Below, piece after piece: positions 1-64,000 of a DNA stretch of 64,000 bases. Both the position numbers and the translations under genes were made by a program. Below the pieces are notes generated by a model that had not been told where the DNA came from, did no database searches, and saw nothing but the letters and a program-made list of their open reading frames with translations. The stretch comes from Dolichospermum sp. OTE_75_concoct_329_sub (GTDB taxonomy: Bacteria > Cyanobacteriota > Cyanobacteriia > Cyanobacteriales > Nostocaceae): contig JANMEE010000036.1 in NCBI GenBank assembly GCA_031376645.1, positions 8,239 through 72,238 of the forward strand, written 5' to 3'. Each line of letters begins with the position of its first letter. Within the stretch, counting starts at the first letter, position 1.

Positions 1-602
1 AAGCTTGATAGCTCCAATTCCATCTCTTTTTGTATGGCCTTGTCTACATCAGATGCTGACCAATTTAATGATTTTGCTATATAGTCATATATTGTCTGCA
101 ATGTTACTTCACCTGTAGAAGATACTTTTCTGGTATTTTTTTCAGCTTCTACTCTAATTTTAATCCAAACTTCTGGAGAAGCTAAACTCAAATTCTCATT
201 TTGAAGTTGAGAACCTAATTCCCAAAATAAATCAGTAGGTTTAGCCCAAATGCGTATCAAAGCTGTATCAAACACATCAAAAGAATAGTTTTTTTTCATA
301 GAGGCTTTATCGCTGTTGCTAATGGAATTATCGACTTGGGTGACTTTTATTCCTTTTTTAAGGCAAGCTTCAACTTGTCCGCTGTCCGTATCAATACCTT
401 CTATATTTAAGTATCCCATATCCTTAAGAGTTAGTAAGACAAAACCCATGCCGCAACCAACGTCTAAAATTCGGATGTTTTTATCGCTAGAAATATATTT
501 GCAAAGCATACGTCTATAAAAAGACTTCATGCTTTGAATATGCTCTGGTGTATCAGAATGATATCTTCTGTAATACCGTCCATAGTCTAGTTTTTGGTTC
601 AT
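1..602 (-). CDS. 5'-complete, 3'-partial ORF (runs off window): class I SAM methyltransferase N-terminal half fused in frame to a HAD-like hydrolase
   Basis: Hand translation from ATG 602-600 gives MNQKLDYGRYY...IRILDVGCGMG (SAM motif I)...VDNSISNSDKASMKKNYSFDVFDTALIR (HAD motif I FDxFDT) with no stop to the window edge. Absent from the ORF track because its stop lies outside the window. Confidence 0.7.
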   Translation of the reverse strand, partial: MNQKLDYGRYYRRYHSDTPEHIQSMKSFYRRMLCKYISSDKNIRILDVGCGMGFVLLTLKDMGYLNIEGIDTDSGQVEACLKKGIKVTQVDNSISNSDKASMKKNYSFDVFDTALIRIWAKPTDLFWELGSQLQNENLSLASPEVWIKIRVEAEKNTRKVSSTGEVTLQTIYDYIAKSLNWSASDVDKAIQKEMELELSS

Positions 603-609
603 AAATACA

Positions 610-1521
610 TTACCTTATCAGTATTTTTTTCAAAAATCTCTTTATACGGACTAGGATATCGACGCGATTTGCAAACTTTAAATATTCTACATCAAAGAAG
701 CTATCTGGATTTACTTCCAAAGGTTTTATAAGAGGAAATTCTAAGCCTTTTACTGGAATAGATGATAACTTACTCTTTCTTGTTGTATGAGTTGCGTTTT
801 CTCCAAACCCTATGTTCTGTACAAGATTATATTTAGGAATAATTGATAATCCATTATTTTCAGTACAACTAAAAGCCCATCGGCCATCCCAAGACTGTGT
901 TGTATTGTTGTTGTAGTGATTTTCAAAAACTTTAAAAACATTTAATTTTTCACTCTTAAAATATTCTATGTCTGTAGTTAGTTTATATTCACTCCATAAT
1001 TTCATTTCAATATCATAATATTTCCATGATCGACTCCAAGTTGCCCACCCCCAAATTGGGACTAAGCGAGAGAACAGAAAACTTGATTCACAATTAATAA
1101 TTGGTGTCAGATTCGTTCCCGCAATATGCATTATTTGTTCATTAAATCTATACTCGGAAAGTAACTCCTCACAGAAGGGAAAGAAAGTAGAATGAGGCAA
1201 ACAATCATCTTCAAGTATAATGGCTTCTTCGACTGTCTCGAAAACCCAATCTAATCCACTGGAAACCCGTATTTTACATCCTAAATTAACATCTGAATAA
1301 TTAGTCAATACCTCACATTCCCAATCCACACCCTCAATAATCGCCCTTGCAGCAGCGCACTTTTCGGCTTCTCCCGGATGGTCTGCACGGGGTCCATCGG
1401 CAATAACTAAAAGTTTGGGAGGTTTAGCCTGACGAATGGCTTCAAATACTCTTTTGGTTGTATCTGGACGATTGAATATGATAAATGCAACGGGAGTTTT
1501 CATGATTATTCTTTTAATCAA
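610..1521 (-). CDS. Nucleotide-diphospho-sugar transferase (GT-A fold, HlpA-like)
   Basis: FIIFNRP N-terminus, IILEDD DxD-like motif, WGWATW and WD..W motifs; sits in an EPS locus. Likely ATG at 1503. Confidence 0.8.
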   Translation of the reverse strand: MIKRIIMKTPVAFIIFNRPDTTKRVFEAIRQAKPPKLLVIADGPRADHPGEAEKCAAARAIIEGVDWECEVLTNYSDVNLGCKIRVSSGLDWVFETVEEAIILEDDCLPHSTFFPFCEELLSEYRFNEQIMHIAGTNLTPIINCESSFLFSRLVPIWGWATWSRSWKYYDIEMKLWSEYKLTTDIEYFKSEKLNVFKVFENHYNNNTTQSWDGRWAFSCTENNGLSIIPKYNLVQNIGFGENATHTTRKSKLSSIPVKGLEFPLIKPLEVNPDSFFDVEYLKFANRVDILVRIKRFLKKILIR

Positions 1522-1535
1522 AAATTACAACGAAT

Positions 1536-2864
1536 TTACCAATTAAAGGGTACAAGAGATTTAACCTGAAGCTTAAATATTTTTCTGGTTTTTGGATGAG
1601 TGGCATTACTTAAGAAAGAAGCAACCGCTTGAGATATGACAGTAGCTATAGCTGCACCAACTCCACCATAGGTAGGTATCAAGAATATATTTAAAAATAC
1701 ATTGGTAATTGCCCCCATAATAGTTCTGCGGAGGGCAAATTGAGTTAAGCCTTCTGCAAGAAACCAGGATGATGTTCCCACTCCCATAAACACAAACAAA
1801 GAAGCCCAAATATGAATTGCCAATATAGATGCTGATGCTTCATAGCTTTTACCAAAAAGTACGGTAATTATTGTTCCAGATAGAAACGACATTGGCACAG
1901 CTACAACAATAGAAAGCCAAGATAACAAGCGTAAAAACTGTTCTATGCGACGGTAATATAAAGATTCACTGACCTCTTTAGCAGCATAAATTGCCGGAGA
2001 TACTGAAGAGGCGATCGCCATAGGAATGAAATACCAAACCTCAGAAATCCGCGTTGCTGCTGAATAAAGACCTACAGCTTTATCCCCAATCATTTGACCT
2101 AGCATGATCTGGTCAATTCTCATGTAAATCATGATAGTTACACCCGACAATATCAAAGGCCAACTTTCCTTGAGAAGCGTCTTAGCAAGTGGCAAACTCC
2201 AAGGCCACAACCAAGGTGAATAACCCCTAACTCTGTAGGATATGATCAAACCGATCGCACCTAAGCCTACCTCTCCTAATGATGTCCAAGCAAAAGCAAT
2301 TAATGGAGCATGGATACTGATGAGAGTGACTTTAACTAAAGCAATGATGACAAAAGCTGTGTTCTTAGCAATTACAGTATACTTAGACTGTACCTGAGAT
2401 TGAAACCAAAGGTCAATTGTATCAAAAGCCTGGAAAATCCCTACAGATGACAATATCGCTACTAGGGAAATAGTCAATTGGTCATCATGACGCACCAAAA
2501 TAATAGAGCTAACAGCTAATACTAAGGCTGCAACACCACCAAACAATTTCAGCCAGAAAGCTGTTCCTAGAATTTCCGCTCTCTTCTCAGGCTCTCGGAC
2601 TATAGAGCGGACTACTATGGCATCTAAACCAAGAGTGGAAAGGGTACTAAATAAGGCCACAAAAGCAGTAGCATAGTTAAAAACCCCAAACTGTTGTACT
2701 CCTAAGTAGCGAGCGACCCAAACCCCCACAAATAACCCCACACCCATGCGAAGGATGCGGTCAGCAAAAAGCCAACCTGTATTGGCAATAATACCCCGGA
2801 GTTTATCACTAGATTTGAGAAGTGACAACTTCTTTTTAATATCTAATCTACTCAGCATCAGCAA
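1536..2864 (-). CDS. wzx: Polysaccharide flippase (Wzx/RfbX)
   Basis: Multi-TM protein with NTGWLFADRILR, ARYLG..FG and RIDQIML...VGLYSAA motifs. Confidence 0.9.
   Translation of the reverse strand: MLMLSRLDIKKKLSLLKSSDKLRGIIANTGWLFADRILRMGVGLFVGVWVARYLGVQQFGVFNYATAFVALFSTLSTLGLDAIVVRSIVREPEKRAEILGTAFWLKLFGGVAALVLAVSSIILVRHDDQLTISLVAILSSVGIFQAFDTIDLWFQSQVQSKYTVIAKNTAFVIIALVKVTLISIHAPLIAFAWTSLGEVGLGAIGLIISYRVRGYSPWLWPWSLPLAKTLLKESWPLILSGVTIMIYMRIDQIMLGQMIGDKAVGLYSAATRISEVWYFIPMAIASSVSPAIYAAKEVSESLYYRRIEQFLRLLSWLSIVVAVPMSFLSGTIITVLFGKSYEASASILAIHIWASLFVFMGVGTSSWFLAEGLTQFALRRTIMGAITNVFLNIFLIPTYGGVGAAIATVISQAVASFLSNATHPKTRKIFKLQVKSLVPFNW
2011..2018. repeat. HIP1 octamer GCGATCGC (representative site)
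   Basis: Also at 8382, 33743, 59356 and others; cyanobacterial signature. Confidence 0.95.
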
Positions 2865-3245
2865 TTCTCATTTTGGGCATATTTCCTGGCATATCTGAAA
2901 ACTATCACCGAGTTAGTAAGACTCTTATTTTGTCCAAAGTGTTGCTTGATTAAACCATTTTTAACCAGCCAAATACATCATCAACAGTTAATTTTAAATC
3001 TACTCCTACCAATACAGGCAGAATATCGGTTTTTTCCATCAGTATTGGTTGGCGATCGGGCGAAAAAACATAGCTTTCCCCTCATTCAGCCTTCCCAGTT
3101 AAGAGCAGGTTGCGAGGAAGGAACTGAGATCAAAAGACCATCAAAGCTCAACTTCTAAAACAGAGTTAACTTTATTAATGTTGCAGGGTGCAAACTTTCT
3201 TTTCATCTAACTAAATGTTGTAGTATCAGGGAACAAATTCAAGTC

Positions 3246-5438
3246 TTACCGCACATTAGTTTCAGAAGGATGATCCTTACTCTCTATTTGGTCTCCATAA
3301 TAACCTTTGTAATAATAATACCCACCATAACCACTTTCCTCGCTAACACCATTTACTACCATTCCCAAAATAGTCACTTTCACCTGATTGAGTAATGATT
3401 TAGCCGACTTCATTGCTGAATACTCCACCTTGCCAGGACGGACAACCAGCAATAACCCATCTACATACTTGGCAACAATCAGAGGGTCAGTAACAGCCGT
3501 CAAGGGTGGCGTGTCAATTATTACAAAATCATAATCATTGCTTGCCTCTTCAACCAAATCAGCCATGCGCTGGGAATCTAAAAGTGTCACGGGGTTAGGC
3601 GGAACTTTTCCAATTGGTAACATATCTACTAGGGGGGCTACTTCCTGGACAGCATTTTTTAACTGCGCCTGACCGGCTAAAATATTGCTCAATCCCAACA
3701 AAGTGGGTGTTTCCCAAATACGGTGCTGACGGGGACGACGCATATCAGCATCTACTAACAACACTCGTCGTCCTACATGAGCCGTTGCTAAAGCCAGATT
3801 TGCCGCCACAAAAGATTTACCCTCTCCAGCCGTTGAACTAGTTATCAGAATTACTCGCAATTCCTTGTCAGAGAGGGTGAATCCCAGGTTAGTCTGGAGC
3901 ATTTCAAAGGATGTACTGACTGGTGAATAGAGGTTATCAAGTAAGGGCAACTCTCGCCGACCTTCCCCCTGATTTTTCGGATTTTTCCCGCCATAGAGGG
4001 GAATCATCCCCAGCAAAGGAAAGCCCAACAGCCGATTGGCTTCTTCAACATTTTTGAGAGCCTGATTCATGGATTCCAACAGCAACGCAGTTCCTGCCCC
4101 CAAAAGGATGCCCAGAAATCCGCCTAGTGCTAAGTTGAGGGGTTTCTTGGGAGAAACGGGACGCTCAGGAACTAAAGCCTGAGAGATAATCCGCGCATTA
4201 CCGACATTCTGATTCTCTAATACAGCAACTAACTGGAATTGCTTCAGGAATTCTTGATAGGTGAGTTGTGCTACAGATAACTGTCGCTGTAGCTGTAGCT
4301 GTTGTTGTTCCAGTCGAGGTAAACTATCTAAACGTCTCCTATTGGCTATCAATATCCGCCGCAATTCCCCTATTTGATTTGTTAGTGCTAACCTTTCTAC
4401 CTCTGACTTAACTAGTTCTTGAGTTAACGACTGTTTGAGTTCTCCTATATGCAGATTTTGTGGCGACAGGGAATTAGAACTACCAACAGTCTGGGCAACT
4501 CGTTCTTTTAGTACGGTTTTCAGAGATGTCTCTTTCATGATTAAATCAACAACTTTTGGATTATCATTCGTATAAAGTGTTCGCGCTATAGCTAGATCGT
4601 ATTGTGTTTTCTGGTATTCTGTGAGTACCTGTTGTACACCAGGTGATTGACTTAATGTACTGAGATCAACTGCCTGTTGAGTACCCAATTTCATTTCATG
4701 CTGCAAGGCTACAGATCGAGTAGAAGCCGCCGCTAATTGCCCTTGGCTCTCGGTAATTGCTTGATCTAATTTTGCTAGAGATTCTAAACCAGTTTGGGCT
4801 TCTACATCCAAAACCGCCACCCGGTTGTTTTCTTTAAATCGCCGCAGGTTCATTTCTGCTTTCGTAACTTGTTTCTCAACCTTTGGCAATTGCTTAGATA
4901 AAAATTCTCGTGCGGATCTAGCCTCAGTGCGATTATTGCGAATATTACTCTCCAAGTAATGTTTCATGAGAGAATTTACCACATTTGCCGCTTCGGTGCG
5001 GTTGGTACTACTGTAAGTAACCTGTAACACATCTGTTCCTCGGATGGTTTTCAACTTCAGTTTTTTGAGAAAATTTTCCGAGGGAAGCTGTTCACCTTTA
5101 TCATTCGTCAATTTCAGTGTGGTAATAGTTTTTATAATAATCGGGTAGGAGCGGACGATCTCAGATTCGGTATCTACTGGGTTGCTGAGGTTTGTCAGTC
5201 CGTCCAGTTGTCCTATCTGTTGCGAGATATTTGTTGTGAGTGATGAAGCTACACCTTTTTTTGTAAAAACCAGCTTACCATCGGATTCGTAGACTGGTTT
5301 TGTTGTATAAGTGACAAAGGCTGTGATTCCGAACACAGAGGCAAAGACAATTGATGACACCAGCCAACGTCTTTTGAAGATCAGCCAGTATTCTTGGATA
5401 TCAATAGAGGAATCTTGGTCTTCTTGGTTAATAGACAT
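3246..5438 (-). CDS. wzc: Wzc/GumC polysaccharide co-polymerase with BY-kinase domain
   Basis: Two TM segments flanking a coiled coil; Walker A SSTAGEGKS, DADMRRP, IIDTPP; C-terminal Tyr cluster YGGYYYYKGYY. Confidence 0.92.
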   Translation of the reverse strand: MSINQEDQDSSIDIQEYWLIFKRRWLVSSIVFASVFGITAFVTYTTKPVYESDGKLVFTKKGVASSLTTNISQQIGQLDGLTNLSNPVDTESEIVRSYPIIIKTITTLKLTNDKGEQLPSENFLKKLKLKTIRGTDVLQVTYSSTNRTEAANVVNSLMKHYLESNIRNNRTEARSAREFLSKQLPKVEKQVTKAEMNLRRFKENNRVAVLDVEAQTGLESLAKLDQAITESQGQLAAASTRSVALQHEMKLGTQQAVDLSTLSQSPGVQQVLTEYQKTQYDLAIARTLYTNDNPKVVDLIMKETSLKTVLKERVAQTVGSSNSLSPQNLHIGELKQSLTQELVKSEVERLALTNQIGELRRILIANRRRLDSLPRLEQQQLQLQRQLSVAQLTYQEFLKQFQLVAVLENQNVGNARIISQALVPERPVSPKKPLNLALGGFLGILLGAGTALLLESMNQALKNVEEANRLLGFPLLGMIPLYGGKNPKNQGEGRRELPLLDNLYSPVSTSFEMLQTNLGFTLSDKELRVILITSSTAGEGKSFVAANLALATAHVGRRVLLVDADMRRPRQHRIWETPTLLGLSNILAGQAQLKNAVQEVAPLVDMLPIGKVPPNPVTLLDSQRMADLVEEASNDYDFVIIDTPPLTAVTDPLIVAKYVDGLLLVVRPGKVEYSAMKSAKSLLNQVKVTILGMVVNGVSEESGYGGYYYYKGYYGDQIESKDHPSETNVR

Positions 5439-5630
5439 AAATTAATTTAAAAAAATATACTAAATACAGAACTGACGCGCTATACAAATTGTAGCTTAGG
5501 TGTTTAAACAAAAATCAGTCATTTCAGGTTTTTATCAATTAACTTTTCTTAAATAGCGATAAGCTATTACTCTTTTACCAGTGTAGAATCAGATATTAAT
5601 TAAGAGAACTACACAAAAAAAATGATCCAT

Positions 5631-5700
5631 TGTGGGATGGGCATCTGGTCCCTCCTTGTATTATTAGCAGGCAAGATGCCCGCACCACAAGAAATTTTAG
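5631..5700. repeat. Dispersed palindromic repeat family (GTGGG..GGGCATC...GATGCCC..CCACAAGAAATT)
   Basis: Related copies at about 13185-13250, 28921-28985 and 63636-63700; all intergenic. Confidence 0.7.
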
Positions 5701-5727
5701 GATATTTTTTTAGTTGAAAGTCTTTAA

Positions 5728-5891
5728 GATGATGTTTTAAAAGTATTAGATGAAACCGATAATCTCCAAAAACCTAACCCCCCTGCCCCCCCTTCCCTAC
5801 GAGGGAAGGGGGGTTTCAAAGCCTCTCCCCGCTTCGGGGAGAGGTTTGGAGAGGGGTTTATTTATACCTTGAAAACTTTTCAAACACCCTC
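5728..5891. mobile_element. MITE family A copy (TIR GAGG(A/G)TGTTT(G/T)AAAAGT, TAA target duplication)
   Basis: Imperfect 17-bp TIRs, TAA on both sides, internal GC-rich hairpins; 4 more copies in the window. Confidence 0.8.
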
Positions 5892-6062
5892 TAACGCACC
5901 ATTCCACGTTAAATCAGAATTGCAGGTTATTAAATTTGCGTTCCTAAACATTTGAAAAATTCCTTAGTCCACTTCAGTGGACTTGAGCTATTAGACAGGG
6001 AATTGATTCCCTGTAGGGTGTGGAAGCCAACGGATAAGTAGGTGCGTATAGCCTGATTAAAT

Positions 6063-7049
6063 TTAGTTTTTTGACAACTTACCTGTTTCCCAAGCAAGAA
6101 AGCTAGAGATAATATTATCTAGGTTATTATACTTAGGTTGCCAATTCAATACCTGCTGAATTTTTTCTACACAAGCTGTCACACAGGCTGGATCTCCAGG
6201 ACGACGCTCTACTTCTATCACAGGAAAATTTACCCCAGAAATTGCCTTGACCCGTTCCACAACTTCCCTAACACTATAACCCTTTCCATAACCACAGTTG
6301 AAAATTTGACTGTCTCCATCTAGTTCTAGATAGTGTAACGCATCAATATGGGCTGCGGCTAAGTCTTCCACATGAATATAATCTCGAATGCCTGTACCAT
6401 CTGGGGTGGGAAAATCAGTGCCAAAAATCTTGAATTCTGATTGGCGTTTAAGTGCTGCATTACAAGCATTGGCAATTAAATGAGTTGCATTGCTGGAGTT
6501 TTGTCCAATTCTGCCACCGGGGTCTGCTCCCGCAACATTGAAATAGCGGAGAATTACATACCGGAAACTAGATGCTAGTGCATAGTCTTGAATTATCCAT
6601 TCGCTCATCAGTTTGGAGCGTCCGTAAGGGTTAATAGATACAGTAGGAGTCAATTCTGTGACGGGATTTTCTTGAGGTTCGCCATAAACTGCGGCTGTAC
6701 TAGAAAATATCAATTGGTTAACGCCCATGACACTACAGCACCTCAGTAAATTCAGGGTATTTCGGGTGTTATTGGCATAGTAATCGAGGGGATAGGCAAC
6801 AGATTCTGGTACAACTAGGCTGGCTGCAAAGTGTAGAACTGCACTAAATTGATGTTTACCAAAAACTTGGTAAAGGCGGTCTATGTCTCCCAAATCGCCA
6901 ATTATTAGCTCACCATACAGTACAGATTGAGCTACACCTGTAGAACAATTGTCATATACAACCACATCATAACCAGCCTCTCCTAATTGACGCACGACGT
7001 GGGAACCAATATAGCCTGCACCTCCAGTTACCAAAACTTTTTGATTCAT
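6063..7049 (-). CDS. galE: UDP-glucose 4-epimerase
   Basis: TGGAGYIGSH, HFAA, SSTAAVYG, YGRSK, LRYFNVAGA, RDYIHVEDLA. Confidence 0.95.
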   Translation of the reverse strand: MNQKVLVTGGAGYIGSHVVRQLGEAGYDVVVYDNCSTGVAQSVLYGELIIGDLGDIDRLYQVFGKHQFSAVLHFAASLVVPESVAYPLDYYANNTRNTLNLLRCCSVMGVNQLIFSSTAAVYGEPQENPVTELTPTVSINPYGRSKLMSEWIIQDYALASSFRYVILRYFNVAGADPGGRIGQNSSNATHLIANACNAALKRQSEFKIFGTDFPTPDGTGIRDYIHVEDLAAAHIDALHYLELDGDSQIFNCGYGKGYSVREVVERVKAISGVNFPVIEVERRPGDPACVTACVEKIQQVLNWQPKYNNLDNIISSFLAWETGKLSKN

Positions 7050-7398
7050 AAAACCTCGCGGTATGCGGGAAACTCAGTGGCTTGGTTCCCAACAGAGGGA
7101 AGCAACAAGAGTGAATTTATTCACTGTAGTATTTAAATGCTGATTTTTGAATGGATATAATCCCAGGAATCAGCAAACCTGTTTAAGTCCCCTCGCCCAA
7201 CTAATCCAAAATGTCTTGTCTTTAACCAACGACCTAACAAACGGTCTTGCAGATAATCCAATAGCGGAGCGTGGCGTAAGCCATACTGGAGAAGTATTCG
7301 GAAGTGCGTATCAGGATTAGTCTCAATGGGCTAGTCGCTGCTTGCGTTGTAAAGTTTGTTCTTTACAAGCTCAATCCCTTTAGGGTTGAGTCAGTGAC

Positions 7399-8817
7399 CT
7401 ATCTGCCTTTACCTAATAAAACAACTCTGATGGTTTTCAAGACTATTATCATATCCAACCATAAAGAATAGTTCTTTATATAGTAAAGGTCGTAAGCCAG
7501 CTTTTCGTAGGCATCTTCAACGGAAGCACCGTAGGCATAAAGCACCTGCGCCCAACCAGTAATTCCTGGTTTGACTAAATAACGCATTTCATAATAGGGA
7601 ATTGCTTCTTTGAGCTTAATATCAAACTCTGGTCTCTCTGGACGAGGACCAATCAGACTCATTTCTCCACACAGCACATTCCAAATTTGGGGGAGTTCAT
7701 CAATTCGCAGAACTCGTAGCCAATATCCTACCCTGGTAATGCGCGGATCACGTTGACTTGCCCATTGTGCGCCTCTTTTCTCAGCGTCCTGATACATAGA
7801 ACGGAACTTGTAAACTCGGAATGGTTTACCACACAATCCTGTTCGTAATTGACTATAGAAAATTGGTCCTGGACTATCCAACTTAATGATCAATCCTACA
7901 AGGATCATAATTGGCAATACAAGCACAAATAACAACCCAGTGAGGATTATATCTGTAACCCGTTTGATTTTCAGACTATCACCACGAAATACCAAGTTAA
8001 AGCCACTACTAAAAACAAACCACTCATCCTCAAGTAGAGAAGAGGGAACTTTGTAGCACAAGGTTTCCCAAATATCGGGTAGACGGTAAACAGGAATCCC
8101 TCTTAGTCTTAGTTGCATTAGACTCTGCAATTGTTGATCAGAGAGCCTTATTTGAGTCCCTACTACCACTCCCGACAAGGGTTGATCACTCCAATAAGAT
8201 AAGTCACTGAGGTATCCTTCATGACTTATTTGGGGTTCGATCTCTGCTAATTCGGGGATATGTTGACCAGTTTCAGTCAGGATAACTAATTGCCCCAATG
8301 GATTCTGTCCTAAGAACATTTGGGCAACTTTTATGGCATGATTGTTATCACTTAAAATTAACCAACGACTCTGCTGGGACTGCGATCGCCACCAGTTAAA
8401 TGCCCAAACTCTTAATATAATTGCCCAAATTGTAAATATTCCCAGGTTAACTAGCAATATAGCTCGCATTCCTGCTAGATTATATTGCCAATTCCTCAAT
8501 AGATGAATTAGCACAGAAGTGATGATAGCAACTACTAAACTGCTAATCAGAATGCGAGTCGGAGCTTGTAAACCGGCAATTTCTTTTTCTGGATGGTATG
8601 TATCTAACAAATACATTCCCATGAGAACGAGTAATATAAATCCATACACGAATATATTAAATCCTGTAAATGGATCAGCCAAAATCCAATAAGAACTAAT
8701 TCCCAAGCAGACAAATAGGCTAAAAACATCTCCCAGCATCAGAAATAGAGAGATAAAGCGTGGGAGTTTTACTAACTGAATACTGCTACTGTCAGTCTCA
8801 AATCCTATGTCTAGCAT
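7399..8817 (-). CDS. Initiating polyprenyl-phosphate sugar transferase (WcaJ/WbaP family)
   Basis: N-terminal TMs; C-terminal KFRSM, DPRITRVG, RIDELPQ, GEMSLIGPRPERP, KPGITGWAQV. Confidence 0.92.
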   Translation of the reverse strand: MLDIGFETDSSSIQLVKLPRFISLFLMLGDVFSLFVCLGISSYWILADPFTGFNIFVYGFILLVLMGMYLLDTYHPEKEIAGLQAPTRILISSLVVAIITSVLIHLLRNWQYNLAGMRAILLVNLGIFTIWAIILRVWAFNWWRSQSQQSRWLILSDNNHAIKVAQMFLGQNPLGQLVILTETGQHIPELAEIEPQISHEGYLSDLSYWSDQPLSGVVVGTQIRLSDQQLQSLMQLRLRGIPVYRLPDIWETLCYKVPSSLLEDEWFVFSSGFNLVFRGDSLKIKRVTDIILTGLLFVLVLPIMILVGLIIKLDSPGPIFYSQLRTGLCGKPFRVYKFRSMYQDAEKRGAQWASQRDPRITRVGYWLRVLRIDELPQIWNVLCGEMSLIGPRPERPEFDIKLKEAIPYYEMRYLVKPGITGWAQVLYAYGASVEDAYEKLAYDLYYIKNYSLWLDMIIVLKTIRVVLLGKGR

Positions 8818-8971
8818 AAGTATTTTTTAGTAATGTTGCTTGTAAAAACATAAACTCGTAAACAATTATAAGCGTTTTGCTTAAAAGATGGTTAAAAATC
8901 TCAAATCCTTGGACTGCGGTTAATCCGTTAAAAAATCCCTATCAAAAACCTGGAAGAAATTTTTAAGATTT

Positions 8972-9165
8972 TAGGACTTACGCACTGTACAAATTAATCA
9001 TGATATGCCTTCACCAAAATACCTTATTTTAGGCTGCAAGGAATTGTATTTTTATCGATAAATGAACCGTAGTAGTGTAGGGGTTTAGCACTGCTAAACC
9101 CTTACAATAAATGTGGTTTTTACAGCAATACATATTTGATATTTCTTGTCAATGCGTAAGTCCTA
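8972..9165. mobile_element. MITE-like element with TAGGACTTACGCA terminal inverted repeats
   Basis: 13-bp perfect TIR (8972-8984 and 9153-9165); GATTT on both flanks; internal GTAGGGGTTTAGCACTGCTAAACCC palindrome also found at about 41051. Confidence 0.7.
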
Positions 9166-9360
9166 GATTTATTGTTTTTGTCAAATCTTAAATAAATGGG
9201 AATTAATGCTTAAAACATCATATTTAACACTTAACATACAAGTATTAAAATAGCAATACCCCACATTCCGCACACCCAAGTGTCACACCCCAAGCAAACT
9301 AATTTATTTAGTACATAAGAACTATTGATTGTGAGAGTTGACTAGAATTTATGGAAGTTA

Positions 9361-9471
9361 GGCGTTGCTGATTTGATGTATGAAAATGATTTTTGATGAT
9401 ATCCAAACCCTTGTAGAGACGTTCCATGGAACGTCTCTACATTTAAATTCATACCTGGTTTCAGCAACGCC
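9361..9471. mobile_element. 111-bp MITE family B (TIR GGCGTTGCTGA, 8-bp TSD GGAAGTTA)
   Basis: TIRs, exact 8-bp flanking duplication (9353-9360 and 9472-9479), central palindrome GTAGAGACGTTCCATGGAACGTCTCTAC. Confidence 0.88.
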
Positions 9472-9483
9472 GGAAGTTAAATA

Positions 9484-9630
9484 TAGGGCTACTATTTGAT
9501 TTTTGAACAGATACGTAGGGTGTGTTAGCGATAGCGTAACGCACCATTCTTAAGGATTTCCTGCGTTACGCGAAACGCTAACGCACCCTACAAATACGTA
9601 ATTTTGTTCAAGAATCAAATCGGATTCCTA
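9484..9630. mobile_element. MITE-like element family C (ends related to TAGGAATCCGGTTTGATTCTTGAA; internal GTAGGGTGTGTTAGCG..CGTAACGCACC)
   Basis: Right end is the reverse complement of the left ends at about 33699 and 36988; internal motif also at about 22530-22610 and 23875-23910. Confidence 0.65.
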
Positions 9631-9678
9631 TAGAATAATTACTATTAAGCCAAATATACGACCAACAAAAACAACTAA

Positions 9679-9908
9679 GAGGATGTTTGAAAAGTTTTCA
9701 AGGTATAGATTAACCCCTCTTGTAAACCTCTCCCCGCTTCGGGGAGAGGCTTTGAAACCCCCCCTTCCCAGCCTTCGGCACGCTGCGCTAACGTAGGGAA
9801 GGTGGCAGGGGGGTTAGGTTTTTGGAGATTATCGGTTTCATTTAATACTTTATGGCTAACGCCACGCTATGCCTCCGTCACACTTCGTGAACGCTATCAA
9901 ACAACCTC
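9679..9908. mobile_element. MITE family A copy (reverse orientation) carrying nested small dispersed repeats
   Basis: GAGGATGTTTGAAAAGT left end, ...CAAACAACCTC right end; body is the reverse complement of 63855-64000; extra 21-25 nt inserts at about 9771 and 9851-9897. Confidence 0.8.
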
Positions 9909-9912
9909 TTAA

Positions 9913-11076
<1,164 letters not shown>

Positions 11077-11218
11077 TAATACGGATTAGATGTGAACCAG
11101 ACCACCCTGAGCTTAGTCAAAGGGTAACTGTTATTTATGAAACACTACATTATTCTGGGATTAGGACGTAAGGCAATCTCACTAAAAATACTGCTATTAT
11201 AATATTTACGTCCTCTTT

Positions 11219-11292
11219 GGGGTTGTAGCTCAGTTGGATAGAGCGAGCGCCTCCTAAGCGCTAGGCCGTGCGTTCGATCCGCACCAATCCCA
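11219..11292 (+). tRNA. trnR: tRNA-Arg (anticodon CCT)
   Basis: Cloverleaf: acceptor GGGGTTG/CAATCCC, D-arm GCTC/GAGC, anticodon stem AGCGC-CTCCTAA-GCGCT, GTTCGAT T-loop; CCA not encoded. Confidence 0.97.
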
Positions 11293-11471
11293 TTTATATT
11301 TGCAAAATATTAAGGCATTGCTTACTATATCATGATGATGGTGGGCAATGCCCAGCCTACGTAATATTTTAAAAATTAGATATTAGTTATATATGTGTAG
11401 TTGCGCTTTGGCGTGAAGTGCAACTACTAGCTAAAAACAGTTTCTCAATCTGGGTTGCTGCAAAATTAAAT

Positions 11472-12515
11472 TTACTGTAATTTAGCGTGAGCAGCTAAAA
11501 TAATTCTTTCTGTTTCTTCCCAATTGATACACTTATCAGTTACAGAGACACCATATTGTAAATCTTCACGATTCCCTGTAATCGCTTGACTACCTTCATA
11601 CAAATTGGATTCTAACATCATGCCCACAATAGAACTATTACCATCTACTATTTGCTGAATAATATTTTCAAACACCATAGATTGTAATCTGTAATCCTTA
11701 TTTGTATTCCCATGACTACAATCAACAACTATTCTGGGTGATAAGTTAGCCGTTTTTAATTGTTCTTCCACTAATTTAATGTTCTCTGCCTCAAAATTAG
11801 GCTGATTTCCACCGCGCAAAATTACATGGCCATGAGCATTTCCCCTAGTTTGAAATACGCTCACTTGTCCCTTTTGATTAATACCCAGGAAATTATGGGG
11901 TGTTTTTGCTGATTTGAGCGCATTGACAGCAACTTGAATATTACCGTCAGTACCATTTTTAAATCCCACCGGCATAGATAAACCACTAGCCATTTCTCGG
12001 TGTGTTTGCGATTCCGTTGTTCTTGCCCCAATTGCTGACCAAGATATCAATTCGCTGATATATTGAGGTATGATGGGATCAAGTGCTTCTGTGGCAGTTG
12101 GTAATCCTAATTCCGTCAACTTTAATAATAAGTTTCTGGCAATTAATATTCCTTTTTCCACGTTAAAAGAATCATCCATTTCCGGATCATTAATTAATCC
12201 TTTCCAGCCGACAGTAGTTCTCGGTTTCTCAAAATAAACCCGCATAATTAACAGCAGTTTATCCTGAACTTTTTCTGCTAAAGCGTGCAATCTTTTCCCA
12301 TATTCTATCGCGGCTTTAGGATCATGAATTGAACAAGGTCCAACTACAATGAATTTACGCCGATCTTGAAAATCTAGAATATTTTCTATTTCTTGTCTGA
12401 ATTTTAAAATTGTATGTTCAGCAGTTTTATTTAAAGGTAATTTTTCCTTTACCTCATTAGGAGTTAGCAAAACGTGGGAACTCTTAATGTTAGTATTAAT
12501 TAATTTGTTGATCAT
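11472..12515 (-). CDS. 3-deoxy-7-phosphoheptulonate (DAHP) synthase, class I-alpha (E. coli AroF/G/H-like)
   Basis: VVGPCSIHD, RVYFEKPRTTVGWKGLINDP, SAIGARTTESQTHRE, GFKNGT, DCSHGN, GVSVTDKCI. Confidence 0.95.
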   Translation of the reverse strand: MINKLINTNIKSSHVLLTPNEVKEKLPLNKTAEHTILKFRQEIENILDFQDRRKFIVVGPCSIHDPKAAIEYGKRLHALAEKVQDKLLLIMRVYFEKPRTTVGWKGLINDPEMDDSFNVEKGILIARNLLLKLTELGLPTATEALDPIIPQYISELISWSAIGARTTESQTHREMASGLSMPVGFKNGTDGNIQVAVNALKSAKTPHNFLGINQKGQVSVFQTRGNAHGHVILRGGNQPNFEAENIKLVEEQLKTANLSPRIVVDCSHGNTNKDYRLQSMVFENIIQQIVDGNSSIVGMMLESNLYEGSQAITGNREDLQYGVSVTDKCINWEETERIILAAHAKLQ

Positions 12516-12596
12516 AGCAGAAATCTCTTGACTTGTGTTATACGGTAGTAATCCTAAAATATCTGTGACAACGTTTATTATTCTCTTTAAGCCTAA

Positions 12597-12934
12597 GAGG
12601 GTGTTTTAAAAGTATTAAATAAAACCAATAATCTCCAAAAACCTAACCCCCCTACCCCCCTTCCCTACAAGGGAAGGGGGATTTTAAAGCCTCTCTCCTT
12701 ATAGGGGCTACGGTTTACACACAAGTTAAATTACCCCCCTTAGTCCCCCCGATGTATTTGGGGGAAACCGGAAAAATTAGTCCCCTCCCCACCCAATACA
12801 TCGGGTAGGGTTAGGGTGGGGTAATTTGAGAAATAATAGCGATTCAATCACTTGTGTGTACACGGTAGCTCCTTATAGGGGAGAGGTTTACAAGAGGGGT
12901 TAATTTATACCGTGAAAACTTTTAAAACATCCTC
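12597..12934. mobile_element. MITE family A copy interrupted by a nested MITE
   Basis: TAA|GAGGGTGTTTTAAAAGT...ACTTTTAAAACATCCTC|TAA. Confidence 0.85.
12708..12868. mobile_element. 161-bp nested MITE (TIR CTAC(G/C)GT(T/G)TACACACAAGT, 13-bp TSD)
   Basis: 17/19 TIR match; CTCCTTATAGGGG duplicated at 12695-12707 and 12869-12881. Confidence 0.85.
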
Positions 12935-13259
12935 TAAAGTAGTTAGTTGAAAAACAAGTTGCACAAATTAGATCAGATTACTATATGCAAGGGTTGAATA
13001 TATTAATATACACAGTTTTGCCAAAAAACACAAGGTAAGTCCGGGCTATTTCCATAACATTTAGACATAAAACCATAATTTAATCCTAGAATTTAGATAA
13101 AAAGCTCATATCCCTAACTACTTAGAGAACTCTATAAAAAAGATGAACTGCTTGCAGTAGCGCGAGTTTTACACTATCCAATTTTGTGGGACGGGCAAGA
13201 TGCCCATTCTAATATTATTAGCAGGCAAGAATGCCTGCACCACAAGAAATTTAGCAACT

Positions 13260-13637
13260 TTACTCAATTGTACCAGTGGTTATTAACATATAACTTAATA
13301 ACCAATTTGCGGATGTGGCTCTGCGAGTTTGTCGAGGACCAAATTCACCAATTTTATAACCTTTAAAACCGAGCTTTTGTTTGAGTAGTTGTTTATTTTC
13401 TTGGGGAATAGAACGAGTTAATTTCATAATTGCTGGACGAGAATCAATAAAATCCGGTGGTTGAGGATATTCATCTCGCCATGTCGGTGCTACTTCACTA
13501 TTAGTCCATGTGTCTGTAATAGGATCATAACGATAACCTAAGTGATACCATAATAATTTTTTGACAGTATCATCGTCAATTGTATCGTTAATGATTGCCC
13601 AAATTGTTGTTGTATTCAGTGGTGGAAGATTGGGCAT
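13260..13637 (-). CDS. Conserved cyanobacterial protein (DUF1823-like)
   Basis: LWHYLGYRY, W...YPQPPDFI.SRPA..KLTRSIP.ENKQLLK..LGFKGYK...PRQTRRAT motif, recalled for DUF1823. Confidence 0.75.
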   Translation of the reverse strand: MPNLPPLNTTTIWAIINDTIDDDTVKKLLWYHLGYRYDPITDTWTNSEVAPTWRDEYPQPPDFIDSRPAIMKLTRSIPQENKQLLKQKLGFKGYKIGEFGPRQTRRATSANWLLSYMLITTGTIE

Positions 13638-13679
13638 AACTTTGCAAGAATAGGGAATAGGGGGGAAATAAATAGTTCC

Positions 13680-13788
<109 letters not shown>

Positions 13789-13793
13789 TTCTA

Positions 13794-14582
13794 TTACTTA
13801 CCAAAGATTTCTGCAAAAAACTGTCGCATAGCTTGCCAAGAACGTTGATCAGCACTAGCGTTATATAATGCTCCTTTGGGGTTATTTTTGGCTTCTGGGT
13901 TAGTGAAAGCATGAAGCGCACCACCATAAGATATTAATTGCCAGTTAACATTACCTAAACGCATTTCTCTTTCAAAAGCTTGTACTTGCTGTTCTGGGAC
14001 AAAGGGATCATCTGCGCCATGCAATACTAATACTTTAGCTTTAATATTTTTAGCATCGTTAGGATCTGGTGTGTCAAGACTGCCATGAAAACTGACTACA
14101 CCCGCAATATTAACACCACTACGAGCTAATTCCAAGACTGTACCACCACCGAAACAGTAACCAATAGCAGCAATGCGTTTAGAGTCAGTCAAAGGATAAT
14201 TTTGTAAAACTTGTAACCCAGCTTTTGCTCGCTCACGCAGTAATTTCCGGTCTTGACGATAAATAGTTGCTTGTGTGCCTGATTCTTCTATGTTTTTTGG
14301 TCTAATTCCTTTACCATAAATATCCGCTGCAAAAGCCACATATCCCAATTTGGCTAACTGTTGAGTCCGTTTTTTAGCATAAGACTGTAAACCATTCCAT
14401 TCATGAACTACTAATACACCAGGACGCTTGATTTTAATAGCATCATCATAAGCAAGATATCCTTCTAAAACTGTATTTCCTTGCTTGTACTCAATCGTTT
14501 TAGTTCTAATTTCTGCTAATACATGAGTAGAACTCAACAAAATTACCACAGGTGTCAGCAAGACAGAAAGTAAAAATTTCAT
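13794..14582 (-). CDS. Dienelactone hydrolase family protein, with probable signal peptide
   Basis: HEWNG, GYCFGG nucleophile elbow, HGADD, HAFTNP. Confidence 0.9.
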   Translation of the reverse strand: MKFLLSVLLTPVVILLSSTHVLAEIRTKTIEYKQGNTVLEGYLAYDDAIKIKRPGVLVVHEWNGLQSYAKKRTQQLAKLGYVAFAADIYGKGIRPKNIEESGTQATIYRQDRKLLRERAKAGLQVLQNYPLTDSKRIAAIGYCFGGGTVLELARSGVNIAGVVSFHGSLDTPDPNDAKNIKAKVLVLHGADDPFVPEQQVQAFEREMRLGNVNWQLISYGGALHAFTNPEAKNNPKGALYNASADQRSWQAMRQFFAEIFGK

Positions 14583-14613
14583 AACTTTAATTAACTAGTC
14601 AAAATTGATTATG

Positions 14614-15900
14614 TTAAGCTTCCCCGGTCTGAAGACGCGGGGATTTCTGAAGAGTCCATAAAAGAACTTTCGTAGGCTGACTTAAACAACCTCTACCTAC
14701 TCCAATTAAGTCAAACTTAAATATCGCAGCTACTTTTCTGATTATGTTGACCGCACCGTTGCAATCTGCATTAATTTTTGTGCCGTCCTGAGAACAGTAC
14801 AAACCCCGGCTAATTCTTTTCCCTGATTCTTTCCACCCTTCGGGTTTTGCACCAAATGTAGGTAGAAAATCATTATCTAAGAACGACGTTTTTGAGGTAT
14901 AGGATTCTTCAGTTTCAACAAACTTGATACCGTATTGTTCACACAGTTGAGCAATGCGGTTTTTTAGTTTTGCAGTAGGGATTTGAACAAACTTTTGATT
15001 AGTTTTTGATCCAAGATTTATAGAGTCTTTTTGTCCAACATTCCAGCCAAAAACAACAGTACCAATTTTATGATCTATGCAATGGTTGATTACGATTCTA
15101 GCCGCCTTATTAGTCGCATCTCTCATCTGGCGATTACGCTTTTCTGTAATCGCTGCAAGCCTGTTTGACCAAAAACCCTGCGGTTTATTTTCCTTGATTT
15201 TAGCTACAGATTTGTTATACCACTGGTTGATGCTTTTTAAATGTAGTCCGTCAACTATAAAGGATGTACCAATATTAGAAACACAAGTTAACCAATTATT
15301 TAACCCGTGGTCAATTCCTAATACTTTTGATGCGTCCACCTCGGAGATTTTAATATCTTGTTGGTAAACAAATTCTGCATAAAAGCATCTGTTCCTTGGC
15401 AGGATACGGACTTCTCTTATTGATTTATAGTCCAGATTTGAGGGCATAGGGATATAAAAAGCGTCTATTCCAAACCACGCTTTCACCTTACTACCTAAAG
15501 GGAATCTCAATATTCCGTTCTTTAATTTTAAAGAACGCCCCGTAAAGGTGGCAATAGACATTACACTTTTACAGTAATTTGGTGGTTTAGGTTTTTGAGT
15601 TACCGTACCTTCTTTTATGCCTTTTAAAAGTCCAAAGTAAGACTTAAAAGATTCTGCAACAGTAGTTAAAATCTGTTGTGCTGTGTCCGAGTACAAAGCT
15701 TGATAATGGGCGTTTTTTTGGATAGTTCCCAATTGTTTATGCAGGTCGGCTTTACTTGATATCTTGCCAGTCTTAAAATATAACTGACGAGAATAGTAAA
15801 CACCGCAATTTGTCAGCTTTTTAGCTTCAGTACAAACATATTCCAATATGGCTTTTAAATCCTTATTCGGGCTAATTAATATCTGTTGGCAGCCGTACAC
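14614..15900 (-). CDS. tnpB: RNA-guided endonuclease TnpB
   Basis: RuvC-I VLGIDHG, RuvC-II ETEESYTSK, RuvC-III INADCNGAVNI: D-E-D triad intact. Cyanobacterial SFLD variant lacking CxxC. Start is GTG. Confidence 0.93.
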   Translation of the reverse strand: MYGCQQILISPNKDLKAILEYVCTEAKKLTNCGVYYSRQLYFKTGKISSKADLHKQLGTIQKNAHYQALYSDTAQQILTTVAESFKSYFGLLKGIKEGTVTQKPKPPNYCKSVMSIATFTGRSLKLKNGILRFPLGSKVKAWFGIDAFYIPMPSNLDYKSIREVRILPRNRCFYAEFVYQQDIKISEVDASKVLGIDHGLNNWLTCVSNIGTSFIVDGLHLKSINQWYNKSVAKIKENKPQGFWSNRLAAITEKRNRQMRDATNKAARIVINHCIDHKIGTVVFGWNVGQKDSINLGSKTNQKFVQIPTAKLKNRIAQLCEQYGIKFVETEESYTSKTSFLDNDFLPTFGAKPEGWKESGKRISRGLYCSQDGTKINADCNGAVNIIRKVAAIFKFDLIGVGRGCLSQPTKVLLWTLQKSPRLQTGEA

Positions 15901-15925
15901 AATTATTTTTACCTGTGTTGTTTTC

Positions 15926-15966
15926 TTGACTTTTCCACTATAACTGAGTTAGATTCTATTTGTCAA
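15926..15966. promoter_or_regulatory. Overlapping divergent sigma70-like promoters for tnpA and tnpB
   Basis: Plus strand TTGACT-N18-TAGATT (15926-15955); minus strand TTGACA-N18-TATAGT (15966-15937). Confidence 0.5.
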
Positions 15967-15984
15967 TAGCGACGAGAAAACAAC

Positions 15985-16386
15985 ATGAAAACCACTTTGG
16001 AGTTTAGAACAAGCAACCATTCTAAAGGCAACGCTGTAGTTCATCTAGTCTGGATTCCCAAACGAAGAAGGAAGGTTTTATCTGGAGAGATAGCCAAGCG
16101 TCTTCGACAAATAATCAATGATTTAGCTCAAGAGAAGGATTGGGACGTTTTGGCTTTAGAAGTCGCGCCAGATCATGTCCATTTGTTTGTAGAGCATCAA
16201 CCGGATATAGCCATTAACCAAGTTATTAAGGCGTTTAAAGGTCGGTCATCTTATCTATTGAGAAAAGAGTTCCCGGAGTTATTAAAACTTCCTAGCCTAT
16301 GGACTAACAGTTATTTTTATTCGACGGCAGGTCAGGTTTCCGCAGATACAATTAGACGATACATAGAAGACCCGCATCATGGTTGA
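15985..16386 (+). CDS. tnpA: IS200/IS605 Y1 (HUH) transposase TnpA
   Basis: HLVWIPKRRR, PDHVHLF (HUH), KGRSS, LWTNSYFYST, TIRRYIEDP. Confidence 0.95.
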   Translation: MKTTLEFRTSNHSKGNAVVHLVWIPKRRRKVLSGEIAKRLRQIINDLAQEKDWDVLALEVAPDHVHLFVEHQPDIAINQVIKAFKGRSSYLLRKEFPELLKLPSLWTNSYFYSTAGQVSADTIRRYIEDPHHG

Positions 16387-16879
16387 GAATCTTGATTGCG
16401 AATAAATAGAGCCTCCGGCACGCTCCGCGAACGCCGTTGGCACTTCCTCCACGCATCTATTGCCAAGTGGCTTCCGTGCCTTTCGTTCTATTTGGTGAAT
16501 TATCACCACAAAACCCGACAAAATAAACGTAATTATTTGGAAAATAATTGCTACAATCCTGCTTTTAGCTTCTGGATGATATGCCTAGGCTATCAAAAAA
16601 GAATTCAGTAGTTAAAAGTTGCAGGAGTATGGTTTACGCCACACTACGCTACGCTATCAGAATCAACTTTTTGTGTAACTGGCATAAGAATAGAAGTAAA
16701 TTAATCATTTATTGTATAAAAACGTACTTAATTGATTTTAGTTTCCTAACTTCTGTATTCTATTTAGCAAGATTGCCATTCTAGCAATGGGAAATTTTGC
16801 CGCAACGCTAAATTATTAGTTATATAAAGAAAAATCAATCGGTGTTCCCAATTAATTCATCGGCTATTAACTCACTACC

Positions 16880-18985
16880 ATGCGTGCAACTGCTACTATT
16901 TATCAGAATCCTCTACTTCAAAGCTCTGGTTTACCCGAATTTGCGGATATTAAACCGGAGCAGGTCGAACCAGCTTTTAATTATCTGTTAGCAGAACTGG
17001 AGAAGCAATTAGCTGCTTTAGAAGCAAATATACAGCCTACCTGGAGTGGCTTAGTAGAACCTCTGGAAAAATTGACAGAGAGACTCAATTGGAGTTGGGG
17101 GATATTGAATCATTTAATGGGTGTGAAAAATAGTCCAGAACTACGGGTTACTTATGAAAAGGTACAGCCGCGAGTAGTTCAGTTTATGAATATCCTGGGT
17201 CAAAGCAAACCCATTTATAATGCTTTTAAAACAATTCGTAATAGTCCTAACTGGGAAACTTTAGATTCAGCCCAACAGCGAATTATCAAAGCTGCGATTC
17301 GGGACGCAGAATTGTCTGGTGTGGGGTTAGAAGGAAAAGATAGAGAGCGTTTTAATGCTATCCAGATGGAATTAGCCGAACTAGCAACTAGGTTTGCTAA
17401 TCACGTTCTAGATGCGACTAAAGGCTTTATTTTAATCCTCACCATCCAGAATGAAGTTGATGGCTTACCAAGTAGCTTGTTGAGCCTTGCTGCCCAAGTT
17501 GCTCGTGCTGCTGGAGAAGAAAATGCCACACCAGAACATGGACCTTGGCATATTACTTTAGATTTTCCTAGCTATTTCCCGTTCATGCAGCACAGTACCC
17601 GCAGGGATTTGCGTGAAAAACTCTATAAGGCTTATATTACCAGGGCATCTTCTGGAGAATTAGATAATAACCCTTTAATTACACGAATTTTAGAGTTAAG
17701 AAAAGAACTAGCTCAATTAATTGGCTTTGAAACCTTTGCTGAACTGAGTTTGGCTAGTAAGATGGCCAAGGATGTTCCCTCTGTAGAAAAACTGTTAGAA
17801 GAACTCCGTCAAGCTAGTTATAATGCTGCTGTCAAAGATCTAGAAAAACTCAAAGTCTTTGCTAAAGCCAAGGGAGCCGCAGAAGCCGAAAATTTGCAAC
17901 ACTGGGATATTAGCTTTTGGGCTGAACGGCAACGGGAAGAAAAATTTGCCTTTACTGCTGAGGAACTACTTCCCTATTTCCCCCTCCCTCAAGTCCTAGA
18001 TGGGCTATTTGGGCTGGTGAAAAGGCTTTTTGGTGTGAGAGTGACACCCGCTGATGGCCAAGCCCCAATCTGGCATGAGGATGTGCGTTATTTCCAAATT
18101 GCTGATAAATATGGTGAACCCATTGCCTATTTTTACTTAGATGCTTACAGTCGTCCCGCAGAAAAACGCGGTGGCGCTTGGATGGATGCTTGCATTCACC
18201 GTCGCAAAATCACAGAAAATGGTTTAACAACTGTCCGCCTACCCATAGCTTATTTGATTTGTAACCAAACTCCCCCTGTAGATGGACATCCTAGTTTGAT
18301 GGCTTTTGATGAGGTTGAGACATTGTTCCATGAATTTGGACATGGCTTACATCATATGCTGACCAAGGTGGATTATTTGGGAGCGGCAGGTATTAATAAT
18401 GTTGAGTGGGATGCAGTGGAATTACCAAGCCAGTTTATGGAAAATTGGTGTTACGACCGCCAGACCTTGTTTGGTATGGCCAAACATTATGAAACAGGGG
18501 AAGCATTACCGGAGCATTATTACCAAAAATTGTTGGCAGCACGTAATTACATGAGCGGTTCAACTATGTTACGGCAACTGGATTTTAGTAGTGTTGATTT
18601 GGAATTACACTATCGCTATTGTCCTAATAGTCAGGAAACTGTGACAGATGTGCGACATCGGATTGCTAAGTTAACCACTGTGTTATCACCATTACCGGAG
18701 GATGCGTTTTTGTGTGCTTTTGGTCATATTTTTGAAGGGGGTTATGCTGCTGGATACTATGGCTACAAGTGGGCTGAAGTTCTCAGTGCTGATGTTTTTG
18801 CTGCTTTTGAAGAAGCGGGCTTAGAAGATGAAGTGGCAATTCACGCTATTGGCAGACGTTACCGAGATACGGTGTTAGCACTAGGTGGCAGTCAGCATCC
18901 AATGGATGTCTTTAAAACCTTCCGGGGACGAGAACCCAGTACCAAGGCTTTACTTAAGCATAATGGGCTACTGGCTGCCTTGTAA
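16880..18985 (+). CDS. prlC: Oligopeptidase A (M3 family)
   Basis: LFHEFGHGLHH zincin, WDAVELPSQFMENW, KRGGAWM, HIF.GGYAAGYY.YKWAE. Confidence 0.95.
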   Translation: MRATATIYQNPLLQSSGLPEFADIKPEQVEPAFNYLLAELEKQLAALEANIQPTWSGLVEPLEKLTERLNWSWGILNHLMGVKNSPELRVTYEKVQPRVVQFMNILGQSKPIYNAFKTIRNSPNWETLDSAQQRIIKAAIRDAELSGVGLEGKDRERFNAIQMELAELATRFANHVLDATKGFILILTIQNEVDGLPSSLLSLAAQVARAAGEENATPEHGPWHITLDFPSYFPFMQHSTRRDLREKLYKAYITRASSGELDNNPLITRILELRKELAQLIGFETFAELSLASKMAKDVPSVEKLLEELRQASYNAAVKDLEKLKVFAKAKGAAEAENLQHWDISFWAERQREEKFAFTAEELLPYFPLPQVLDGLFGLVKRLFGVRVTPADGQAPIWHEDVRYFQIADKYGEPIAYFYLDAYSRPAEKRGGAWMDACIHRRKITENGLTTVRLPIAYLICNQTPPVDGHPSLMAFDEVETLFHEFGHGLHHMLTKVDYLGAAGINNVEWDAVELPSQFMENWCYDRQTLFGMAKHYETGEALPEHYYQKLLAARNYMSGSTMLRQLDFSSVDLELHYRYCPNSQETVTDVRHRIAKLTTVLSPLPEDAFLCAFGHIFEGGYAAGYYGYKWAEVLSADVFAAFEEAGLEDEVAIHAIGRRYRDTVLALGGSQHPMDVFKTFRGREPSTKALLKHNGLLAAL

Positions 18986-19068
18986 GTTAGCAATTAGGAC
19001 AAGGGATTGAGAGATTGAGGAGAGTATTTATCTTGAATTTTGCCTCTTGCCTTTTGCTTTTTGTGAAT

Positions 19069-19326
19069 TTACATGATAATTTCTTCCCGTTGGCAATCAA
19101 AGAAAAGCTCAAAAACAGTATGGGGAATCATCTGACGGACGTGCTGAATATAGCCTTCGGCATCAGCACGACTGCGAAACCGGGAAACAATTACTTTTTC
19201 CTGTTCGGTAACTACACGGGCTACAGCCCAACCATTTAGCCTTTTTTTGTAGGGATTATCTTCTTTTGCCGTGGGTATCGCTTGATTTTCTGAAGTGATA
19301 TTTTTGTAATCCATATTTTGTGGCAT
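19069..19326 (-). CDS. Small conserved cyanobacterial hypothetical protein
   Basis: 85-aa ORF with Y..RL..WAV.R...VSRFRSR.DAEG motif, typical of small cyanobacterial proteins. Confidence 0.6.
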   Translation of the reverse strand: MPQNMDYKNITSENQAIPTAKEDNPYKKRLNGWAVARVVTEQEKVIVSRFRSRADAEGYIQHVRQMIPHTVFELFFDCQREEIIM

Positions 19327-19567
19327 GATTATTTTATGTGTATGAACTTGAGTGAAGGTCGTTAGTATGTCTCTTAAACCAAAGATGTACTAGCGTCTTT
19401 TATTGATGATGCCACCTTGTTATTACATATTTTTAAAATTGTCAATAGGTGATGCAACAACTTATCTTTTAAGAATGTTTAGTTTTATGTGATTTCAATG
19501 AGTATTTACTGAGCTAAAAGGTATTCAAAGATATAGATAAGATGCTTATCTGATTTTTGGACTATAT

Positions 19568-19730
19568 GTAGGGTGGGCATTGCCCACCAAAACCAACCTA
19601 CGGTGGGCATTACGATAGGACAAAATAATAATGTTGTCAGACAGCCAATGCCCACCAAAACTAACATCCGGTGGGCATTGCCCACCCTACAATATTTACT
19701 ATTTCACGAATCATTTGGGATTACTATAGA
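19568..19730. repeat. GTGGGCATTGCCCACC palindrome-family repeat
   Basis: Several palindromic units; related units at about 11340 and 53399-53492. Confidence 0.75.
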
Positions 19731-19853
19731 AAGAAAAAATTAATTGTACAATCTATATCTAATTTTAATGGTTTGAGGTTTGGGATTGGGAAATATTTAC
19801 AAATATTGCCATACCTTTTAGTGTAATTTTGAGAGAATCTTAGAAAATAAAAA

Positions 19854-20840
19854 ATGTCAATCACATCAATCATCAAAAAAGTAGCATTGCAAATAGGGGC
19901 TGTAGTTTTAGTTGAACCAGAATATGAATTTGTAGGACATATTACGTTTAAAAATGGGAAAAAGTCAGTTTTTAGTCATGCCAAATTAAATATTAACGGT
20001 TTTGCTTCAGCCGAATTAGCTAAAGATAAAGCTTATAGTAATTTTTTCTTGAAGCAGTTTGGATATCGAGTGACAGAGGGAAAAACATTTTTTAGTGATC
20101 AAATGTGTGCGAAAATAGCTCATCCTCGAAATATTGATGATGGATTTAAGTATGCAAAATCAATGGGATTTCCTGTCATTGTTAAACCGCTGAATCTTAG
20201 TCAAGGCACATTGGTGACTAAGGTATATAATCAGGCAGAATATTATGATGTGGCTCATAAAATCTTCCAAATTAAATCAGGATTGATTGTCGAAAAGTTT
20301 TATAATGGTCATGATTATAGAATTGTTGTATTGGGTGATGAGGTGATTACTGCTTATCAAAGAATTCCTTTATTTGTTGTTGGTGATGGTATATCTAATG
20401 TTTTAGAATTGCTACAACAAAAAGAGGGAAAATTTGTGGGTATGGGTAGAAAAAATGTAATTAAATTTGATGATTTTCGCATTTATCAAAAATTACAAAC
20501 ACAAAATCTTGATTGGGATAGTGTGATTCCTAATAATAATATTGTCTATCTTTTGGATAGTGCTAATTTATCCAGTGGAGGTGAAGCGGTAGATTTTTCT
20601 GAAACTATTCATCCTGATTTTCAGAAATTAGCAATTAATATTACTAAAGATATCGGACTAAGATTAGCTGGGGTGGATATACTCACTGATGATATCACTA
20701 TGCCGATGGTAGATTATACGCTTATTGAAGTCAATGGTTCTCCTGGGTTGAATCACTATGCTGCTAGTGGTAAATTAGCAGCAAAGCGAGTGGAAGAGTT
20801 GTATTTGAAAATTCTCCAAGTGATAGAGAATGATGCTTAA
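19854..20840 (+). CDS. Stand-alone ATP-grasp ligase related to the cyanophycin synthetase/GshF ATP-grasp domain
   Basis: AKDKA, FPVIVKP...SQG, IVEKF..G.DYRIVV, AYQRIP..VVGDG, ANLSSGG, AGVDI, IEVNGSPG. Confidence 0.8.
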   Translation: MSITSIIKKVALQIGAVVLVEPEYEFVGHITFKNGKKSVFSHAKLNINGFASAELAKDKAYSNFFLKQFGYRVTEGKTFFSDQMCAKIAHPRNIDDGFKYAKSMGFPVIVKPLNLSQGTLVTKVYNQAEYYDVAHKIFQIKSGLIVEKFYNGHDYRIVVLGDEVITAYQRIPLFVVGDGISNVLELLQQKEGKFVGMGRKNVIKFDDFRIYQKLQTQNLDWDSVIPNNNIVYLLDSANLSSGGEAVDFSETIHPDFQKLAINITKDIGLRLAGVDILTDDITMPMVDYTLIEVNGSPGLNHYAASGKLAAKRVEELYLKILQVIENDA

Positions 20841-20843
20841 GGG

Positions 20844-21197
20844 TTATAAATTTTTTCCTAGCAGTGATTCAAGTTCCCCTGACAAAGAGTTCATGTCTGC
20901 AACTCTAGCTACGAGTAAACTATCATGTCCGGCATCGTTTAACCGAGATTTCCAATAGTTAACACTCTCAGCATTATTCATCCAGAATTCAATCACTGTA
21001 TGTACTACATGATCTAAGTTCCAACCCCATTTTACAGGAATTGGTTCGATAGATGCTAGAAAGGCATCTAAGGTGCAAGTATGAGTTCCTAGATATTCTA
21101 TGCCTTGGTACTGTGGTTGGACTAAACTCTGTTGTTGGTAATTGAAAAAATGTAAAACAGGAGATACACCTACCAGATTGAAACTGTATTTAATCAT
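20844..21197 (-). CDS. Conserved cyanobacterial hypothetical protein
   Basis: 117-aa ORF with AGGAGG RBS 5 nt upstream of ATG; no family recognised. Confidence 0.7.
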   Translation of the reverse strand: MIKYSFNLVGVSPVLHFFNYQQQSLVQPQYQGIEYLGTHTCTLDAFLASIEPIPVKWGWNLDHVVHTVIEFWMNNAESVNYWKSRLNDAGHDSLLVARVADMNSLSGELESLLGKNL

Positions 21198-21336
21198 TCT
21201 AGTCCTCCTAATGAATTCATCAATTGCCGAGAAACTGGAATTTTTGGCAAGAACCTATTACGGAAAAGTCCGCTAACTACATTTAGAAAAAGGAGATTTT
21301 TTGCCTACTACATCAGTTTCAAGATTAAGTTAGAAA

Positions 21337-21363
21337 TTAGCACTCAACCCTTGTGAGTGCTAA
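21337..21363. promoter_or_regulatory. CIRCE element (HrcA operator)
   Basis: Exact TTAGCACTC-AACCCTTGT-GAGTGCTAA (9-N9-9 consensus). Confidence 0.9.
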
Positions 21364-21536
21364 GGTTTATTTGGTTGTTACATTGTATTATCCATGATTT
21401 GTAGGAAAATTTCAAGGTTGTATATAGGTTTTTTATAACCTTAGCCCAGATGGCAGCCAATTGTGTTGTTGATTTTTCACCATAATTACCCCTCATACCA
21501 ATTTGTATAAAATACAAAATCACCACTTTCTCATCT

Positions 21537-22331
21537 TTAAATCGTATCAGGATCTACTCCCAATTCTCTCAATGTTTGAGCTAGTAATTGAGCGCGTTTT
21601 TGTGCTTCTTCCTTTTCTAGTTTTTCAAACTCAGCGCGTCTTTGTGCTTCTTCCTTTTCTATTTTTTCAGACTCAGCAAGTCTTTTTGCTTCTTCCTTTT
21701 CTAGCTTTTCTCGTTCAGCACGTTCATCACCAGTAGCTACAAGCGTTCCATCTTGATGACACCAACGTAACCAAGTATCGCGCCTACCTTCAAACTCTCC
21801 TTGCCAAAAAGTCACACCCAAATTAATATCTTCTAACCAAGTTTCCTCTGTTTTTATATAATGTCTTCCCACCAATTTATAAATAGTCAATATTTGTTCT
21901 GCTAATTCTTGATTAGGATCATAAACTAGATAATAATTGGCTTTCATTCTTTCATAAATCTGCAACTTTTTAGTTAGTTCTTCACCTTCTTTATTGGAAA
22001 CAATTTCCATTACCACTTCTGGCGATTTACCAAATTTCCACATCATGTAACAACGATTTTGTTTTTTCCACCAATCTTCAGGAGTTTGGACATCAAAACT
22101 AATAAACACATCGGGAACAATTGCAGGTTCACCGTCGGTGTGATAAATACCAACATTAGCCTCGACTAAAAAAGGCTGTGATTCTAAAGAACTATAAAGA
22201 GAAGTGACTAAAAGCCGTTGTTGTTTAGCAGATGCAAAATTATCCACAGATGTATCGTCTTCGGTAATGAGTAGATTAGCGTCGGGAATATAGTAATCAT
22301 CATCAACTTTGTCTAAAAGTTGCTCAACCAT
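21537..22331 (-). CDS. Uma2-family (PD-(D/E)XK) endonuclease-like protein with C-terminal coiled-coil repeats
   Basis: IVPDVFIS, PEVVMEIVS, YYLVYDP, WLRWC; three 14-aa AExEKxEKEEAxxR repeats. Confidence 0.85.
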   Translation of the reverse strand: MVEQLLDKVDDDYYIPDANLLITEDDTSVDNFASAKQQRLLVTSLYSSLESQPFLVEANVGIYHTDGEPAIVPDVFISFDVQTPEDWWKKQNRCYMMWKFGKSPEVVMEIVSNKEGEELTKKLQIYERMKANYYLVYDPNQELAEQILTIYKLVGRHYIKTEETWLEDINLGVTFWQGEFEGRRDTWLRWCHQDGTLVATGDERAEREKLEKEEAKRLAESEKIEKEEAQRRAEFEKLEKEEAQKRAQLLAQTLRELGVDPDTI

Positions 22332-22405
22332 GATTTTTATTCACTTATTCAATAGCGTTATTTAGATTATAAATTATCGCAATGAGAATTTAGATATAGA
22401 AATAG

Positions 22406-22516
22406 GGCGTTACTGAAACCAAGTATGAATTTAGATGTAGAGACGTTCCATGGAACGTCTCTACAAAGGTCTTGAACATATGCAAAATTATTTTCATCCC
22501 TAAAATCAGCAACGCC
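22406..22516. mobile_element. 111-bp MITE family B, second copy (reverse orientation), 8-bp TSD AGAAATAG
   Basis: GGCGTTACTGA...TCAGCAACGCC; AGAAATAG at 22398-22405 and 22517-22524. Confidence 0.88.
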
Positions 22517-22849
22517 AGAAATAGTATTTGTAGGGTGCGTTAGGCAAAGCCGTAACGCACCTTAAACTTGATTAATGGTGCGTTAGCGATAGCGTAACGC
22601 ACCCTACGTATCTGAAAACTGAATCTCCACTGACTAGATTATTACGCCGTTTAAGAATACCTAATTTGTAACGTTTTACAGAATGTTTTTCAGTTAAAAT
22701 AGTTTTAAGAAAGCGCATATAGCGGTTATCGCCCTTGATGCAATACAATCGAGGGCGCAGACCCTGCGCCCCTACAGGCTTTACAATTTGCTGACTGTAT
22801 CTCACTCAAATGCATATCGCTATAATATCACCAGACAGGTAAGTAAGAA

Positions 22850-23473
22850 ATGATATACAGCTTTATACTCCCGGAAGAGACGATTACCAACTTTCAGAAA
22901 AAGATAGAATTCATAGAAAAGTGCCTGAATAATGCTAACCCGGAAGATGAAATATTTGCAGAAATAATTGAGTTGGAGAATAGCGGACTAATATCTCTCA
23001 ATAAACTTATAGAGGAAGTGAAAAATCTACAGTATAAACTTAATAAAATTATTAAGTTTGTTAAGGCATTAAAGGAAAAAGTAGAATTTGATCAATCATC
23101 AGTTATACTTTTTGTTAGATACAATTTTCTGCTTAAAGAAATTTTAGATCAATGCTCTGAGTTTAGTTTGATCCAACACAATAGAGTAGTTTTCTTAGAT
23201 GTAATTTTGTCTGTTCTAGGGGTATATCAGGAAATTAAGAAGGAAATTTCTTCTGTAACCTATTCGCAGGATGAAATATACATTCTTACAGAAACAAGAA
23301 AACACGTAATACAATCAACTATTAAGGCTAGTGTACAATTTAAAGTATTTACTGAAGATTTTTTTAAATCACTAGAATTGGGAGATGATATCACACCTAA
23401 AGAATCGGAAGCCATGTTAACTTCTTTAGCATCTACGGAAAAATGGGATTATGTGTATAGAAAACTTGCATAG
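22850..23473 (+). CDS. Hypothetical helical protein, candidate antitoxin of the overlapping Doc gene
   Basis: 207 aa; stop overlaps the doc TTG start; C-terminal KWDYVYRKLA resembles tails of Doc-associated antitoxins (inference). Confidence 0.6.
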   Translation: MIYSFILPEETITNFQKKIEFIEKCLNNANPEDEIFAEIIELENSGLISLNKLIEEVKNLQYKLNKIIKFVKALKEKVEFDQSSVILFVRYNFLLKEILDQCSEFSLIQHNRVVFLDVILSVLGVYQEIKKEISSVTYSQDEIYILTETRKHVIQSTIKASVQFKVFTEDFFKSLELGDDITPKESEAMLTSLASTEKWDYVYRKLA

Positions 23474-23861
23474 TCCTAAATTTATTGAAAAAGAAGACGT
23501 ATTAAGTATACATAATAAGTAAATTAACCTATATGGTGGTTCATTTGGTATCCGCGATGAAGGTTTATTAGATTCTGCTATTTCTCAACCTCAAGCAACT
23601 TTTGGAGGAGAGTTTTTACATCCGACAATTGTTGAACAAGCAGCAGCTTATTTATTTCATATTTGTAAAAATCATGCTTTTATAGATGGTAATAACCGTA
23701 CTGCTTTTGATGTCATGGTGACATTTTTGAACTTGAATGATTATGAACTGAACATGACACCAGAGGAAGCATATCAATTAACAATGCAGGTTGCTAATGA
23801 TAAAGTGAGTAAGGATGAGTTGATAGAAATATTGAGAGATTGTATTTCAGAACTATTTTAA
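23466..23861 (+). pseudogene. doc: Fic/Doc (death-on-curing) toxin with premature stop
   Basis: Hand translation LHSPKFIEKEDVLSIHNK*INLYGGSFGIRDEGLLDSA...KNHAFIDGNNRTA; in-frame TAA at 23520-23522; the usual GNKR motif reads GNNR. Confidence 0.88.
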
Positions 23862-23911
23862 AATATGAGTTAGGATGTGGTGCGTTACGCTGTCACTAAC
23901 GCACCCTACAA

Positions 23912-26900
23912 TTAAGCTGTTACTCCTTCCAATTGTTCATCACTTAATTCATACAACTGACGTAGTTTATCTAACTTATCTCCATCAGCTTGCCATAAAC
24001 CGCGTCCCGATGCTTCCAACATTCTCCCCACAATATTTTTAAAAGCTTCAGGGTTGGCTTTACGTAATTTTTCTGCCATTTCTGGATCTAAAGCATAAGT
24101 TTCTGCGGCTTGATCATAAACCCAATCATCTTTAAAATCAGCAGTACCACCCCAACCGATTAACGCCGTCATGCGTTGAGAAATTTCAAAAGCGCCACCA
24201 GAACCTTGATTAGCCATTGCGTCAGCCCATTTAGGATTTAATAACTTGGTTCTGTATTCCATTCGCAATAAATCATCTAAATTGCGGGGTGTGGTGTCCT
24301 TAGAAAAACTTTCGACAAAACTCGCTGTCACCTTTTTACCGCTTTGCTTTTCTGCGGCCTTTTTCAAACCGCCAGTATTGGCATAATATTCCTGAATATC
24401 AGTTAAACCATATTCTACCGAATCTATTTCTTGAACAATGCGATCGCTAGTTTTTAATAAAGTCTGCAATACTTCCGGTCGAGCTTGTCCTTTATCATTT
24501 CTACCATAACTAAAGACATTGCGACTTTCCCAAGTATTCCCCAACTCTTCGCCAGATTCCCAATTACCATCTACAACTCTATCATTAACCAAAGAACCAA
24601 AATCACCAGCAGGATTAGAAAACAATCTTGCTGAAGAATTTTCCACACCTTGGGCTTTTAAAGCTAACGCGTGTTTTCTAATAAAATTCATTTCCTCCGG
24701 TTCATCAATTTCCGCAGCGCGTTGAAATAAATCATCTAACAATTCAATGATATTCACAAAACTATCACGGAAAATACCAGATAGATTTGCTAACACATCA
24801 ATGCGCGGATGTCCAACATCAGATAAAGGTTTTAACTCATATCTAACAATGCGTCCCGTTCCTTCCTTCACAGGTTCAGCACCAACTAATTCCAAGAGAA
24901 TACCCAAAGATTCACCCTTAGTTTTAATAGCATCCAAACCCCATAATAAAACCGCCACAGTTTCCGGGTATTTTTTATTTTCCTCAAAAGACTGAGAAAT
25001 GATTTTCTGAGCAATTTCCTTACCCCTTTCAAAAGCAGCAGGAGAAGGCATACGATAAGGATCTAAAGCGTGAATATTCCTCCCTGTTGGTAACACTCCC
25101 GCACCATCTCTCAACAAATCACCACCAGGTGCAGGAGGAATAAACTCACCATTTAAACCCCGTAAAAGATTAGTTAACTCATCAGTAGATTGATTTAACA
25201 AATCCGTAATTACTCTTTCTTCTTCCCCTCTTCCTTCGTGTCCTTCGTCCCTTCGTGGTTCATTCTCTCCTCCAAAATAAGCATCCAAATAACCAGCTAA
25301 CTCCTCCTGATTTGGTGCTTCACCTAAAACGTGCAACCCAGAAGAAAAAAGACGATTTTCGAGAACTTGTAAATACTCATACAACTTCACCAAATAATGA
25401 TCAAAAGCATGATTACTGAACATCTTGACATTTTCCGGTGTAAAAGGAATACCCAACCTTTTCGCATCATCAAAAGGACAATCCACCTCCAAACCAGTAT
25501 CAACAATCTTCTTGCAAATACCTTCCTTTAACAGATAATTTTTTTCTGGATCTTCCCGATATTCTGCAATTAAATCGCGTAAATTCACCAATTCTTTATA
25601 TAAACCAGTGCGTCCATAGGGAGGGACATTATGAGAGATTAATACCCCATAACCGCGACGTTTGGCTAAAATTGATTCTGAAGGATTATTTGCGGCATAG
25701 ATGTAGAGATTAGGCATATTTCCTAAGAGAATATCCGACCAAGAATAACCCGTATTTCCTAATGGTGAACCTGGCAACCATTCAACTGTTCCGTGCATTC
25801 CAAAATGAACAATTGCATCAGCTTGAAAATCATTTTGTAACCATTTATAGTAAGCTGCATATTGGGGATGGGGTGTTAGATCTCGTTCAAACATTAACCG
25901 CATGGGATCTCCTTGAATTCCCAAGGGTGGTTGGACACCTATCCAAACATTTCCTAATTGCACACCACCAATATTAAACTCGTCTCCATAGGTTTTAATA
26001 CCGCTACCTGTGAGATATTTCCATTGTTTTTCAATGCGAGATGTGAAAAGATATCCTAGCCATTTTTCTAATGTTCTGGCATTAACGGTAGCACCCCCTC
26101 CAACCCCCCCGTCAACGAGGGGGGATATGACTCCCTCCCTGTTTGTGGGTAGATTGGGGTTTTCATCTGCTTCTTTAATTTGCCGAATTAAATCTTCTCC
26201 ATCTTCAGGAATATCACCAACTGTATAACCTTGTGCTTTAAGGGCATTTAGTAATTTAATTAAACTGCGGGGAACGTTTAATAATGCAGCAGTTCCAACT
26301 GCACCATAACCGGGGGGGAAACCATATAAAATAATGGCAATTTTCCGTTGAGAAATTGGTTTTTGGCGGAGGGAAACCCAGCTTTTGACTCTATTAGTTA
26401 ATCGCTGCATTCGTTCAGGAACTAAATAAATTTGTTCCCCGACTAATCCACCTAGGGGAATAGTATCAATTGCGCCGTCTAATTCTGGCAAAGCATATAA
26501 AACAACACTCTGCAAACCGCCTACTCCTTGGCGTGTCCAAGAATAAATATCTTGAATTAATAAGGGTGCAGCAACGATATAAGGAACATTTTTGGCGGTG
26601 AGAATGCGTTTAGCTACTTCTACCTGTCTTCCTGCTGCCATTGAACCAGCCGGACCACCTACAAGGGGAAAACCGATAGTAGAAACTATGGCATCAATTT
26701 TTACTGCTTCTGCGGAAAGGGAAGGGGTTTCAATATTTCCCTGTTGACGTTGTTGGGTTTCGTGGTCGCTTGTCATCCAATCACGCACGGCTACGTGACC
26801 TTCTACTCCGTTAATAAAGATGGGTAAGGGAATTAACCCGGCTTTTTCAAAATGGCAGATCAGTTGGGGAATATAGGGCAATTTGGTAATAACGTGCTTG

Positions 26901-27667
26901 CGGTAAATTAGAATACCGATGATTGGGCGCAGTCCTTCCGGGCGCAGGCCCTGCGCCCCTACTTTCTGTTTCCTGTTCCCTGTTCCCTGTTCCCTTCTTT
27001 GATACCATTCTAAATATGCTTTGGGTGATGTAAAAAATCCTTGATAGTCGGGATGCAATAAACCCATGTCGGGGGTTTCGATAGGTGGCGGTATATCTCC
27101 AACTTTCAAATCTAAGTATTTTTCCGCAATTGTCCAAAATAGGGAAGCGACGTTTTCTGAACCACCAGCATTCCAGTAACCATAGATAATTAACCAGTTG
27201 CGTAAGTCTTGGACTTTTTGGACTGGGATGAATTTTAATAATTTGGGACCGATTTTGAGGAAGCTGATATAACCAGCAAGTTTGTCTTCTTCTTTACCGT
27301 TGCTGAATTTATCAAGGATGAATTTAATGGGTTTGGGCATTCCTGCGGGTTTGTCACCGATAGCGAATGCACCGATTTTGGTTAAACTCATCAATTCCAG
27401 CGCTGACTCGAAGACAAGACGAATGGGGATGTTAGCGACACGCTCCCGCAACCACACAACTTGGTCATAATCAAATAGTAAGCTGCCAAAGAATACGTCT
27501 GCGTCCTTGAGTGCTGCTTCTATTTCGGTGCTATTCGTGGTAATATTGCGATCGCTAAAAACTCGAATATCCAACTCTGAACAGCGTGAATTAGCCAAAT
27601 CAGCCGCTTTTCGGTATAAGTCCGCGTTAAACGATTCAAACCCAGCAATCAAGACAATGCGTTTCAT
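23912..27667 (-). CDS. bchH: Magnesium chelatase subunit H-like protein (BchH/ChlH2, CobN/Mg-chelatase family)
   Basis: STIGFPLVGGPA, HFGMHGTVEWLPG, YAANNPSE, LPTGRNIHALDP, NPKWADAM; three repeat-derived in-frame inserts. Confidence 0.88.
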   Translation of the reverse strand: MKRIVLIAGFESFNADLYRKAADLANSRCSELDIRVFSDRNITTNSTEIEAALKDADVFFGSLLFDYDQVVWLRERVANIPIRLVFESALELMSLTKIGAFAIGDKPAGMPKPIKFILDKFSNGKEEDKLAGYISFLKIGPKLLKFIPVQKVQDLRNWLIIYGYWNAGGSENVASLFWTIAEKYLDLKVGDIPPPIETPDMGLLHPDYQGFFTSPKAYLEWYQRREQGTGNRKQKVGAQGLRPEGLRPIIGILIYRKHVITKLPYIPQLICHFEKAGLIPLPIFINGVEGHVAVRDWMTSDHETQQRQQGNIETPSLSAEAVKIDAIVSTIGFPLVGGPAGSMAAGRQVEVAKRILTAKNVPYIVAAPLLIQDIYSWTRQGVGGLQSVVLYALPELDGAIDTIPLGGLVGEQIYLVPERMQRLTNRVKSWVSLRQKPISQRKIAIILYGFPPGYGAVGTAALLNVPRSLIKLLNALKAQGYTVGDIPEDGEDLIRQIKEADENPNLPTNREGVISPLVDGGVGGGATVNARTLEKWLGYLFTSRIEKQWKYLTGSGIKTYGDEFNIGGVQLGNVWIGVQPPLGIQGDPMRLMFERDLTPHPQYAAYYKWLQNDFQADAIVHFGMHGTVEWLPGSPLGNTGYSWSDILLGNMPNLYIYAANNPSESILAKRRGYGVLISHNVPPYGRTGLYKELVNLRDLIAEYREDPEKNYLLKEGICKKIVDTGLEVDCPFDDAKRLGIPFTPENVKMFSNHAFDHYLVKLYEYLQVLENRLFSSGLHVLGEAPNQEELAGYLDAYFGGENEPRRDEGHEGRGEEERVITDLLNQSTDELTNLLRGLNGEFIPPAPGGDLLRDGAGVLPTGRNIHALDPYRMPSPAAFERGKEIAQKIISQSFEENKKYPETVAVLLWGLDAIKTKGESLGILLELVGAEPVKEGTGRIVRYELKPLSDVGHPRIDVLANLSGIFRDSFVNIIELLDDLFQRAAEIDEPEEMNFIRKHALALKAQGVENSSARLFSNPAGDFGSLVNDRVVDGNWESGEELGNTWESRNVFSYGRNDKGQARPEVLQTLLKTSDRIVQEIDSVEYGLTDIQEYYANTGGLKKAAEKQSGKKVTASFVESFSKDTTPRNLDDLLRMEYRTKLLNPKWADAMANQGSGGAFEISQRMTALIGWGGTADFKDDWVYDQAAETYALDPEMAEKLRKANPEAFKNIVGRMLEASGRGLWQADGDKLDKLRQLYELSDEQLEGVTA

Positions 27668-27830
27668 GCGCTTATATAACGAAATATTTCTTTACCTTGA
27701 TCTTAAACATTTTTGGGGATTAATGGGCGAATATCTACCTAGAGATTAAAATAATGTCTATAGTTTTCGGAACTATATTAACAAGTAGCAGATTATTGGC
27801 ATACTAGGAAAGTCAATTAAGGAGATACAA

Positions 27831-28823
27831 ATGAAATTCGGCATTGATATTGGTCATAACTGTCCTCCTGATAGTGGTGCAGAAGGAATTAAATCCGAAA
27901 ATAAGTTAACAATGGAAGTTGGTAATAAGGTTATAGCTAAATTAGAAAGTTTAGGACATACAGTAATTGCCTGTAAACCAAATAATGCCAATACAGTAAA
28001 TCAATCTTTAGGTAGTCGTTGCGAAAAAGCCAATAGTAACCGAGTAGATATTTTTGTATCTATTCATTTTAATGCTTTTAATGGACAAGCTAATGGAACA
28101 GAAGTATTTGCTATTAGCGACGCTGGCAAAAAAACCGCTAAATCTGTATTAGATGAAATTGTCAAATTGGGCTTTTTTAATCGTGGTGTCAAAAGTGGCT
28201 CACATCTTTATGTTCTCAAAAGAACAAATATGCCAGGAATTCTCATAGAATGTTGCTTCATTGATTCTGCCAAAGATATGCAAATATATGATGGTGAAGC
28301 AATGGCTAATGCTATAGTTGCTGGTTTAACAGGTAAAGTAGCAAATACGCCTACAAATCCTGCTCCTAATGTGCCTATTCCTGTTCCTGTTCCTAATGGT
28401 TCTGTCAATACTGTTATAGATGAAGAACAGAATAAAGATAAGAGCATTCTGAGACTACAACAGGCTTTAAATCGGTTGAAAATTACTGATAAAAATAATC
28501 AGCCCCTAGTAGAAGATAATGGCATGGGACAAGCTACATCTTCTGCTACAGAAAAATTCCAGAGAATTGTGGGAGTTTTACCAACAGGAATTGCAGGTAA
28601 TACTACCTGGGATGCCCTCAATCAAATATTAGCTAAACGAGTTGTTCAAGGAACTCATGCTAGTGGTGTGATTATCAGATATTTACAATATCGTGTAGGT
28701 GCTAATCCTGATGGGATTTATGGTTCTCAGACAGAAGCAGCAATCAAGAAATTTCAACAGCAAAATGGTTTAACTGCTGATGCAATTGTTGGGGCAATGA
28801 GTTGGCAGAAATTGATAGGTTAG
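27831..28823 (+). CDS. N-acetylmuramoyl-L-alanine amidase (Amidase_3) with C-terminal peptidoglycan-binding domains
   Basis: IDIGH, SIHFNA, GTEV, ILIECCF; Pro-rich linker; LQ..L...DG..G..T..A..KFQ repeats. Confidence 0.9.
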   Translation: MKFGIDIGHNCPPDSGAEGIKSENKLTMEVGNKVIAKLESLGHTVIACKPNNANTVNQSLGSRCEKANSNRVDIFVSIHFNAFNGQANGTEVFAISDAGKKTAKSVLDEIVKLGFFNRGVKSGSHLYVLKRTNMPGILIECCFIDSAKDMQIYDGEAMANAIVAGLTGKVANTPTNPAPNVPIPVPVPNGSVNTVIDEEQNKDKSILRLQQALNRLKITDKNNQPLVEDNGMGQATSSATEKFQRIVGVLPTGIAGNTTWDALNQILAKRVVQGTHASGVIIRYLQYRVGANPDGIYGSQTEAAIKKFQQQNGLTADAIVGAMSWQKLIG

Positions 28824-29149
28824 AATCAATTTTTTAAAGAATATTGTTGGTAAATAGGGGGTATTACTCCCTATTAATATTTTTTATCAGGCTACGCCCC
28901 GCTTCGCTAACTCTGGGCAGGCTAGAAGCCCACCCCACAATAAGTATAATATTCTTGTGGGGTGGGCATCCTGCCCGCCCATATTATATTTAATTATGCC
29001 TACCTACTTAAGAAAAGGGTTTCGTAGCTTTTAATGATAAAACTAAAAAGTAAAAATCCAGTTAGAATTTATACTTTTTGAAATAACCGTAAGAGTTATA
29101 ATAAAGCAAAATTCAAGTTAAAATACTAACTAGAATTCAAGTTAATAAT

Positions 29150-29467
29150 ATGACCCAAATAACATCAAAAAAAGTAGTAAGAAGAGGGAGAATTTTTCCT
29201 GAACTAACTATATCACCAGAAGAATTAGCTAGAAGAGAAGCAGAAGATGAAATATTTTATCAGCGTTGTCTGGCAATCTTTGAGCGTGTACGTCCTGAAT
29301 ATATCGAAAGTCACTATGGTTGGTATATTGCTGTAGAACCAAATAGTAGAGAATATTTAATTGATAAGGATAGGATGCAAGCTCATAAAAGGATGTTAGA
29401 AAAATATTCTCAAGCTAGACACTTTGTTTTTTGTTTGAATGAAACGGGTACAACTGGCACGATATGA
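29150..29467 (+). CDS. Small protein (DUF5678-like), partner of the downstream aspartic protease, copy 1
   Basis: YGWYIAVEPNS.EY motif; ATGA overlap with the protease; near-identical paralog at 30754. Confidence 0.7.
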   Translation: MTQITSKKVVRRGRIFPELTISPEELARREAEDEIFYQRCLAIFERVRPEYIESHYGWYIAVEPNSREYLIDKDRMQAHKRMLEKYSQARHFVFCLNETGTTGTI

Positions 29468-29661
29468 TAGATGTAGATGGTTATTTTGGAGATAATGGGG
29501 AAATATTTTTTGAGATTGAACTAGTCACTAATGATGAGTTAAATCTTCCTGTAGATGCTCTATTTGATACGGGTTTTGCAGGTTTTATGGCTATTAATAC
29601 ACAAGATTTAGATGAATTAGAATGGGTGTATAGTGGTGAGGAAACATTATTCTTTACCTAG
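29464..29661 (+). pseudogene. Truncated clan AA (retropepsin-like) aspartic protease, copy 1
   Basis: ALFDTGF catalytic motif; ends after 65 aa, about half the length of its paralog. Confidence 0.75.
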
Positions 29662-29762
29662 TAATAATTCGTAGGTTTGGTTAAGCGAAGCGCAACCCAA
29701 CGCAATAACATTATTTGGCGATATTTATCTAAGGTATCCATAAACAAATTCTATAAAAACCT

Positions 29763-30077
29763 ATGCCTACTCAAATTAATGCTCCTCCTGCGGTTGATTA
29801 TGCACCTCTGGAATTACAAGGGGAATTAATTGCTATGCAAGAATTAACGATTGAGAAATTATTAACTATTGCTCAAAGTCAAATTACAGAAAGTCAGCAA
29901 GAATTACATTTTCAACTTTTAGAAAAAAATCCAAATAATCAATTAAGTGAATCTGATAGGTTATTGTTGAAATCGTTGCGGGTGAGTGCTGATTATTTAA
30001 TGTTAAAAAAAGCTTATGCATAAGCACTTTTAAAGTGGCAAGGGTTTTCTCTTCCAGATTTTGAGCAATTAGTATAA
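29763..30077 (+). pseudogene. Small hypothetical (antitoxin-like) gene with premature stop
   Basis: ...KKAYA*ALLKWQGFSLPDFEQLV: coding-like frame continues past TAA 30021-30023 to a stop at 30075-30077. Confidence 0.6.
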
Positions 30078-30092
30078 TACCAGTATCATCTT

Positions 30093-30674
30093 TTACTTAC
30101 TTAAATTTGTAGGAAAAGTAACATCTTCATAAACATCAGTGAGAGAACAAGAAAAATTCACACTGGTTAATTCTAATTGTTGATTTCCTCTATAACTATA
30201 AAGAACCCATCTTCCTTCAGAATTGCGCCGAAAACAATCAATTCTTTGACGATTTTGACTAACTAAAACATATTCTTGTAAAGTGTCTAATTCTTGATAA
30301 TCACTAAATTTATCACCTCTATCTAAGGCTTCTGTAGAAGGTGATAAAACTTCAATGATTAAACTCGGATATCGTTTAAAATATTCAAATTGTGTATCTC
30401 TTGAATCGCAAGTTACCATAATATCAGGATAATAGAAAATATCTAGAGATTCAATTCTCGCTTTCATATCAGCAACGTAAATACGGCATCCTGTACCACG
30501 AATATGATTTCTTAAAAGGGCAACTAAATTAGCAGTAATTGTTACATGAGCATCACTAGCACCAGCCATTGCGTAAATTTGCCCTTGGATATATTCATGT
30601 TTAATAGGGCTAGATTTTTCAGCTTCTAAATATTCTTCTGGGGAAAGATAGGAGTGAGATTTATTAAGAGTCAT
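30093..30674 (-). CDS. Uma2-family endonuclease-like protein
   Basis: KHEYIQG, YYPDIMV, IIEVLSPST...DRGDKF..Y...TLQEYVLV. Confidence 0.9.
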   Translation of the reverse strand: MTLNKSHSYLSPEEYLEAEKSSPIKHEYIQGQIYAMAGASDAHVTITANLVALLRNHIRGTGCRIYVADMKARIESLDIFYYPDIMVTCDSRDTQFEYFKRYPSLIIEVLSPSTEALDRGDKFSDYQELDTLQEYVLVSQNRQRIDCFRRNSEGRWVLYSYRGNQQLELTSVNFSCSLTDVYEDVTFPTNLSK

Positions 30675-30753
30675 ATCAGAAAATTATTATATTGATTATT
30701 TAGATGATATCATATATTGTGTTAGAATGTTATTTATAATTGAAGTTAAAAAT

Positions 30754-31071
30754 ATGACTCACATAACATCAAAAAAAGTAGTAAGAAGAGGAAGAATTTT
30801 TCCTGAATTGACTATATCACCAGAAGAATTAGCTAGACGAGAAGCGGAAGATGAAATATTTTATCAGCATTGTCGAGCAATTTTTGAGCGTGTTCGTCAT
30901 CAATATATTGAAAGTCATTATGGTTGGTATATTGCCATAGAACCAAATAGTGGGGAATACTTTCTTGATCAAGATAATATTCAAGCTCATAAAAAAGTCC
31001 TTGAGAAATACCCAAAGGCTAAGAATTATGTGTTTTGCTTAAACGAAACAGGAACGACTGGGAGAATATGA
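30754..31071 (+). CDS. Small protein (DUF5678-like), copy 2
   Basis: 105-aa paralog of 29150-29467 (MTHITSKKVVRRGRIFPEL...); ATG at 30754 lies inside the tracked ORF 30727. Confidence 0.7.
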   Translation: MTHITSKKVVRRGRIFPELTISPEELARREAEDEIFYQHCRAIFERVRHQYIESHYGWYIAIEPNSGEYFLDQDNIQAHKKVLEKYPKAKNYVFCLNETGTTGRI

Positions 31072-31431
31072 TTGAGGGAAATTTTGGTAGGGAGGGGCAG
31101 CTATTTTTTGAGCTTGATTTTGATTACTGCTGATGGATTAAATCTACCTGTGGATGCGATGTTAGATACAGGATTTACCAAGTTTATGGCAATTAATACT
31201 CAAGATTTGGATGGACTTGATTGGGTTTTTCTTGGTAATGAACATAAGCAAACAGCACAAGGTGAATCAAGGTTTAATATCTATTTAGGTAAGGTAATAT
31301 TGGATGGTAAGGAATATGAAATTCCTGTTGATATGGGGGATAATATTACAGAAGTTTTATTAGGTTCTGAGTGGTTGAAGTTTTTGCGTTTGGTGGTGGA
31401 TTTTCCAAAAAGTATTTTGACTTTGGGATAA
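31068..31431 (+). pseudogene. Clan AA aspartic protease, copy 2, +1 frameshift
   Basis: ATG 31068 gives MIEGNFGREGQLFFELD; one extra T in the run at 31118-31121; the frame resumes LITADGLNLPVDAMLDTGF...EVLLGSEWL. Confidence 0.8.
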
Positions 31432-31507
31432 TTTTTTATTTCGCGCAAAGTAAGAAAAGTAAGAAAAGTATCATAAAATATATACAGGATAAATAGCAGA
31501 ATAAATC

Positions 31508-31747
31508 ATGAATGCTTACAAGACTTATATCACGATTGAAGACCCGAAGCAGGTAGTTTTATCTGATTTACCTTTTCAAGTTGGACAGCGTGTGGAGATT
31601 ATTGTTTTAGCTGAAGATAACCCGCAAGTTACGATGAGTAATAAATTGCGGAATTTATTTGATAAAACTCAGGCTATTCCTGGTGTGGAAGAGGTTACAG
31701 AGGAGGATATAGCCGCAGAAATTGAAGCTTATCGGCGTGGGAAATGA
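31508..31747 (+). CDS. Putative antitoxin of a PIN-family TA module
   Basis: 79 aa, C-terminal EEDIAAEIEAYRR, ATGA overlap with the PIN gene. Confidence 0.7.
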   Translation: MNAYKTYITIEDPKQVVLSDLPFQVGQRVEIIVLAEDNPQVTMSNKLRNLFDKTQAIPGVEEVTEEDIAAEIEAYRRGK

Positions 31748-31968
31748 AAGTTATTATTGATACTAATGTTTTAGTTTCTGCTGTTCTCAAGGGGAGAGAA
31801 CCAAGGGATGTTATTCAATTTGTTGTGGATAGTCCTAATTGTGATTGGGTTGTTTCTGAGGAAATTTTAGCAGAGTATCAGGATGTGTTAAGTCGGAAGA
31901 AGTTTAAGTTAACTGATGAAGTCAGAAAAGAATGGTTATTAGAGGATAGGTTTTTTGTGTCATGGTAG
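31744..31968 (+). pseudogene. 3'-truncated PIN-domain toxin
   Basis: MKVIIDTNVLVSA...SEEILAEY; stops at 74 aa versus 138 aa for the intact paralog-type gene at 38718. Confidence 0.8.
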
Positions 31969-32017
31969 TTTATTAAGTATTAATAGATGAAAATCCTGTA
32001 AATCTTGATTCAGAAAT

Positions 32018-32350
32018 CTAAACCGATGCAAAACCTGTAAACTGTCTGACATAAGGTGATCTAAAACCTAAAACAATATCCGTTTTCGGTACACCTAACT
32101 CTACTAATTGATGAGGAATTCCTTCTTCGGTAAAATCCCTTTCAATCCAGATTTTACCATCTTTAATACTAATATGAATGGGACAACCATAAATTCTATT
32201 TTCGTCTTTCCATCCTGTATACAACAGTAAATAAATATCCCGTTCAGTATCAAAAACAATTTCTGTATTTTCTAAATCTTCCTCTGCTTGGTCTTTTGCA
32301 TATTTAGAGATAATATCTTTTACTATCTCTTGATAATTTAAGGTTTCCAT
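32018..32350 (-). CDS. xisI: XisI family protein
   Basis: IVFDTERD.YLL...GW...RIYG..IH..IKDGKIWIE.D.TEEGI...L...GVPKTDIVLGF. Confidence 0.9.
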   Translation of the reverse strand: METLNYQEIVKDIISKYAKDQAEEDLENTEIVFDTERDIYLLLYTGWKDENRIYGCPIHISIKDGKIWIERDFTEEGIPHQLVELGVPKTDIVLGFRSPYVRQFTGFASV

Positions 32351-32757
32351 AACACTATTTCTTCCTTATTAATGTCAAAAACTAATAATTTAATTTCATA
32401 AGTTTGTAAAACAGTTTGAATGAAACTATCAGTAAAAAACTCTTGATATATGTCTTGAGATATAGCTAAATATAATATTCTTTCAGAGTCTTGTTGTCCT
32501 AATGCTATCCTATAATTTAAAAATTGACCAATAGCTGTATGAAATTAAGAAATTGCTGAAAGTCCTAGAAAACTTTTTACTTCCACCGCTATCTTTTGAT
32601 GATCTTTCTCAGCGCCAATTAACTTTTCTGCTCCTAAATCTATCCTAATTTTAACTAATGCGGTTAGGCGCAAATATAAAGGATCATCAGTAATTTGCCA
32701 ATTCTCCTTTTCTAAGGCTATTTTAACTGTATTGTGAAAAATATCTTTCGCTGACAT
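32338..32757 (-). pseudogene. xisH: XisH family protein with nonsense mutation
   Basis: MSAKDIFH...KIAVEVKSFLGLSAIS*FHTAIGQFLNY...; TAA at 32547-32545 where the intact paralog has E; frame continues to a stop overlapping xisI. Confidence 0.88.
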
Positions 32758-32930
32758 AAAAATTTAAAGTGATATTTTATCTTAGATAATACCTTATTTT
32801 TTAAGTAATGGCTCTGTATTATATTTGTAAGTAGGGTTAAGCTGCATCGCAACCCAACGCAATCAAATTATAAAAATGTTGGGTTATGCCTACGGTACGC
32901 TACGCGAACGTTTCTCAACCCAACCTACAA

Positions 32931-33260
32931 CTAACCCACTGCAAAACCAGTAAATTCCCTCACAAAAGGAGATTTAAAACCTAAAACTATATCGGTTTTT
33001 GGTACTCCTAATTCTACCAGTTCACTAGCTACACCTTCTTCAGTTAAATCTCGCTGAATCCAGATTTTTCCATCTCTAATATCTACATGAATAACTGTAC
33101 CATAAGCCCTTTCGTTATTCTGCCATCCTACATGAACTACTAAATAACTATTTCTTTCACAATCAAAAATTAACTCCTTTTCTGTTCCTTCTGATCTATG
33201 ATTTTCGGTATGTCTTGCTAACACGGTTTTTACTAATTCAGGATAATTCATTCCTTCCAT
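32931..33260 (-). CDS. xisI: XisI family protein
   Basis: Same motifs; start overlaps the xisH stop. Confidence 0.9.
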   Translation of the reverse strand: MEGMNYPELVKTVLARHTENHRSEGTEKELIFDCERNSYLVVHVGWQNNERAYGTVIHVDIRDGKIWIQRDLTEEGVASELVELGVPKTDIVLGFKSPFVREFTGFAVG

Positions 33261-33664
33261 AAAACAATCTCCTGTTTAATAATTTCAAAAATCAATAATT
33301 TTAATTTATGTTCAGCAATTATTTCTTGAATAAAGGGAATTAGAAAAAACTCTTTGTATATGTCATTACCAATTGCTAAATATAAGATACGGTTGGGTTC
33401 TTTTTTTCTTAAAACAGTACGATAATTAAGTGTTTGTCCTAAAGCTGTGTGAAATTCAGTAACTTCAGATTGTCCTAAAAAAGATTTTACCTCAACTGCT
33501 ATTTTTTGACCTTCTTTTTCTGCTCCTAAAAGTCTTTCTGCTCCTAAGTCAATTCTAAAGTCAAGACCATCTACTGTAAATGATAAAGGATCATTAGTAA
33601 TTAACCAATTATCTTTTTCTAAAGCTAACCTAACTGCATTGTGAAAAAAGTCTTTTGCTGACAT
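33248..33664 (-). CDS. xisH: XisH family protein (PD-(D/E)XK-like), intact
   Basis: MSAKDFFH, IDLGAE, KIAVEVKSF, FHTALGQ.LNY, RILYLAI. Confidence 0.92.
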   Translation of the reverse strand: MSAKDFFHNAVRLALEKDNWLITNDPLSFTVDGLDFRIDLGAERLLGAEKEGQKIAVEVKSFLGQSEVTEFHTALGQTLNYRTVLRKKEPNRILYLAIGNDIYKEFFLIPFIQEIIAEHKLKLLIFEIIKQEIVLWKE

Positions 33665-33793
33665 ACAAACTTACAATAACACCCTCCACCCCATTATATA
33701 GGAATCCGGTTTGATTCTTGAAAAGATACGTAGGGTGTGTTAGCGATCGCGTAACGCACCAAACTCTTGATAATGGTACGTTACGTATTTTAT
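33582..33793. repeat. About 212-bp direct repeat, copy A (copy B at 36871-37082)
   Basis: Near-identical at offset 3289; contains the xisH 5' end, its upstream region and the left half of a family-C repeat. Confidence 0.9.
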
Positions 33794-34094
33794 GCTGACG
33801 TACTCTACAATGATACAATACATGGTGGTGTATTAATTTGGGAATTTACAAAAAGCCCTGGCGATTAGAAATTGCGGCTATACAAACGAAGTCCACCTTC
33901 GTGGACTAAAAATAAGATTTTTGAACCCGCGAAGGCGGGTTTTGTCTGTGTAGATGTGAATTATATTCGCCTAGTTATAAAGACTTTTTGTTAAATTTTA
34001 TTAATAACTGATAATTTAAGGATCTATGTTATAATGTGTTTTCTATAAATTAATTCATGTCTTTAAATAAAACATAATCTTGATTAAATAAATA

Positions 34095-35597
34095 ATGAAA
34101 TCTATTGTTAAACAATTAAGTCTATTTGAATTAGAATTGACAAAAACAAATCCTGAAAAAATAGTATTACCAAAAGGCTATAAAGGATTAGCTGCTTTTC
34201 ATAAATATTGGGGTAAAAAACCAATTGAATGTTTAGCATTTTTAATTGAAAACTTAACAGAAAAAGGTGATATTGTTTTAGATCCATTTTTAGGATCAGG
34301 TTTAGTTGCTCGTGAAGCAGTAATTAGAGAAAGACGATTTATAGGTATTGACATTAATCCTGTAGCTGTAGAATTATCGAATTTATTAGTAAATTTACCA
34401 AATCCAGATATTTTAAAAAAAGCCCTTGATGAATTAGAAATAAGTGTTAAATCAGAAATATATAAAACTTACTTACTAGAAGATGGAAAATTTGCAACTC
34501 ACTATTTATGGCATGGAAATGAACTAAATTCAGTTTGGCATTTATCGCCAAGAAGAAATGAAAGTGATAAAAGGATACCAACTAATTATGACTATCAAGT
34601 ATTTAAACAATTTGAGGGATACGAACCTAAAATACCTCGACCAATTAAGTTATTTCAAAATAGCCGTATAAATACAAATGATACTTTAACACTAAAAGAT
34701 TTATTTACTGGTCGTGCGTTACATAATATAGATTTGTTGCTTAATGCAATTCACAAACAACCAGATTCTATTAAATCTGCATTATTGCTATCATTAACTG
34801 CTGCTTCTGGTCAAATGTCTAAGATGGTTTTTGCAATTACAGGAAGAGGTAAAACAAAATCTGAACCAACAAATAAAATAGAAGTTGGTAGTTGGGTGAT
34901 AGGATATTGGCGACCAACGTTACATTTTGAAATTAATGTGTGGAATTGTTTTATTAAACGTGCAAATAGTTTACTAAAATCTATTCAAGAAGATGAATTT
35001 AAAAAAGGTTATTGTGTATCTAAAAGATTAACAGATGTTATTGACAATAAAGCAGATGTAGCAATTTTCCAAGGTGATAATCGAAAAGTTCTTAATAATT
35101 GCCCTGATGAAACTATTTCTTTGATATTAACTGATCCACCACATAGTGATAGGATTCCATACTTAGAATTGAGTGAAATGTGGAATTGTTTAATAGATAA
35201 AGAGCCGGATTTTTCTCAAGAAATTGTAGTTTCTAATGCTCGTAGTCGAGGGAAGAATAAAAACAATTATGTGAATGAAATGATGGAATTTATGCAAACT
35301 GCTACTCGTATCCTGAAACCTAGTGGAATATTAGCTCTATTTTTTAATGCGAGAGATGCTGATAGTTGGAAGTTCTTAAAAGAGGTAATACCATCTGATA
35401 ATCAATTACAATTTCGTGGATTATTTCCTATGAATTATTCAGCTAATTCAGTAATTCAAGATAGCAGAAAGGGAGGTTTAAAAAATGATTTCGTTTTAAT
35501 CTATCAAAAACCTGGAAATGAAGATAATATAAAATTGATATTATTAGAAAAATTACCTAATTGGTCTAAAGAAATACCTAATATTCACTCAAAATAA
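34095..35597 (+). CDS. Amino (N6-A/N4-C) DNA methyltransferase, alpha-type motif order
   Basis: HKYWGKKP; motif I VLDPFLGSG near the N-terminus; motif IV LILTDPPH near residue 345. Confidence 0.85.
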   Translation: MKSIVKQLSLFELELTKTNPEKIVLPKGYKGLAAFHKYWGKKPIECLAFLIENLTEKGDIVLDPFLGSGLVAREAVIRERRFIGIDINPVAVELSNLLVNLPNPDILKKALDELEISVKSEIYKTYLLEDGKFATHYLWHGNELNSVWHLSPRRNESDKRIPTNYDYQVFKQFEGYEPKIPRPIKLFQNSRINTNDTLTLKDLFTGRALHNIDLLLNAIHKQPDSIKSALLLSLTAASGQMSKMVFAITGRGKTKSEPTNKIEVGSWVIGYWRPTLHFEINVWNCFIKRANSLLKSIQEDEFKKGYCVSKRLTDVIDNKADVAIFQGDNRKVLNNCPDETISLILTDPPHSDRIPYLELSEMWNCLIDKEPDFSQEIVVSNARSRGKNKNNYVNEMMEFMQTATRILKPSGILALFFNARDADSWKFLKEVIPSDNQLQFRGLFPMNYSANSVIQDSRKGGLKNDFVLIYQKPGNEDNIKLILLEKLPNWSKEIPNIHSK

Positions 35598-35617
35598 TCT
35601 TAAATCTGCAAAATAAA

Positions 35618-36712
35618 ATGAGTTACACCTTTTCTCAACTTTCTCGGCTCTATGATGAAAATAAATTTTTTGAATTAACATCATCTCCTGAAGGATTATA
35701 TTTTTTAAAATTACGTTCTTTGGCTCGAAAAGATTATTATTTGCATTTATTTCAAAAAGCACAAATATCTTCAGATAATTTAGGAGTAAAGCAGTACCTT
35801 GAAACACTTTTTAAATCTAATATTTCTTTAGAAACTATTCATGATTCTATTAATCAAATATATGAAATACAAAGAGAAGAACGTCGCATACATGAGCAAT
35901 ATTTACTAGCAGAATTATATAAACTAAGAGTTTTTGACTGGGGTGGTATCCATCAAAATGATATTAATAAGTATCTAGTTGATAACTACATCAAAAAGAT
36001 TACTAATTATGATAATTTAATAGAAAAAGTAGAAAATGAAATTTTACATAGTTTAAAAGGTTTTGTTTTGTGTTCTTGGTATAATAATTGGACATCAATT
36101 ATTATTGAGGATATTTTTAAAGATCATCAGCGTGTTTTACCAACTGTGGGGCTAATTAAACAAGTTGATTTTTTTATTAATGATATACCTTTTGATCTCA
36201 AGGTAACTTATTTTCCAAAAGGTTTTATGGAAAATGAGAGAAGGAAAAGAAAACTAATAATTAAGGAATTATCAGAGTTAAAGAAGACAGCCAAAATATT
36301 TAATCTTCCTTTTGATCAAAATCGTCCTGATGATGAACTATTGATTGATTTGATTACAGCTTTTACTGAAAGTTCCCAGCAGAATGTAAAAGATTTTTAT
36401 GATAATTTTGTGAAAATTAGAAGAGATATTATCAACGACATATTAAAACAACCTCGTGAACTTTTGCGCTGGTTGTATGAAAATCAAGGTTCTCAAAGAT
36501 TTGATGCAAGTAATAGGTTATTTTTAGTTCTTGTGGATACTAATTCTTTAGAAGATAGTTGGAAGCTAAAAAGAGATTATAGTTTGTTAAAAAATAAAAT
36601 TGATGAATATCTAAATACACGCTCTTTTAATAAGGATAAACTGTTATTAAGTTGGAATTTTAATAACAATGAATATCACAGTTATGCTGATGTTTTGTTT
36701 ATTATGAAGTAA
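35618..36712 (+). CDS. Putative Type II restriction endonuclease (PD-(D/E)XK)
   Basis: Directly downstream of the MTase; VDFFINDIPFDLKVT fits a D-x(n)-D-x-K nuclease motif; very AT-rich. Specificity unknown. Confidence 0.6.
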   Translation: MSYTFSQLSRLYDENKFFELTSSPEGLYFLKLRSLARKDYYLHLFQKAQISSDNLGVKQYLETLFKSNISLETIHDSINQIYEIQREERRIHEQYLLAELYKLRVFDWGGIHQNDINKYLVDNYIKKITNYDNLIEKVENEILHSLKGFVLCSWYNNWTSIIIEDIFKDHQRVLPTVGLIKQVDFFINDIPFDLKVTYFPKGFMENERRKRKLIIKELSELKKTAKIFNLPFDQNRPDDELLIDLITAFTESSQQNVKDFYDNFVKIRRDIINDILKQPRELLRWLYENQGSQRFDASNRLFLVLVDTNSLEDSWKLKRDYSLLKNKIDEYLNTRSFNKDKLLLSWNFNNNEYHSYADVLFIMK

Positions 36713-36819
36713 CCACTTCCTCTAATATACCTCTAAGATACAAGGTTGGGTTAAGCTGCAACTCAACGCAATAAAATTATCAAAATGTTGGGTTTCGTTC
36801 CTCAACCCAACCTACATAA

Positions 36820-36953
36820 CATAACTACCTTATAATTCAAAAACTGACCAATAGCTCAGTAAGTTCAAAAGATAAAGGATCATGAGTAATTAACCAATTA
36901 TCTTTTTCTAAAGCTAACCTAACTGCATTATGAAAAAAGTCTTTTGCTGACAT
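36820..36953 (-). pseudogene. xisH: XisH remnant with internal deletion
   Basis: MSAKDFFHNAVRLALEKDNWLITHDPLSFELTE joined to AIGQFLNYKVV-like sequence, then repeat DNA. Confidence 0.75.
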
Positions 36954-37082
36954 ACAAACTTACAATAACACCCTCCATCCCATTATATAGGAATCCGGTT
37001 TGATTCTTGAAAAGATACGTAGGGTGTGTTAGCGATCGCGTAACGCACCAAAATCTTGACAATGGTACGTTACTTATTTTAT
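36871..37082. repeat. About 212-bp direct repeat, copy B
   Basis: See 33582-33793. Confidence 0.9.
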
Positions 37083-37106
37083 ACTAACTTAACCTACAAT
37101 ACATAG

Positions 37107-38327
37107 TGTTTTTCTATTGAGATTGTTAGCAAACTGCTACAAATTCCCGAATCTGTAATTGAAGAAATAGAAGATGGTCAAATTGAAAAATACTGGCAAG
37201 AGATTTACGGAATGCTTTGCATTTATGGAAAGCCAGTTCATGAAATATTTGAAGACTTTTTTGAAAATAATCAAAATTATGAGATACATGATGTACCCAA
37301 AACTAAATATGCTAATTATGTCATAGACTGCATTAAGCTTATTAAGCAGTTACATGGTAGACCTATTCATTTGTCAAGTCTGCCTTTAGCAAGAGGTAAA
37401 CAAAACGGTAAGTCAATCAATTTTTCAGATGAAAATTCTGGACAGAAGCAAAGGTCTGTTAAAAAAGCTGTACCGACTGTCTTAGAAACTAGAGCGCACA
37501 ATTTAATTCATAAAAATAATCTTTTTAAACTACCTATTAATGTCTATCAACTAGCAACTAATCTAGGCATAAAGGTATTTTTTGAAAGTTTACCTAATGA
37601 TTTATATGACTTAAGGGGATTCTGTTATAAAGAGGATAATTTTAGTATTATAGGTATAAATCGGAAACATCATACTGTACTTCAAAGATTTACTATAGCT
37701 CATGAACTACATCATCTAATATATGACTTAAATGATAATAGATTTTTGTGTGGTACACATAATGAAAATAAAATCATAGAATTAAATGCAGAAAATTTTG
37801 CGGCTGAACTCTTAATGCCAAAACCCCTAGTACAAAAGCTAGTTTCTCATCCACCGAATATTCATTATTTAACTGTTAATCTAGTAGCAAAGCATTTTGG
37901 AGTTAGTTACGAAGCAGCAGCAATTAGACTTGAGAAGTTTAATTTAATTCCTAGCGCATCTCAAGTTTGCAAACAATCATATAGACGTGAAGATAAACAA
38001 AAAACGGAATTTTTACTTAAGAATAAACTTAAATATCTAATTGCAGTATTTGGTCTAGAAACTGGTATTGAAGAAATACAAATTGATAGAAAAATTAGTA
38101 ACCATTCAGTTTGTGGTGCTGTTATAAATGACCATACTCACACAGTTTGTTGGCATTGTGGTTTGGAAATTCAAGAACCTAAACATAATGAAATTTATTT
38201 AAAGAATCCATATCGACAAGATGCGGTAAATATATCTTCTAATAAGAAAATTTCTTCTTTCGAGCAGAAAAAAGGTGAAAAAACCGATAATGAACATGAA
38301 CAATTATCACTCAATTTAAGAATTTAA
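37107..38327 (+). CDS. ImmA/IrrE-family metallopeptidase with 5'-truncated XRE-type HTH and C-terminal Zn-ribbon-like motif
   Basis: RFTIAHELHH (HExxH), ELNAENFAAELLMP, VAKHFGVSYEAAAIRL. Frame is open upstream of ATG 37212 to a TAG at 37104 and encodes SIEIVSKLLQIPESVIEEIEDG; C-terminal H..CG...CWHCG. Confidence 0.85.
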   Translation, partial: CFSIEIVSKLLQIPESVIEEIEDGQIEKYWQEIYGMLCIYGKPVHEIFEDFFENNQNYEIHDVPKTKYANYVIDCIKLIKQLHGRPIHLSSLPLARGKQNGKSINFSDENSGQKQRSVKKAVPTVLETRAHNLIHKNNLFKLPINVYQLATNLGIKVFFESLPNDLYDLRGFCYKEDNFSIIGINRKHHTVLQRFTIAHELHHLIYDLNDNRFLCGTHNENKIIELNAENFAAELLMPKPLVQKLVSHPPNIHYLTVNLVAKHFGVSYEAAAIRLEKFNLIPSASQVCKQSYRREDKQKTEFLLKNKLKYLIAVFGLETGIEEIQIDRKISNHSVCGAVINDHTHTVCWHCGLEIQEPKHNEIYLKNPYRQDAVNISSNKKISSFEQKKGEKTDNEHEQLSLNLRI

Positions 38328-38360
38328 CTAAACTTGATAATTACTATTGTGATTTGTAAT

Positions 38361-38690
38361 CTAAACCGATGCAAAATCAGTAAACTGTCTCATATAAAGT
38401 GGCTTAAAACCTAAAACAATATCCGTTTTTGGTACTCCCAATTCTAGCAACTCACTAGCTACCCCTTCCTCTGTAAAATATCTCTGAATCCAAATTTTTC
38501 CATCTCTAATATCTACATGAATAATTGTCCCATAAGCCCTTTCATTATTTTCCCATCCTACATGAACTACTAAATAACTATTTCTTTCACAATCAAAAAT
38601 TAACTCCTTTTCTGTGACTTTGGAAGCATGATTTTCTGTATGTCTTCCTAATACAGTTTTTACCAATTCAGGATAATTCATTCCTTCCAT
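38361..38690 (-). CDS. xisI: Orphan XisI family protein
   Basis: Close paralog of 32931-33260; no xisH upstream. Confidence 0.9.
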   Translation of the reverse strand: MEGMNYPELVKTVLGRHTENHASKVTEKELIFDCERNSYLVVHVGWENNERAYGTIIHVDIRDGKIWIQRYFTEEGVASELLELGVPKTDIVLGFKPLYMRQFTDFASV

Positions 38691-38717
38691 AAAATAATTA
38701 AATAATATAAGTATAAT

Positions 38718-39134
38718 TTAATCAAGGTTGAGAAAGTCTCTCGGAGTAATGATCTGATTTTGGTATTCGACTAGAGTTTTAAGTGATAAAAGGTCTTGAT
38801 CTCCTGTGATCAAAAATTCTGCGTTGGCATCTTTTGCTAGTTCTAAAAATTTGTTATCATCTGGATCTCTACAGATATCTATTTGAGTCTTAATTTCTAT
38901 AAATTGGCTGTATTTTTTGACAACTTTTAAAAAATCTTGTCGTTCTTCATCTGAGATATATTTATTGAATTTAGGTTTATAAATTCGTGTTTTTAATTCT
39001 TGATAAGTTTCCTCACTTTGAGCTATTTTAAATTGTTTATAGGCTTTATCTAGGGCTTTACTGGCTGTTCCATCTGGACTGAGTGCAGCACTAAGTAAAA
39101 CATTGGTATCAATGACAATTAGTTTATGATTCAT
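38718..39134 (-). CDS. PIN-domain toxin (putative TA system, intact)
   Basis: VIDTNVLLSA, SEETYQEL, CRDPDDNKFLELA, ITGDQDLL. Confidence 0.9.
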   Translation of the reverse strand: MNHKLIVIDTNVLLSAALSPDGTASKALDKAYKQFKIAQSEETYQELKTRIYKPKFNKYISDEERQDFLKVVKKYSQFIEIKTQIDICRDPDDNKFLELAKDANAEFLITGDQDLLSLKTLVEYQNQIITPRDFLNLD

Positions 39135-39351
39135 CAGCTAATAATTCTTCTAAAATTTCTTCTGTAAGTCCTTTTGCTTGAGCGTTTTTACCAATTCTAT
39201 CAAAAACAGTAAGTAAATCCTCTTCTTGATTTTTGGGTGAGTTTATCTTTATTTGTTGGATAATTTCTTCTTGTTCTTGTGCTGGAAGTTGTAACACAAT
39301 ATTAAGAATTTGCTCAAAGCTTAGAGGAAGTGGATATGTTTTTTGTGTCAT
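39124..39351 (-). CDS. Putative antitoxin of the PIN toxin
   Basis: Likely start MTQKTYPL at 39351 (the tracked extension to 39501 is repeat DNA); C-terminal KGLTEEILEELLADES; overlaps the toxin start. Confidence 0.7.
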   Translation of the reverse strand: MTQKTYPLPLSFEQILNIVLQLPAQEQEEIIQQIKINSPKNQEEDLLTVFDRIGKNAQAKGLTEEILEELLADES

Positions 39352-39535
39352 AGTAATTTTAGCGATCTCGTTTGCGTAGCGTGTCGTAGGCATAGAGTAG
39401 ACGCAAAGGAACAAAGAAAAAATGCAAATACCTTGCATCCTATTATATCCTCTCTCCGTGCCTCTGCGCCTCTGCGTGAGAAAAAAAAGGGATAAGCCCA
39501 AAAGCCTATCCCCAAAAAATCAACTAAAAGATCAA

Positions 39536-40822
<1,287 letters not shown>

Positions 40823-41431
40823 CTAAAAAATGAAACAGGTTTATAAACCTTTACGTACTTTAACAATATTTTCTGACAAGTAGCTATATTTTCTGGTAAA
40901 TACCCATGCCAATTTTTTAGAAAAGTAAAGTACAGGGGTAATTCATGATTTCGACTAAAGATGAAACACCAAGTGAAACGTCTCATGGCTATGCTTAATT
41001 CCTTATATGGTGAGTATATGCTCAAAGCGGTTTAATCATTTGATTATATAGTAGGGGTTTAGCACTGCTAAACCCCTACACGTCTAGCTTTTTCATAAGC
41101 CTCTAAAAGTCCATATTTTAACCGTGCTGAGTGTAATTCATTAAATCAATGAAGCCAAAGTTTGCATCAACAGCTTAGATTCCTTACCCATTTGACTTTG
41201 TAATAAAATTAGATTTTATGGCTAAATTAAAGAGCTAATTGGATTAATGACGTGCAGTTATTAAATTCTCAGGACGAGTTTTCCACAAGTGCAACATCAG
41301 ATACTGAAATTATCAAGATTTTTTCGTCACATTACCCTTTTTCCCGTTAGGAAAGAAAATCGTAGAGGCGTTTAATATAACGTCTTTGCGTTTTTGTATA
41401 TTCATCTATCAAGCAACTTCTTCTGTGAGCG

Positions 41432-41803
41432 GTGATTTTTGATGATTCTCTTGCCATATTAGTAAATTTGTACTATACTATCAAAATAGTCTTAAAACCT
41501 GAAAAGACTTCTGGAACACGGATTTTAAGGGATATTTCTATGATGAAGCATTATATTCTCAATCTTAACCCCACCGCCAAGCATGAATGGGATCGTTGTA
41601 TTATCCGTGATCCTCTTACCGCAAAACGTCCAGATATAGCTAAATTAATTTCCGAAGCCGTAGGAGCAGAAACAGGTAGCTATTTAGTCAGTGTAAATAT
41701 TGAAGTCACAGTATTACAAGAAGCATCCACACCATCACCAGAACAACTTTCTCTACCGTTTCCAGAAGTATCTGTACCCACCCAACTGCGCGAAGCAGCA
41801 TAA
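41432..41803 (+). CDS. Conserved cyanobacterial hypothetical protein
   Basis: AKHEWDRCI.RDP...YLV.VNIEV motif; likely start MMKHYIL at about 41500. Confidence 0.65.
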   Translation: MIFDDSLAILVNLYYTIKIVLKPEKTSGTRILRDISMMKHYILNLNPTAKHEWDRCIIRDPLTAKRPDIAKLISEAVGAETGSYLVSVNIEVTVLQEASTPSPEQLSLPFPEVSVPTQLREAA

Positions 41804-42092
41804 TAGTAGGTTGGGTTGACGTAAGGAAACCCAACTCCATTAATTCCGATAATTAACAAAAAAGCCCAAGCAGATTCTACACTTAATAATAGCACAAAAA
41901 GTCAAGGAGATTTATCAATCCTGTAAAAACGTATTTCCGTTAACTTATTGACAGCATTATCAATAAATTTGAGAATATAGACTACTTATTCTCAATAAAC
42001 ATCAACTTCCTCAATTTTGTAGAAATTTCCATTTAAAAAACTTATATGTTTCAAGTAACGATAAGTTCCTTCTTCTCGTTTTCTCTCGTTCT

Positions 42093-42205
42093 CTCGTTCC
42101 AGTCTTTGACTGGGAATGAATTCTAGAAGTCTCTGACTTCATTTCCACCAATAACAAAAGGCAGAGACTTGATGATAGCATTCCCAGTCAGAGACTGGGA
42201 ACGAG
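42093..42205. repeat. Palindromic MITE-like repeat (CTCGTTCC..CAGTC..GACTGGGAATG / CATTCCCAGTC..GACTGGGAACGAG)
   Basis: Inverted ends read directly; lies just downstream of the PatA-like gene. Confidence 0.7.
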
Positions 42206-42210
42206 GTTAA

Positions 42211-43626
42211 TTATGCTAAGTGCATAAAAATTATTTTGAGCAACTCAGCACGAGTAAAAGGTTTAGTTAGATATCCAGAAGCACCGACAAATCTAGCTTT
42301 TACCTTATCTATAATCCCCTTATTGCTAGTTACAAAAATAATGGGAATAGTTTTAAACATGGAATTATTGCGGATAATGCGACATAGTTCATAACCATCA
42401 ATTCCTGCCATATTTAAATCCAGTAAAATCAGATCAGGTTTATGTCTAATAATTGACATTACTGCTTTCACCGGTTCATTAATAGTCACCAAAGTAAAAT
42501 TCTCATCTTCTAAATAACGGCTGATTTCCTTGAGAATTGTGGGACTATCATCTACAGAAATAATTTTGTAAGTCTTTTGTGTGGTTTTTGTATTTACTTT
42601 GACTTTTTGAGAATCGGCATCTATGTTATTATCAACAGCTAAGAGTGAAAAATCCTCTGGAGGTAACTCAGCAATATCTGTTACTAATTGCTGAACTGCT
42701 ACATTATTCTGAGAAACAATTGGAGTTTCTGGAGAAGTATCTTTACTGGGTTCTACATCCGAAACCAATAATTTACCTCTAATTAATTCTGTGCTATCTT
42801 CAGAAAATAGTAATGAACTACCACAGGTTTTTGGCAATTTATCAAATGGAGGATCTGGCTCATGTAATACTATCGAACCCTTAACAATATAGGGGTATAA
42901 ACTTAGTGCTAATTGCAATTCATCCTGATTCATGATAATCGCTAGATGACGCAAGCTAAAACCCTTCATCCAATTGGTGATATTCTCTTTTAGGGGTGGT
43001 AATCTTTTATCCTGAAATTTGCTACTAACTAATAAATAGGGACGCTGATAAGGAGAAGATATATATCTACCAAGATACCGCCAATTTTGTAACTGATTTT
43101 GACATTTTTCCAAAATATCAGTGATATCTAATTTACAAATTATGGGAAAATTTTTCAGTGGTTCTATTAGTTTATAAGTGCCTGTTTTAATGAGGATAAA
43201 TGATTCAATTACCTCTTTAACTAATTCTTGAATAAGTAATGTTGCCTGCTCAGGAAGAAAATGTTGTTCCGTGATCAGCCAATTAATCGCTTCATATTCT
43301 GGAAGTTGGTTTGGTAAAAGATTATTATCTTCAGGCTCAAATACTAAGCGCATTTGTACACGCACTTCATTATCTACGAGAGGAATTTCTTGATGGAGAC
43401 GACGCATCTGTCGTTCTAATCTATCAAAAGGTTCTACTGAATGAGTTGCATAGATAATTTTTCCCTGTTCTATATATATCAACCAACTTACAGAGTTACT
43501 ATATGCTTGTAAACAGGTAGTTTCATAACAATTGCTTAATTGTCTTAATAAACCTTTGGGAGATAATTTGGTAAAAGTGCCAGTATTTTCCATATTTTTA
43601 CAATTTTTTGGCGGATACATCAACAT
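42211..43626 (-). CDS. PatA-family response regulator (PATAN/DUF4388 + linker + receiver)
   Basis: W..YIEQGKIIYATHS; C-terminal SVDDSP, LILLDLNM, IIFVTS, YLTKPF. Confidence 0.88.
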   Translation of the reverse strand: MLMYPPKNCKNMENTGTFTKLSPKGLLRQLSNCYETTCLQAYSNSVSWLIYIEQGKIIYATHSVEPFDRLERQMRRLHQEIPLVDNEVRVQMRLVFEPEDNNLLPNQLPEYEAINWLITEQHFLPEQATLLIQELVKEVIESFILIKTGTYKLIEPLKNFPIICKLDITDILEKCQNQLQNWRYLGRYISSPYQRPYLLVSSKFQDKRLPPLKENITNWMKGFSLRHLAIIMNQDELQLALSLYPYIVKGSIVLHEPDPPFDKLPKTCGSSLLFSEDSTELIRGKLLVSDVEPSKDTSPETPIVSQNNVAVQQLVTDIAELPPEDFSLLAVDNNIDADSQKVKVNTKTTQKTYKIISVDDSPTILKEISRYLEDENFTLVTINEPVKAVMSIIRHKPDLILLDLNMAGIDGYELCRIIRNNSMFKTIPIIFVTSNKGIIDKVKARFVGASGYLTKPFTRAELLKIIFMHLA

Positions 43627-43844
43627 AGTATTGGAAAAGATTAAATATCAGGTGGCAATCTGATATCACCAGGAAATATGGTCATGATTACAAGTTATTA
43701 AATTATGAATATCAATGAAAAACAGCTTCTAAAAATTCTCCAAACTTTGAATGTAACAGTTGTTGTAGTTTTTTATTTTGATTTTTCACCAGTTGTTTAG
43801 ATACAAATCTCTGTTCTGTCATATTTTATAGCTATTTCATCCAA

Positions 43845-44073
43845 GAAGGGAACACCGGAACAGTTTTTACTATTTCCTGTTGCCGAACTGGGGTCTAAAG
43901 CCCCCTTTTACGTTACTCCGGTGTTCCCGGTTCACAGTTTTTACTATTTCCTGTTGCCGAACACTGGAGTAAGAGACTCCGACTTCTATAAGTCGAGTGT
44001 TTCAAGTGGGGTCTAAATCTCCCTTTTATGTTACTCCGGTGTTCCCTGTTTACAGTTCCGGTGTTCTCTCTTC
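43845..44073. repeat. About 74-nt tandem repeat (2+ units) with terminal inverted repeats and a 44-nt insert in unit 2
   Basis: CAGTTTTTACTATTTCCTGTTGCCGAAC at 43861 and 43935; TGGGGTCTAAA...GTTACTCCGGTGTTCCC at 43889 and 44007; GGGAACACCGGAAC and GTTCCGGTGTTC at the ends. Confidence 0.85.
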
Positions 44074-44602
44074 ATCTTGATAAACTATATAGTGATACTA
44101 TTAGGTATACTGAGACTTTTTGGTGATTTAAACGCATCAACTTTTCGACTGATCTTTCTCCTTTTCGTAAATTAAACAATAATGAATTTATTTACCTAAA
44201 GACAGAGGAAATCCCACATAGAATCTTTAAAAATTTATGGAGGTAAATGTATATATTGATTATTACATCAGAAAAGCAACTCAACAGACTGGAGAATCTA
44301 GGTGAAAAACTAGGACTTCGCCCTGTTTGACTCGTTGACTCCTAACTTAGTAACTCCTGCATTATCCCATTTTAACTTTAGTAAAGTTCAATTATGGCAG
44401 ACACTTGACAATAAGTAAGATTAAATATCCTCATAAATCACCAGTGACTAAAGTAGTGATGAAGAGTAGGAAAGACATTTGGTCAATTCACCCCAAATCA
44501 ATATCTTTACTGAAAAACTCAAGTATCTCCCGCAAAATACCATAGTTTTAGTCATACTAACGCCAGAAACTATATACTTTAGAGTAAAAGGAAAATAAAA
44601 CT

Positions 44603-45304
44603 TTGAATTATAACATAACACAAGAAGTTATGATTGATACATTTAATCTTGACGAAGTTGTAGAATTTGCAGAAAATCCCGAACCACGTTGTCCATGCGT
44701 GCTATTGCTGGATACCTCTGGCTCGATGCAAGGGGAACGAATCGAAGCTTTAAATCAAGGTTTGCTGAGTTTAAAGGATGAACTAGTCAAAAATTCCCTA
44801 GCATCCAGAAGGGTAGAGGTGGCAATTATTACATTTGATAGTAATATCAATGTCGTGCAGGACTTTATCACTGCCGATCAATTTAACCCTCCCATTCTCA
44901 CAGCCCAAGGTTTAACAATTATGGGTTCAGCAATTCATAAAGCATTAGATATTGTTCAAGAGCGCAAATCCCAATATCGCACTAATGGGATTGCTTACTA
45001 CCGTCCTTGGGTGTTCATGATTACCGATGGTGAACCCCAAGGTGAAACTGATTCAACATTAGAACAAGCTGCCCAAAGACTGCAAGCAGATGAGTCTAAT
45101 AAGCGGGTGGCTTTCTTTGCAGTGGGTGTGGAAAATGCGAATATGAGCCAATTAAGTCAAATTTCTGTGCGTAGTCCACTGAAATTAAAAGGATTAAACT
45201 TTATTGAGATGTTTGTTTGGCTATCTGCCAGTATGTCAGCCGTATCTCATTCTCAGGTAGATGAACAGGTAGCCCTACCACCAATTGGTTGGGGATCTGT
45301 TTAA
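44603..45304 (+). CDS. vWA-domain protein (TerY/YegL-like)
   Basis: PCVLLLDTSGSM (MIDAS), ITFDS, YRPWVFMITDGEP, MFVWLSASM. Confidence 0.9.
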   Translation: MNYNITQEVMIDTFNLDEVVEFAENPEPRCPCVLLLDTSGSMQGERIEALNQGLLSLKDELVKNSLASRRVEVAIITFDSNINVVQDFITADQFNPPILTAQGLTIMGSAIHKALDIVQERKSQYRTNGIAYYRPWVFMITDGEPQGETDSTLEQAAQRLQADESNKRVAFFAVGVENANMSQLSQISVRSPLKLKGLNFIEMFVWLSASMSAVSHSQVDEQVALPPIGWGSV

Positions 45305-45356
45305 TGAAAATTACAGCTTGTTGTTTAAACTGAACTAGCTGTGGAAAACAAATTAT

Positions 45357-46139
45357 ATGAATACATCAAAACAGACTTCTCAATGGCGGATAGTAGCTGC
45401 ATCTGTATGCGGAACTAGTCACTCCAAAAACCAGCAACTTTGTCAGGATGCTCACCATTGGCAGCTATTGGCAAATAATGTGTTGGTGATAGCAGCAGCA
45501 GATGGTGCGGGTTCTGCTAAACTAGGAAAGGTGGGATCAATGATTGCGGTAGAAACGGCAATAGAACATCTTTCTCGCCAAGAGATTACAAATAATACCC
45601 TTGCTAATGATGATGTTTTGCGTTATTTACTAACTGATGCCATGTTAGTAGCCCGCAATGCTATAGAAACTGAGGCGGATGTTTGTAATCATCAACCGCA
45701 TGATTTAGCAACTACCTTAATTCTCATGATTGCTACACCAGAAATTGTCGCTGTAGCGCAAATTGGTGATGGTTTGGCTGTAGCTAGGAATAGTATGGGC
45801 AACCTGATAGCCTTAACCATCCCTAGTAATGGTGAATATATCAATGAAACGACTTTTTTAACATCTATTGATGCAATGGATACAGCACAAATTAAAGTAT
45901 GGCGGGAAGAGATTGTGAATGTTGGTGTTCTGACTGATGGGTTGCAGATGTTAGCTTTGAATATGATTATTGGTGAACCTCACAAACCTTTCTTTTTCCC
46001 TTTATTTGAATTTGTCGCCAATGCTGAAGATAGAATATTAGGAAAAGAACATTTAATGAGGTTTTTAAGCTCTGATAAGATTACCCAGCGGACTGATGAT
46101 GATTTGACCCTAATTTTAGCTGCATTTATCAACTCATAA
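45357..46139 (+). CDS. PP2C-like protein phosphatase (YegK/TerY-P type)
   Basis: SVCGTSH, CQDAH, ADGAGSA, QIGDG, GEYINETTF, LTDGLQ, RTDDDLTL. Confidence 0.9.
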   Translation: MNTSKQTSQWRIVAASVCGTSHSKNQQLCQDAHHWQLLANNVLVIAAADGAGSAKLGKVGSMIAVETAIEHLSRQEITNNTLANDDVLRYLLTDAMLVARNAIETEADVCNHQPHDLATTLILMIATPEIVAVAQIGDGLAVARNSMGNLIALTIPSNGEYINETTFLTSIDAMDTAQIKVWREEIVNVGVLTDGLQMLALNMIIGEPHKPFFFPLFEFVANAEDRILGKEHLMRFLSSDKITQRTDDDLTLILAAFINS

Positions 46140-46241
46140 GTTTTAGTAATTAGGGATTAAAAACAGGGTGGTGTTAGCTATCTTCTAAATTTTCTGAACT
46201 GTTGACTGATTCTAATCACTTCACATAACCTTAATTCTGCC

Positions 46242-48437
46242 ATGCAGGTACTACGTCGTCTTCCCAACCCGGAAATTCTCAACCTCTCTGTCAGTGTGGG
46301 ACATGGTGGTGAAGCTTGTATATATGCAGTGCCATCGAATGATAATTTAGTAGCGAAAATCTATCACAAACCAACGATCTCTTATGCCCAAAAACTGCGG
46401 GCGATGCTTGCTAATCCCCCAGTTAATCCGACGGACAATTTAGGGCATATTGCCATTGCTTGGCCGCAGGAATTGTTGCAGGCGGCAGATGGTAGCGGTA
46501 CGATTGTTGGATTTGTGATGCCCAGGATTCGGGGAATGCGGCCAATTATGGATTTTTATAATCCAGGTGTTCGCCGACAAAATTGCCCAAAATTTAATTA
46601 TCAGTATTTATTGCGGACAGCCCGTAATCTGGCGGCGGCTTTTGCGGCTTTGCACGCCAGCCGTTACTGTATTGGTGATGTAAATGAGTCGAATATTTTG
46701 GTTAGTGATACAGCTTTGGTGACGTTGGTAGATACAGACTCATTCCAAGTTCCAGAACCATTACAGAATGTTGTTTATCGTTGTTCTGTGGGTAAGCCGG
46801 AATATACGCCTCCAGAACTACAGAATAAAACTTTTGCTGACTATGACCGGGAAAGTTCTCATGATTTGTTTGGTTTGGCAGTGCTGATTTTCCAATTGTT
46901 AATGGAAGGAACACACCCGTTTTCTGGGATATTTCAAGGTGGGATTGAACCTCCAACTTATCAGGGGCGGATACTTTCTGGCCATTTTACCTATAGTCAA
47001 AAGAAACAGGTTCCGTATTTGCCAACTCCTATTTCTCCGCGTTGGGATCTGCTTCATCCCAGTTTGCAGGATTTATTTGTCCGTTGTTTTGAAGAAGGTC
47101 ATGACAATCCCAGATTACGCCCTAATGCTCAAAATTGGTTGTCGGCATTAACTGCGGTGGAGCAGAGTTTGGAGACTTGTACGGCTAATCCCCAGCACCT
47201 CTATCATAATCATTTGGATAAATGTCCTTGGTGTGAACGGACTAGACGATTAGGTGGGAGAGATCCGTTTCCGTCAGTATCGGCGATCGCTTCTAAACAA
47301 CATCTACAACCACGGGAAAAACTTAAATCTAAACGTCGCTATACTCCTACTCCACGGATTACCCAGCCATTCAGAGCAAATTCTCCGGTATATCATTGGC
47401 AACCAATACCTAATCAGCAATTTTATCCTGTTCCCTCTCGTCAAAAATTAAACTCAAAGGTATATGGTGTCATTTTTGCTGTGATGGGGTTGAGTATTTT
47501 GGGCTGTTTAGACATAATGGTTAAATTTACCCGTCCTTTTGTTTCCCAAAATCCTTACACTCAACAAAGTTTGATGCCTCGTTCTGCTAATCAAGCTCCT
47601 AATCTGATAAATCTTTCTTTTTCGGATTACTATCAGCGCGGTGATGCTGCATATCAACAGCAAGACTATCAACAAGCAGTTGTTAATTTTACCCAAGCTC
47701 TTAAAAAGAATCCCCAATCTGCTAAAGGTTATCTAAATTTGGGTAATGCCCAATACAATTTAAATGATTATGAAGGCGCATTAGCTAATTATAATCAAGC
47801 TTTAAAGCTGAACTCCCAAGAAGTTAAAGCTTATATAAATCGCGGTAATGCTTATTATATGATGGCTGATTATAGTAATGATCCTGACAAAGAATATAAA
47901 CAAGCGATCACTGATTTTAATACTGCTATTAATATAGATAAAAATGACGCGGAAGCTTATATCAGAAGGGGTATTGTTCGATTTGAAATTAACAAATACA
48001 TCAATAATTCTTTTCAGGAATACCAAAAATCAATTGCCGATTTTACTAAAGCAATTAAACTCAATGCATCTAAAGTAGATGCTTACTTTCAACGGGGTTT
48101 AGTTCGTTATCAAATTGCTCAATACAGTAGTAATTATGCGGCAGAATATAAACAAGCAATTGCTGATTTTACGGAAGCATTAAAAATCAATCCCCGATTG
48201 GCTAAAATTTATCTGAAACGTGGTATGGCTTACTATGAACTAGCACAATATGGAGCAGGTATATCTGATAAAAACCATCTTCAAGCAGTTTCAGATTTAG
48301 AAACAGCCGCTAAAGTTTCTCTAGAGGAAAATGATATGGATAATTATCAACAGTCTCTCAGTAGCATTTGTATTGTAGTCGCTAATAAATGTGACAGTTT
48401 ATTATCTAATACAATTTTCACTAAACAAAGTAATTGA
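46242..48437 (+). CDS. YegI/TerY-P-like atypical Ser/Thr kinase + Zn-ribbon + TM + TPR repeats
   Basis: GHGGEACIY, VAKIY, IAWPQ, IGDVNESNILV, VDTDS, GKPEYTPPELQ, DLFGLA..IFQLLMEG.HPF; C...H...CPWC; TM VIFAVMGLSILG; several TPRs (AY..RG......A..DF..AI). Confidence 0.88.
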   Translation: MQVLRRLPNPEILNLSVSVGHGGEACIYAVPSNDNLVAKIYHKPTISYAQKLRAMLANPPVNPTDNLGHIAIAWPQELLQAADGSGTIVGFVMPRIRGMRPIMDFYNPGVRRQNCPKFNYQYLLRTARNLAAAFAALHASRYCIGDVNESNILVSDTALVTLVDTDSFQVPEPLQNVVYRCSVGKPEYTPPELQNKTFADYDRESSHDLFGLAVLIFQLLMEGTHPFSGIFQGGIEPPTYQGRILSGHFTYSQKKQVPYLPTPISPRWDLLHPSLQDLFVRCFEEGHDNPRLRPNAQNWLSALTAVEQSLETCTANPQHLYHNHLDKCPWCERTRRLGGRDPFPSVSAIASKQHLQPREKLKSKRRYTPTPRITQPFRANSPVYHWQPIPNQQFYPVPSRQKLNSKVYGVIFAVMGLSILGCLDIMVKFTRPFVSQNPYTQQSLMPRSANQAPNLINLSFSDYYQRGDAAYQQQDYQQAVVNFTQALKKNPQSAKGYLNLGNAQYNLNDYEGALANYNQALKLNSQEVKAYINRGNAYYMMADYSNDPDKEYKQAITDFNTAINIDKNDAEAYIRRGIVRFEINKYINNSFQEYQKSIADFTKAIKLNASKVDAYFQRGLVRYQIAQYSSNYAAEYKQAIADFTEALKINPRLAKIYLKRGMAYYELAQYGAGISDKNHLQAVSDLETAAKVSLEENDMDNYQQSLSSICIVVANKCDSLLSNTIFTKQSN

Positions 48438-48445
48438 TACATTGG

Positions 48446-48931
<486 letters not shown>

Positions 48932-49109
48932 TGCTAGAAATATTTTACATATAAAATATCTTAGTTTATTTGTTCTTTATCATTTTCTAGAAATTTACAG
49001 TTAAATTATATTTATCTACCTAATAAAGAGAAAGAAAAAATTATTGTGCATTCTCTTCATTTCGATCAATTTAAATTATAACCCACCTGCAAATCTTTGA
49101 GGTAACTAC

Positions 49110-49883
49110 ATGAAAGCAGTGATTCTAGCAGGAGGTCTGGGTACAAGGTTAAGTGAAGAAACCAGTATCAGACCCAAACCAATGGTTGAAGTTGGTGGTA
49201 AGCCAATTCTCTGGCACATCATGAAGACTTATTCTGCTCACGGTATTAATGATTTCATTATCTGTTGCGGTTACAAAGGGTATGTCATTAAAGAATACTT
49301 TGCTAACTATTTTTTACATATGTCAGACGTGACATTTGATATGCGCTTTAATCAAATGAATGTCCATTCTGGATATGCTGAACCTTGGCGCGTCACCTTA
49401 GTAAATACAGGTGATAATACAATGACAGGTGGACGTTTAAAACAAGTTCGTGAACATATTGGCAATGAAACCTTTTGTTTTACTTATGGTGATGGTGTAA
49501 GTAATATTAATATTACAGAATTAATTAAATTCCATCAAGAACAAAAGACATTAGCAACACTTAGCGCGGTACAACCAGCAGGAAGATTTGGGGCAATTTC
49601 TCTAGGACAAGAACAAACTAAAATTACCAGTTTTAAAGAAAAACCCGAAGGTGATGGTGCTTGGATTAATGGCGGCTATTTTGTTCTAGAACCACAAGTA
49701 ATTGATTTTATTGCTGATACCTCAACAGTGTGGGAGAAAGAACCATTAGAAAAGTTAGCTGATTTAGAACAATTATCTGCTTACAAACATGATGGTTTTT
49801 GGCAACCAATGGACACATTAAGAGATAAAAACTATCTAGAGGAGCTATGGAAAAGTGGTCAAGCTCCTTGGCAAGTGTGGTAA
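49110..49883 (+). CDS. rfbF: Glucose-1-phosphate cytidylyltransferase
   Basis: MKAVILAGGLGTRLSEET..RPKPMVE, TMTGGRL, TYGDGV, WINGGYF, FWQPMDTLRDK. Confidence 0.97.
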   Translation: MKAVILAGGLGTRLSEETSIRPKPMVEVGGKPILWHIMKTYSAHGINDFIICCGYKGYVIKEYFANYFLHMSDVTFDMRFNQMNVHSGYAEPWRVTLVNTGDNTMTGGRLKQVREHIGNETFCFTYGDGVSNINITELIKFHQEQKTLATLSAVQPAGRFGAISLGQEQTKITSFKEKPEGDGAWINGGYFVLEPQVIDFIADTSTVWEKEPLEKLADLEQLSAYKHDGFWQPMDTLRDKNYLEELWKSGQAPWQVW

Positions 49884-49934
49884 AAACAATTTTGGATTTT
49901 AGATTTTGAATTTTGGATAAGGGAAAGATTACTA

Positions 49935-51152
49935 ATGTATGATTTTGCGATTATTGGTGGGGGAATAGTTGGACTTTCCACTGCTATGGCTTTAGGAGAG
50001 CGTTATCCAAATGCCAAAATATTAGTGTTAGAAAAAGAGAGTCAATGGGCATTTCATCAAACTGGTAATAATAGCGGTGTAATTCATTCTGGTCTTTACT
50101 ATAAACCAGGAAGTTTTAAGGCTAAATTTTGCCGTGACGGTAGTCGGTCAATGGTAGAATTTTGCCAGAAGTATGATATTGATCATGAAGTTTGTGGTAA
50201 AGTTATTGTTGCCACTAATGAACAAGAATTACCACGCTTAGAAAATCTCTACATTCGCGGGCTAGAAAACGATATTCCTGTTAAAAGAATTAGCCCTGAA
50301 GAAGTTAAAGAAATTGAACCTCATGTTAGTTGTGTCGGTGGAGTTCAGGTATTTAGTACAGGGATTGTTAATTACAAAAAAGTTTGTTTAAAATACGCGG
50401 AATTAATTGGCAAGCAAGGGGGAGATTTACGTCTCCATACCCAAGTTTTAAAAATCTCTCGCAGTGGCAAAAATCAGGTATTAGAAACTAACAAAGGCAG
50501 TTTTGAAACTCGATTTGTGATCAATTGTGCCGGATTGCATAGCGATCGCATTGCTAAATTAGGCAAGGTTAATCCCCAAGCCAAAATAGTTCCTTTCCGG
50601 GGAGAATATTACGAACTAACCCCTGAAAAACGCTATTTGGTTAAAACTCTCATTTATCCAGTTCCTAACCCAGATTTTCCCTTCTTGGGTGTCCACTTTA
50701 CGCGAATGATTGATAACAGTGTTCATGCGGGACCAAATGCAGTTCTCAGTCTTAAACGTGAAGGTTACAAAAAAACTGATTTTGACTTGAGAGATTTTGC
50801 CGAAGTAATCACCTATCCCGGTTTCTGGAAACTAGCAGCAAAACACGCTGACGAAGGGATTCAAGAAATTATTCGTTCCTTTAGTAAAGCCGCCTTTGTC
50901 AAAAGTTTGCAAAAACTAATTCCCGAAGTCCAAGCAGAAGATGTTATTCCTACCCATGCAGGAGTACGCGCTCAAGCATTGATGAATAATGGTTCTCTAG
51001 TAGATGATTTTTTAATCGTTGAAGGTGAGAATTCTATTCATGTTTGTAATGCACCTTCACCTGCTGCTACTTCTTCCTTGGAAATTGGTAAAGCAATTGT
51101 GTCCCAAATTCCCGAACAGTCTACTCTTTTAGAAATGGCAATAAGAAAATAA
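49935..51152 (+). CDS. lhgO: L-2-hydroxyglutarate oxidase
   Basis: IIGGGIVG, HQTGNNSGVIHSGLYYKPGSFKA, PFLGVHFTR, NAPSPAATSSL. Confidence 0.92.
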   Translation: MYDFAIIGGGIVGLSTAMALGERYPNAKILVLEKESQWAFHQTGNNSGVIHSGLYYKPGSFKAKFCRDGSRSMVEFCQKYDIDHEVCGKVIVATNEQELPRLENLYIRGLENDIPVKRISPEEVKEIEPHVSCVGGVQVFSTGIVNYKKVCLKYAELIGKQGGDLRLHTQVLKISRSGKNQVLETNKGSFETRFVINCAGLHSDRIAKLGKVNPQAKIVPFRGEYYELTPEKRYLVKTLIYPVPNPDFPFLGVHFTRMIDNSVHAGPNAVLSLKREGYKKTDFDLRDFAEVITYPGFWKLAAKHADEGIQEIIRSFSKAAFVKSLQKLIPEVQAEDVIPTHAGVRAQALMNNGSLVDDFLIVEGENSIHVCNAPSPAATSSLEIGKAIVSQIPEQSTLLEMAIRK

Positions 51153-51246
51153 CTTTTGATTAATTACTTTGCATCTACCCTACATTGGCTAGGGCTACTC
51201 TTAATCTAGTTCAAAATAAGTGAATTATTAAATTAATCACTGATGA

Positions 51247-52248
51247 TTGTCATCACATTCAGCTAGATTTTCATCTTCAGTAACGTTAATTATTAGGATT
51301 TTTGGTATGTATGTTGACTCTAAGCTTCAGCCGATTATATTAGTTTGTGCTGCTGATAATAACTATGCCATGCCCCTGGCAGTAACAGTTCGTTCAGCAC
51401 TGGCAAATCTGGAAAGTAATCGAAAGATAGCATTATTTATTCTTGATGGAGGGATTAGTAAATCTAACAAAAATAAAATTACTCAATCACTTCAATCAGA
51501 ACAAATTGATATTTCATGGTTACAAATAGATGATACGCAGTTAAACAATCTGCTATTGACTAGGCATCTAACCACTGCCGCATATTATCGTCTCCTAATT
51601 ACTGAATTTTTACCACCAGAGTTTGATAAAGCAATTTATCTAGACACAGATATGGTAGTCAACGGAAATTTAGAAGAATTATGGAATATTCCTCTAAAAG
51701 ACAATTATGTATTAGCAGTGCAAGACGATGTACAACTTTATATATCAATGTGTGATGGGTTGAAGAATGACCATAATCTTATGTCTGGTTCAGATTATAA
51801 ATATTTTAATTCTGGACTTTTAGTCATTAATCTAGAAAAATGGCGCAAGGAAAATATAGGAACAAAAGTCATTGAATATATCAATCAAAATAGAGAATAT
51901 CTAATCAACGATCAAGATGGGCTAAATGCAATTTTAGCAGGTAAATGGGGAGAAATTCATCCGAGATGGAATCAGATGCCCAGAATATATGATTATTCAT
52001 CCTGGCAAGAAAGTCCTTACCCAGAAGATATCTATAAGGAACTACTGCATAAACCTTACATAATTCACTTTACTAATTCTCCTAAACCCTGGTATGCAGG
52101 ATTGCAAGCACAATGTAAACACCCCAAAAAAGATTTATTTTTCCAATATCTTGACATGACATCTTGGTCAGGATGGCGAGATACTTTTTTGAGAAAATTG
52201 GGGCGAAAATTCATGAAAATGACATCATTAACTACCTCAAAACTCTAA
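51247..52248 (+). CDS. Glycosyltransferase family 8
   Basis: AADNNY, YYRLL, AIYLDTD, YFNSG, DQDGLN, IIHFT..PKPW. Likely ATG at about 51307. Confidence 0.9.
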   Translation: MSSHSARFSSSVTLIIRIFGMYVDSKLQPIILVCAADNNYAMPLAVTVRSALANLESNRKIALFILDGGISKSNKNKITQSLQSEQIDISWLQIDDTQLNNLLLTRHLTTAAYYRLLITEFLPPEFDKAIYLDTDMVVNGNLEELWNIPLKDNYVLAVQDDVQLYISMCDGLKNDHNLMSGSDYKYFNSGLLVINLEKWRKENIGTKVIEYINQNREYLINDQDGLNAILAGKWGEIHPRWNQMPRIYDYSSWQESPYPEDIYKELLHKPYIIHFTNSPKPWYAGLQAQCKHPKKDLFFQYLDMTSWSGWRDTFLRKLGRKFMKMTSLTTSKL

Positions 52249-52292
52249 AAAAATTGTGGTAGCAAATATCTTAAATCATCAATAGCAAGGAA

Positions 52293-53324
52293 TTGAAAAT
52301 AATGAAAATTTTAGTAACTGGAACAGAAGGTTATCTTGGTTCTTTATTGCCTTCTTTATTAATGCAGAAGGGACATGAAGTTATTGGTGTTGACACCGGT
52401 TATTATAAAGTTGGTTGGCTATATAATGGAACTAACGTAACAGCTAAAACCCTCAATAAAGATATTCGTGATATCAATCCTGAAGATTTAGCAGGTGTAG
52501 ATGCTATTGTTCACATGGCGGAATTATCCAACGATCCTACTGGACAATTATCTCCCACTATTACTTATGATATTAATCATTTAGGTTCAGTTCGTCTAGC
52601 TAATCTGGCAAAAACTGTAGGTGTTCGGCGCTTTGTTTATATGTCCTCCTGTAGTGTTTATGGTGTGGCTAGTGAAGGTGATATTACAGAAGAATCACCA
52701 GTTAATCCCCAAACAGCTTACGCCGAATGTAAAACATTAGTAGAAAGAGATGTTCAACCATTAGCTGATGATGATTTTTCGCCTACTTTCATGCGAAATG
52801 CAACTGCTTTTGGTGCTTCCCCCAGAATGAGATTTGATATTGTTTTAAATAACTTAGCGGGGTTAGCTTGGACTACCAAGGAAATTAAAATGACAAGTGA
52901 TGGTACTCCTTGGCGGCCATTAGTTCACGCTTTAGATATTTGCAAAGCTATTGTTTGTGCCTTAGAAGCACCAAGAGATATTATTCACAATCAAATCTTT
53001 AATGTTGGTGATACGGCGAATAACTATCGAGTGAAAGAAATAGCAGAAATCGTTGCCCATGTTTTCCCAGGTTGTCAATTATCTTTTGGTAATAATGGCG
53101 CAGATAATCGCAGCTATCGAGTATCTTTTGAAAAGATTAATACTATTCTTCCTGGATTTAAGTGTGATTGGAATGCTCAACTAGGGGCAGAACAATTATT
53201 AAATGTGTTCAAGCAAATTGATATGAACGAAGATACTTTCTTGTTTAGAGGATTCACTCGCTTGAAACAATTAGAATATCTGATTCGTACAGAACAAATT
53301 GATAAAGATTTTTTCTGGAAGTAA
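52293..53324 (+). CDS. NAD-dependent epimerase/dehydratase (nucleotide-sugar SDR)
   Basis: VTGTEGYLG, SSCSVYG, YAECK, RNATAFGASPRMRFD. Likely ATG at 52302. Confidence 0.88.
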   Translation: MKIMKILVTGTEGYLGSLLPSLLMQKGHEVIGVDTGYYKVGWLYNGTNVTAKTLNKDIRDINPEDLAGVDAIVHMAELSNDPTGQLSPTITYDINHLGSVRLANLAKTVGVRRFVYMSSCSVYGVASEGDITEESPVNPQTAYAECKTLVERDVQPLADDDFSPTFMRNATAFGASPRMRFDIVLNNLAGLAWTTKEIKMTSDGTPWRPLVHALDICKAIVCALEAPRDIIHNQIFNVGDTANNYRVKEIAEIVAHVFPGCQLSFGNNGADNRSYRVSFEKINTILPGFKCDWNAQLGAEQLLNVFKQIDMNEDTFLFRGFTRLKQLEYLIRTEQIDKDFFWK

Positions 53325-53610
53325 CAATAAATTAACAATAAGCTCAGGCAATTTGCAAAAATCAAATATAGGCATTGTCTGTGATTTTTGATTTTTTTGG
53401 TGGGCAATGCCCACCCTACATCTGATTTTTTGTGGGTATTGCCCACCCTACGTCTATATTAAAAATTAAGTAGGGTGGGCATTGCCCACCATCCATATCA
53501 AAGATCAAGTAATTACACTATATCTTTAATTTGGAAGTCTTGAAAATATCAAACAAAGTTCAGATTCTTACCAAGTGAAATGCTAATTATTTAGAATTGA
53601 GTACCATACC

Positions 53611-54567
53611 ATGATGAAGAAATTACTTACTATTGCTATTCCTACATACAATCGGGCTGCATTATTAGATAAACAACTGGCTTGGTTAGCAATAGCAATC
53701 AAAGGTTTTGAATCGGAATGTGAAATTATTATTTCTGATAATTGCTCCACAGATAATACACCAGGAGTGGTAAAAAAATGGCAATCTGCTTTTAGTAATA
53801 CTGTATTTATAGCGAATAGGAATCGTGAAAATATAGGGTTGATGCCAAATATTGGTTTTTGCCTTCAAACTGCTAGTAGTAAATATGTTTGGACTGTGGG
53901 TGATGATGATCCTATTCAGGAAAAAACCCTGGCTTATGTCGTCAATACAATTAAAAAAAATCCCAATTTAAACTTAATGTTTCTCAACTGTTGTGGACGC
54001 GATAATCACACAAATAAAATTTTGGTAAAACACTGGTTTGCTAGTGATAGTGATGAAATCATTACTAATAGTAAACCTGTATTTGAACAATATTTACAGA
54101 ACAGTTTTGGTGGGGTACTATTCATGACAGCTACCATTTATAAAACCGAACTCGTCCAGCAAGCTTTACAACAGTGGACTACTTCTTGTAAAAATTTGGC
54201 ATCCCAAGCATATTGGACTGGATTTTGTGCTGCTCAAGGCAATGTAATTGTCACTCAAGATAATTATTTGGAATGTACAATGCACGCTAGTTCCTTAGAA
54301 GAAAATCCCCGGTGGTCATTAATGATGCGATATGTTTACATACCAGAGATTTATCTTAAATTATTAAATTTAGGATATTCTACTAAATTTTGTCAACGGA
54401 TGATTCTAGAAAATATTTTCAAACTTAGTGATTGGAAAATATTGTTGGGTGCTTTTAGAAGATGGCCTATCTTAGCGACAAATATTATCATTTCCTATTT
54501 ACAATTAGTAGGAAAGTTTATCTATCAACTGAATTTTAATTATAAAAAATCAGAAATAGATATCTGA
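53611..54567 (+). CDS. Glycosyltransferase family 2
   Basis: LTIAIPTYNR, IISDNCSTD, VWTVGDDD. Confidence 0.9.
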   Translation: MMKKLLTIAIPTYNRAALLDKQLAWLAIAIKGFESECEIIISDNCSTDNTPGVVKKWQSAFSNTVFIANRNRENIGLMPNIGFCLQTASSKYVWTVGDDDPIQEKTLAYVVNTIKKNPNLNLMFLNCCGRDNHTNKILVKHWFASDSDEIITNSKPVFEQYLQNSFGGVLFMTATIYKTELVQQALQQWTTSCKNLASQAYWTGFCAAQGNVIVTQDNYLECTMHASSLEENPRWSLMMRYVYIPEIYLKLLNLGYSTKFCQRMILENIFKLSDWKILLGAFRRWPILATNIIISYLQLVGKFIYQLNFNYKKSEIDI

Positions 54568-54666
54568 TAGTACAGCGTGGGGTAAGTTATGTAATCAAAT
54601 AACATATAAAATCCACTTGTATTAACCATCTAAAGAATAACTACCAATATTGTTTGCATAAAAACC

Positions 54667-55674
54667 ATGAAAAAACTATTAACTATTGCTATTCCTACTT
54701 ACAATCGAGCCGAGTTACTAAATAAACAATTAACTTGGTTATCCCAAGCTATTAAAGGATTTGAATCGGAGTGTGAGATTTTAGTTTCTGATAACTGTTC
54801 TACTGATCATACTCAATCTATCATTAGTAAATGGCAAAGTATTCTCAACAATATCACATTTAAATCAAATAAAAATCCTGAGAACATAGGCGTAATGCGA
54901 AATATTATTTATTGCCTAAGTGCTGCCACTACAAAATATGTTTGGACAATTGGAGATGATGATCCAATTCAGGAAAAAGCAGTTGCTTATGTGATTAGTA
55001 AAATCAAAAAAATTGATGATTTATCATTATTATTTCTTAATTTTTCTGGTCGAAATAAAACTACGGGTGAAGCGGTACATCCACCAAAAATAGTTGGTAA
55101 TCGCTGGTTTGATGCAGATAGTGAAGATGGTGAAGGTAATGGTAAAGCAATATTTGAACATTGTTTTAGTAAAAGTGTAGGAGCAGTAATTTTTCTAACT
55201 GCTACAGTATATCGGACTGATTTAGTTAAACGCGCTCTGCAAATTTGGCCAACTGCTAGTAATAATTGGATATCTTTAGCATATTTAGCCGGGTATTGTG
55301 CTGCTAATGGCAAAGTAATTGTGACTAAAGATATCTATTTAGAATGTATTGTGGGTGTTAGTTATTGGCAAAAAGAGCCAAAATCAGCACTGTTAATGCA
55401 GTACCAACACATACCTGAAGTTATTTTAAAACTTGGGGAAGTGGGATATTCTAAAGCATATTGTTATCGGATGCTTTTACAAAACTACCATGAAGTAGAC
55501 TTAAAAGTCTTTTTAGGAGCAATGAGAAGATGGCCTATATCGGCTATAAAAACAGTAGTTCCTTTTTTAGCTTTAGTTGGTGTTGCAGCGTTTGAATTAA
55601 TACCGATGAGGGAATTTAAAGTAGCAGAATTACGAGAACTTCCTCCTCAAGAAATGAGACAACATGAGTCATAG
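54667..55674 (+). CDS. Glycosyltransferase family 2 (tandem paralog)
   Basis: Same motifs; N-terminus nearly identical to the previous gene. Confidence 0.9.
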   Translation: MKKLLTIAIPTYNRAELLNKQLTWLSQAIKGFESECEILVSDNCSTDHTQSIISKWQSILNNITFKSNKNPENIGVMRNIIYCLSAATTKYVWTIGDDDPIQEKAVAYVISKIKKIDDLSLLFLNFSGRNKTTGEAVHPPKIVGNRWFDADSEDGEGNGKAIFEHCFSKSVGAVIFLTATVYRTDLVKRALQIWPTASNNWISLAYLAGYCAANGKVIVTKDIYLECIVGVSYWQKEPKSALLMQYQHIPEVILKLGEVGYSKAYCYRMLLQNYHEVDLKVFLGAMRRWPISAIKTVVPFLALVGVAAFELIPMREFKVAELRELPPQEMRQHES

Positions 55675-55725
55675 ATTGGTCGTTAGGGTTGCATCACAAT
55701 ATCTAATTATTAAGGAAATTTTGCT

Positions 55726-56544
55726 GTGCTTAATCGAGTTAGGGAAAAATTTTCTGTCTTAAAAGATGAGTTGGCTTATAGAGCTAAACTTCGGCAACAT
55801 CATCATCATTTACCTATACTAGCAGGAGGCGATCTCTTAATTGCCGAATCTCTGAAAAGAGAAGGTATTTGTATAACGACACTCGCAGATTTAGGATTAC
55901 CTTCAACTTCAGAATTGCTGGATGCTACAAAGAGTTTTTTACCAAGTATGGGTAGGTCTAATTATGAATCTTCTGCTCAAAATCCTCCAGAAATTTTCAC
56001 AGTTACAGATTTACCTAACTTTTTTAACTGGGGAAATGAAAAAAGACTTCTAAATATTCTAGAAAATTATATTGGTCTTCCTGTTGCCTATCACGGTGTA
56101 CAAATTCGTAAGGACTTTATTAATCAAAGTCAATTCAGTACAATGCTATGGCATAGGGATTCAGAAGACCGCCGAATTGTGAAAATCATCATCTACTTAA
56201 ATGATGTGGATGAACAACAAGGACCTTTTGAATATGTGCCATCATCTTTTACTTCGGGACTGAATTTTTATCGTCTTTACTACAAAATTCACAATAAAGG
56301 AATTAATGATGAGACATTAAATAAAATTGTCCCCAAATCAGCTTGGAAATCTTGTACAGGTGCAGCAGGTACAGTAATTTTGTCCGATACAAACCGACTT
56401 TTGCATCATGGAACTGCCCGCACAGAAGAACGATCTACACTATTTTTTGTCTACACTGCTAACCCTCCAAAAAGACCAGGACTTTGTAATCAATATTGGG
56501 ATGATACTTATCCCAAACCGGAGTTATCCAAACAAGTTAATTAA
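55726..56544 (+). CDS. PhyH-like 2OG-Fe(II) dioxygenase
   Basis: WHRD (HxD), KIIIYLNDV..QGPFEY, GTVI...LLHHG (distal His), R-x-T. Confidence 0.7.
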   Translation: MLNRVREKFSVLKDELAYRAKLRQHHHHLPILAGGDLLIAESLKREGICITTLADLGLPSTSELLDATKSFLPSMGRSNYESSAQNPPEIFTVTDLPNFFNWGNEKRLLNILENYIGLPVAYHGVQIRKDFINQSQFSTMLWHRDSEDRRIVKIIIYLNDVDEQQGPFEYVPSSFTSGLNFYRLYYKIHNKGINDETLNKIVPKSAWKSCTGAAGTVILSDTNRLLHHGTARTEERSTLFFVYTANPPKRPGLCNQYWDDTYPKPELSKQVN

Positions 56545-56570
56545 ATTCAACTAGGAAGAAAATTCCTGTC

Positions 56571-57416
56571 ATGCTTAACAAAATTAAAGATAAAATATCC
56601 ACTTTGACTTCTGAGTTAAGTTATCGAGTATCACTTAGAAAACATCAAAAAATTTTACCTGTTCTTACTTCAGAAGATAAATTGATTGTTGATACTCTCA
56701 AAAAAACAGGTGTTTACGTTACATCTTTGCAGGAATTAGGTTTATCATCTACTGCCAAAATGTTAGCTACAGCTAATAGTTGTGCAAATACTATGATAAA
56801 TCCCCGAGATATCCATGCAGGATATAAGTTACCACAAATCTATACAGTTACAGATTTACCAGAATTTTTCAATTGGGGAATCGAAACCCGACTACAAAAC
56901 ATCATTGAAAATTATATAGGTTTACCTATCGCTTTTCATGGTGTTCATGTGCGAAAAGACTTTCCTAATGAAAAACAATTAGAAACCCTACTATGGCATA
57001 AAGATTCTGAAGACAGACGGATGATTAAAGTTATTATATATTTAAATGATGTCACTGAAAAACATGGACCATTTGAATATATATCACTACCAGCTAATGC
57101 TTTAGAAAAAGTTAAAAATTATCAAGTTGATTATCAACTATGGCGGACTAATTTTCTAGGAATTAATGACGAAAAAATGAGGAAAATAATTCCTAAATCC
57201 GCTTGGAAATCATGTCCTGGTCAAGCTGGAACTGTGATTTTTGCAGATGTAAGAAATATTTTACATCACGGTACTATCAGAACCGAAGAGCGTTCGACAC
57301 TATTTTTTACATACACAGCTAATGCTCCTAAACGCCCTGAACTTTGTAAACAATATCATGATGATACCTTTCCCAAAATAAGTCCTCAACATAGCTTATA
57401 CCACACTGTGCTATAG
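56571..57416 (+). CDS. PhyH-like 2OG-Fe(II) dioxygenase (tandem paralog)
   Basis: WHKD, KVIIYLNDV..HGPFEY, ILHHG. Confidence 0.7.
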   Translation: MLNKIKDKISTLTSELSYRVSLRKHQKILPVLTSEDKLIVDTLKKTGVYVTSLQELGLSSTAKMLATANSCANTMINPRDIHAGYKLPQIYTVTDLPEFFNWGIETRLQNIIENYIGLPIAFHGVHVRKDFPNEKQLETLLWHKDSEDRRMIKVIIYLNDVTEKHGPFEYISLPANALEKVKNYQVDYQLWRTNFLGINDEKMRKIIPKSAWKSCPGQAGTVIFADVRNILHHGTIRTEERSTLFFTYTANAPKRPELCKQYHDDTFPKISPQHSLYHTVL

Positions 57417-57481
57417 GATTAAAGGTATAAATCTCAAATTGACAACCCCTCTGATTTTGCATAAAAAGTTTTGGTAAATTT

Positions 57482-58027
57482 ATGATTTTCACCTCTACTA
57501 AACTCGCTGGTTCTTTCATTATTGACTTAGAAGAAAAGCCTGATTCTCGTGGTTTTTTTGCTCGAACTTTCTGTGCTGATGAATTTGTCGCTCATGGTTT
57601 AAAACCAACAGTTGCTCAATGTAACCTTTCTTTTAATCATAAAAAAGGCACATTGCGAGGAATGCACTATCAAACTCTCCCCGCAGCCGAAACAAAATTA
57701 ATTCGCTGCACTCAAGGAGCAATTTATGACGTAATTATTGATATGCGTCCTGAATCTCCAACTTATCTAGCGCATATTGGTGTAGAACTGAGTGCAGAAA
57801 ATCGCCGCGCTCTTTATGTACCAGAAATGTTTGCTCATGGTTATCAAGCTTTAACAGATGGTGCAGAAGTTGTATATCAAGTGGGTGAATTTTACACTCC
57901 TGGTTATGAGCGTGGTTTGCGTTATGATGATCCAATTTTAGGAATTTCTTGGCCATTGAGTGCAACAGAAATGTCTGATAAAGATCGCAATTGGCCTTTA
58001 CTAGAATCTATTTTAATAGGAGTTTAA
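57482..58027 (+). CDS. rfbC: dTDP-4-dehydrorhamnose 3,5-epimerase-like (cupin)
   Basis: DSRGFFARTF, GTLRGMHYQ, KLIRCTQGAIYDVIIDMR, LYVPEMFAHGYQAL. Confidence 0.92.
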   Translation: MIFTSTKLAGSFIIDLEEKPDSRGFFARTFCADEFVAHGLKPTVAQCNLSFNHKKGTLRGMHYQTLPAAETKLIRCTQGAIYDVIIDMRPESPTYLAHIGVELSAENRRALYVPEMFAHGYQALTDGAEVVYQVGEFYTPGYERGLRYDDPILGISWPLSATEMSDKDRNWPLLESILIGV

Positions 58028-59370
58028 TCATGATTATTGTTGATAAAGCTTTACAAGCCAGAGCCGCATTAGGTAAACCAGTGAAAGTAGCCATGATTGG
58101 CGCTGGTTTTATGGGTCGAGGCATTGCCAATCAAATTATCAATTCTGTGCCAGGAATGGAGTTGGTGGCTATTGCTAATCGTCACATTGATTCAGCTAAA
58201 CGAGCTTATTTAGAAGCAGGCGTTGAAGATGAAGATATCAAAATAGTTGATAATTTATCTGCTTTAGAAGATGCGATAGCGAAGCGCTCCGCAGGAATCG
58301 CTGAAAATGAATATGCAATCACTGAAGATGCCATGCTACTGTGCGAAGCAGATGGTATAGATGCAATCATTGAAGTCACAGGGACAATTGAATACGCTGC
58401 TCATTTAGTGATGTGTGCGATCGCTCACTACAAGCATATCATTTTAATGAATGCCGAACTCGACGGCACAATTGGACCCATCCTCAAAGTCCATGCAGAC
58501 CGCGCTGGCGTGATTCTCAGTGCCTGTGATGGCGACCAACCAGGGGTAGAAATGAACCTCTACCGCTTTGTTAAAAGCATCGGTTTAAAACCCCTCCTAT
58601 GCGGCAACATCAAGGGACTACAAGACCCCTACCGTAACCCCACCACCCAAGCCGGATTTGCCCAACGTTGGGGTCAAAATCCCGCCATGGTAACAAGCTT
58701 TGCCGATGGTACTAAAATTTCCTTTGAGCAAGCTATAGTAGCTAATGGCACAAATATGAAAGTAGCCAAACGGGGGATGTTGGGATATGACTACACAGGT
58801 CATGTAGATGAAATGACTAAAATGTATGATATTGACCAACTACAAGAATTAGGCGGTATCGTTGATTACGTCGTTGGGACTAAACCAGGTCCTGGAGTAT
58901 TCGTATTTGCTACCCACGAAGACCCCAAACAACGCCATTATCTCAACCTTTATAAACTAGGTGAAGGACCCCTCTACAGTTTTTACACCCCCTATCACCT
59001 TTGCCATTTTGAAGTTCCCCTGTCAGTAGCCCGTGCTGTCCTTTTCCATGATGCTGTGCTTGCACCCATAGCCGGTCCCGTTGTTGATGTCGTCACCACC
59101 GCCAAGATTGACCTCCAAGCCGGAGAAACCCTGGACGGTATTGGTTATTACATGACCTATGGACAATGTGAAAATTCTCCCATTGTGCAACAAGAAAACT
59201 TACTCCCAATGGGCATCGCCGAAGGATGCCGCTTGAAACGCGATATTCCTAAAGATCATGTCCTCACTTACGATGACGTAGAACTACCTGAAGGCAGACT
59301 TTGTGATCAATTACGGGCTGAACAAGCCGTTTATTTTGCTCCTGCGAAAACTTTAGCGATCGCCAAATAG
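57991..59370 (+). CDS. NAD(P)-dependent oxidoreductase with C-terminal SAF domain
   Basis: IGAGFMG, GDQPG, SFADGTK, C-terminal AKIDL.AGETLDG.G...LPMG...L..DI..D. Likely ATG at 58030. Confidence 0.85.
   Translation: MAFTRIYFNRSLIMIIVDKALQARAALGKPVKVAMIGAGFMGRGIANQIINSVPGMELVAIANRHIDSAKRAYLEAGVEDEDIKIVDNLSALEDAIAKRSAGIAENEYAITEDAMLLCEADGIDAIIEVTGTIEYAAHLVMCAIAHYKHIILMNAELDGTIGPILKVHADRAGVILSACDGDQPGVEMNLYRFVKSIGLKPLLCGNIKGLQDPYRNPTTQAGFAQRWGQNPAMVTSFADGTKISFEQAIVANGTNMKVAKRGMLGYDYTGHVDEMTKMYDIDQLQELGGIVDYVVGTKPGPGVFVFATHEDPKQRHYLNLYKLGEGPLYSFYTPYHLCHFEVPLSVARAVLFHDAVLAPIAGPVVDVVTTAKIDLQAGETLDGIGYYMTYGQCENSPIVQQENLLPMGIAEGCRLKRDIPKDHVLTYDDVELPEGRLCDQLRAEQAVYFAPAKTLAIAK
58273..58301 (+). mobile_element. 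21-nt small dispersed repeat (SDR5-like) inserted in a HIP1 site within a CDS
   Basis: GCGAT-AGCGAAGCGCTCCGCAGGAAT-CGC = GCGATCGC + 21 nt, in frame (KRSAGIA). Confidence 0.8.
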
Positions 59371-59523
59371 CCTGGCGAATATAATTCGCAGCTACACAGA
59401 CAAAACCCACCTTCGTGGGTTAAAAAGCTTGATTTTTTGTTAGTCCACGTATCCCTGAATAGGTGGACTTCGTTTGTGTAGTCGCGTATCCCTGGCGGGA
59501 GGCGAAGCCATATTATATTCGCC

Positions 59524-59700
59524 GATAGCGTAACGTGGCGTTAGCCATAAAGTATTAAATAAAACCAATAATCTCCAAAAACCTAACCCCCCTGCCCCCC
59601 TTCCCTTGTAGGGAAGGGGGGTTTCAAAGCCTCTCTCCGCTTCGGGGAGAGGTTTACAAGAGGGGTTAATTTATACCTTGAAACCTTTTAAAACATCCTC
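59524..59700. mobile_element. MITE family A copy (left end replaced by small repeats)
   Basis: Body matches the 5728 and 12597 copies; right end ...TTTTAAAACATCCTC|TAA. Confidence 0.8.
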
Positions 59701-60010
59701 TAACGCACCATTTCAGGTTAAGTCAGAATTGCAGGTTATTAAATTTGCTTTCCTTAGCATCAAAATAATATCACTATCAGAGGTTTCCTGATCTATTCAT
59801 TTAACCTCTGAATTTACATATATACAGTAGATAACAGAGATTATTTTGATAATATTGTGAGGTTTTTCATGGTTTCAACTCCTATTAAACAAGATAAATT
59901 AATTGATACAAAGCAAGTGATGCAATCTAGTAATGCAACCGTAAAAATTAAATGACTAGAGAATAAATATTAAAACCCATCGTCAATTACAAAAATATAG
60001 GGAATCCGGT

Positions 60011-61096
60011 ATGAAAATTGCTCTCGTCCATGATTACTTAACCCAACGCGGTGGAGCAGAGCGCGTATTTGAACTACTGTGTAAACGCTATCCAGAAGCT
60101 GATATTTTCACCTCATTATATGATGCACAGAAAAGTATTGATTTAGGTGAACGAATTATTAATACCACATTTTTGCAAAAAATTCCTGGTGCAACTAAAT
60201 ATTTTCGGATGTTAGCTCCTCTATATTTTCCTGCCTTTCGTTCCTTGGATCTCCAAGATTATGATCTAATTATTAGCAGTAGCACGAGTTTTGCTAAAGC
60301 AGTACGGAAAAAAAACACAGCCAAACATATTTGTTTTTGTCATAATGTTACCCGCTTTTTATGGGACACAGAAACATATTTACGGGAATACGGAGACTAT
60401 AGATACTTTGCTCCTCTCATCGAGAAAGTCTTTCAGATGATGAGAAATGTAGACCTGAAATATGCTCAAGAACCCGATTTTTATATTGCCAACTCTAGTA
60501 TTGTTGCCCAGAGAATTCAAAAAATTTACAAGAAACAAGCCATTGCTATTAACTATCCAATTGATACTAATAACTTTGTTTTTTCTGATACCAAAGAAGA
60601 ATATTACTTGGCATCGGCGCGGATGATAAGTTATAAACGTCTTGATATAATAGTCGAAGCCTTTAATTGGTTAGGCTGGAACTTATTAATATCAGGTGAT
60701 GGACCAGAACAAGAAAAGTTAAAAGCTCAGGCATTACCCAACATCCAATTTCTAGGTCATGTTAGTGATAGAGAACGTAAAAACTTATTTTCTAAAGCCA
60801 AATCAATTATTGTTGCAGCTTTAGAAGATTATGGATTAGTTCCAGTCGAGGCAAATGCTAGTGGTACACCAGTTATTGCTTATGGAGCAGGTGGAGTATT
60901 AGATACTCAAATACCAGGTAAAACTGGTGTGTTCTTCAAAAAACAAACACCATGCTCTTTACAAGCAGCGTTACTAGAAGCTGGAGGAATATCTTGGGAT
61001 TACGAAACTATCCGTAATCACGCTGTTAACAATTTCTCAGAACAGACATTCTTTAGTAAAGTTGAGCAATTTATTGGTAAAACCAGTGCAGCATAG
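60011..61096 (+). CDS. Glycosyltransferase family 4
   Basis: MKIALVHDYL..RGGAERV, SARMISYKR, EDYGLVPVEANASGTPVIA. Confidence 0.92.
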   Translation: MKIALVHDYLTQRGGAERVFELLCKRYPEADIFTSLYDAQKSIDLGERIINTTFLQKIPGATKYFRMLAPLYFPAFRSLDLQDYDLIISSSTSFAKAVRKKNTAKHICFCHNVTRFLWDTETYLREYGDYRYFAPLIEKVFQMMRNVDLKYAQEPDFYIANSSIVAQRIQKIYKKQAIAINYPIDTNNFVFSDTKEEYYLASARMISYKRLDIIVEAFNWLGWNLLISGDGPEQEKLKAQALPNIQFLGHVSDRERKNLFSKAKSIIVAALEDYGLVPVEANASGTPVIAYGAGGVLDTQIPGKTGVFFKKQTPCSLQAALLEAGGISWDYETIRNHAVNNFSEQTFFSKVEQFIGKTSAA

Positions 61097-61214
61097 TAAA
61101 AATAACTAATCATTAAAAATTTTCAGAAAGCTTGTGTAATTGGCTTTTTTAATTTTTAATTCTGCCCTGCGGTAATCAAGGTGTGCATCGCTAATTCATT
61201 TAATTTTTAGGTGT

Positions 61215-63476
61215 TTGCGTAGTGTATCGCAGATAAGGATAATAAAAGTGGTTCAAACTAGTCTAAATCCAAATATAAATCCAGCGTCAGAAACAGAACC
61301 AGGTTATGGACAGATGTTTGCAGTAATTCTGCGAAGATTTCCCTGGTTATTATTAGTGTTGCTGAGTTCTACGGCTATTGCTGGCATCATTACATTAAAA
61401 ACACCATCCAGTTTTAAAAGTAGTATGCAATTGTTAGTAGAACCTAACTATCAAGGAAAGAAAGAAACTGATAACACTGAAAGTCAATTTACTGATGCTA
61501 ACATAGAGGTAGATACTGCTACTCAATTGAACTTGATGCAAAGTTCTGGACTTATTCAAAAAGCAGTTGATAAACTCAAAGCTGAATATCCAGACTTAAC
61601 TGTCATGGATTTAAAAAAATCCTTAGTCTTAACTCAAATTAAGACTCCACAGGATAATGTTGTCACTAAAATATTTCAGGTTGATTATACGGATAATGAT
61701 CCAGAGAAAACTCAAAAAGTTCTCAAGACCATTCAGCAAGTTTATTTAGAATACAACAAACAACAGCAAGATTCACGCTTACAAAAAGGTCTGCAAGTCA
61801 TCAGAGATCAATTAAGAAAAGCTACTGATGAAGTAACTGCTTCAGAAGCAAATCTCCAACGGTTTCGCAGAAGTCAAAATTTAATTGATCCAGATGCTCA
61901 GGCTAAAACTGTAGAGACAACTTTAAATACTGTCCAACAGGAACGACAAACAACTCGTTCCCAGTATGAAGAAGCTTTGGCAAAGCAAAAATCTTTGCAA
62001 ATACAACTTAACCGTTCTCCACAAAATGCCTTAGTTTCTTCTCGTCTGAGTCAGTCTACCCGCTACCAAGGCTTACTCAACGAAATCCAAAAAACAGAAC
62101 TGGCTTTAGCACAAGAACGCTTACGTTTTACTGATGATACTCCCAGCGTTCAAAAATTGACCGAACAACTACAGAGTCAAAAACAACTTTTACAAAAAGA
62201 AGTCAGCAGAACATTAGGAGAAAGGACTAATCCTGCCTTTAGTTCTGGAGACAATCTTTTAGAACAAGGACAACTTGGACAAATTGATCTTAATCTTACA
62301 GGTCAATTAGTAGAAACACAAACTACCATAGTTGCATTGACTGCCCGCGATCAAACTTTAGCAACAAAGGAGAAAGAATTACAAGCAGACCTCAAGCGGT
62401 TTCCTTCTCTATTGGCTTATTACAATCGCATACTTCCTCAACTACAATTTAGCAGAGAAAGATTAGAACAATTATTAAGGGCTGAACAAAAATTACGCCA
62501 GGAACTTTCTAAAGGTGGCTTTAATTGGGAAGTCGTAGAAGAACCTCAAGAAGGCTCTCAAACTGGTCCCAACCTGAGACAAAACCTATTATTGGGAGGA
62601 GTAATTGGTTTAATGTTAGGAGGAATTGCTGCCTTTATTCGTGAAGCATCTGATGACGCTGTACATACTACGGCGGAATTAGAAAAACAGGCTGCCCTCC
62701 CATTATTAGGGACAACTCCTAAATTGCCTCCTGCTAGACCCAGAGAATCAATGATCAAATTGCCATTTGGTAAACCAGAAGTTCTTGCACCTTGGACAAT
62801 TCAAGTATTACAATCCTCTCCTCGTTGGGAATCGCTTGATCTCATTTACAAAAATATTGAACTGCTGAATAATGTTTCTGATTTAAGATCATTAATGGTG
62901 ACATCAGCATTACCAGATGATGGTAAATCAGCTTTGGCACTAGGTCTAGCAATGAGTGCGGCTCGCTTACATAAAAAAGTCTTACTAATTGATGCCAATT
63001 TACGCGATCCTAGTTTGCACAAACAGTTAAATCTTCCTAATGATCAGGGACTTTCAAGTTTATTAGAAAGTGGAATTAATCTACCTAATCACATTAGTGT
63101 TCCTTACTCCGGATCATCTTACATTGATATTTTAACAGCCGGACCAATACCGAGTGATCCTGCCCATCTTTTGAGTTCTCCCCGTATGCTCCAATTGATG
63201 GCTGCATTTGAAGAAAATTATGATTTGGTCATCATAGATGCTCCCTCAGTTCTTGGTTTAGTGGATGCTATGCTCACAGCATCATCTTGTCGAAGTGTAG
63301 TGATGATGGCAAGTATGGGTAAGGTGACGCGCACCCAACTTAATCAAGCTACAGGGATGTTGAGTAGGTTAAATTTAATTGGGGTTGTCGCTAATGGCGT
63401 ATCTTCATCTGATAGCACCTATGTACCTTATGTAAAGCCAAAACAATTAGTTTTACAACCAGCAATGGAAGAATAA
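61215..63476 (+). CDS. wzc: Wzc/GumC-like co-polymerase with divergent kinase domain
   Basis: Two TMs, coiled coil, SALPDDGKS, DANLR, IIDAP; weak Tyr tail. Likely GTG start at 61248. Confidence 0.88.
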   Translation: MRSVSQIRIIKVVQTSLNPNINPASETEPGYGQMFAVILRRFPWLLLVLLSSTAIAGIITLKTPSSFKSSMQLLVEPNYQGKKETDNTESQFTDANIEVDTATQLNLMQSSGLIQKAVDKLKAEYPDLTVMDLKKSLVLTQIKTPQDNVVTKIFQVDYTDNDPEKTQKVLKTIQQVYLEYNKQQQDSRLQKGLQVIRDQLRKATDEVTASEANLQRFRRSQNLIDPDAQAKTVETTLNTVQQERQTTRSQYEEALAKQKSLQIQLNRSPQNALVSSRLSQSTRYQGLLNEIQKTELALAQERLRFTDDTPSVQKLTEQLQSQKQLLQKEVSRTLGERTNPAFSSGDNLLEQGQLGQIDLNLTGQLVETQTTIVALTARDQTLATKEKELQADLKRFPSLLAYYNRILPQLQFSRERLEQLLRAEQKLRQELSKGGFNWEVVEEPQEGSQTGPNLRQNLLLGGVIGLMLGGIAAFIREASDDAVHTTAELEKQAALPLLGTTPKLPPARPRESMIKLPFGKPEVLAPWTIQVLQSSPRWESLDLIYKNIELLNNVSDLRSLMVTSALPDDGKSALALGLAMSAARLHKKVLLIDANLRDPSLHKQLNLPNDQGLSSLLESGINLPNHISVPYSGSSYIDILTAGPIPSDPAHLLSSPRMLQLMAAFEENYDLVIIDAPSVLGLVDAMLTASSCRSVVMMASMGKVTRTQLNQATGMLSRLNLIGVVANGVSSSDSTYVPYVKPKQLVLQPAMEE

Positions 63477-63854
63477 AGAAGGAGTCACCGAGTATGTAGA
63501 GACGTTCCATGGGACTTCTCTACAAGGGTTTTCGGTTCACGAATTTTCCTAACCGAACAGTATTGCAATAGATTTACCTCTGCACTCGACAGGGGTTTTT
63601 GCATTGATTAATTGAAGATAATAAAATATCCCAGAATTTCTTGTGGTGCAGTCATAAACAGCCTGCTAATAATACCAGGATAACCATCCCACAATATTGG
63701 ATAAGTAGGTATACATAATAAAAGCAAAATTTATTGCGTTTTGTAAAATGGCTGAAACTTAACCAAAATCTCACATTGAGACAACTTTACATACTGTTAC
63801 ATACCTTTAAATTTTCCTGTTCACCTACTTAATTTATTTTTTGGAGTTCTCTTA

Positions 63855-64000
63855 GAGGGTGTTTGATAGCGAAGCGTGGCGTTAGCCATAAAGTATTAAA
63901 TAAAACGAATAATCTCCAAAAACCTAACCCCCCTGCCCCCCTTCCCTACGTTAGCGCAGCGTGCCGAAGGCTGGGAAGGGGGGTTTCAAAGCCTCTCCCC
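63855..64000. mobile_element. MITE family A copy (runs off window)
   Basis: TTA|GAGGGTGTTTGA...; matches the reverse complement of 9679-9908, including small inserts. Confidence 0.8.

Follow-up and report, generated by a model that had tools for sequence, protein, structure and literature searches.

The locus described here raises the question of why, in a series of small gene pairs, it is the gene for the enzyme that is broken, and whether such decay can be used to recognise toxic members of pairs. The window analysed is a stretch of 64,000 nt from an ADA-clade (Dolichospermum/Anabaena/Aphanizomenon) cyanobacterium, and our answer, which we consider somewhat probable, is that it contains an island of shuffled cassettes with enzyme-side decay, in which XisH is a putative toxic nuclease restrained by XisI.

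A strain-variable patchwork of cassettes

The island has a G+C content of 27-35% against 38-45% in its flanks, and its genes are absent from the 10 kb downstream of the amidase gene in 78 of 80 related genomes. Part of it is common to Dolichospermum LEGE 00240 (L007) and Dolichospermum sp. ST_sed8 (L003); Anabaena UHCC 0204 (L088) was also compared. It is a chromosomal patchwork of small, mostly two-gene cassettes, which include PIN toxin-antitoxin (VapBC-type) pairs, XisH-XisI pairs and pairs that join a putative aspartic protease of 120 aa (R) to a protein of 105 aa (P), together with a methyltransferase and presumed restriction enzyme, a Uma2 nuclease and an M78 peptidase. No recombinase gene was found within the island. 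Its extent, repeats and remaining genes are as follows:

28824-39535, no strand: strain-variable island of 10.7 kb, from the amidase gene (27831-28823) to ahcY (39536-40810)
29645-29714, no strand: short palindromic dispersed repeat at the R1 breakpoint, with further copies at 32823-32885 and 36743-36819
29763-30074, + strand: gene of unknown function, 103 aa, Tyr87 changed to TAA (30021-30023)
30093-30674, - strand: Uma2-family (PD-(D/E)XK-type) putative endonuclease, intact (PF05685, 3e-40; PADLOC candidate family PDC-S03, 3e-30)
34095-35597, + strand: Type II DNA methyltransferase, intact (PF01555; PADLOC MTase_II, 3e-43)
35618-36712, + strand: 364-aa protein, presumed cognate restriction enzyme
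37212-38327, + strand: M78 (ImmA/IrrE-type) metallopeptidase, intact (PF06114, 7.5e-21; PADLOC capP, 4e-26, also RmrA)

The 364-aa protein, without match in Pfam, PADLOC, NCBIfam or PDB, is presumed to be the restriction enzyme partner of the methyltransferase only from its position. In L003 the 29763 gene has Tyr at the site of the stop, within an open frame of 103 codons. The palindromic repeat has a word depth of about 500 versus 10 (run X1). Illegitimate recombination, often at this repeat, would shuffle the cassettes and leave genes cut off at the junctions, with later point mutations disabling more of them.

Broken genes in the window

The protease and PIN cassettes consist of the following genes:

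29150-29467, + strand: P1, 105-aa partner of the protease, intact
29464-29661, + strand: R1, putative retropepsin-like aspartic protease, cut off after about codon 58 of 120 (comparison with L007)
30754-31071, + strand: P2, partner protein, intact, 81% identity to P1
31035-31431, + strand: R2, putative aspartic protease, +1 frameshift (alignment with L003; TIGR03698, 9.6e-9)
31508-31747, + strand: antitoxin of PINa, 79 aa, intact (weak RelN-type antitoxin match), kept with the PIN gene in L003 and L040
31744-31968, + strand: PINa, PIN-domain toxin of which about 65 homologous codons are left (match limited to positions 1-65 of 115 in PF13470)
31941-31963, - strand: stub of a second VapB-type antitoxin, its first ~8 codons (MTQKTYPL), an 87% match to the antitoxin start at 39329-39359
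38718-39134, - strand: PINb, PIN toxin, intact (PF13470, 5e-20, full length)
39124-39351, - strand: VapB-type antitoxin of PINb, intact (weak VapB15 match; position)

Homology of R1 to the intact L007 gene ends at 29644, and from 29645 the sequence is a repeat present elsewhere in L007; R2 has T4 at 31118-31121 where L003, whose gene is intact (120 aa), has T3. Full-length homologues of PINa have about 130 codons, the one in L040 aligning to PINb residues 6-122, and the breakpoint at 31938 is identical in L003. The two PIN cassettes (31508-31968 and 38718-39351) are ordinary VapBC modules with the PIN toxin as the truncated member, the second being unlike usual VapBC in that a XisI gene comes after it.

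Six XisH and XisI copies were found in the island:

32018-32350, - strand: XisI_1, intact (PF08869, 3e-40; 99% identity to the L007 copy)
32338-32757, - strand: XisH_1, pseudogene with one in-frame TAA at codon 71 (32545-32547), from Glu
32931-33260, - strand: XisI_2, intact (PF08869, 3e-40; PDB 2NLV, 3.6e-28)
33248-33664, - strand: XisH_2, intact (PF08814, 1.4e-53; PDB 2INB, 5e-48)
36825-36953, - strand: XisH stub, 29 N-terminal codons (36867-36953) and an AIGQFLNYK fragment (36825-36856)
38361-38690, - strand: XisI_3, intact orphan without any remnant of XisH (PF08869, 2.5e-37)

XisH_2 and XisI_2, overlapping by 13 nt, form the sole complete pair of the island; D39, E58 and K60 are invariant in XisH. 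The orthologue of XisH_1 in L007 (98.6% identity) has Glu at codon 71 and is intact at 139 aa. The region of the stub forms a 234-nt direct repeat with 33578-33811. The preliminary description took the three XisI to be partners of the three XisH and paired the stub with the XisI at 38361, a geometry that proved wrong: the XisI of the stub is lost, and XisI_3 lies upstream of the stub on the minus strand, directly after the PIN gene, starting 27 nt downstream of PINb in an arrangement identical in L088.

A further broken pair lies outside the island:

22850-23473, + strand: 207-aa conserved partner of Doc, intact, adjoining Doc in 15 related loci
about 23451-23861, + strand: Doc toxin pseudogene (TIGR01550, 64.7 bits), Gln changed to TAA at 23520-23522

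All relatives have Gln at this site; among 15 lineages, 3 have a broken Doc and all have an intact 207-aa partner. As in Phd-Doc, a Doc (Fic-fold) gene lies after a partner gene that it overlaps, and it is the toxin that is broken; unlike Phd-Doc, the partner has no match to the Phd family, or to any other family, and the pair occupies a conserved chromosomal site beside chlH.

The lesions are real and recent, as Logan contigs of run X1 (an independent assembly, ~10x), covering 28954-33093 and 22800-23908, show no differences and intact alleles are found in L003 and L007. That they are instead errors made in sequencing or assembling a metagenome-assembled genome, an objection which the preliminary description itself raised and which the depth of only ~10x and the short T run around the R2 lesion might favour, is highly improbable given those contigs; furthermore three lesions are substitutions that create TAA, the independent genome L003 has the same or related breakpoints in PINa and R1, and the rest of the window has long, uninterrupted housekeeping ORFs. 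Every break reported earlier (both proteases, one of two PIN genes, two of three XisH, and Doc) was found in the sequence, as were the two exceptions named with them, the nonsense codon of the 29763 gene and the antitoxin stub at 31963.

In pairs of the window with exactly one broken member the enzyme side is the broken one in 5 of 5 (0.5^5 = 0.03), an asymmetry that, judged from the window alone, is no more than suggestive. The partners said to stay intact do so for P1, P2, the PINa antitoxin and the three XisI, but not as a rule, given the VapB stub and, in relatives, the truncated P1 of L003 and the XisI remnant of L007. Nor are all the lesions toxin-first decay, as had been claimed: those of XisH_1, R2 and Doc are point mutations, and rearrangements have cut R1, PINa and the XisH stub short where they meet a repeat or another cassette, two of these ends adjoining the dispersed repeat.

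Loss of either partner across genomes

The count of partner loss in other genomes that had been proposed as a check was run on about 160 loci, and for XisH and XisI loss is strongly asymmetric, XisH being lost about ten times as often as XisI. In the anchored samples (the 80 best-scoring loci per scan, which are not a random census and in which related species are not fully independent), XisH beside an intact XisI (n = 76) was intact in 48, broken in 22 and absent in 6, and XisI beside an intact XisH (n = 65) was intact in 63 and broken in 2; an intact partner is thus missing in 28/76 versus 2/65 (Fisher p = 3e-7). The 195 unique pair units include 97 with both genes intact, 42 with only XisH broken and 4 with only XisI broken, as well as 16 orphan XisI and no orphan XisH. 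Gene length predicts a split of 56:44 (XisH:XisI), whereas point lesions alone number 21 versus 4 (p = 0.003 corrected for gene length), and although some frameshifts in MAGs and draft assemblies may be artefacts, these should strike both genes equally. Orthologue clusters affected number 23 for XisH and 3 for XisI (p = 4e-4). Published gene counts for xisI versus xisH are 7 versus 4 and 32 versus 22 (PMC10756260).

Different XisH lesions occur inside one orthologue cluster, which indicates parallel loss, and the stops and frameshifts are scattered over many codons and are therefore independent events. Truncations at the 5' end make up half of the XisH lesions and may stem from rearrangement where cassettes meet, not from selection. 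Gene order in the operon does not account for the bias: XisH comes first in its pair, PIN, R and Doc come second, and the bias tracks the enzyme in either case. XisI is under purifying selection even without XisH, dN/dS being 0.14-0.18 with and without it.

The bias in the protease pair has the same direction and is weak, with loss of the protease side in 15/78 and of the partner side in 5/70 (p = 0.05), the two samples being drawn from different collections, and point lesions in 11 versus 3; in ADA-clade relatives the protease genes are nearly all intact. The earlier proposal that decay marks toxic members is partly supported, by the asymmetry for XisH and only weakly by the proteases. Assignment of R to the aspartic proteases is predicted from sub-threshold matches (TIGR03698, 35.5 bits, cut-off 57; PF13975, E ~1e-3) and an invariant D-T-G motif. 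Like the single-domain clan AA (retropepsin-like) proteases of TIGR03698/PF13975, R has about 120 aa, the D-T-G and a G-S-x-W-L near the C-terminus; unlike them it scores under the curated cut-offs, and its gene always overlaps an upstream one whose 105-aa product has an unknown fold. P1 has no Pfam family and its predicted fold no PDB match, and the label "DUF5678-like" must be dropped, as Pfam DUF5678 matches no member of the partner family at E <= 1. We know of no function described for the P-R pair.

A putative role for XisH and XisI

To our knowledge, "fdxN excision factors" is the only annotation that XisH-XisI has received. XisH has been placed in the PD-(D/E)XK superfamily (PMC3424549); fdxN excision needs both proteins according to the mention of Ramaswamy et al. 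1997 in PMC4874684, and XisI is suggested as a directionality factor in XisF-dependent excision where PMC4853749 cites Hwang et al. From gene arrangement and sequence comparison the pair is most likely a toxin-antitoxin-like or addiction cassette of a PD-(D/E)XK nuclease and a putative neutraliser. XisH would be the endonuclease acting as toxic component, XisI, from an ORF overlapping the end of xisH by 13 nt, would neutralise or restrain it, and the pair would behave as a mobile cassette of the addiction or defence type. With too little of the neutralising partner, an active nuclease or protease would do harm; inactive alleles of the enzyme would therefore be tolerated or favoured, whereas losing only the partner would be lethal or costly. 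We infer XisH toxicity, neutralisation by XisI and a like logic for the protease pair.

The asymmetric loss marks XisH as deleterious or dispensable and is not proof of a toxin; it is equally expected if XisI is separately useful and XisH merely dispensable. XisI may have its own selected function, for example in regulating serine recombinases encoded elsewhere, either as a DNA-binding protein or as a recombination directionality factor, with XisH a dispensable accessory nuclease, so that the asymmetry would reflect relaxed selection on XisH and not toxicity, and no toxin-antitoxin system would exist. The role in XisF-dependent fdxN excision that the statements in PMC4853749 and PMC4874684 give to both proteins favours this, as do the orphan XisI, the dN/dS unaltered after XisH loss and a XisI fold like no known antitoxin (neither XisI nor P folds have known antitoxin relatives). 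It would nevertheless seem unlikely, as the island is without a recombinase, several pairs share it with classical toxin-antitoxin cassettes, and the pair is multi-copy, patchy, abundant in genera lacking heterocysts or an fdxN element, and found on 40-49 cyanobacterial plasmids; moreover dispensability leaves unexplained the near-constant presence of an intact XisI beside intact XisH (63 of 65), and inactivation has recurred independently inside one cluster. Improbable too, and clearly more so, is neutral decay of a junk island eroded by rearrangement, in which edge genes are cut and the bias in the window is a small-number coincidence. The three junction truncations, the damage to non-enzymatic genes (the 29763 gene, the VapB stub, P1 in L003, the XisI remnant in L007) and a p of only ~0.03 inside the window are as it would predict, but the cross-genome counts are far from 56:44 even for point lesions alone, the bias follows the enzyme whether first or second in its pair, and the point mutations of XisH_1, R2 and Doc are not edge effects.

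The toxin-antitoxin-like reading likens XisHI, from genes and sequence comparison alone, to toxin-first type II systems (HigBA, HicAB, MqsRA), which likewise consist of two small overlapping genes read in one direction, that for the enzyme first, are multi-copy and patchy in islands and on plasmids, and frequently show toxin pseudogenes and orphan partner genes. XisH, a putative toxin, differs from type II toxins in having a PD-(D/E)XK DNA-nuclease fold rather than being an RNase or translation inhibitor, and XisI from type II antitoxins in having a fold of its own, in which no DNA-binding antitoxin domain can be recognised. If the reading is true, XisF-dependent excision of the fdxN element would be one specialised use of XisH-XisI. 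The island pairs share with the XisF-XisH-XisI system of the Anabaena PCC 7120 fdxN element the families PF08814 and PF08869 in identical gene order; unlike that system, the island lacks both a gene for an XisF-type serine recombinase and an interrupted gene, and it holds several pairs, one of them dead, with one XisH stub and one orphan XisI.

A strain-variable island and its genes

The source genome belongs to the ADA clade of the Nostocales, its chlH and amidase proteins sharing 85-96% identity with their counterparts in Dolichospermum, Anabaena and Cuspidothrix. The strain-variable island between the amidase gene and ahcY (28824-39535, 10.7 kb) has a low G+C content, 27-35% against 38-45% in the flanks, and its gene order as drawn from the ORF listing and profile searches is given below, where R1 and R2 are two putative aspartic protease genes, P1 and P2 their 105-aa partner genes, and PINa and PINb two PIN toxin genes.

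Genes of the island, its borders and the Doc locus
27831-28823: amidase gene, left border of the island
P1 (105 aa) followed by R1, a putative aspartic protease in truncated form
29763-30074: 103-codon gene with a stop codon, after P1-R1
30093-30674, minus strand: Uma2 nuclease
P2, then R2, putative aspartic protease, frameshifted
antitoxin gene, then PINa (31744-31968), truncated
minus strand: VapB stub of 8 codons
XisI_1 and XisH_1, XisH_1 with a stop codon
32931-33260 and 33248-33664: XisI_2 and XisH_2, both intact
methyltransferase, then a 364-aa protein (35618-36712)
XisH stub, after the methyltransferase cassette
37212-38327: M78 peptidase
38361-39351, minus strand: XisI_3, PINb (38718-39134) and VapB
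39536-40810: ahcY, right border of the island
outside the island: Doc gene with an in-frame stop, after a 207-aa gene adjoining chlH

An fdxN-type element is recognised by a linked large serine recombinase, xisF, and by the gene it interrupts, and the island has neither. All ORFs of 110 aa or more within it could be assigned and none is a recombinase, and the genes on either flank are intact; it does not qualify as an fdxN-type excision element. It is an ordinary variable patchwork of toxin-antitoxin and defence genes.

Reality and origin of the lesions

The preliminary description had claimed that in this island it is preferentially the enzyme of a pair that is broken and the partner that stays intact, with two exceptions. 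The lesions themselves are real, as judged from assembled Logan contigs (~10x) of a public freshwater-sediment run, which show no differences from the window over 28954-33093 and 22800-23908; on these identical and independent contigs sequencing error was rejected as their source, and in the remaining window the housekeeping ORFs are unbroken and long. Furthermore, intact counterparts are found in relatives. In Dolichospermum LEGE 00240 (L007) R1 is 120 aa and XisH_1 is 139 aa, with Glu in place of the TAA of the window, and R2 is intact in Dolichospermum sp. ST_sed8 (L003), compared with which a T run at 31118-21 is longer by one T in the window. The 29763 gene has TAA where ST_sed8 encodes Tyr, and the TAA site of Doc is Gln in 13 relatives.

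Three of the lesions in enzyme genes are point mutations (XisH_1, R2 and Doc) and three are truncations by rearrangement (R1, PINa and the XisH stub). The homology of R1 to LEGE 00240 ends at 29644 and is followed by 70 nt of a short palindromic dispersed repeat, the 3' half of the gene, kept in LEGE 00240, having been replaced by block 29645-32013. The end of PINa abuts the initial codons of an opposing VapB gene at a breakpoint common to ST_sed8. What remains in the XisH stub is the 5' end of an xisH copy with 95% identity to xisH_2, and it forms one arm of the 234-nt direct repeat described below. Its earlier pairing with XisI_3 has to be given up: the xisI of the stub is gone, and XisI_3, which follows PINb on the minus strand, is upstream of the stub. 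The claimed pattern is thus largely confirmed, with details of it corrected, and partner genes also decay: ST_sed8 has a truncated P1 and a deletion of the R1 remnant, and LEGE 00240 holds a broken XisI remnant. Within the window all five singly broken pairs (R1, R2, PINa, XisH_1 and Doc) are broken on the enzyme side, which by 0.5^5 = 0.03 is suggestive only of an asymmetry beyond chance.

The dispersed repeat, ~70 nt long with an internal palindrome AACCCAAC…GTTGGGTT, sits where cassettes meet. In metagenome contigs it reaches a word depth ~50x that of the flanks, and it has the look of a mobile or recombinogenic miniature element that aids cassette shuffling.

Copies of the dispersed repeat
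window: 29645-29714, 32823-32885 and 36743-36819
LEGE 00240: 15364-15418 and 16951-17055

The two copies of a separate 234-nt direct repeat (33578-33811 and 36867-37100, 95% identity) consist of the xisH 5' end and the region upstream of it; they flank the methyltransferase/364-aa cassette, which is placed as though most of a third xisHI pair had given way to it.

Loss of XisH and retention of XisI

The asymmetry of partner loss recurs for XisH and XisI when it is counted across genomes. The sample consisted of the best 80 XisI-anchored and the best 80 XisH-anchored loci, with one genome per species, and tblastn searches with 29 diverse queries served to sort the copies into intact ones and those with a stop, frameshift, truncation or contig-end cut, duplicates being removed.

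State of the partner gene beside intact anchors
intact XisI anchors (n = 76): XisH intact 48, broken 22, absent 6
intact XisH anchors (n = 65): XisI intact 63, broken 2, absent 0

The partner is therefore missing or broken in 28/76 cases for XisH against 2/65 for XisI (Fisher p = 3e-7). Among 195 unique pair units both genes are intact in 97 and both broken in 10; XisH is broken beside an intact XisI in 42, the reverse is found in 4, and there are 16 orphan XisI and no orphan XisH. Point lesions alone number 21 in XisH and 4 in XisI (p = 0.003 against the length expectation of 138:109), and after collapse of orthologues at an XisI DNA identity of at least 95% the affected clusters are 23 for XisH and 3 for XisI (p = 4e-4). 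As differing lesions occur inside one cluster, there have been parallel losses. The bias tracks the enzyme and not the operon position, since XisH leads its pair and PIN, the R proteases and Doc come second in theirs. In line with the bias, published counts from giant sulfur bacteria are 4 xisH to 7 xisI, and 22 to 32 (PMC10756260), and the plasmid counts given below point the same way.

The stops in XisH are scattered over many codons, and recoding was rejected as they do not recur at one codon. XisI has a dN/dS of 0.14-0.18 with or without a surviving XisH, and the losses could not be dated by dN/dS: XisH pseudogenes with a single stop look as constrained as intact genes and are therefore young. 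A systematic substitute partner for orphan XisI, such as a PIN protein, was also rejected, as the contexts are mixed and a single orthologous case was found, in Anabaena UHCC 0204, which has in common with the window (38361-39351) the order VapB-PIN-XisI with 27 nt from PIN to XisI. Two other genomes (L166 and L113) hold a chimeric ORF in which the first 26 codons of XisI are fused to the final 47 codons of this VapB, the junction apparently being an EEDL microhomology common to both.

Thousands of XisH and XisI annotations in the genomes of cyanobacteria and Beggiatoaceae name them as excision factors for a single heterocyst-specific element, and most copies lie far from any recombinase. The pair is common in genera without heterocysts and in the present island has no linked recombinase. 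In the open papers that we searched it figures only as an accessory to the XisF-dependent excision of fdxN, its roles being called unclear (PMC4874684, PMC4853749), and nowhere as a toxin-antitoxin system; PADLOC has no model for either protein.

The two genes have the form and distribution expected of a type II toxin-antitoxin system. They are small, adjacent, co-directional and overlapping, by 13 nt in the window (xisH 33248-33664, xisI 32931-33260) and with a gene distance of -6 to -9 nt elsewhere. Their distribution is patchy, multi-copy and mobile, with >470 matching stretches in species-representative genomes, several XisHI copies per island, and plasmid records of which 40 carry XisH and 49 XisI. 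XisH pseudogenes and orphan XisI far outnumber the reverse cases, which is what the decay of such a system would leave. XisH_2 matches PF08814 over profile positions 1-134 of 134 (1.4e-53) and the structure 2INB (5e-48); residues D39, E58 and K60 are invariant, and XisH has been placed in the PD-(D/E)XK nuclease superfamily (PMC3424549; PDB 2INB and 2OKF). All three XisI copies match PF08869 at full length (2.5e-37 to 3e-40). The predicted XisI model resembles 2NLV (TM 0.77), and a fold search with it returned XisI structures alone and no known antitoxin; the fold is family-specific. There is no XisH-XisI complex in the PDB.

An intact XisH is nearly never found without an intact XisI, whilst the reverse is common. 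Taken together with the gene overlap, the multi-copy, patchy and plasmid-borne distribution, the occurrence in genera without heterocysts and the lack of a linked recombinase here, this is the pattern that a toxin and its neutraliser should show. A roughly tenfold, statistically strong bias towards loss of XisH with XisI kept leads to a concrete hypothesis of a toxic nuclease and its antidote. The chief alternative holds that XisI is useful in its own right and that XisH can simply be dispensed with; asymmetric loss by itself fits a dispensable XisH as well as a toxic one. Considering sequence evidence as a whole, we regard XisH-XisI as probably a new toxin-antitoxin member, with XisH as its putative toxin. 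The preliminary description had named both XisH and the proteases as toxic members of two-gene systems; the loss counts support XisH as a candidate for this role, and for the protease the bias is weak (15/78 against 5/70).

Our fullest reading, which we offer tentatively and think nearly, though not quite, as probable as its denial, is that XisH-XisI may be a large toxin-antitoxin or addiction family, perhaps one of defence, hitherto overlooked in cyanobacteria and giant sulfur bacteria, in which XisH would be a putative PD-(D/E)XK nuclease toxin, XisI a neutraliser of novel fold and the fdxN role a domesticated special case. Beside it the retropepsin-like protease and its 105-aa partner may be a second new pair that works alike, the partner holding a harmful protease in check. 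If XisH is indeed a toxic nuclease and XisI its antidote, the annotation of a widespread gene pair would change, the toxin-antitoxin repertoire would gain a DNA-nuclease toxin family, and excision of fdxN could be seen as the work of a recombinase that took a toxin-antitoxin pair into its service.

The protease pair and the other cassettes

The P and R families are Nostocales-wide and uniform in length, with 245 clusters of 105 aa for P and 159 of 120 aa for R, and the two genes overlap by ATGA. R carries the catalytic Asp-Thr/Ser-Gly motif of clan AA; D33-T34-G35 is invariant in 14 diverse members and both window copies have D-T-G. Profile matches are weak, with 35.5 bits to TIGR03698 (cut-off 57.35) and a retropepsin-type match of ~20 bits to PF13975 (cut-off 28.2) in 14/14 members, and the R sequence has no match in the PDB. 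The DUF5678-like label first given to P was dropped, as 0/14 members match that profile at E <= 1 and none matches any other Pfam family; in UniRef the name stands on only two P homologues. The confident model of P (pLDDT 83) combines a long helix and a small sheet with a basic N-terminus (RRGRIFPE) predicted to lack order; a fold search with this model gave no PDB neighbour (best E 0.99) and no likeness to a known antitoxin.

In genomes, 78 P anchors have R intact in 63, broken in 11 and absent in 4; in metagenomes, 70 R anchors have P intact in 65 and broken in 5 (2 borderline). These counts come from two different collections and give a Fisher p of 0.05; point lesions number 11 in R and 3 in P. 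The bias has the same sign as that of XisH/XisI but is weak, and in ADA-clade relatives P-R pairs adjoining XisHI are nearly all intact. R is a weakly supported candidate for the harmful member of a two-gene system; the evidence is thin, and if true the pair would belong to a less common type of module, one in which a protease does the harm. In ADA-clade genomes P-R pairs are repeatedly convergent to XisH-XisI (window 29150-33664, LEGE 00240, L082, L086, L108, L110 and L193), which indicates that the two cassettes tend to travel together.

The PIN cassettes are of VapBC type, PINb matching PF13470 at 5e-20 and PINa at 2.6e-10 with its N-terminal half only, and the genes of 75-79 aa upstream of PIN have weak antitoxin matches. 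The part of Doc after the stop matches TIGR01550 with 64.7 bits (cut-off 38.65). The 207-aa gene and the overlapping Doc (window 22850-23861) form a conserved pair immediately downstream of chlH in many Nostocales, seen besides the window in L002, L013, L014, L017, L021-L023, L030, L035, L039, L047, L049, L052 and L053. Doc is broken in the window (stop), L052 (stop) and L053 (cut to 37 aa), and the 207-aa partner is intact in 15/15; this protein has a conserved C-terminus …SLASTKKWDYVYRKLA and is possibly a Doc antitoxin of an unusual type.

For P, the 29763 gene, the 207-aa protein and the 364-aa protein (35618-36712) no family was matched in Pfam, NCBIfam or PADLOC, the last having no PDB match either. 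Of a candidate type II restriction-modification system the adjoining methyltransferase is clear, and should the 364-aa protein be the restriction enzyme its family would be an undescribed one. The M78 peptidase (ImmA/IrrE, CapP/RmrA-like; 37212-38327) has no separate helix-turn-helix partner gene adjoining it and carries CxxC…CxxC-like cysteines in its C-terminal third. Finally, the 103-aa gene with the stop (29763-30074) is convergent to the Uma2 nuclease gene (30093-30674) and is intact in ST_sed8 and L103, a second ST_sed8 copy (5537-5616) starting at a contig end.

Follow-up and report, generated by a model that had tools for sequence, protein, structure and literature searches.

The stretch of DNA analysed here, a window of 64 kb, carries an array of xisH and xisI genes between ahcY and an amidase gene, a site that is conserved in Nostocales. 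All xis elements lie on the minus strand at the positions given in the preliminary description. Three xisI genes and a single xisH are intact, a second xisH is interrupted by a nonsense codon, and a third is reduced to a 5' remnant (Table 1). Intact, nonsense and remnant copies had been described among toxin–antitoxin (TA) and restriction–modification (RM) genes, and the analysis bears this out. The three XisI copies score 128–137 bits against PF08869, and xisH_B matches PF08814 above the gathering threshold, with 181 bits over HMM positions 1–134 of 134. The N-terminal 70 aa of xisH_A match PF08814 with 96.8 bits (E = 1.6e-27) and its C-terminal part scores 101 bits against an XisH HMM built in this analysis; the two HMM fragments cover positions 1–69 and 71–137, and the codons for the catalytic D, E and K residues remain. 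Position 32547 is a C on the plus strand in related strains (runs X2 and X11), which gives GAA (Glu) instead of TAA on the coding strand, and the nonsense codon of xisH_A is recent and strain-specific. The product of the adjoining xisI_A shares 95–97% aa identity with XisI of two other loci (L011 and L045).

Table 1. Genes and other features of the xis array and its surroundings (positions in the window).
Feature	Position	Strand	Remarks
IS200/IS605 tnpA/tnpB	14614..16386
Uma2 family PD-(D/E)XK protein	30093..30674	-	PADLOC candidate PDC-S03
Truncated PIN pair	31508..31968
xisI_A	32018..32350	-	intact, 110 aa, A-type clade; PF08869 E = 3e-40
xisH_A pseudogene	about 32344..32757	-	full-length frame with a single TAA at 32545-32547 (codon 71)
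xisI_B	32931..33260	-	intact, 109 aa; PF08869 E = 3e-40
xisH_B	33248..33664	-	sole intact xisH in the window, 138 aa; PF08814 E = 1.4e-53
Region upstream of xisH_B	33665..33811	-	inverted repeat CGTAACGCACCA-N12-TGGTACGTTACG at 33750-33785
Strain-variable 5.5-kb block	33971..39500		RM genes, xisH_C remnant, ImmA, xisI_C, VapBC
Type II DNA methyltransferase	34095..35597	+	PF01555; PADLOC MTase_II
364-aa ORF, putative restriction enzyme	35618..36712	+
xisH_C remnant	36852..37100	-	first ~34 codons (about 36852-36955) and 145 nt of upstream sequence
ImmA/IrrE M78 metallopeptidase, CapP-like	37212..38327	+	PF06114 E = 7.5e-21; PADLOC capP E = 4e-26
xisI_C	38361..38690	-	intact orphan; PF08869 E = 2.5e-37
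VapC (PIN_3)	38718..39134	-	PF13470 E = 5e-20
VapB-like antitoxin	39124..about 39351	-	VapBC stands between ahcY and xisI_C
ahcY (S-adenosylhomocysteine hydrolase)	39536..40810	-	conserved anchor of the locus

The 3' end of xisH_B, with its stop codon, overlaps the start of xisI_B by 13 nt, and the pair has the arrangement of two small, adjacent and co-directional genes found in type II TA systems. The segment upstream of xisH_B has a second copy at 36956-37100 and occurs elsewhere, inverted, in another locus (L003); it is probably a MITE-like dispersed repeat. The xisH_C remnant (HMM positions 1–34) belongs to a stretch that is 95% identical to 33578-33811. After the remnant come a small internal piece of xisH and, at 36743-36820, a hairpin repeat of MITE-like type. 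The orphan xisI_C is located 27 nt downstream of the PIN/VapC gene, and xisH homology stops 8 nt upstream of its ATG. Over the whole gene it shares 95–96.5% nt identity with xisI of two other loci (L002 and L023), and its product carries the substitutions D71Y and P98L at nearly invariant positions. The VapB-like sequence was found again upstream of orphan xisI genes in L083 and L090.

Part of the array varies between strains. A contig of run X11 joins position 33971 to 39500 and one of run X2 joins 36988 to 39482, and in a related strain without the 5.5-kb block ahcY abuts the promoter of xisH_B. The GC content of the block is 0.294 vs 0.379 in its flanks, and about 0.28–0.30 across 34095..36712. 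The 364-aa ORF gave no match in family searches, PADLOC included, and no HTH partner is adjacent to the ImmA/IrrE gene. The contigs of an independent DNA run (X1) match the window piecewise, with 0–1 differences per contig.

The xisH and xisI genes of Anabaena PCC 7120 are reported to be both required for excision of the fdxN element (Ramaswamy et al. 1997, as cited in PMC11249958 and PMC4874684); that the two are needed together there speaks for cooperation and not for the antagonism of a TA pair. The statement that the window contains neither an xisF-like recombinase nor fdxN or nif was upheld by Pfam, tblastn and motif searches. No Resolvase or Recombinase domain is present in the Pfam-scanned ORFs of the 64-kb window, the remaining large ORFs being judged by reading their translations, and tnpA and tnpB are the only recombination-type genes found in it. 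A tblastn search of the window with the XisF-like serine recombinase of locus L075 returned nothing (E > 3), a 4Fe-4S ferredoxin motif is absent from every frame, and no nif gene or fdxN was found in the 64 kb. Within the window, no excision element can be seen to which the array would belong.

The comparison covered about 160 other loci. In all of 80 genome loci xisI comes after xisH in the same orientation, in most cases with an overlap or a gap of at most about 15 nt, and the same order is found in the annotated plasmid copies inspected; the xisH/xisI junction is covered by metatranscriptome contigs of relatives. One of the 80 loci has an XisF-like large serine recombinase (L075, arranged as the canonical xisF-xisH-xisI), while the other 79 are without one within 8 kb. 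The pairs most closely related to this xisF-linked one also stand alone, and XisH_B shares 56% identity with the L075 XisH. Pairs occur in non-heterocystous cyanobacteria, Thiothrix, KSB1 and Herpetosiphon, and on 40 plasmids but 0 phages. In 16 of the 80 genome loci, from many Nostocales genera, the array lies directly downstream of ahcY, and the neighbours are otherwise heterogeneous. The reading of xisHI as a self-contained two-gene cassette that stands alone, put forward for this locus from the window and already published for xisHI in general (PMC2674450; PMC4853749), is therefore strongly supported. Many chromosomal pairs have housekeeping genes as neighbours, at sites of conserved synteny, and evolve under purifying selection, an observation that speaks against a TA function.

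The assignment of XisH to the PD-(D/E)XK fold likewise held up. XisH_B matches the PDB entries 2inb and 2okf with E = 5e-48, its AlphaFold2 model superimposes on both with TM 0.87–0.94, and the matches of the model that follow are nickase and restriction-enzyme folds. The residues D39, E58 and K60 (D..ExK) are invariant in 83 of 83 intact XisH proteins, and XisH_B is a predicted PD-(D/E)XK nuclease with these as its catalytic residues. Both PDB entries hold XisH without a partner. Overexpression of these homologues presumably also took place in the absence of XisI, and this makes a strong unspecific toxicity less likely. XisI_B matches PDB 2nlv with E = 3.6e-28 and its model has a TM of 0.75 to XisI structures, with no structural neighbour in the PDB outside the XisI family (next match E = 0.1) and no HTH, RHH or other recognisable DNA-binding or known antitoxin fold. 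As to features of autoregulation, the inverted repeat upstream of xisH_B belongs to the dispersed repeat, and on the XisI side there is this same marginal next match. The HMMs of PADLOC v2.0 have no match for XisH or any XisI.

The link of xisHI to defence genes rests on gene context. On plasmids xisHI is found twice inside type I RM operons and twice inside DUF1156/helicase operons, where it occupies the same slots as TA cassettes and is accompanied by HigBA and VapBC. TA, RM or defence genes are at most two genes away in 10 of 17 plasmid contexts, and a Uma2 gene lies directly downstream of xisHI on two plasmids. The co-location with TA, RM and defence genes that had been noted in the window is thus seen on plasmids too.

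An intact XisH is accompanied by an intact XisI in 61 of 64 cases, while an intact XisI is accompanied by an intact XisH in 35 of 63 (Fisher p = 8e-8). Stop or frameshift lesions of xisH beside an intact xisI arose independently 11 times, vs one converse case (binomial p = 0.009). This census supports a TA-like asymmetry, in which the nuclease gene is lost first and orphan partners are common, but it fits equally well a non-antagonistic relation in which XisH depends on XisI and not the reverse. The 11 independent recent lesions suggest that the nuclease is costly and not merely dispensable. Orphan xisI genes are well conserved, and XisI is therefore of value without xisH in cis, which a pure TA model does not predict unless XisI cross-protects. 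The median dN/dS values are 0.13 (xisH) and 0.15 (xisI), and the distances between XisH proteins follow those between XisI proteins (Mantel r = 0.89, reached by 0 of 999 permutations). Dolichospermum circinale (L006) retains two xisH copies with intact active sites beside a frameshifted cognate xisI, an arrangement that speaks against TA.

The locus is best explained as a partly decayed array of autonomous xisHI cassettes that shares a strain-variable insertion hot spot downstream of ahcY with VapBC, Uma2, RM and ImmA genes, and not as an fdxN-type element. It is conceivable, at somewhat under even odds, that each cassette works as a nuclease with a guardian partner. xisH and xisI are co-transcribed and translationally coupled, with an overlap of 13 nt. 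XisH would act as a minimal metal-dependent endonuclease through D39, E58 and K60, and XisI would be its obligate protein partner, binding XisH and keeping the nuclease checked or gated. As the census suggests, selection would drop xisH first, because an unpartnered nuclease would be harmful, and keep xisI, leaving nonsense alleles, remnants and orphan xisI, while surplus or orphan XisI may cross-protect against paralogous XisH. On this view one cassette would have been co-opted in a lineage-specific manner in Anabaena PCC 7120, where XisF-mediated excision of fdxN needs both proteins. In its evolution xisHI is TA-like; that it also works by a toxin and antitoxin mechanism is a hypothesis to which we would give slightly less than an even chance, and a TA reading of XisH and XisI was not found in the searchable literature. 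It is tempting to speculate, with a little more doubt still, that XisH and XisI constitute a large unrecognised TA or defence-associated family, combining a PD-(D/E)XK DNase with an orphan-fold partner in cyanobacteria, giant sulfur bacteria and plasmids, and that the role in fdxN excision is a secondary co-option by a serine recombinase. If so, the textbook heterocyst role of XisH and XisI is a derived use of one cassette.

XisH and XisI might alternatively form an obligate two-subunit nuclease or DNA-processing complex, in which XisI activates or targets XisH instead of inhibiting it, XisH is useless alone and XisI keeps some XisH-independent role, the purpose being defence or DNA processing and not addiction. 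The reported requirement for both genes in fdxN excision, the listing of XisI as a recombination directionality factor (PMC5311408), the strong purifying selection on both genes with their co-divergence, the conservation of orphan xisI and the embedding of xisHI in RM and defence operons all agree with such a complex, which predicts the 61/64 vs 35/63 asymmetry equally well, and crystallisation of XisH alone is consistent with its inactivity without the partner. The complex is nevertheless rather unlikely, as the XisI model has no recognised DNA-binding or other known fold, the independent xisH lesions suggest a costly nuclease and xisHI is found in operon positions that bona fide TA cassettes also fill.

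The copies might instead serve in trans, as accessory or directionality factors: the XisF-like serine recombinases that they assist would be encoded elsewhere in the genome, outside the window, as would the interrupted nif, fdxN or hup genes. Experiments in Anabaena PCC 7120 defined such a role, the host here is a heterocystous Aphanizomenonaceae relative, and L075 shows the canonical gene order. It is improbable, however, given that no such recombinase lies within 8 kb at 79 of 80 loci or anywhere in the window, that pairs occur in non-heterocystous cyanobacteria, in non-cyanobacteria and on plasmids, and that two of the three xisH copies in the window are dead. Elements could not plausibly be as numerous as the pairs, which form arrays of 2–4 divergent copies and reach 22–32 copies per genome in giant bacteria (PMC10756260), and none of the three xisHI operons of Calothrix NIES-4101 lies inside a nif insertion element (PMC11249958). 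It is very improbable that xisHI is a selfish homing-type cassette, with XisH cutting a specific site such as the 3' flank of ahcY for its own insertion and XisI protecting occupied sites. Arrays do recur at the ahcY-proximal site in many Nostocales with a variable order of A-type and B-type pairs, closely related strains differ in which parts of the array are present or absent, and the XisH fold resembles nickases and the R2 retrotransposon endonuclease. Yet the DNA identity of ahcY-linked pairs tracks that of ahcY (roughly 80–93%), which is what vertical inheritance would produce, neither target-site duplications nor terminal repeats were recognised around single pairs, and the 80 loci mostly have unrelated surroundings without a common flank.

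The guardian-partner reading can be set against known systems. The window genes share with XisF-XisH-XisI of Anabaena/Nostoc sp. PCC 7120 the families PF08814 and PF08869 and the tight overlapping operon with xisH ahead of xisI, but they belong to other clades, sit in a TA/RM island, are partly pseudogenised, and the window has no XisF-like recombinase, interrupted fdxN or nif gene, or element borders. HigBA-type, toxin-first type II TA systems resemble xisHI in having two small genes that overlap and point the same way, the putative toxin gene being the upstream one, in multiple copies on plasmids and chromosomes, in shared slots with HigBA or VapBC in defence operons, and in a putative toxin gene that decays preferentially while orphan partner genes persist. 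They differ in that the putative XisH toxin has a PD-(D/E)XK DNase fold instead of RelE or PIN, and in that XisI is an orphan fold without a recognisable DNA-binding domain. As in nuclease–immunity pairs (colicin DNase/Im; polymorphic-toxin Tox-REase/Imm), a potentially genotoxic nuclease is joined to a small, dedicated, co-evolving and putatively protective partner, but XisH is a free-standing protein of 138 aa that lacks a domain for secretion or delivery. RM systems likewise lose the nuclease before the protective gene, which persists as an orphan, but a methyltransferase is absent from XisI. A machine-learning screen, and nothing else, has flagged the XisH and XisI domains as possible toxins associated with eCIS (PMC11297309). 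Uma2 (DUF820, PF05685) is likewise a small PD-(D/E)XK family, much expanded in cyanobacteria and present in the same island, but its members are encoded by single genes with no dedicated partner, and in sequence they do not match XisH.

The preliminary description had also remarked on a start of XisI_C resembling copy B and an end resembling copy A, and had taken this as a sign of recombination. The remark is literally correct, but a recombinant origin was rejected because the RQFT.FASV ending is the family consensus, ancestral and common to both clades, and is also carried by XisI_C orthologues in other genera, namely in Nodularia and in Anabaena FACHB-1237.

The copies of xisH and xisI in the window, lettered A to C by position, match their Pfam families at E = 1e-27 to 1e-53, well above chance, and the sequence is reproduced piecewise by contigs from an independent DNA sequencing run (X1). 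The search for recombinases in the 64 kb yielded only tnpA/tnpB of an IS200/IS605 element; a protein resembling XisF, the large serine recombinase of fdxN-element excision in Anabaena PCC 7120, gave no tblastn match to the window, from which a ferredoxin motif is also absent. The gene matches, the empty searches and the independent run together confirm the preliminary description, which had observed xisH and xisI copies without a recombinase or an fdxN/nif gene. Interspersed with these genes and flanking them are a type II DNA methyltransferase, a 364-aa ORF, an ImmA/IrrE (CapP-like) peptidase, VapBC, a truncated PIN pair and Uma2. With high confidence, the locus is a decaying array of autonomous xisH-xisI (xisHI) cassettes in a variable toxin-antitoxin (TA) and restriction-modification (RM) hot spot and is not an excision element.

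Features of the xisHI region and its surroundings in the window
Feature	Position	Strand	Basis or remark
IS200/IS605 element	14614-16386		TnpB/OrfB (428 aa, Cas12f-like TNB domain) divergent from Y1 TnpA (133 aa)
Two-gene module, first copy	29150-29661	+	second gene truncated
Uma2 gene	30093-30674
Two-gene module, second copy	30727-31431	+
Second VapB/PIN pair	31508-31968	+	decayed; PIN shortened to 74 aa
31-nt repeat	31941-31971, 39329-39359
xisI_A	32018-32350	-	Pfam match
xisH_A	about 32344-32757	-	Pfam match, translation; full-length frame, one TAA at 32545-32547
MITE-like hairpin repeats	32849-32885, 36743-36820		GGGTTG...CAACCC
xisI_B	32931-33260	-	Pfam match
xisH_B	33248-33664	-	sole intact xisH; 13-nt overlap with xisI_B
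364-aa ORF	35618-36712	+	directly 3' of the type II methyltransferase
xisH_C remnant	about 36852-37100	-	95% identity to 33578-33811; first ~34 codons and 145 nt of upstream sequence
ImmA/IrrE M78 peptidase	37212-38327	+	best PADLOC match CapP
xisI_C	38361-38690	-	Pfam match; orphan
VapB-like region	39124-39501	-
ahcY	39536-40810

The 364-aa ORF has no Pfam, PADLOC or NCBIfam match and is presumably the cognate restriction enzyme, of an undescribed family. The ImmA/IrrE peptidase carries a long C-terminal extension with cysteine pairs and has no adjoining HTH repressor partner. The duplicated two-gene module, whose copies are 84% identical, encodes a 105-114-aa protein and a clan AA 'DTGF' aspartic protease with a TIGR03698 match below cut-off, and it also adjoins xisHI arrays in three comparison loci (L006, L011 and L045).

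The array occupies a site that is used repeatedly. In 16/80 genome loci one to four xisHI pairs begin directly 3' of ahcY, in Nostoc, Nodularia, Cylindrospermum, Anabaena, Dolichospermum, Cuspidothrix and Desmonostoc, with a DNA identity close to that of ahcY itself and a variable order of subtypes. The closest relatives of the window proteins are found in Aphanizomenonaceae, i.e., Cuspidothrix, Dolichospermum, Anabaena sp. WA102 and Sphaerospermopsis. One related strain (run X11) joins position 33971 straight to 39500 and is thus without the RM genes, the xisH_C remnant, ImmA, xisI_C and VapBC, and in another (run X2) 36988 is joined to 39482. GC content is 0.29 across the 33971-39500 block vs 0.38 in the flanks. 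The array therefore lies in a hot spot, conserved in position but differing from strain to strain, where TA, RM and defence cassettes accumulate. The TAA of xisH_A reads GAA (Glu) in both related strains, so this nonsense mutation is recent. The strain of run X2 also joins 39320 to 31939. The 31-nt repeat connects the two VapB-like regions. The MITE-like hairpin repeats are located at rearrangement borders and have a contig depth of 74-547x vs about 10-35x around them in the DNA runs.

The structures of XisH and XisI have been solved, and textbooks know the two as 'fdxN element excision controlling factor'. Despite this name most xisHI copies sit where nothing can be excised. Among 80 genome loci collected with the XisH profile, xisI directly follows xisH on the same strand in every one (80/80), mostly overlapping or at most about 15 nt away, and a large serine recombinase (Resolvase, Recombinase and Zn-ribbon domains) lies directly 5' of xisH only in L075, from Aliinostoc (1/80). 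This recombinase has no match in the other 79 loci or the window, and the nearest relatives of the L075 pair (XisH 73-78% identical) also stand alone. The stand-alone nature of xisHI is thus upheld. Hosts include the non-heterocystous cyanobacteria Microcystis, Crocosphaera, Microcoleus, Okeania and Limnothrix as well as Thiothrix and KSB1, and the pair is carried by 40 plasmids, one of them from Herpetosiphon; a phage collection gave no match. Stand-alone occurrence is real and already published: Lyngbya, Beggiatoa and Thiomargarita are reported to have xisHI in the absence of xisF, in Calothrix NIES-4101 the nif insertion elements do not contain it, and one of these papers describes the function of xisHI in non-heterocystous strains as 'still to be disclosed' (PMC2674450, PMC4853749, PMC10756260, PMC11249958). 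From 2009 on, if not earlier, the general function of XisH and XisI has been described as unknown (PMC2674450).

The neighbours in genome loci are heterogeneous and mostly housekeeping; of the small families, Uma2 (the commonest neighbour family), PIN and ParE recur most often. A conserved third partner gene was sought and rejected, as neighbour clusters varied (ahcY, MscS, ATP synthase, phycobiliproteins, MnmE). On plasmids, TA, RM or defence genes lie at most two genes from xisHI in 10/17 contexts inspected. In the clearest cases the pair is found within type I RM operons, between hsdM and hsdS, in Euhalothece pEu2 (L163, hsdM-xisH-xisI-Uma2-hsdS-hsdR) and Leptolyngbya NIES-3755 plasmid1 (L175, hsdM-xisHI-(two ORFs)-PIN-hsdS-xisHI), and within DUF1156/helicase defence operons in Picosynechococcus PCC 7002 pAQ6 (L168, DUF1156-higB-higA-xisH-xisI-copG-PIN-(vapBC)-helicase) and a Tolypothrix PCC 7601 plasmid (L162, helicase-DUF1156-xisH-xisI-Uma2-Swt1/HEPN). 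In these operons xisHI takes the same slots as the bona fide TA cassettes HigBA and VapBC, side by side with them. Two plasmids share a xisH-xisI-Uma2 trio (L162:5825-6427 and L163:5781-6359). Neither XisH nor XisI has a match in PADLOC or NCBIfam.

The PD-(D/E)XK-like nature of XisH, already put forward in the preliminary description, is borne out by D39, E58 and K60, which are kept in 83/83 intact XisH, and by an AlphaFold2 model that superposes on 2inb/2okf (TM 0.87-0.94) and next on nickase, restriction-enzyme and R2 endonuclease folds. In intact pairs, purifying selection acts on both genes, at a median dN/dS of 0.13 (xisH) and 0.15 (xisI), and the proteins co-diverge (Mantel r = 0.89, 0/999 permutations), XisI diverging about 1.13 times as much as XisH. 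Metatranscriptome contigs of related strains span the xisH/xisI junction. A promoter scan upstream of xisH_B remained at background level. An inverted repeat 5' of xisH_B was considered as a TA operator and rejected; it is part of a 147-nt segment that acts as a dispersed MITE-like repeat, found elsewhere and inverted in L003, and therefore lends no support to autoregulation.

The two genes decay unequally. In the XisH-selected genome set and the window both genes are intact in 79 pairs, and xisH has a stop or frameshift beside an intact xisI in 11 pairs, all at different positions, vs one independent, duplicated case of the converse (L006); with 11/12 lesions in xisH, p = 0.009 against target sizes of 414:330 nt. 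There are six intact orphan xisI vs at most one orphan xisH. As selection by XisH may bias these counts, 80 metagenome loci were retrieved with the XisI profile. Once near-duplicates had been removed, an intact XisI accompanies intact XisH in 61/64, while an intact XisH accompanies intact XisI in 35/63 (Fisher p = 8e-8); in the 28 remaining cases xisH is disrupted (9), a remnant (8) or missing (11). Counts from giant bacteria, in which xisI outnumbers xisH by 7 vs 4 and 32 vs 22, go in the same direction (PMC10756260). The single clear exception to the rule that xisH is accompanied by xisI is Dolichospermum circinale AWQC310F, where an intact, active-site-complete xisH occurs twice (L006:1995-2742 and L006:8715-9462) with its cognate xisI frameshifted, a middle segment of about 88 nt being replaced; other intact xisI are present within this locus. 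Relaxed selection on orphan XisI was considered and rejected, the excess of changes at conserved sites being slight and short of significance (p = 0.08). Since orphan xisI is well conserved, XisI is of use without xisH in cis, whether because it cross-neutralises paralogous XisH or because it has a separate function. A different upstream toxin for orphan xisI, e.g., PIN as in the window, was rejected, as upstream ORFs vary by locus with no recurrent partner.

The comparative evidence favours a self-contained nuclease-plus-guardian module whose evolution is TA-like and whose context is that of a defence island. We tentatively give not quite an even chance to XisH being a potentially harmful DNase and XisI its restraining partner, in a TA-like or nuclease-immunity-like manner; the role in fdxN excision would then be a co-option of xisHI. 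Several observations count against a classical TA system: no structural neighbour of XisI outside its own family was found and no DNA-binding fold recognised; PADLOC has no match to either protein; PDB structures 2INB and 2OKF are of XisH alone, so that these homologues were presumably overproduced without XisI; D. circinale keeps xisH beside a frameshifted cognate xisI; orphan xisI is well conserved; and the two genes cooperate in Anabaena PCC 7120. The main rival, doubtful but deserving weight, is that XisH and XisI are both needed to form a nuclease of two subunits, in which XisI has an activating or targeting role. As cited in two papers, xisH and xisI are reported to be jointly needed for excision in Anabaena PCC 7120 (PMC11249958, PMC4874684), and XisI is catalogued as a directionality factor (PMC5311408); there they cooperate. 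The 61/64 vs 35/63 asymmetry is also expected if XisH is useless without XisI. Indeed, the asymmetry is predicted alike by an XisH that is harmful without XisI and by an XisH that is useless without it while XisI is useful alone, and does not separate the two models.

We consider it unlikely that xisHI supplies factors acting in trans on recombinases encoded elsewhere in the genome; that it is a homing-type selfish cassette seems very improbable. No paper proposing XisHI as a TA or defence module was found in a literature search that left subscription journals largely outside its coverage. If true, the nuclease-plus-guardian reading would correct a widespread annotation and account for the high copy numbers in giant bacteria; it would also be a possible instance in which a selfish or defence cassette gave rise to a recombination directionality factor. 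If the partners are non-antagonistic, XisHI nonetheless represents a novel type of two-subunit PD-(D/E)XK nuclease. The genes belong to known families, and it is the functional hypothesis that is of interest and directly testable.

The start of XisI_C resembles copy B and its end copy A, which had been taken to suggest recombination. This origin is rejected. The ending VRQFTGFASV is the consensus of A-type and B-type clades alike, across genera, and the xisI_C orthologues of Nodularia (L002) and Anabaena FACHB-1237 (L023), with a protein identity of 94% and a DNA identity of 95-96.5% along the full gene, end KPPYMRQFTDFASV. The ending common to XisI_C and XisI_A is thus an ancestral character and no sign of a chimera, and REFTGFAVG of XisI_B is the derived state, common to L033 and L001. 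Two nearly invariant family positions are changed in the orphan XisI_C (D71Y and P98L), of which P98 is kept by the orthologues, and these substitutions may represent early decay following loss of xisH.

What the first reader, a model, noticed from the sequence alone, without database searches (positions are those of the whole stretch)
37083..38327. XRE-HTH / ImmA-IrrE peptidase / Zn-ribbon gene next to the RM cassette, decapitated at the repeat junction
Seen: HExxH peptidase; 35 open codons upstream of the first ATG encode HTH helices 2-4, but helix 1 and the start codon are missing right at the end of direct repeat B; C-terminal tail with H..CG..CWHCG. Established: ImmA/IrrE/CapP peptidases cleave XRE repressors (ImmR, DdrO, CapH) to induce prophage, ICE or defence genes after DNA damage. 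Inference: a single-chain sensor-repressor with an extra Zn-ribbon that once controlled this island; loss of the HTH would deregulate it or leave a trans-acting protease.
Basis: partly seen in the sequence, partly recalled or inferred. Interest (0 to 1): 0.62.

Follow-up and report, generated by a model that had tools for sequence, protein, structure and literature searches.

The report
Beheaded repressor-protease gene remnant
A cyanobacterial gene for a fused DNA-binding repressor and zinc protease lost its first 30 codons, its promoter and its partner gene in a rearrangement, so it is an orphaned remnant and not the controller of the restriction-modification genes next to it.

Summary
Window 37107-38327 is open for 406 codons, with the first ATG at 37212. 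It encodes an M78 (ImmA/IrrE) peptidase with an intact HExxH motif and a conserved Cys-bearing C-terminal domain. Near-identical orthologs (98% aa, e.g. Anabaena sp. CRKS33) are 436 aa. They carry 30 more N-terminal residues, including HTH helix 1. Homology to them begins at 37109, exactly where a 242-bp copy of the xisH 5'/upstream segment ends (37108).

In all 24 loci with enough flank, the intact gene is paired with a divergently transcribed orphan gene of about 230 aa. It is never paired with an RM system. That partner, the intergenic control region and the first 92 nt of the regulator are missing from the window. The RM cassette lies directly beside ahcY in three other genera that lack this gene.

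The ORF is therefore an orphaned remnant of a rare, uncharacterised two-gene module. The module resembles RosmerTA and ImmR/ImmA, but has an extra invariant four-cysteine site. The truncation looks recent, because the ORF has no stops or frameshifts. Residual activity as an HTH-less protease cannot be excluded.

The parts
33578..33827 (-). Direct repeat copy A: the first 87 nt of intact xisH-2 (33248-33664) plus about 163 nt of its upstream region
   Evidence: XisH Pfam E 1.4e-53
33858..33945 (.). 88-bp element with two hairpins, terminator-like. In the intact loci L001 and L009 it lies immediately 3' of the partner gene. It is probably the left end of the lost module. The left breakpoint is 33945|33946, with TGT microhomology to the RM block.
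33946..36713 (+). Type II RM cassette: methyltransferase 34095-35597 (N6_N4_Mtase) and putative endonuclease 35618-36712. It occupies the place where the partner gene lies in intact loci. The same block directly abuts ahcY in three other genera.
36736..36825 (.). MITE-like short dispersed repeat. Other copies lie at 29692-29714 and 32849-32885. Its depth in metagenomes is very high.
36825..36953 (-). xisH pseudogene remnant. The first 29 codons are intact (36867-36953). An internal deletion and a stop follow.
36867..37108 (-). Direct repeat copy B: xisH 5' end plus its upstream region. Its right end is the breakpoint.
37056..37085 (+). Promoter-like site TTGACA-18-TATACT (11 of 12) inside repeat B, pointing into the truncated gene. 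This is a consensus match only.
37107..37211 (+). 35 open codons with no start codon. They correspond to residues 31-65 of the intact protein: HTH helices 2 and 3 and half of helix 4.
37212..38327 (+). Longest startable ORF (371 aa): rest of the HTH/linker, M78 peptidase domain and Cys-bearing C-terminal domain
37557..37934 (+). Peptidase_M78 domain. HExxH lies at 37701-37715. The invariant downstream Glu residues lie at 37791-37793 and 37806-37808.
37749..38159 (+). Span holding the four invariant cysteines: C215 (37749-37751), C336 (38112-38114), C348 (38148-38150) and C351 (38157-38159). This is a candidate Cys4 metal site.
38361..38690 (-). xisI-3, which has no xisH beside it. The same sequence follows the intact regulator in Anabaena sp. 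CRKS33, so the right flank of the module is conserved.

Best explanation
Window 37107-38327 is the 3' 93% of a regulator gene from a small, conserved two-gene module. The module consists of a divergently transcribed orphan gene of about 230 aa and a protein of about 430 aa. That protein has an XRE helix-turn-helix, an M78 (ImmA/IrrE-type) zinc peptidase and a C-terminal domain with invariant cysteines.

In this genome, illegitimate recombination joined a copy of the xisH 5'/upstream segment to codon 31 of the regulator. The partner gene, the intergenic control region of about 285 bp, the start codon and HTH helix 1 are gone. In their place lie an RM cassette, a MITE-like repeat and an xisH remnant.

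The remaining ORF cannot make a DNA-binding repressor, because the first usable ATG (37212) falls in HTH helix 4. It has no cognate partner and has no demonstrable functional tie to the RM cassette. It is most likely a recent, not yet decayed pseudogene.

Inferred, not shown: in the intact module the HTH represses the divergent promoters, and the peptidase domain inactivates the repressor, or releases the partner, in response to a signal. The Cys4 metal site may read that signal. This would resemble ImmR/ImmA, CapH/CapP or the RmrA antitoxin of RosmerTA.
For: Truncation.
- P0001 is 98% identical, is 436 aa long and has 30 extra N-terminal residues.
- DNA homology to L001 and L009 (97.2%) starts at 37109. 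Repeat B ends at 37108.
- tblastn finds residues 32-436 only, and finds no partner anywhere in the 64 kb.

The module.
- A homologous partner lies upstream and divergent in all 24 loci with flank. These include a gammaproteobacterial MAG and a frameshifted copy in L010.
- The partner family has only 28 representatives among 1.84 billion proteins. It has no Pfam, PDB or PADLOC hit.

No tie to the RM cassette.
- The RM block 33943-36713 abuts ahcY in L025, L026 and L027.
- Neighbours of 13 module loci show no recurrent RM or defence genes.

The junction is real. An independent contig covers 37023-38523 with 0 mismatches.

The truncated allele is rare. The 371-aa product is on record on 1 contig, against 16 contigs for intact P0001.

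Family kinship.
- Pfam M78 matches at E 8e-21.
- PADLOC capP matches at 5e-26 and RmrA at 1e-16.
- Foldseek finds CapP 7t5t, then IrrE/PprI, then PrpR.

A perfect 12-13-nt palindrome, TTAAGATAAAAA..TTTTTATCTTAA, lies about 70 bp upstream of the intact gene in L001 and L009. It is a candidate operator.
Against: - The remnant shows no decay: no stop codon and no frameshift. All catalytic residues and cysteines are intact. Window-specific substitutions are 9 synonymous to 3 nonsynonymous outside the junction codon, a ratio no worse than in the intact lineages.
- A strong promoter-like hexamer pair in repeat B points into the gene. Expression of an HTH-less protease from ATG 37212 is therefore not excluded.
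- The order of events that produced the mosaic is unresolved. The 88-bp element left of the RM cassette suggests that the RM cassette replaced the partner. The conserved RM-ahcY adjacency suggests instead that the remnant was inserted between R and ahcY.
- The function of the intact module is inferred only from domain homology and gene order.
- The AlphaFold model of the partner is poor (pLDDT 49.5).
Confidence: 0.75

Rival explanations
1. The remnant is a domesticated, still functional HTH-less protease. It would be transcribed from the promoter-like site in repeat B and translated from ATG 37212. The 371-aa M78 plus Cys-domain protein would act in trans on some XRE repressor or other substrate, as the stand-alone proteases ImmA, IrrE and CapP do.
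For: - The ORF is intact, and HExxH, both Glu residues and all four Cys are kept.
- Window-specific changes are 9 synonymous to 3 nonsynonymous.
- TTGACA-18-TATACT lies at 37056-37085 on the + strand.
- Repeats A and B differ by about 5%. If B was copied from A in situ, the junction would be old and the intact ORF would need explaining.
- PADLOC capP scores 4e-26 on the 371-aa product.
Against: - The allele is rare: 1 contig on record against 16 for the intact one.
- No RNA contig crosses the junction. The metatranscriptome contigs all belong to the intact allele.
- ATG 37212 lies inside HTH helix 4 and has no obvious ribosome-binding site.
- The number of promoter-like hits in the region is not above the shuffled expectation (27 against 31.2).
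- The substitutions may predate the truncation, and 12 changes give no statistical power.
- Repeat B may come from another xisH paralog, so its divergence does not date the event.
Confidence: 0.15
2. The gene was the damage-sensing repressor-protease that controlled the RM / XisHI / TA island, and losing the HTH deregulated that island.
For: It lies physically next to an RM cassette and several TA-like genes. C-proteins of RM systems are XRE-type HTH proteins, and C.BclI and C.AhdI are among the structural matches to the HTH.
Against: - The RM block sits directly beside ahcY, without this gene, in three genera.
- No RM or defence gene recurs next to 13 homologous loci.
- The strictly conserved neighbour is the orphan partner gene.
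- In the close relatives L001 and L009 the intact gene lies in a different locus without any RM.
Confidence: 0.04
3. The junction is an assembly chimera made through the 95%-identical xisH-upstream repeats, and the real genome has an intact gene.
For: The breakpoint sits at the end of a repeat. High-copy repeats break the short-read unitigs between 36813 and 37023.
Against: - An independent Logan contig spans 37023-38523 without a mismatch. It includes variants specific to copy B and the junction itself.
- The sequence to the right of the junction is not repeated, so no shared k-mer could cause a false join.
- Depth is similar on both sides, 9.6 against 10.6.
- The missing 5' end and the partner are nowhere in the window.
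Confidence: 0.03

Closest known systems
RmrA antitoxin of RosmerTA (Millman et al. 2022, bioRxiv 10.1101/2022.05.11.491447; Ernits et al. 2023, PMC10440598)
   Same: Both are single chains with an N-terminal XRE HTH followed by an ImmA/M78 peptidase. Both are paired with a partner of unknown fold that varies between systems. PADLOC RmrA profiles align over aa 20-324 of the intact ortholog (E 3.7e-18) and over the peptidase part of the window ORF (E 1e-16).
   Different: - The partner hits no RmrT profile.
- The genes are divergent, not in an operon.
- There is an extra conserved C-terminal domain of about 120 aa with invariant Cys.
- No toxicity or defence has been tested.
- In the window the partner and the HTH are missing altogether.
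CapP / CapH of CBASS (PDB 7t5t, 7t5u)
   Same: CapP is the best profile match (capP E 5e-26) and the best structural match (7t5t, E 5.5e-5). The logic is the same: a protease inactivates an XRE repressor.
   Different: CapP and CapH are two separate proteins next to a CBASS operon. Here HTH and protease are fused, no CBASS genes are nearby, and CapP lacks the Cys-bearing tail.
ImmA / ImmR (ICEBs1) and IrrE(PprI) / DdrO (Deinococcus)
   Same: The M78 fold and HExxH+E catalytic set are shared. PDB 3dti and 8sln are structural hits, and DdrO and ImmR are sequence hits to the HTH.
   Different: Those are two-protein systems that control mobile-element or DNA-repair regulons. IrrE has a GAF-like sensor domain instead of the Cys domain. 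Nothing here shows a link to DNA damage.
PrpR / RamB (ScfR) regulators of Mycobacterium (PDB 6cz6; PMC6765138)
   Same: The architecture is HTH + M78-like + C-terminal extension. In PrpR, three Cys of a C-terminal CX2CX4C motif plus one distal Cys hold a [4Fe4S] cluster. Here there are likewise three C-terminal Cys (C-X11-C-X2-C) plus one distal invariant Cys. PrpR appears among the Foldseek hits.
   Different: PrpR has lost HExxH and is not a protease, while this family keeps HExxH in all 42 members. The Cys spacing differs. No GAF domain or CoA pocket has been shown. There is no sequence-level match to PrpR.

Membership tests
Peptidase M78 (ImmA/IrrE, Pfam PF06114, COG2856) | Profile match above the curated cut-off | tested here: met
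   74.5 bits against a cut-off of 22, E 8.3e-21, aa 151-276 of the window frame
Peptidase M78 (ImmA/IrrE, Pfam PF06114, COG2856) | HExxH motif plus downstream Glu metal ligand | tested here: met
   H199, E200, H203, E229 and E234 are present in the window and invariant in 42 homologs
Peptidase M78 (ImmA/IrrE, Pfam PF06114, COG2856) | Proteolytic activity on an XRE repressor | not testable with these tools
   Needs a cleavage assay
XRE-family HTH regulator | Complete five-helix HTH_3/HTH_25/HTH_31 domain with a start codon | tested here: not met
   The window frame gives no HTH hit. Helix 1 and the start codon are absent. Intact orthologs do hit HTH_25, HTH_31 and HTH_3.
RosmerTA (RmrT + RmrA) | RmrA-type antitoxin (HTH + M78 peptidase) | tested here: inconclusive
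   RmrA profiles match (E 1e-16), but only over the peptidase part in the window. The match is full length in ortholog P0001. capP scores better than RmrA.
RosmerTA (RmrT + RmrA) | Adjacent RmrT toxin gene | tested here: not met
   There is no partner in the window. The orthologs' partner hits no PADLOC profile at E <= 0.1, and it is divergent rather than co-oriented.
RosmerTA (RmrT + RmrA) | Partner toxic, neutralised by the regulator; phage defence | not testable with these tools
   Needs expression and plaque assays
CapH/CapP-regulated CBASS | Separate CapH repressor and a CBASS operon next to the protease | tested here: not met
   No CBASS or CapH genes were found among the window ORFs or among the neighbours of 13 homologous loci.
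RM controller (C-protein) system | Regulator conserved together with the R and M genes | tested here: not met
   The RM cassette occurs without the regulator in L025-L027. The regulator family occurs without RM in 13 loci.
Zinc-ribbon (Cys4 / Cys3His knuckle pair) | Two CxxC/CxxH knuckles in the C-terminal tail | tested here: inconclusive
The tail has only one CxxC (C348, C351) plus a single Cys (C336). The fourth invariant Cys (C215) is in the peptidase domain. Pfam Zn_ribbon_3 reaches only E 0.17, in one homolog.
ScfR (PrpR/RamB) Fe-S regulators | CX2CX4C motif plus distal Cys binding [4Fe4S]; HExxH lost | tested here: not met
   The spacing here is C-X11-C-X2-C and HExxH is retained. The similarity is structural only, Foldseek E about 0.03. 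Features taken from PMC6765138.

The most novel reading that the evidence does not exclude
The intact family, of which this ORF is a beheaded copy, may be a previously undescribed self-contained switch. In it a single-chain XRE repressor / M78 protease would carry a Cys4 metal or iron-sulfur site built from three tail cysteines and one peptidase-domain cysteine. That site would gate self-cleavage and so control a divergent orphan effector gene with an acidic tail. This would amount to a redox- or metal-sensing relative of RosmerTA and ImmR/ImmA. In this genome, the HTH-less remnant might additionally be kept as a trans-acting protease driven by the captured xisH-upstream promoter.
Probability: 0.15. 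Interest if true: 0.6.

Novelty: new variant of a known kind. Interest (0 to 1): 0.3.

Why it matters
For this window, the result is mainly a correction. The ORF should be annotated as a 5'-truncated remnant (pseudogene candidate) of an XRE-M78 regulator, not as the regulator of the adjacent RM system.

It also gives a clean, base-pair-resolved example of how TA and defence islands in Nostocales are scrambled by illegitimate joins at short repeats.

The wider value is the family that it exposes:
- It is a rare module, mostly cyanobacterial.
- The gene pairing is strict.
- All 42 members keep an active-site-competent M78 peptidase.
- It has an invariant four-cysteine site reminiscent of the Fe-S site of PrpR.
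- Its partner has no detectable relatives of known function.

If the partner is a toxin or effector, this would extend the RosmerTA/ImmA 'protease-antitoxin' theme to a new architecture, possibly with a metal or redox input.

Tried and rejected
1. Assembly artefact. Rejected: an independent contig crosses the junction.

2. RM cassette as the cognate regulated unit. Rejected by synteny.

3. Identifying the partner. Pfam, PADLOC, a PDB profile search and an AlphaFold model all gave nothing usable. The model had pLDDT 49.5, so no fold search was run on it.

4. Finding the same junction or the xisH-upstream segment elsewhere.
- Exact searches of genome contigs found nothing.
- A 37-mer search of metagenome contigs found nothing.
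- A 20-mer found only a 27-nt dispersed motif in unrelated contexts, not linked to xisH.
The history of repeat B therefore could not be traced.

5. RNA evidence for the truncated allele. Metatranscriptome contigs all derive from the intact allele.

6. Rfam. No RNA family matched in 29000-42000.

7. Phage or plasmid origin. No full-length relatives were found in either collection, only distant M78 domains.

8. A single-event model for the mosaic (simple insertion, inversion, or circle integration). None fits all three junctions, so the order of events is left open.

9. Relaxed-selection test. With only 12 lineage-specific changes it has no power.

Full report
**1. What is in the sequence**

On the + strand, the frame containing 37212-38327 is closed by TAG at 37104-37106 and then stays open to the stop at 38325-38327. 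The first ATG/GTG/TTG is ATG 37212, so 35 sense codons precede it.

Pfam finds one domain, Peptidase_M78, at E 8.3e-21 over aa 151-276 of the 406-codon frame. NCBIfam gives only a sub-threshold match to the 'spr1629 family repressor/antitoxin'. HExxH is H199-E200-H203 at 37701-37715. No HTH profile matches the window frame.

**2. Is it truncated?**

A protein search returned 43 full-length relatives of 406-439 aa, almost all cyanobacterial. The closest, P0001, is 98% identical and 436 aa long. It starts MLAEIKTECSKKNLKNKDVGCRLQKARQSGNF, followed by SIEIVSKLLQ. The window frame begins CF-SIEIVSKLLQ.

P0001 hits HTH_25, and other members hit HTH_3, HTH_31 and HTH_19. In a confident AlphaFold model of P0001 (pLDDT 82.6, pTM 0.85) the HTH helices are 11-29, 34-41, 45-52, 60-70 and 74-78. 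The window frame therefore lacks helix 1, and a product started at ATG 37212 (residue 66) would lack the recognition helix as well.

Of 42 aligned homologs, 41 have helix 1. The one exception (P0037, 387 aa) is a start-site call, because the ORF in its locus L014 is 410 codons long.

**3. The breakpoint**

The direct repeat has two copies: copy A at 33578-33827 and copy B at 36867-37108. They are about 95% identical and differ by one 8-bp indel. The repeat consists of the first 87 nt of xisH plus its upstream region. To the left of copy B, xisH is only a remnant: 29 good codons, then a deletion and a stop.

DNA homology to the intact loci starts at 37109. L001 is a metagenome contig, and L009 is Anabaena sp. 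CRKS33 LJOT01000005.1. Both are 97.2% identical over 1221 nt. The join is therefore 37108|37109, with at most 1 nt of microhomology.

An independent 1501-nt Logan contig from a freshwater-sediment metagenome matches 37023-38523 without a difference. Its depth (10.6) is close to that of the RM cassette contig (9.6). The junction is real.

The truncated 371-aa product is on record on that single contig only. Intact P0001 is on 16 contigs.

**4. What was lost**

In every locus with enough flank, the regulator is preceded by a divergently transcribed gene of 206-266 aa, across an intergenic region of about 150-285 bp. This holds for L001-L008, ten genome loci L009-L018, and L019-L024. These upstream genes are homologous to one another. 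tblastn finds the gene in all 24 loci, including a frameshifted copy in the low-coverage contig L010 and a copy in a gammaproteobacterial MAG.

An exhaustive profile search finds only 28 representatives of this partner family among 1.84 billion proteins. The partner has no Pfam, PADLOC or PDB relative. Its AlphaFold model is poor (pLDDT 49.5).

Recognisable features of the partner are:
- a segment resembling a winged helix (LLAILR..P.TKKELA);
- a conserved YxYHGPDxPQ strand-turn;
- an acidic tail (..D.PDDEMD).

The window holds no trace of this gene or of the regulator's first 31 codons.

The left limit of homology to the intact loci is an 88-bp double-hairpin element at 33858-33945. In L001 and L009 this element lies just 3' of the partner gene. 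Between 33946 and 37108 the window carries 3163 bp where Anabaena sp. CRKS33 carries 1190 bp. The 3163 bp comprise the RM cassette, a MITE-like repeat, the xisH remnant and repeat B. The 1190 bp comprise the partner, the intergenic region and 92 nt of the regulator.

**5. Relation to the RM cassette**

The R protein has relatives in many phyla. In Dolichospermum sp. FACHB-1091 (96% nt identity), Sphaerospermopsis kisseleviana NIES-73 and a Nostoc MAG, the block 33943-36713 is followed after about 14 nt by the ahcY terminator region (window 39482 onward). RM beside ahcY is therefore the older arrangement.

Window 36714-39481 is specific to this lineage. It contains the MITE-like repeat, the xisH remnant, repeat B, the beheaded regulator, xisI-3 and a PIN/antitoxin pair.

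Scanning 114 neighbouring ORFs from 13 module loci shows no recurrent RM or defence family. There are three PIN genes, three Uma2 genes and otherwise housekeeping genes. The regulator did not control the RM cassette.

I could not find a single event that explains all three novel junctions (88 bp|RM, R|MITE, repeat B|regulator). The region between about 29.7 kb and 39.5 kb is a patchwork of TA-like modules: Uma2, VapBC-like, two and a half XisHI pairs, RM and PIN. The same pieces occur in other orders in L001 and L009.

**6. What the intact protein resembles**

PADLOC gives capP (E 5e-26) and sixteen RmrA profiles, the best aligned over aa 20-324 of P0001. Foldseek ranks CapP (7t5t), then PprI/IrrE, then M. 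tuberculosis PrpR. The HTH matches C-proteins, DdrO, SinR and CapH.

RosmerTA is described as an antitoxin with a Zn-peptidase plus a toxin of unknown function. RmrA often has an N-terminal HTH, and its toxins are diverse.

The family differs from RmrA in two ways. It has a well-ordered C-terminal extension (aa 314-405, pLDDT above 90). It also has four invariant cysteines: one in the peptidase domain (RFLCG) and three in the tail (C-X11-CWxC). This pattern of three tail cysteines plus one distal cysteine recalls the [4Fe4S] site of PrpR. PrpR, however, has lost HExxH, while all 42 members here keep it. 'Zn-ribbon' is thus a reasonable but unproven label.

No full-length member is found in the phage or plasmid collections.

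A perfect palindrome lies about 70 bp upstream of the intact gene in L001 and L009 and is a candidate operator.

Metatranscriptome contigs show that the intact allele is transcribed in freshwater communities. None crosses the truncated junction.

**7. State of the remnant**

The remnant has no stop codon and no frameshift. All catalytic and Cys residues are kept. Window-specific substitutions are 9 synonymous and 3 nonsynonymous outside the junction codon, similar to the intact lineages (13:5 and 9:8). Either the truncation is recent, or the product is still useful.

A TTGACA-18-TATACT site at 37056-37085 in repeat B points into the gene. Promoter-like sites in the region are not more frequent than in shuffled sequence. 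I rate 'recent pseudogene' at about 0.75 and 'functional HTH-less protease' at about 0.15.

**8. Verdict**

The domain reading is right. The regulatory story about the RM island is not supported. The feature in the window is an ordinary product of island scrambling. The modest interest lies in the uncharacterised, strictly paired module that it derives from.

Noticed in passing
window 33943-36713 and 39482-40833; L025, L026, L027: The type II RM cassette (N6_N4 methyltransferase plus a 364-aa endonuclease candidate with no Pfam match) lies directly beside the S-adenosylhomocysteine hydrolase gene ahcY in three other Nostocales genera. R homologs of 40-58% identity occur in Armatimonadota, Spirochaetota, Chloroflexi and a Methanosarcinales MAG.
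   Followed up: partly
window 29742-30090 | 30091-30676; L001 2489-2838 and 5905-6490: The 104-aa gene and the Uma2 gene are adjacent in the window. In the metagenome relative L001 they are separated by 3.07 kb (HNH gene, 88-bp element, partner, regulator). In Anabaena sp. CRKS33 they are separated by a larger island. This looks like an insertion hot spot, and the module moves as a unit.
   Followed up: partly
window 31939-31971 and 39329-39359: A 31-nt direct repeat (87% identical) holds the start of the PIN-associated antitoxin gene (MTQKTYPL, minus strand). The copy at 31941-31971 truncates the PIN gene 31744-31968 to 74 aa, against 137 aa in L009. This is another illegitimate junction in the same island.
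   Followed up: partly
window 32018-33664, 36825-36953, 38361-38690: The region holds several XisI/XisH copies: one intact pair (32931-33664), one pair with a disrupted xisH (32018-32757), one xisH stump (36825-36953) and one lone xisI (38361-38690).
   Followed up: partly
window 33694-33723 and 36983-37012: A 27-nt core, TATAGGAATCCGGTTTGATTCTTGAAA, lies inside both repeat copies. It occurs exactly in 28 otherwise unrelated metagenome contigs and is not linked to xisH or xisI there. It may be a short dispersed repeat or a conserved regulatory motif of cyanobacteria. A HIP1 site (GCGATCGC) lies just downstream.
   Followed up: partly
window 36736-36825 (also 29692-29714, 32849-32885); L025 430-507, L026 4194-4272: A MITE-like element carrying GGTTGGGTT...AACCCAAC hairpins reaches depths of 250-4600x in metagenome and metatranscriptome contigs. 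It lies to the left of the RM cassette in L025 and L026, but to the right of it in the window.
   Followed up: partly
window 30093-30674: The Uma2-family protein matches the PADLOC candidate defence family PDC-S03 (E 3e-30).
   Followed up: no
L001 4270-4298; L009 7814-7841: A perfect 12-13-nt inverted repeat, TTAAGATAAAAA(N2-5)TTTTTATCTTAA, lies in the divergent intergenic region of the intact module. It is a candidate operator, and the window has lost it.
   Followed up: no
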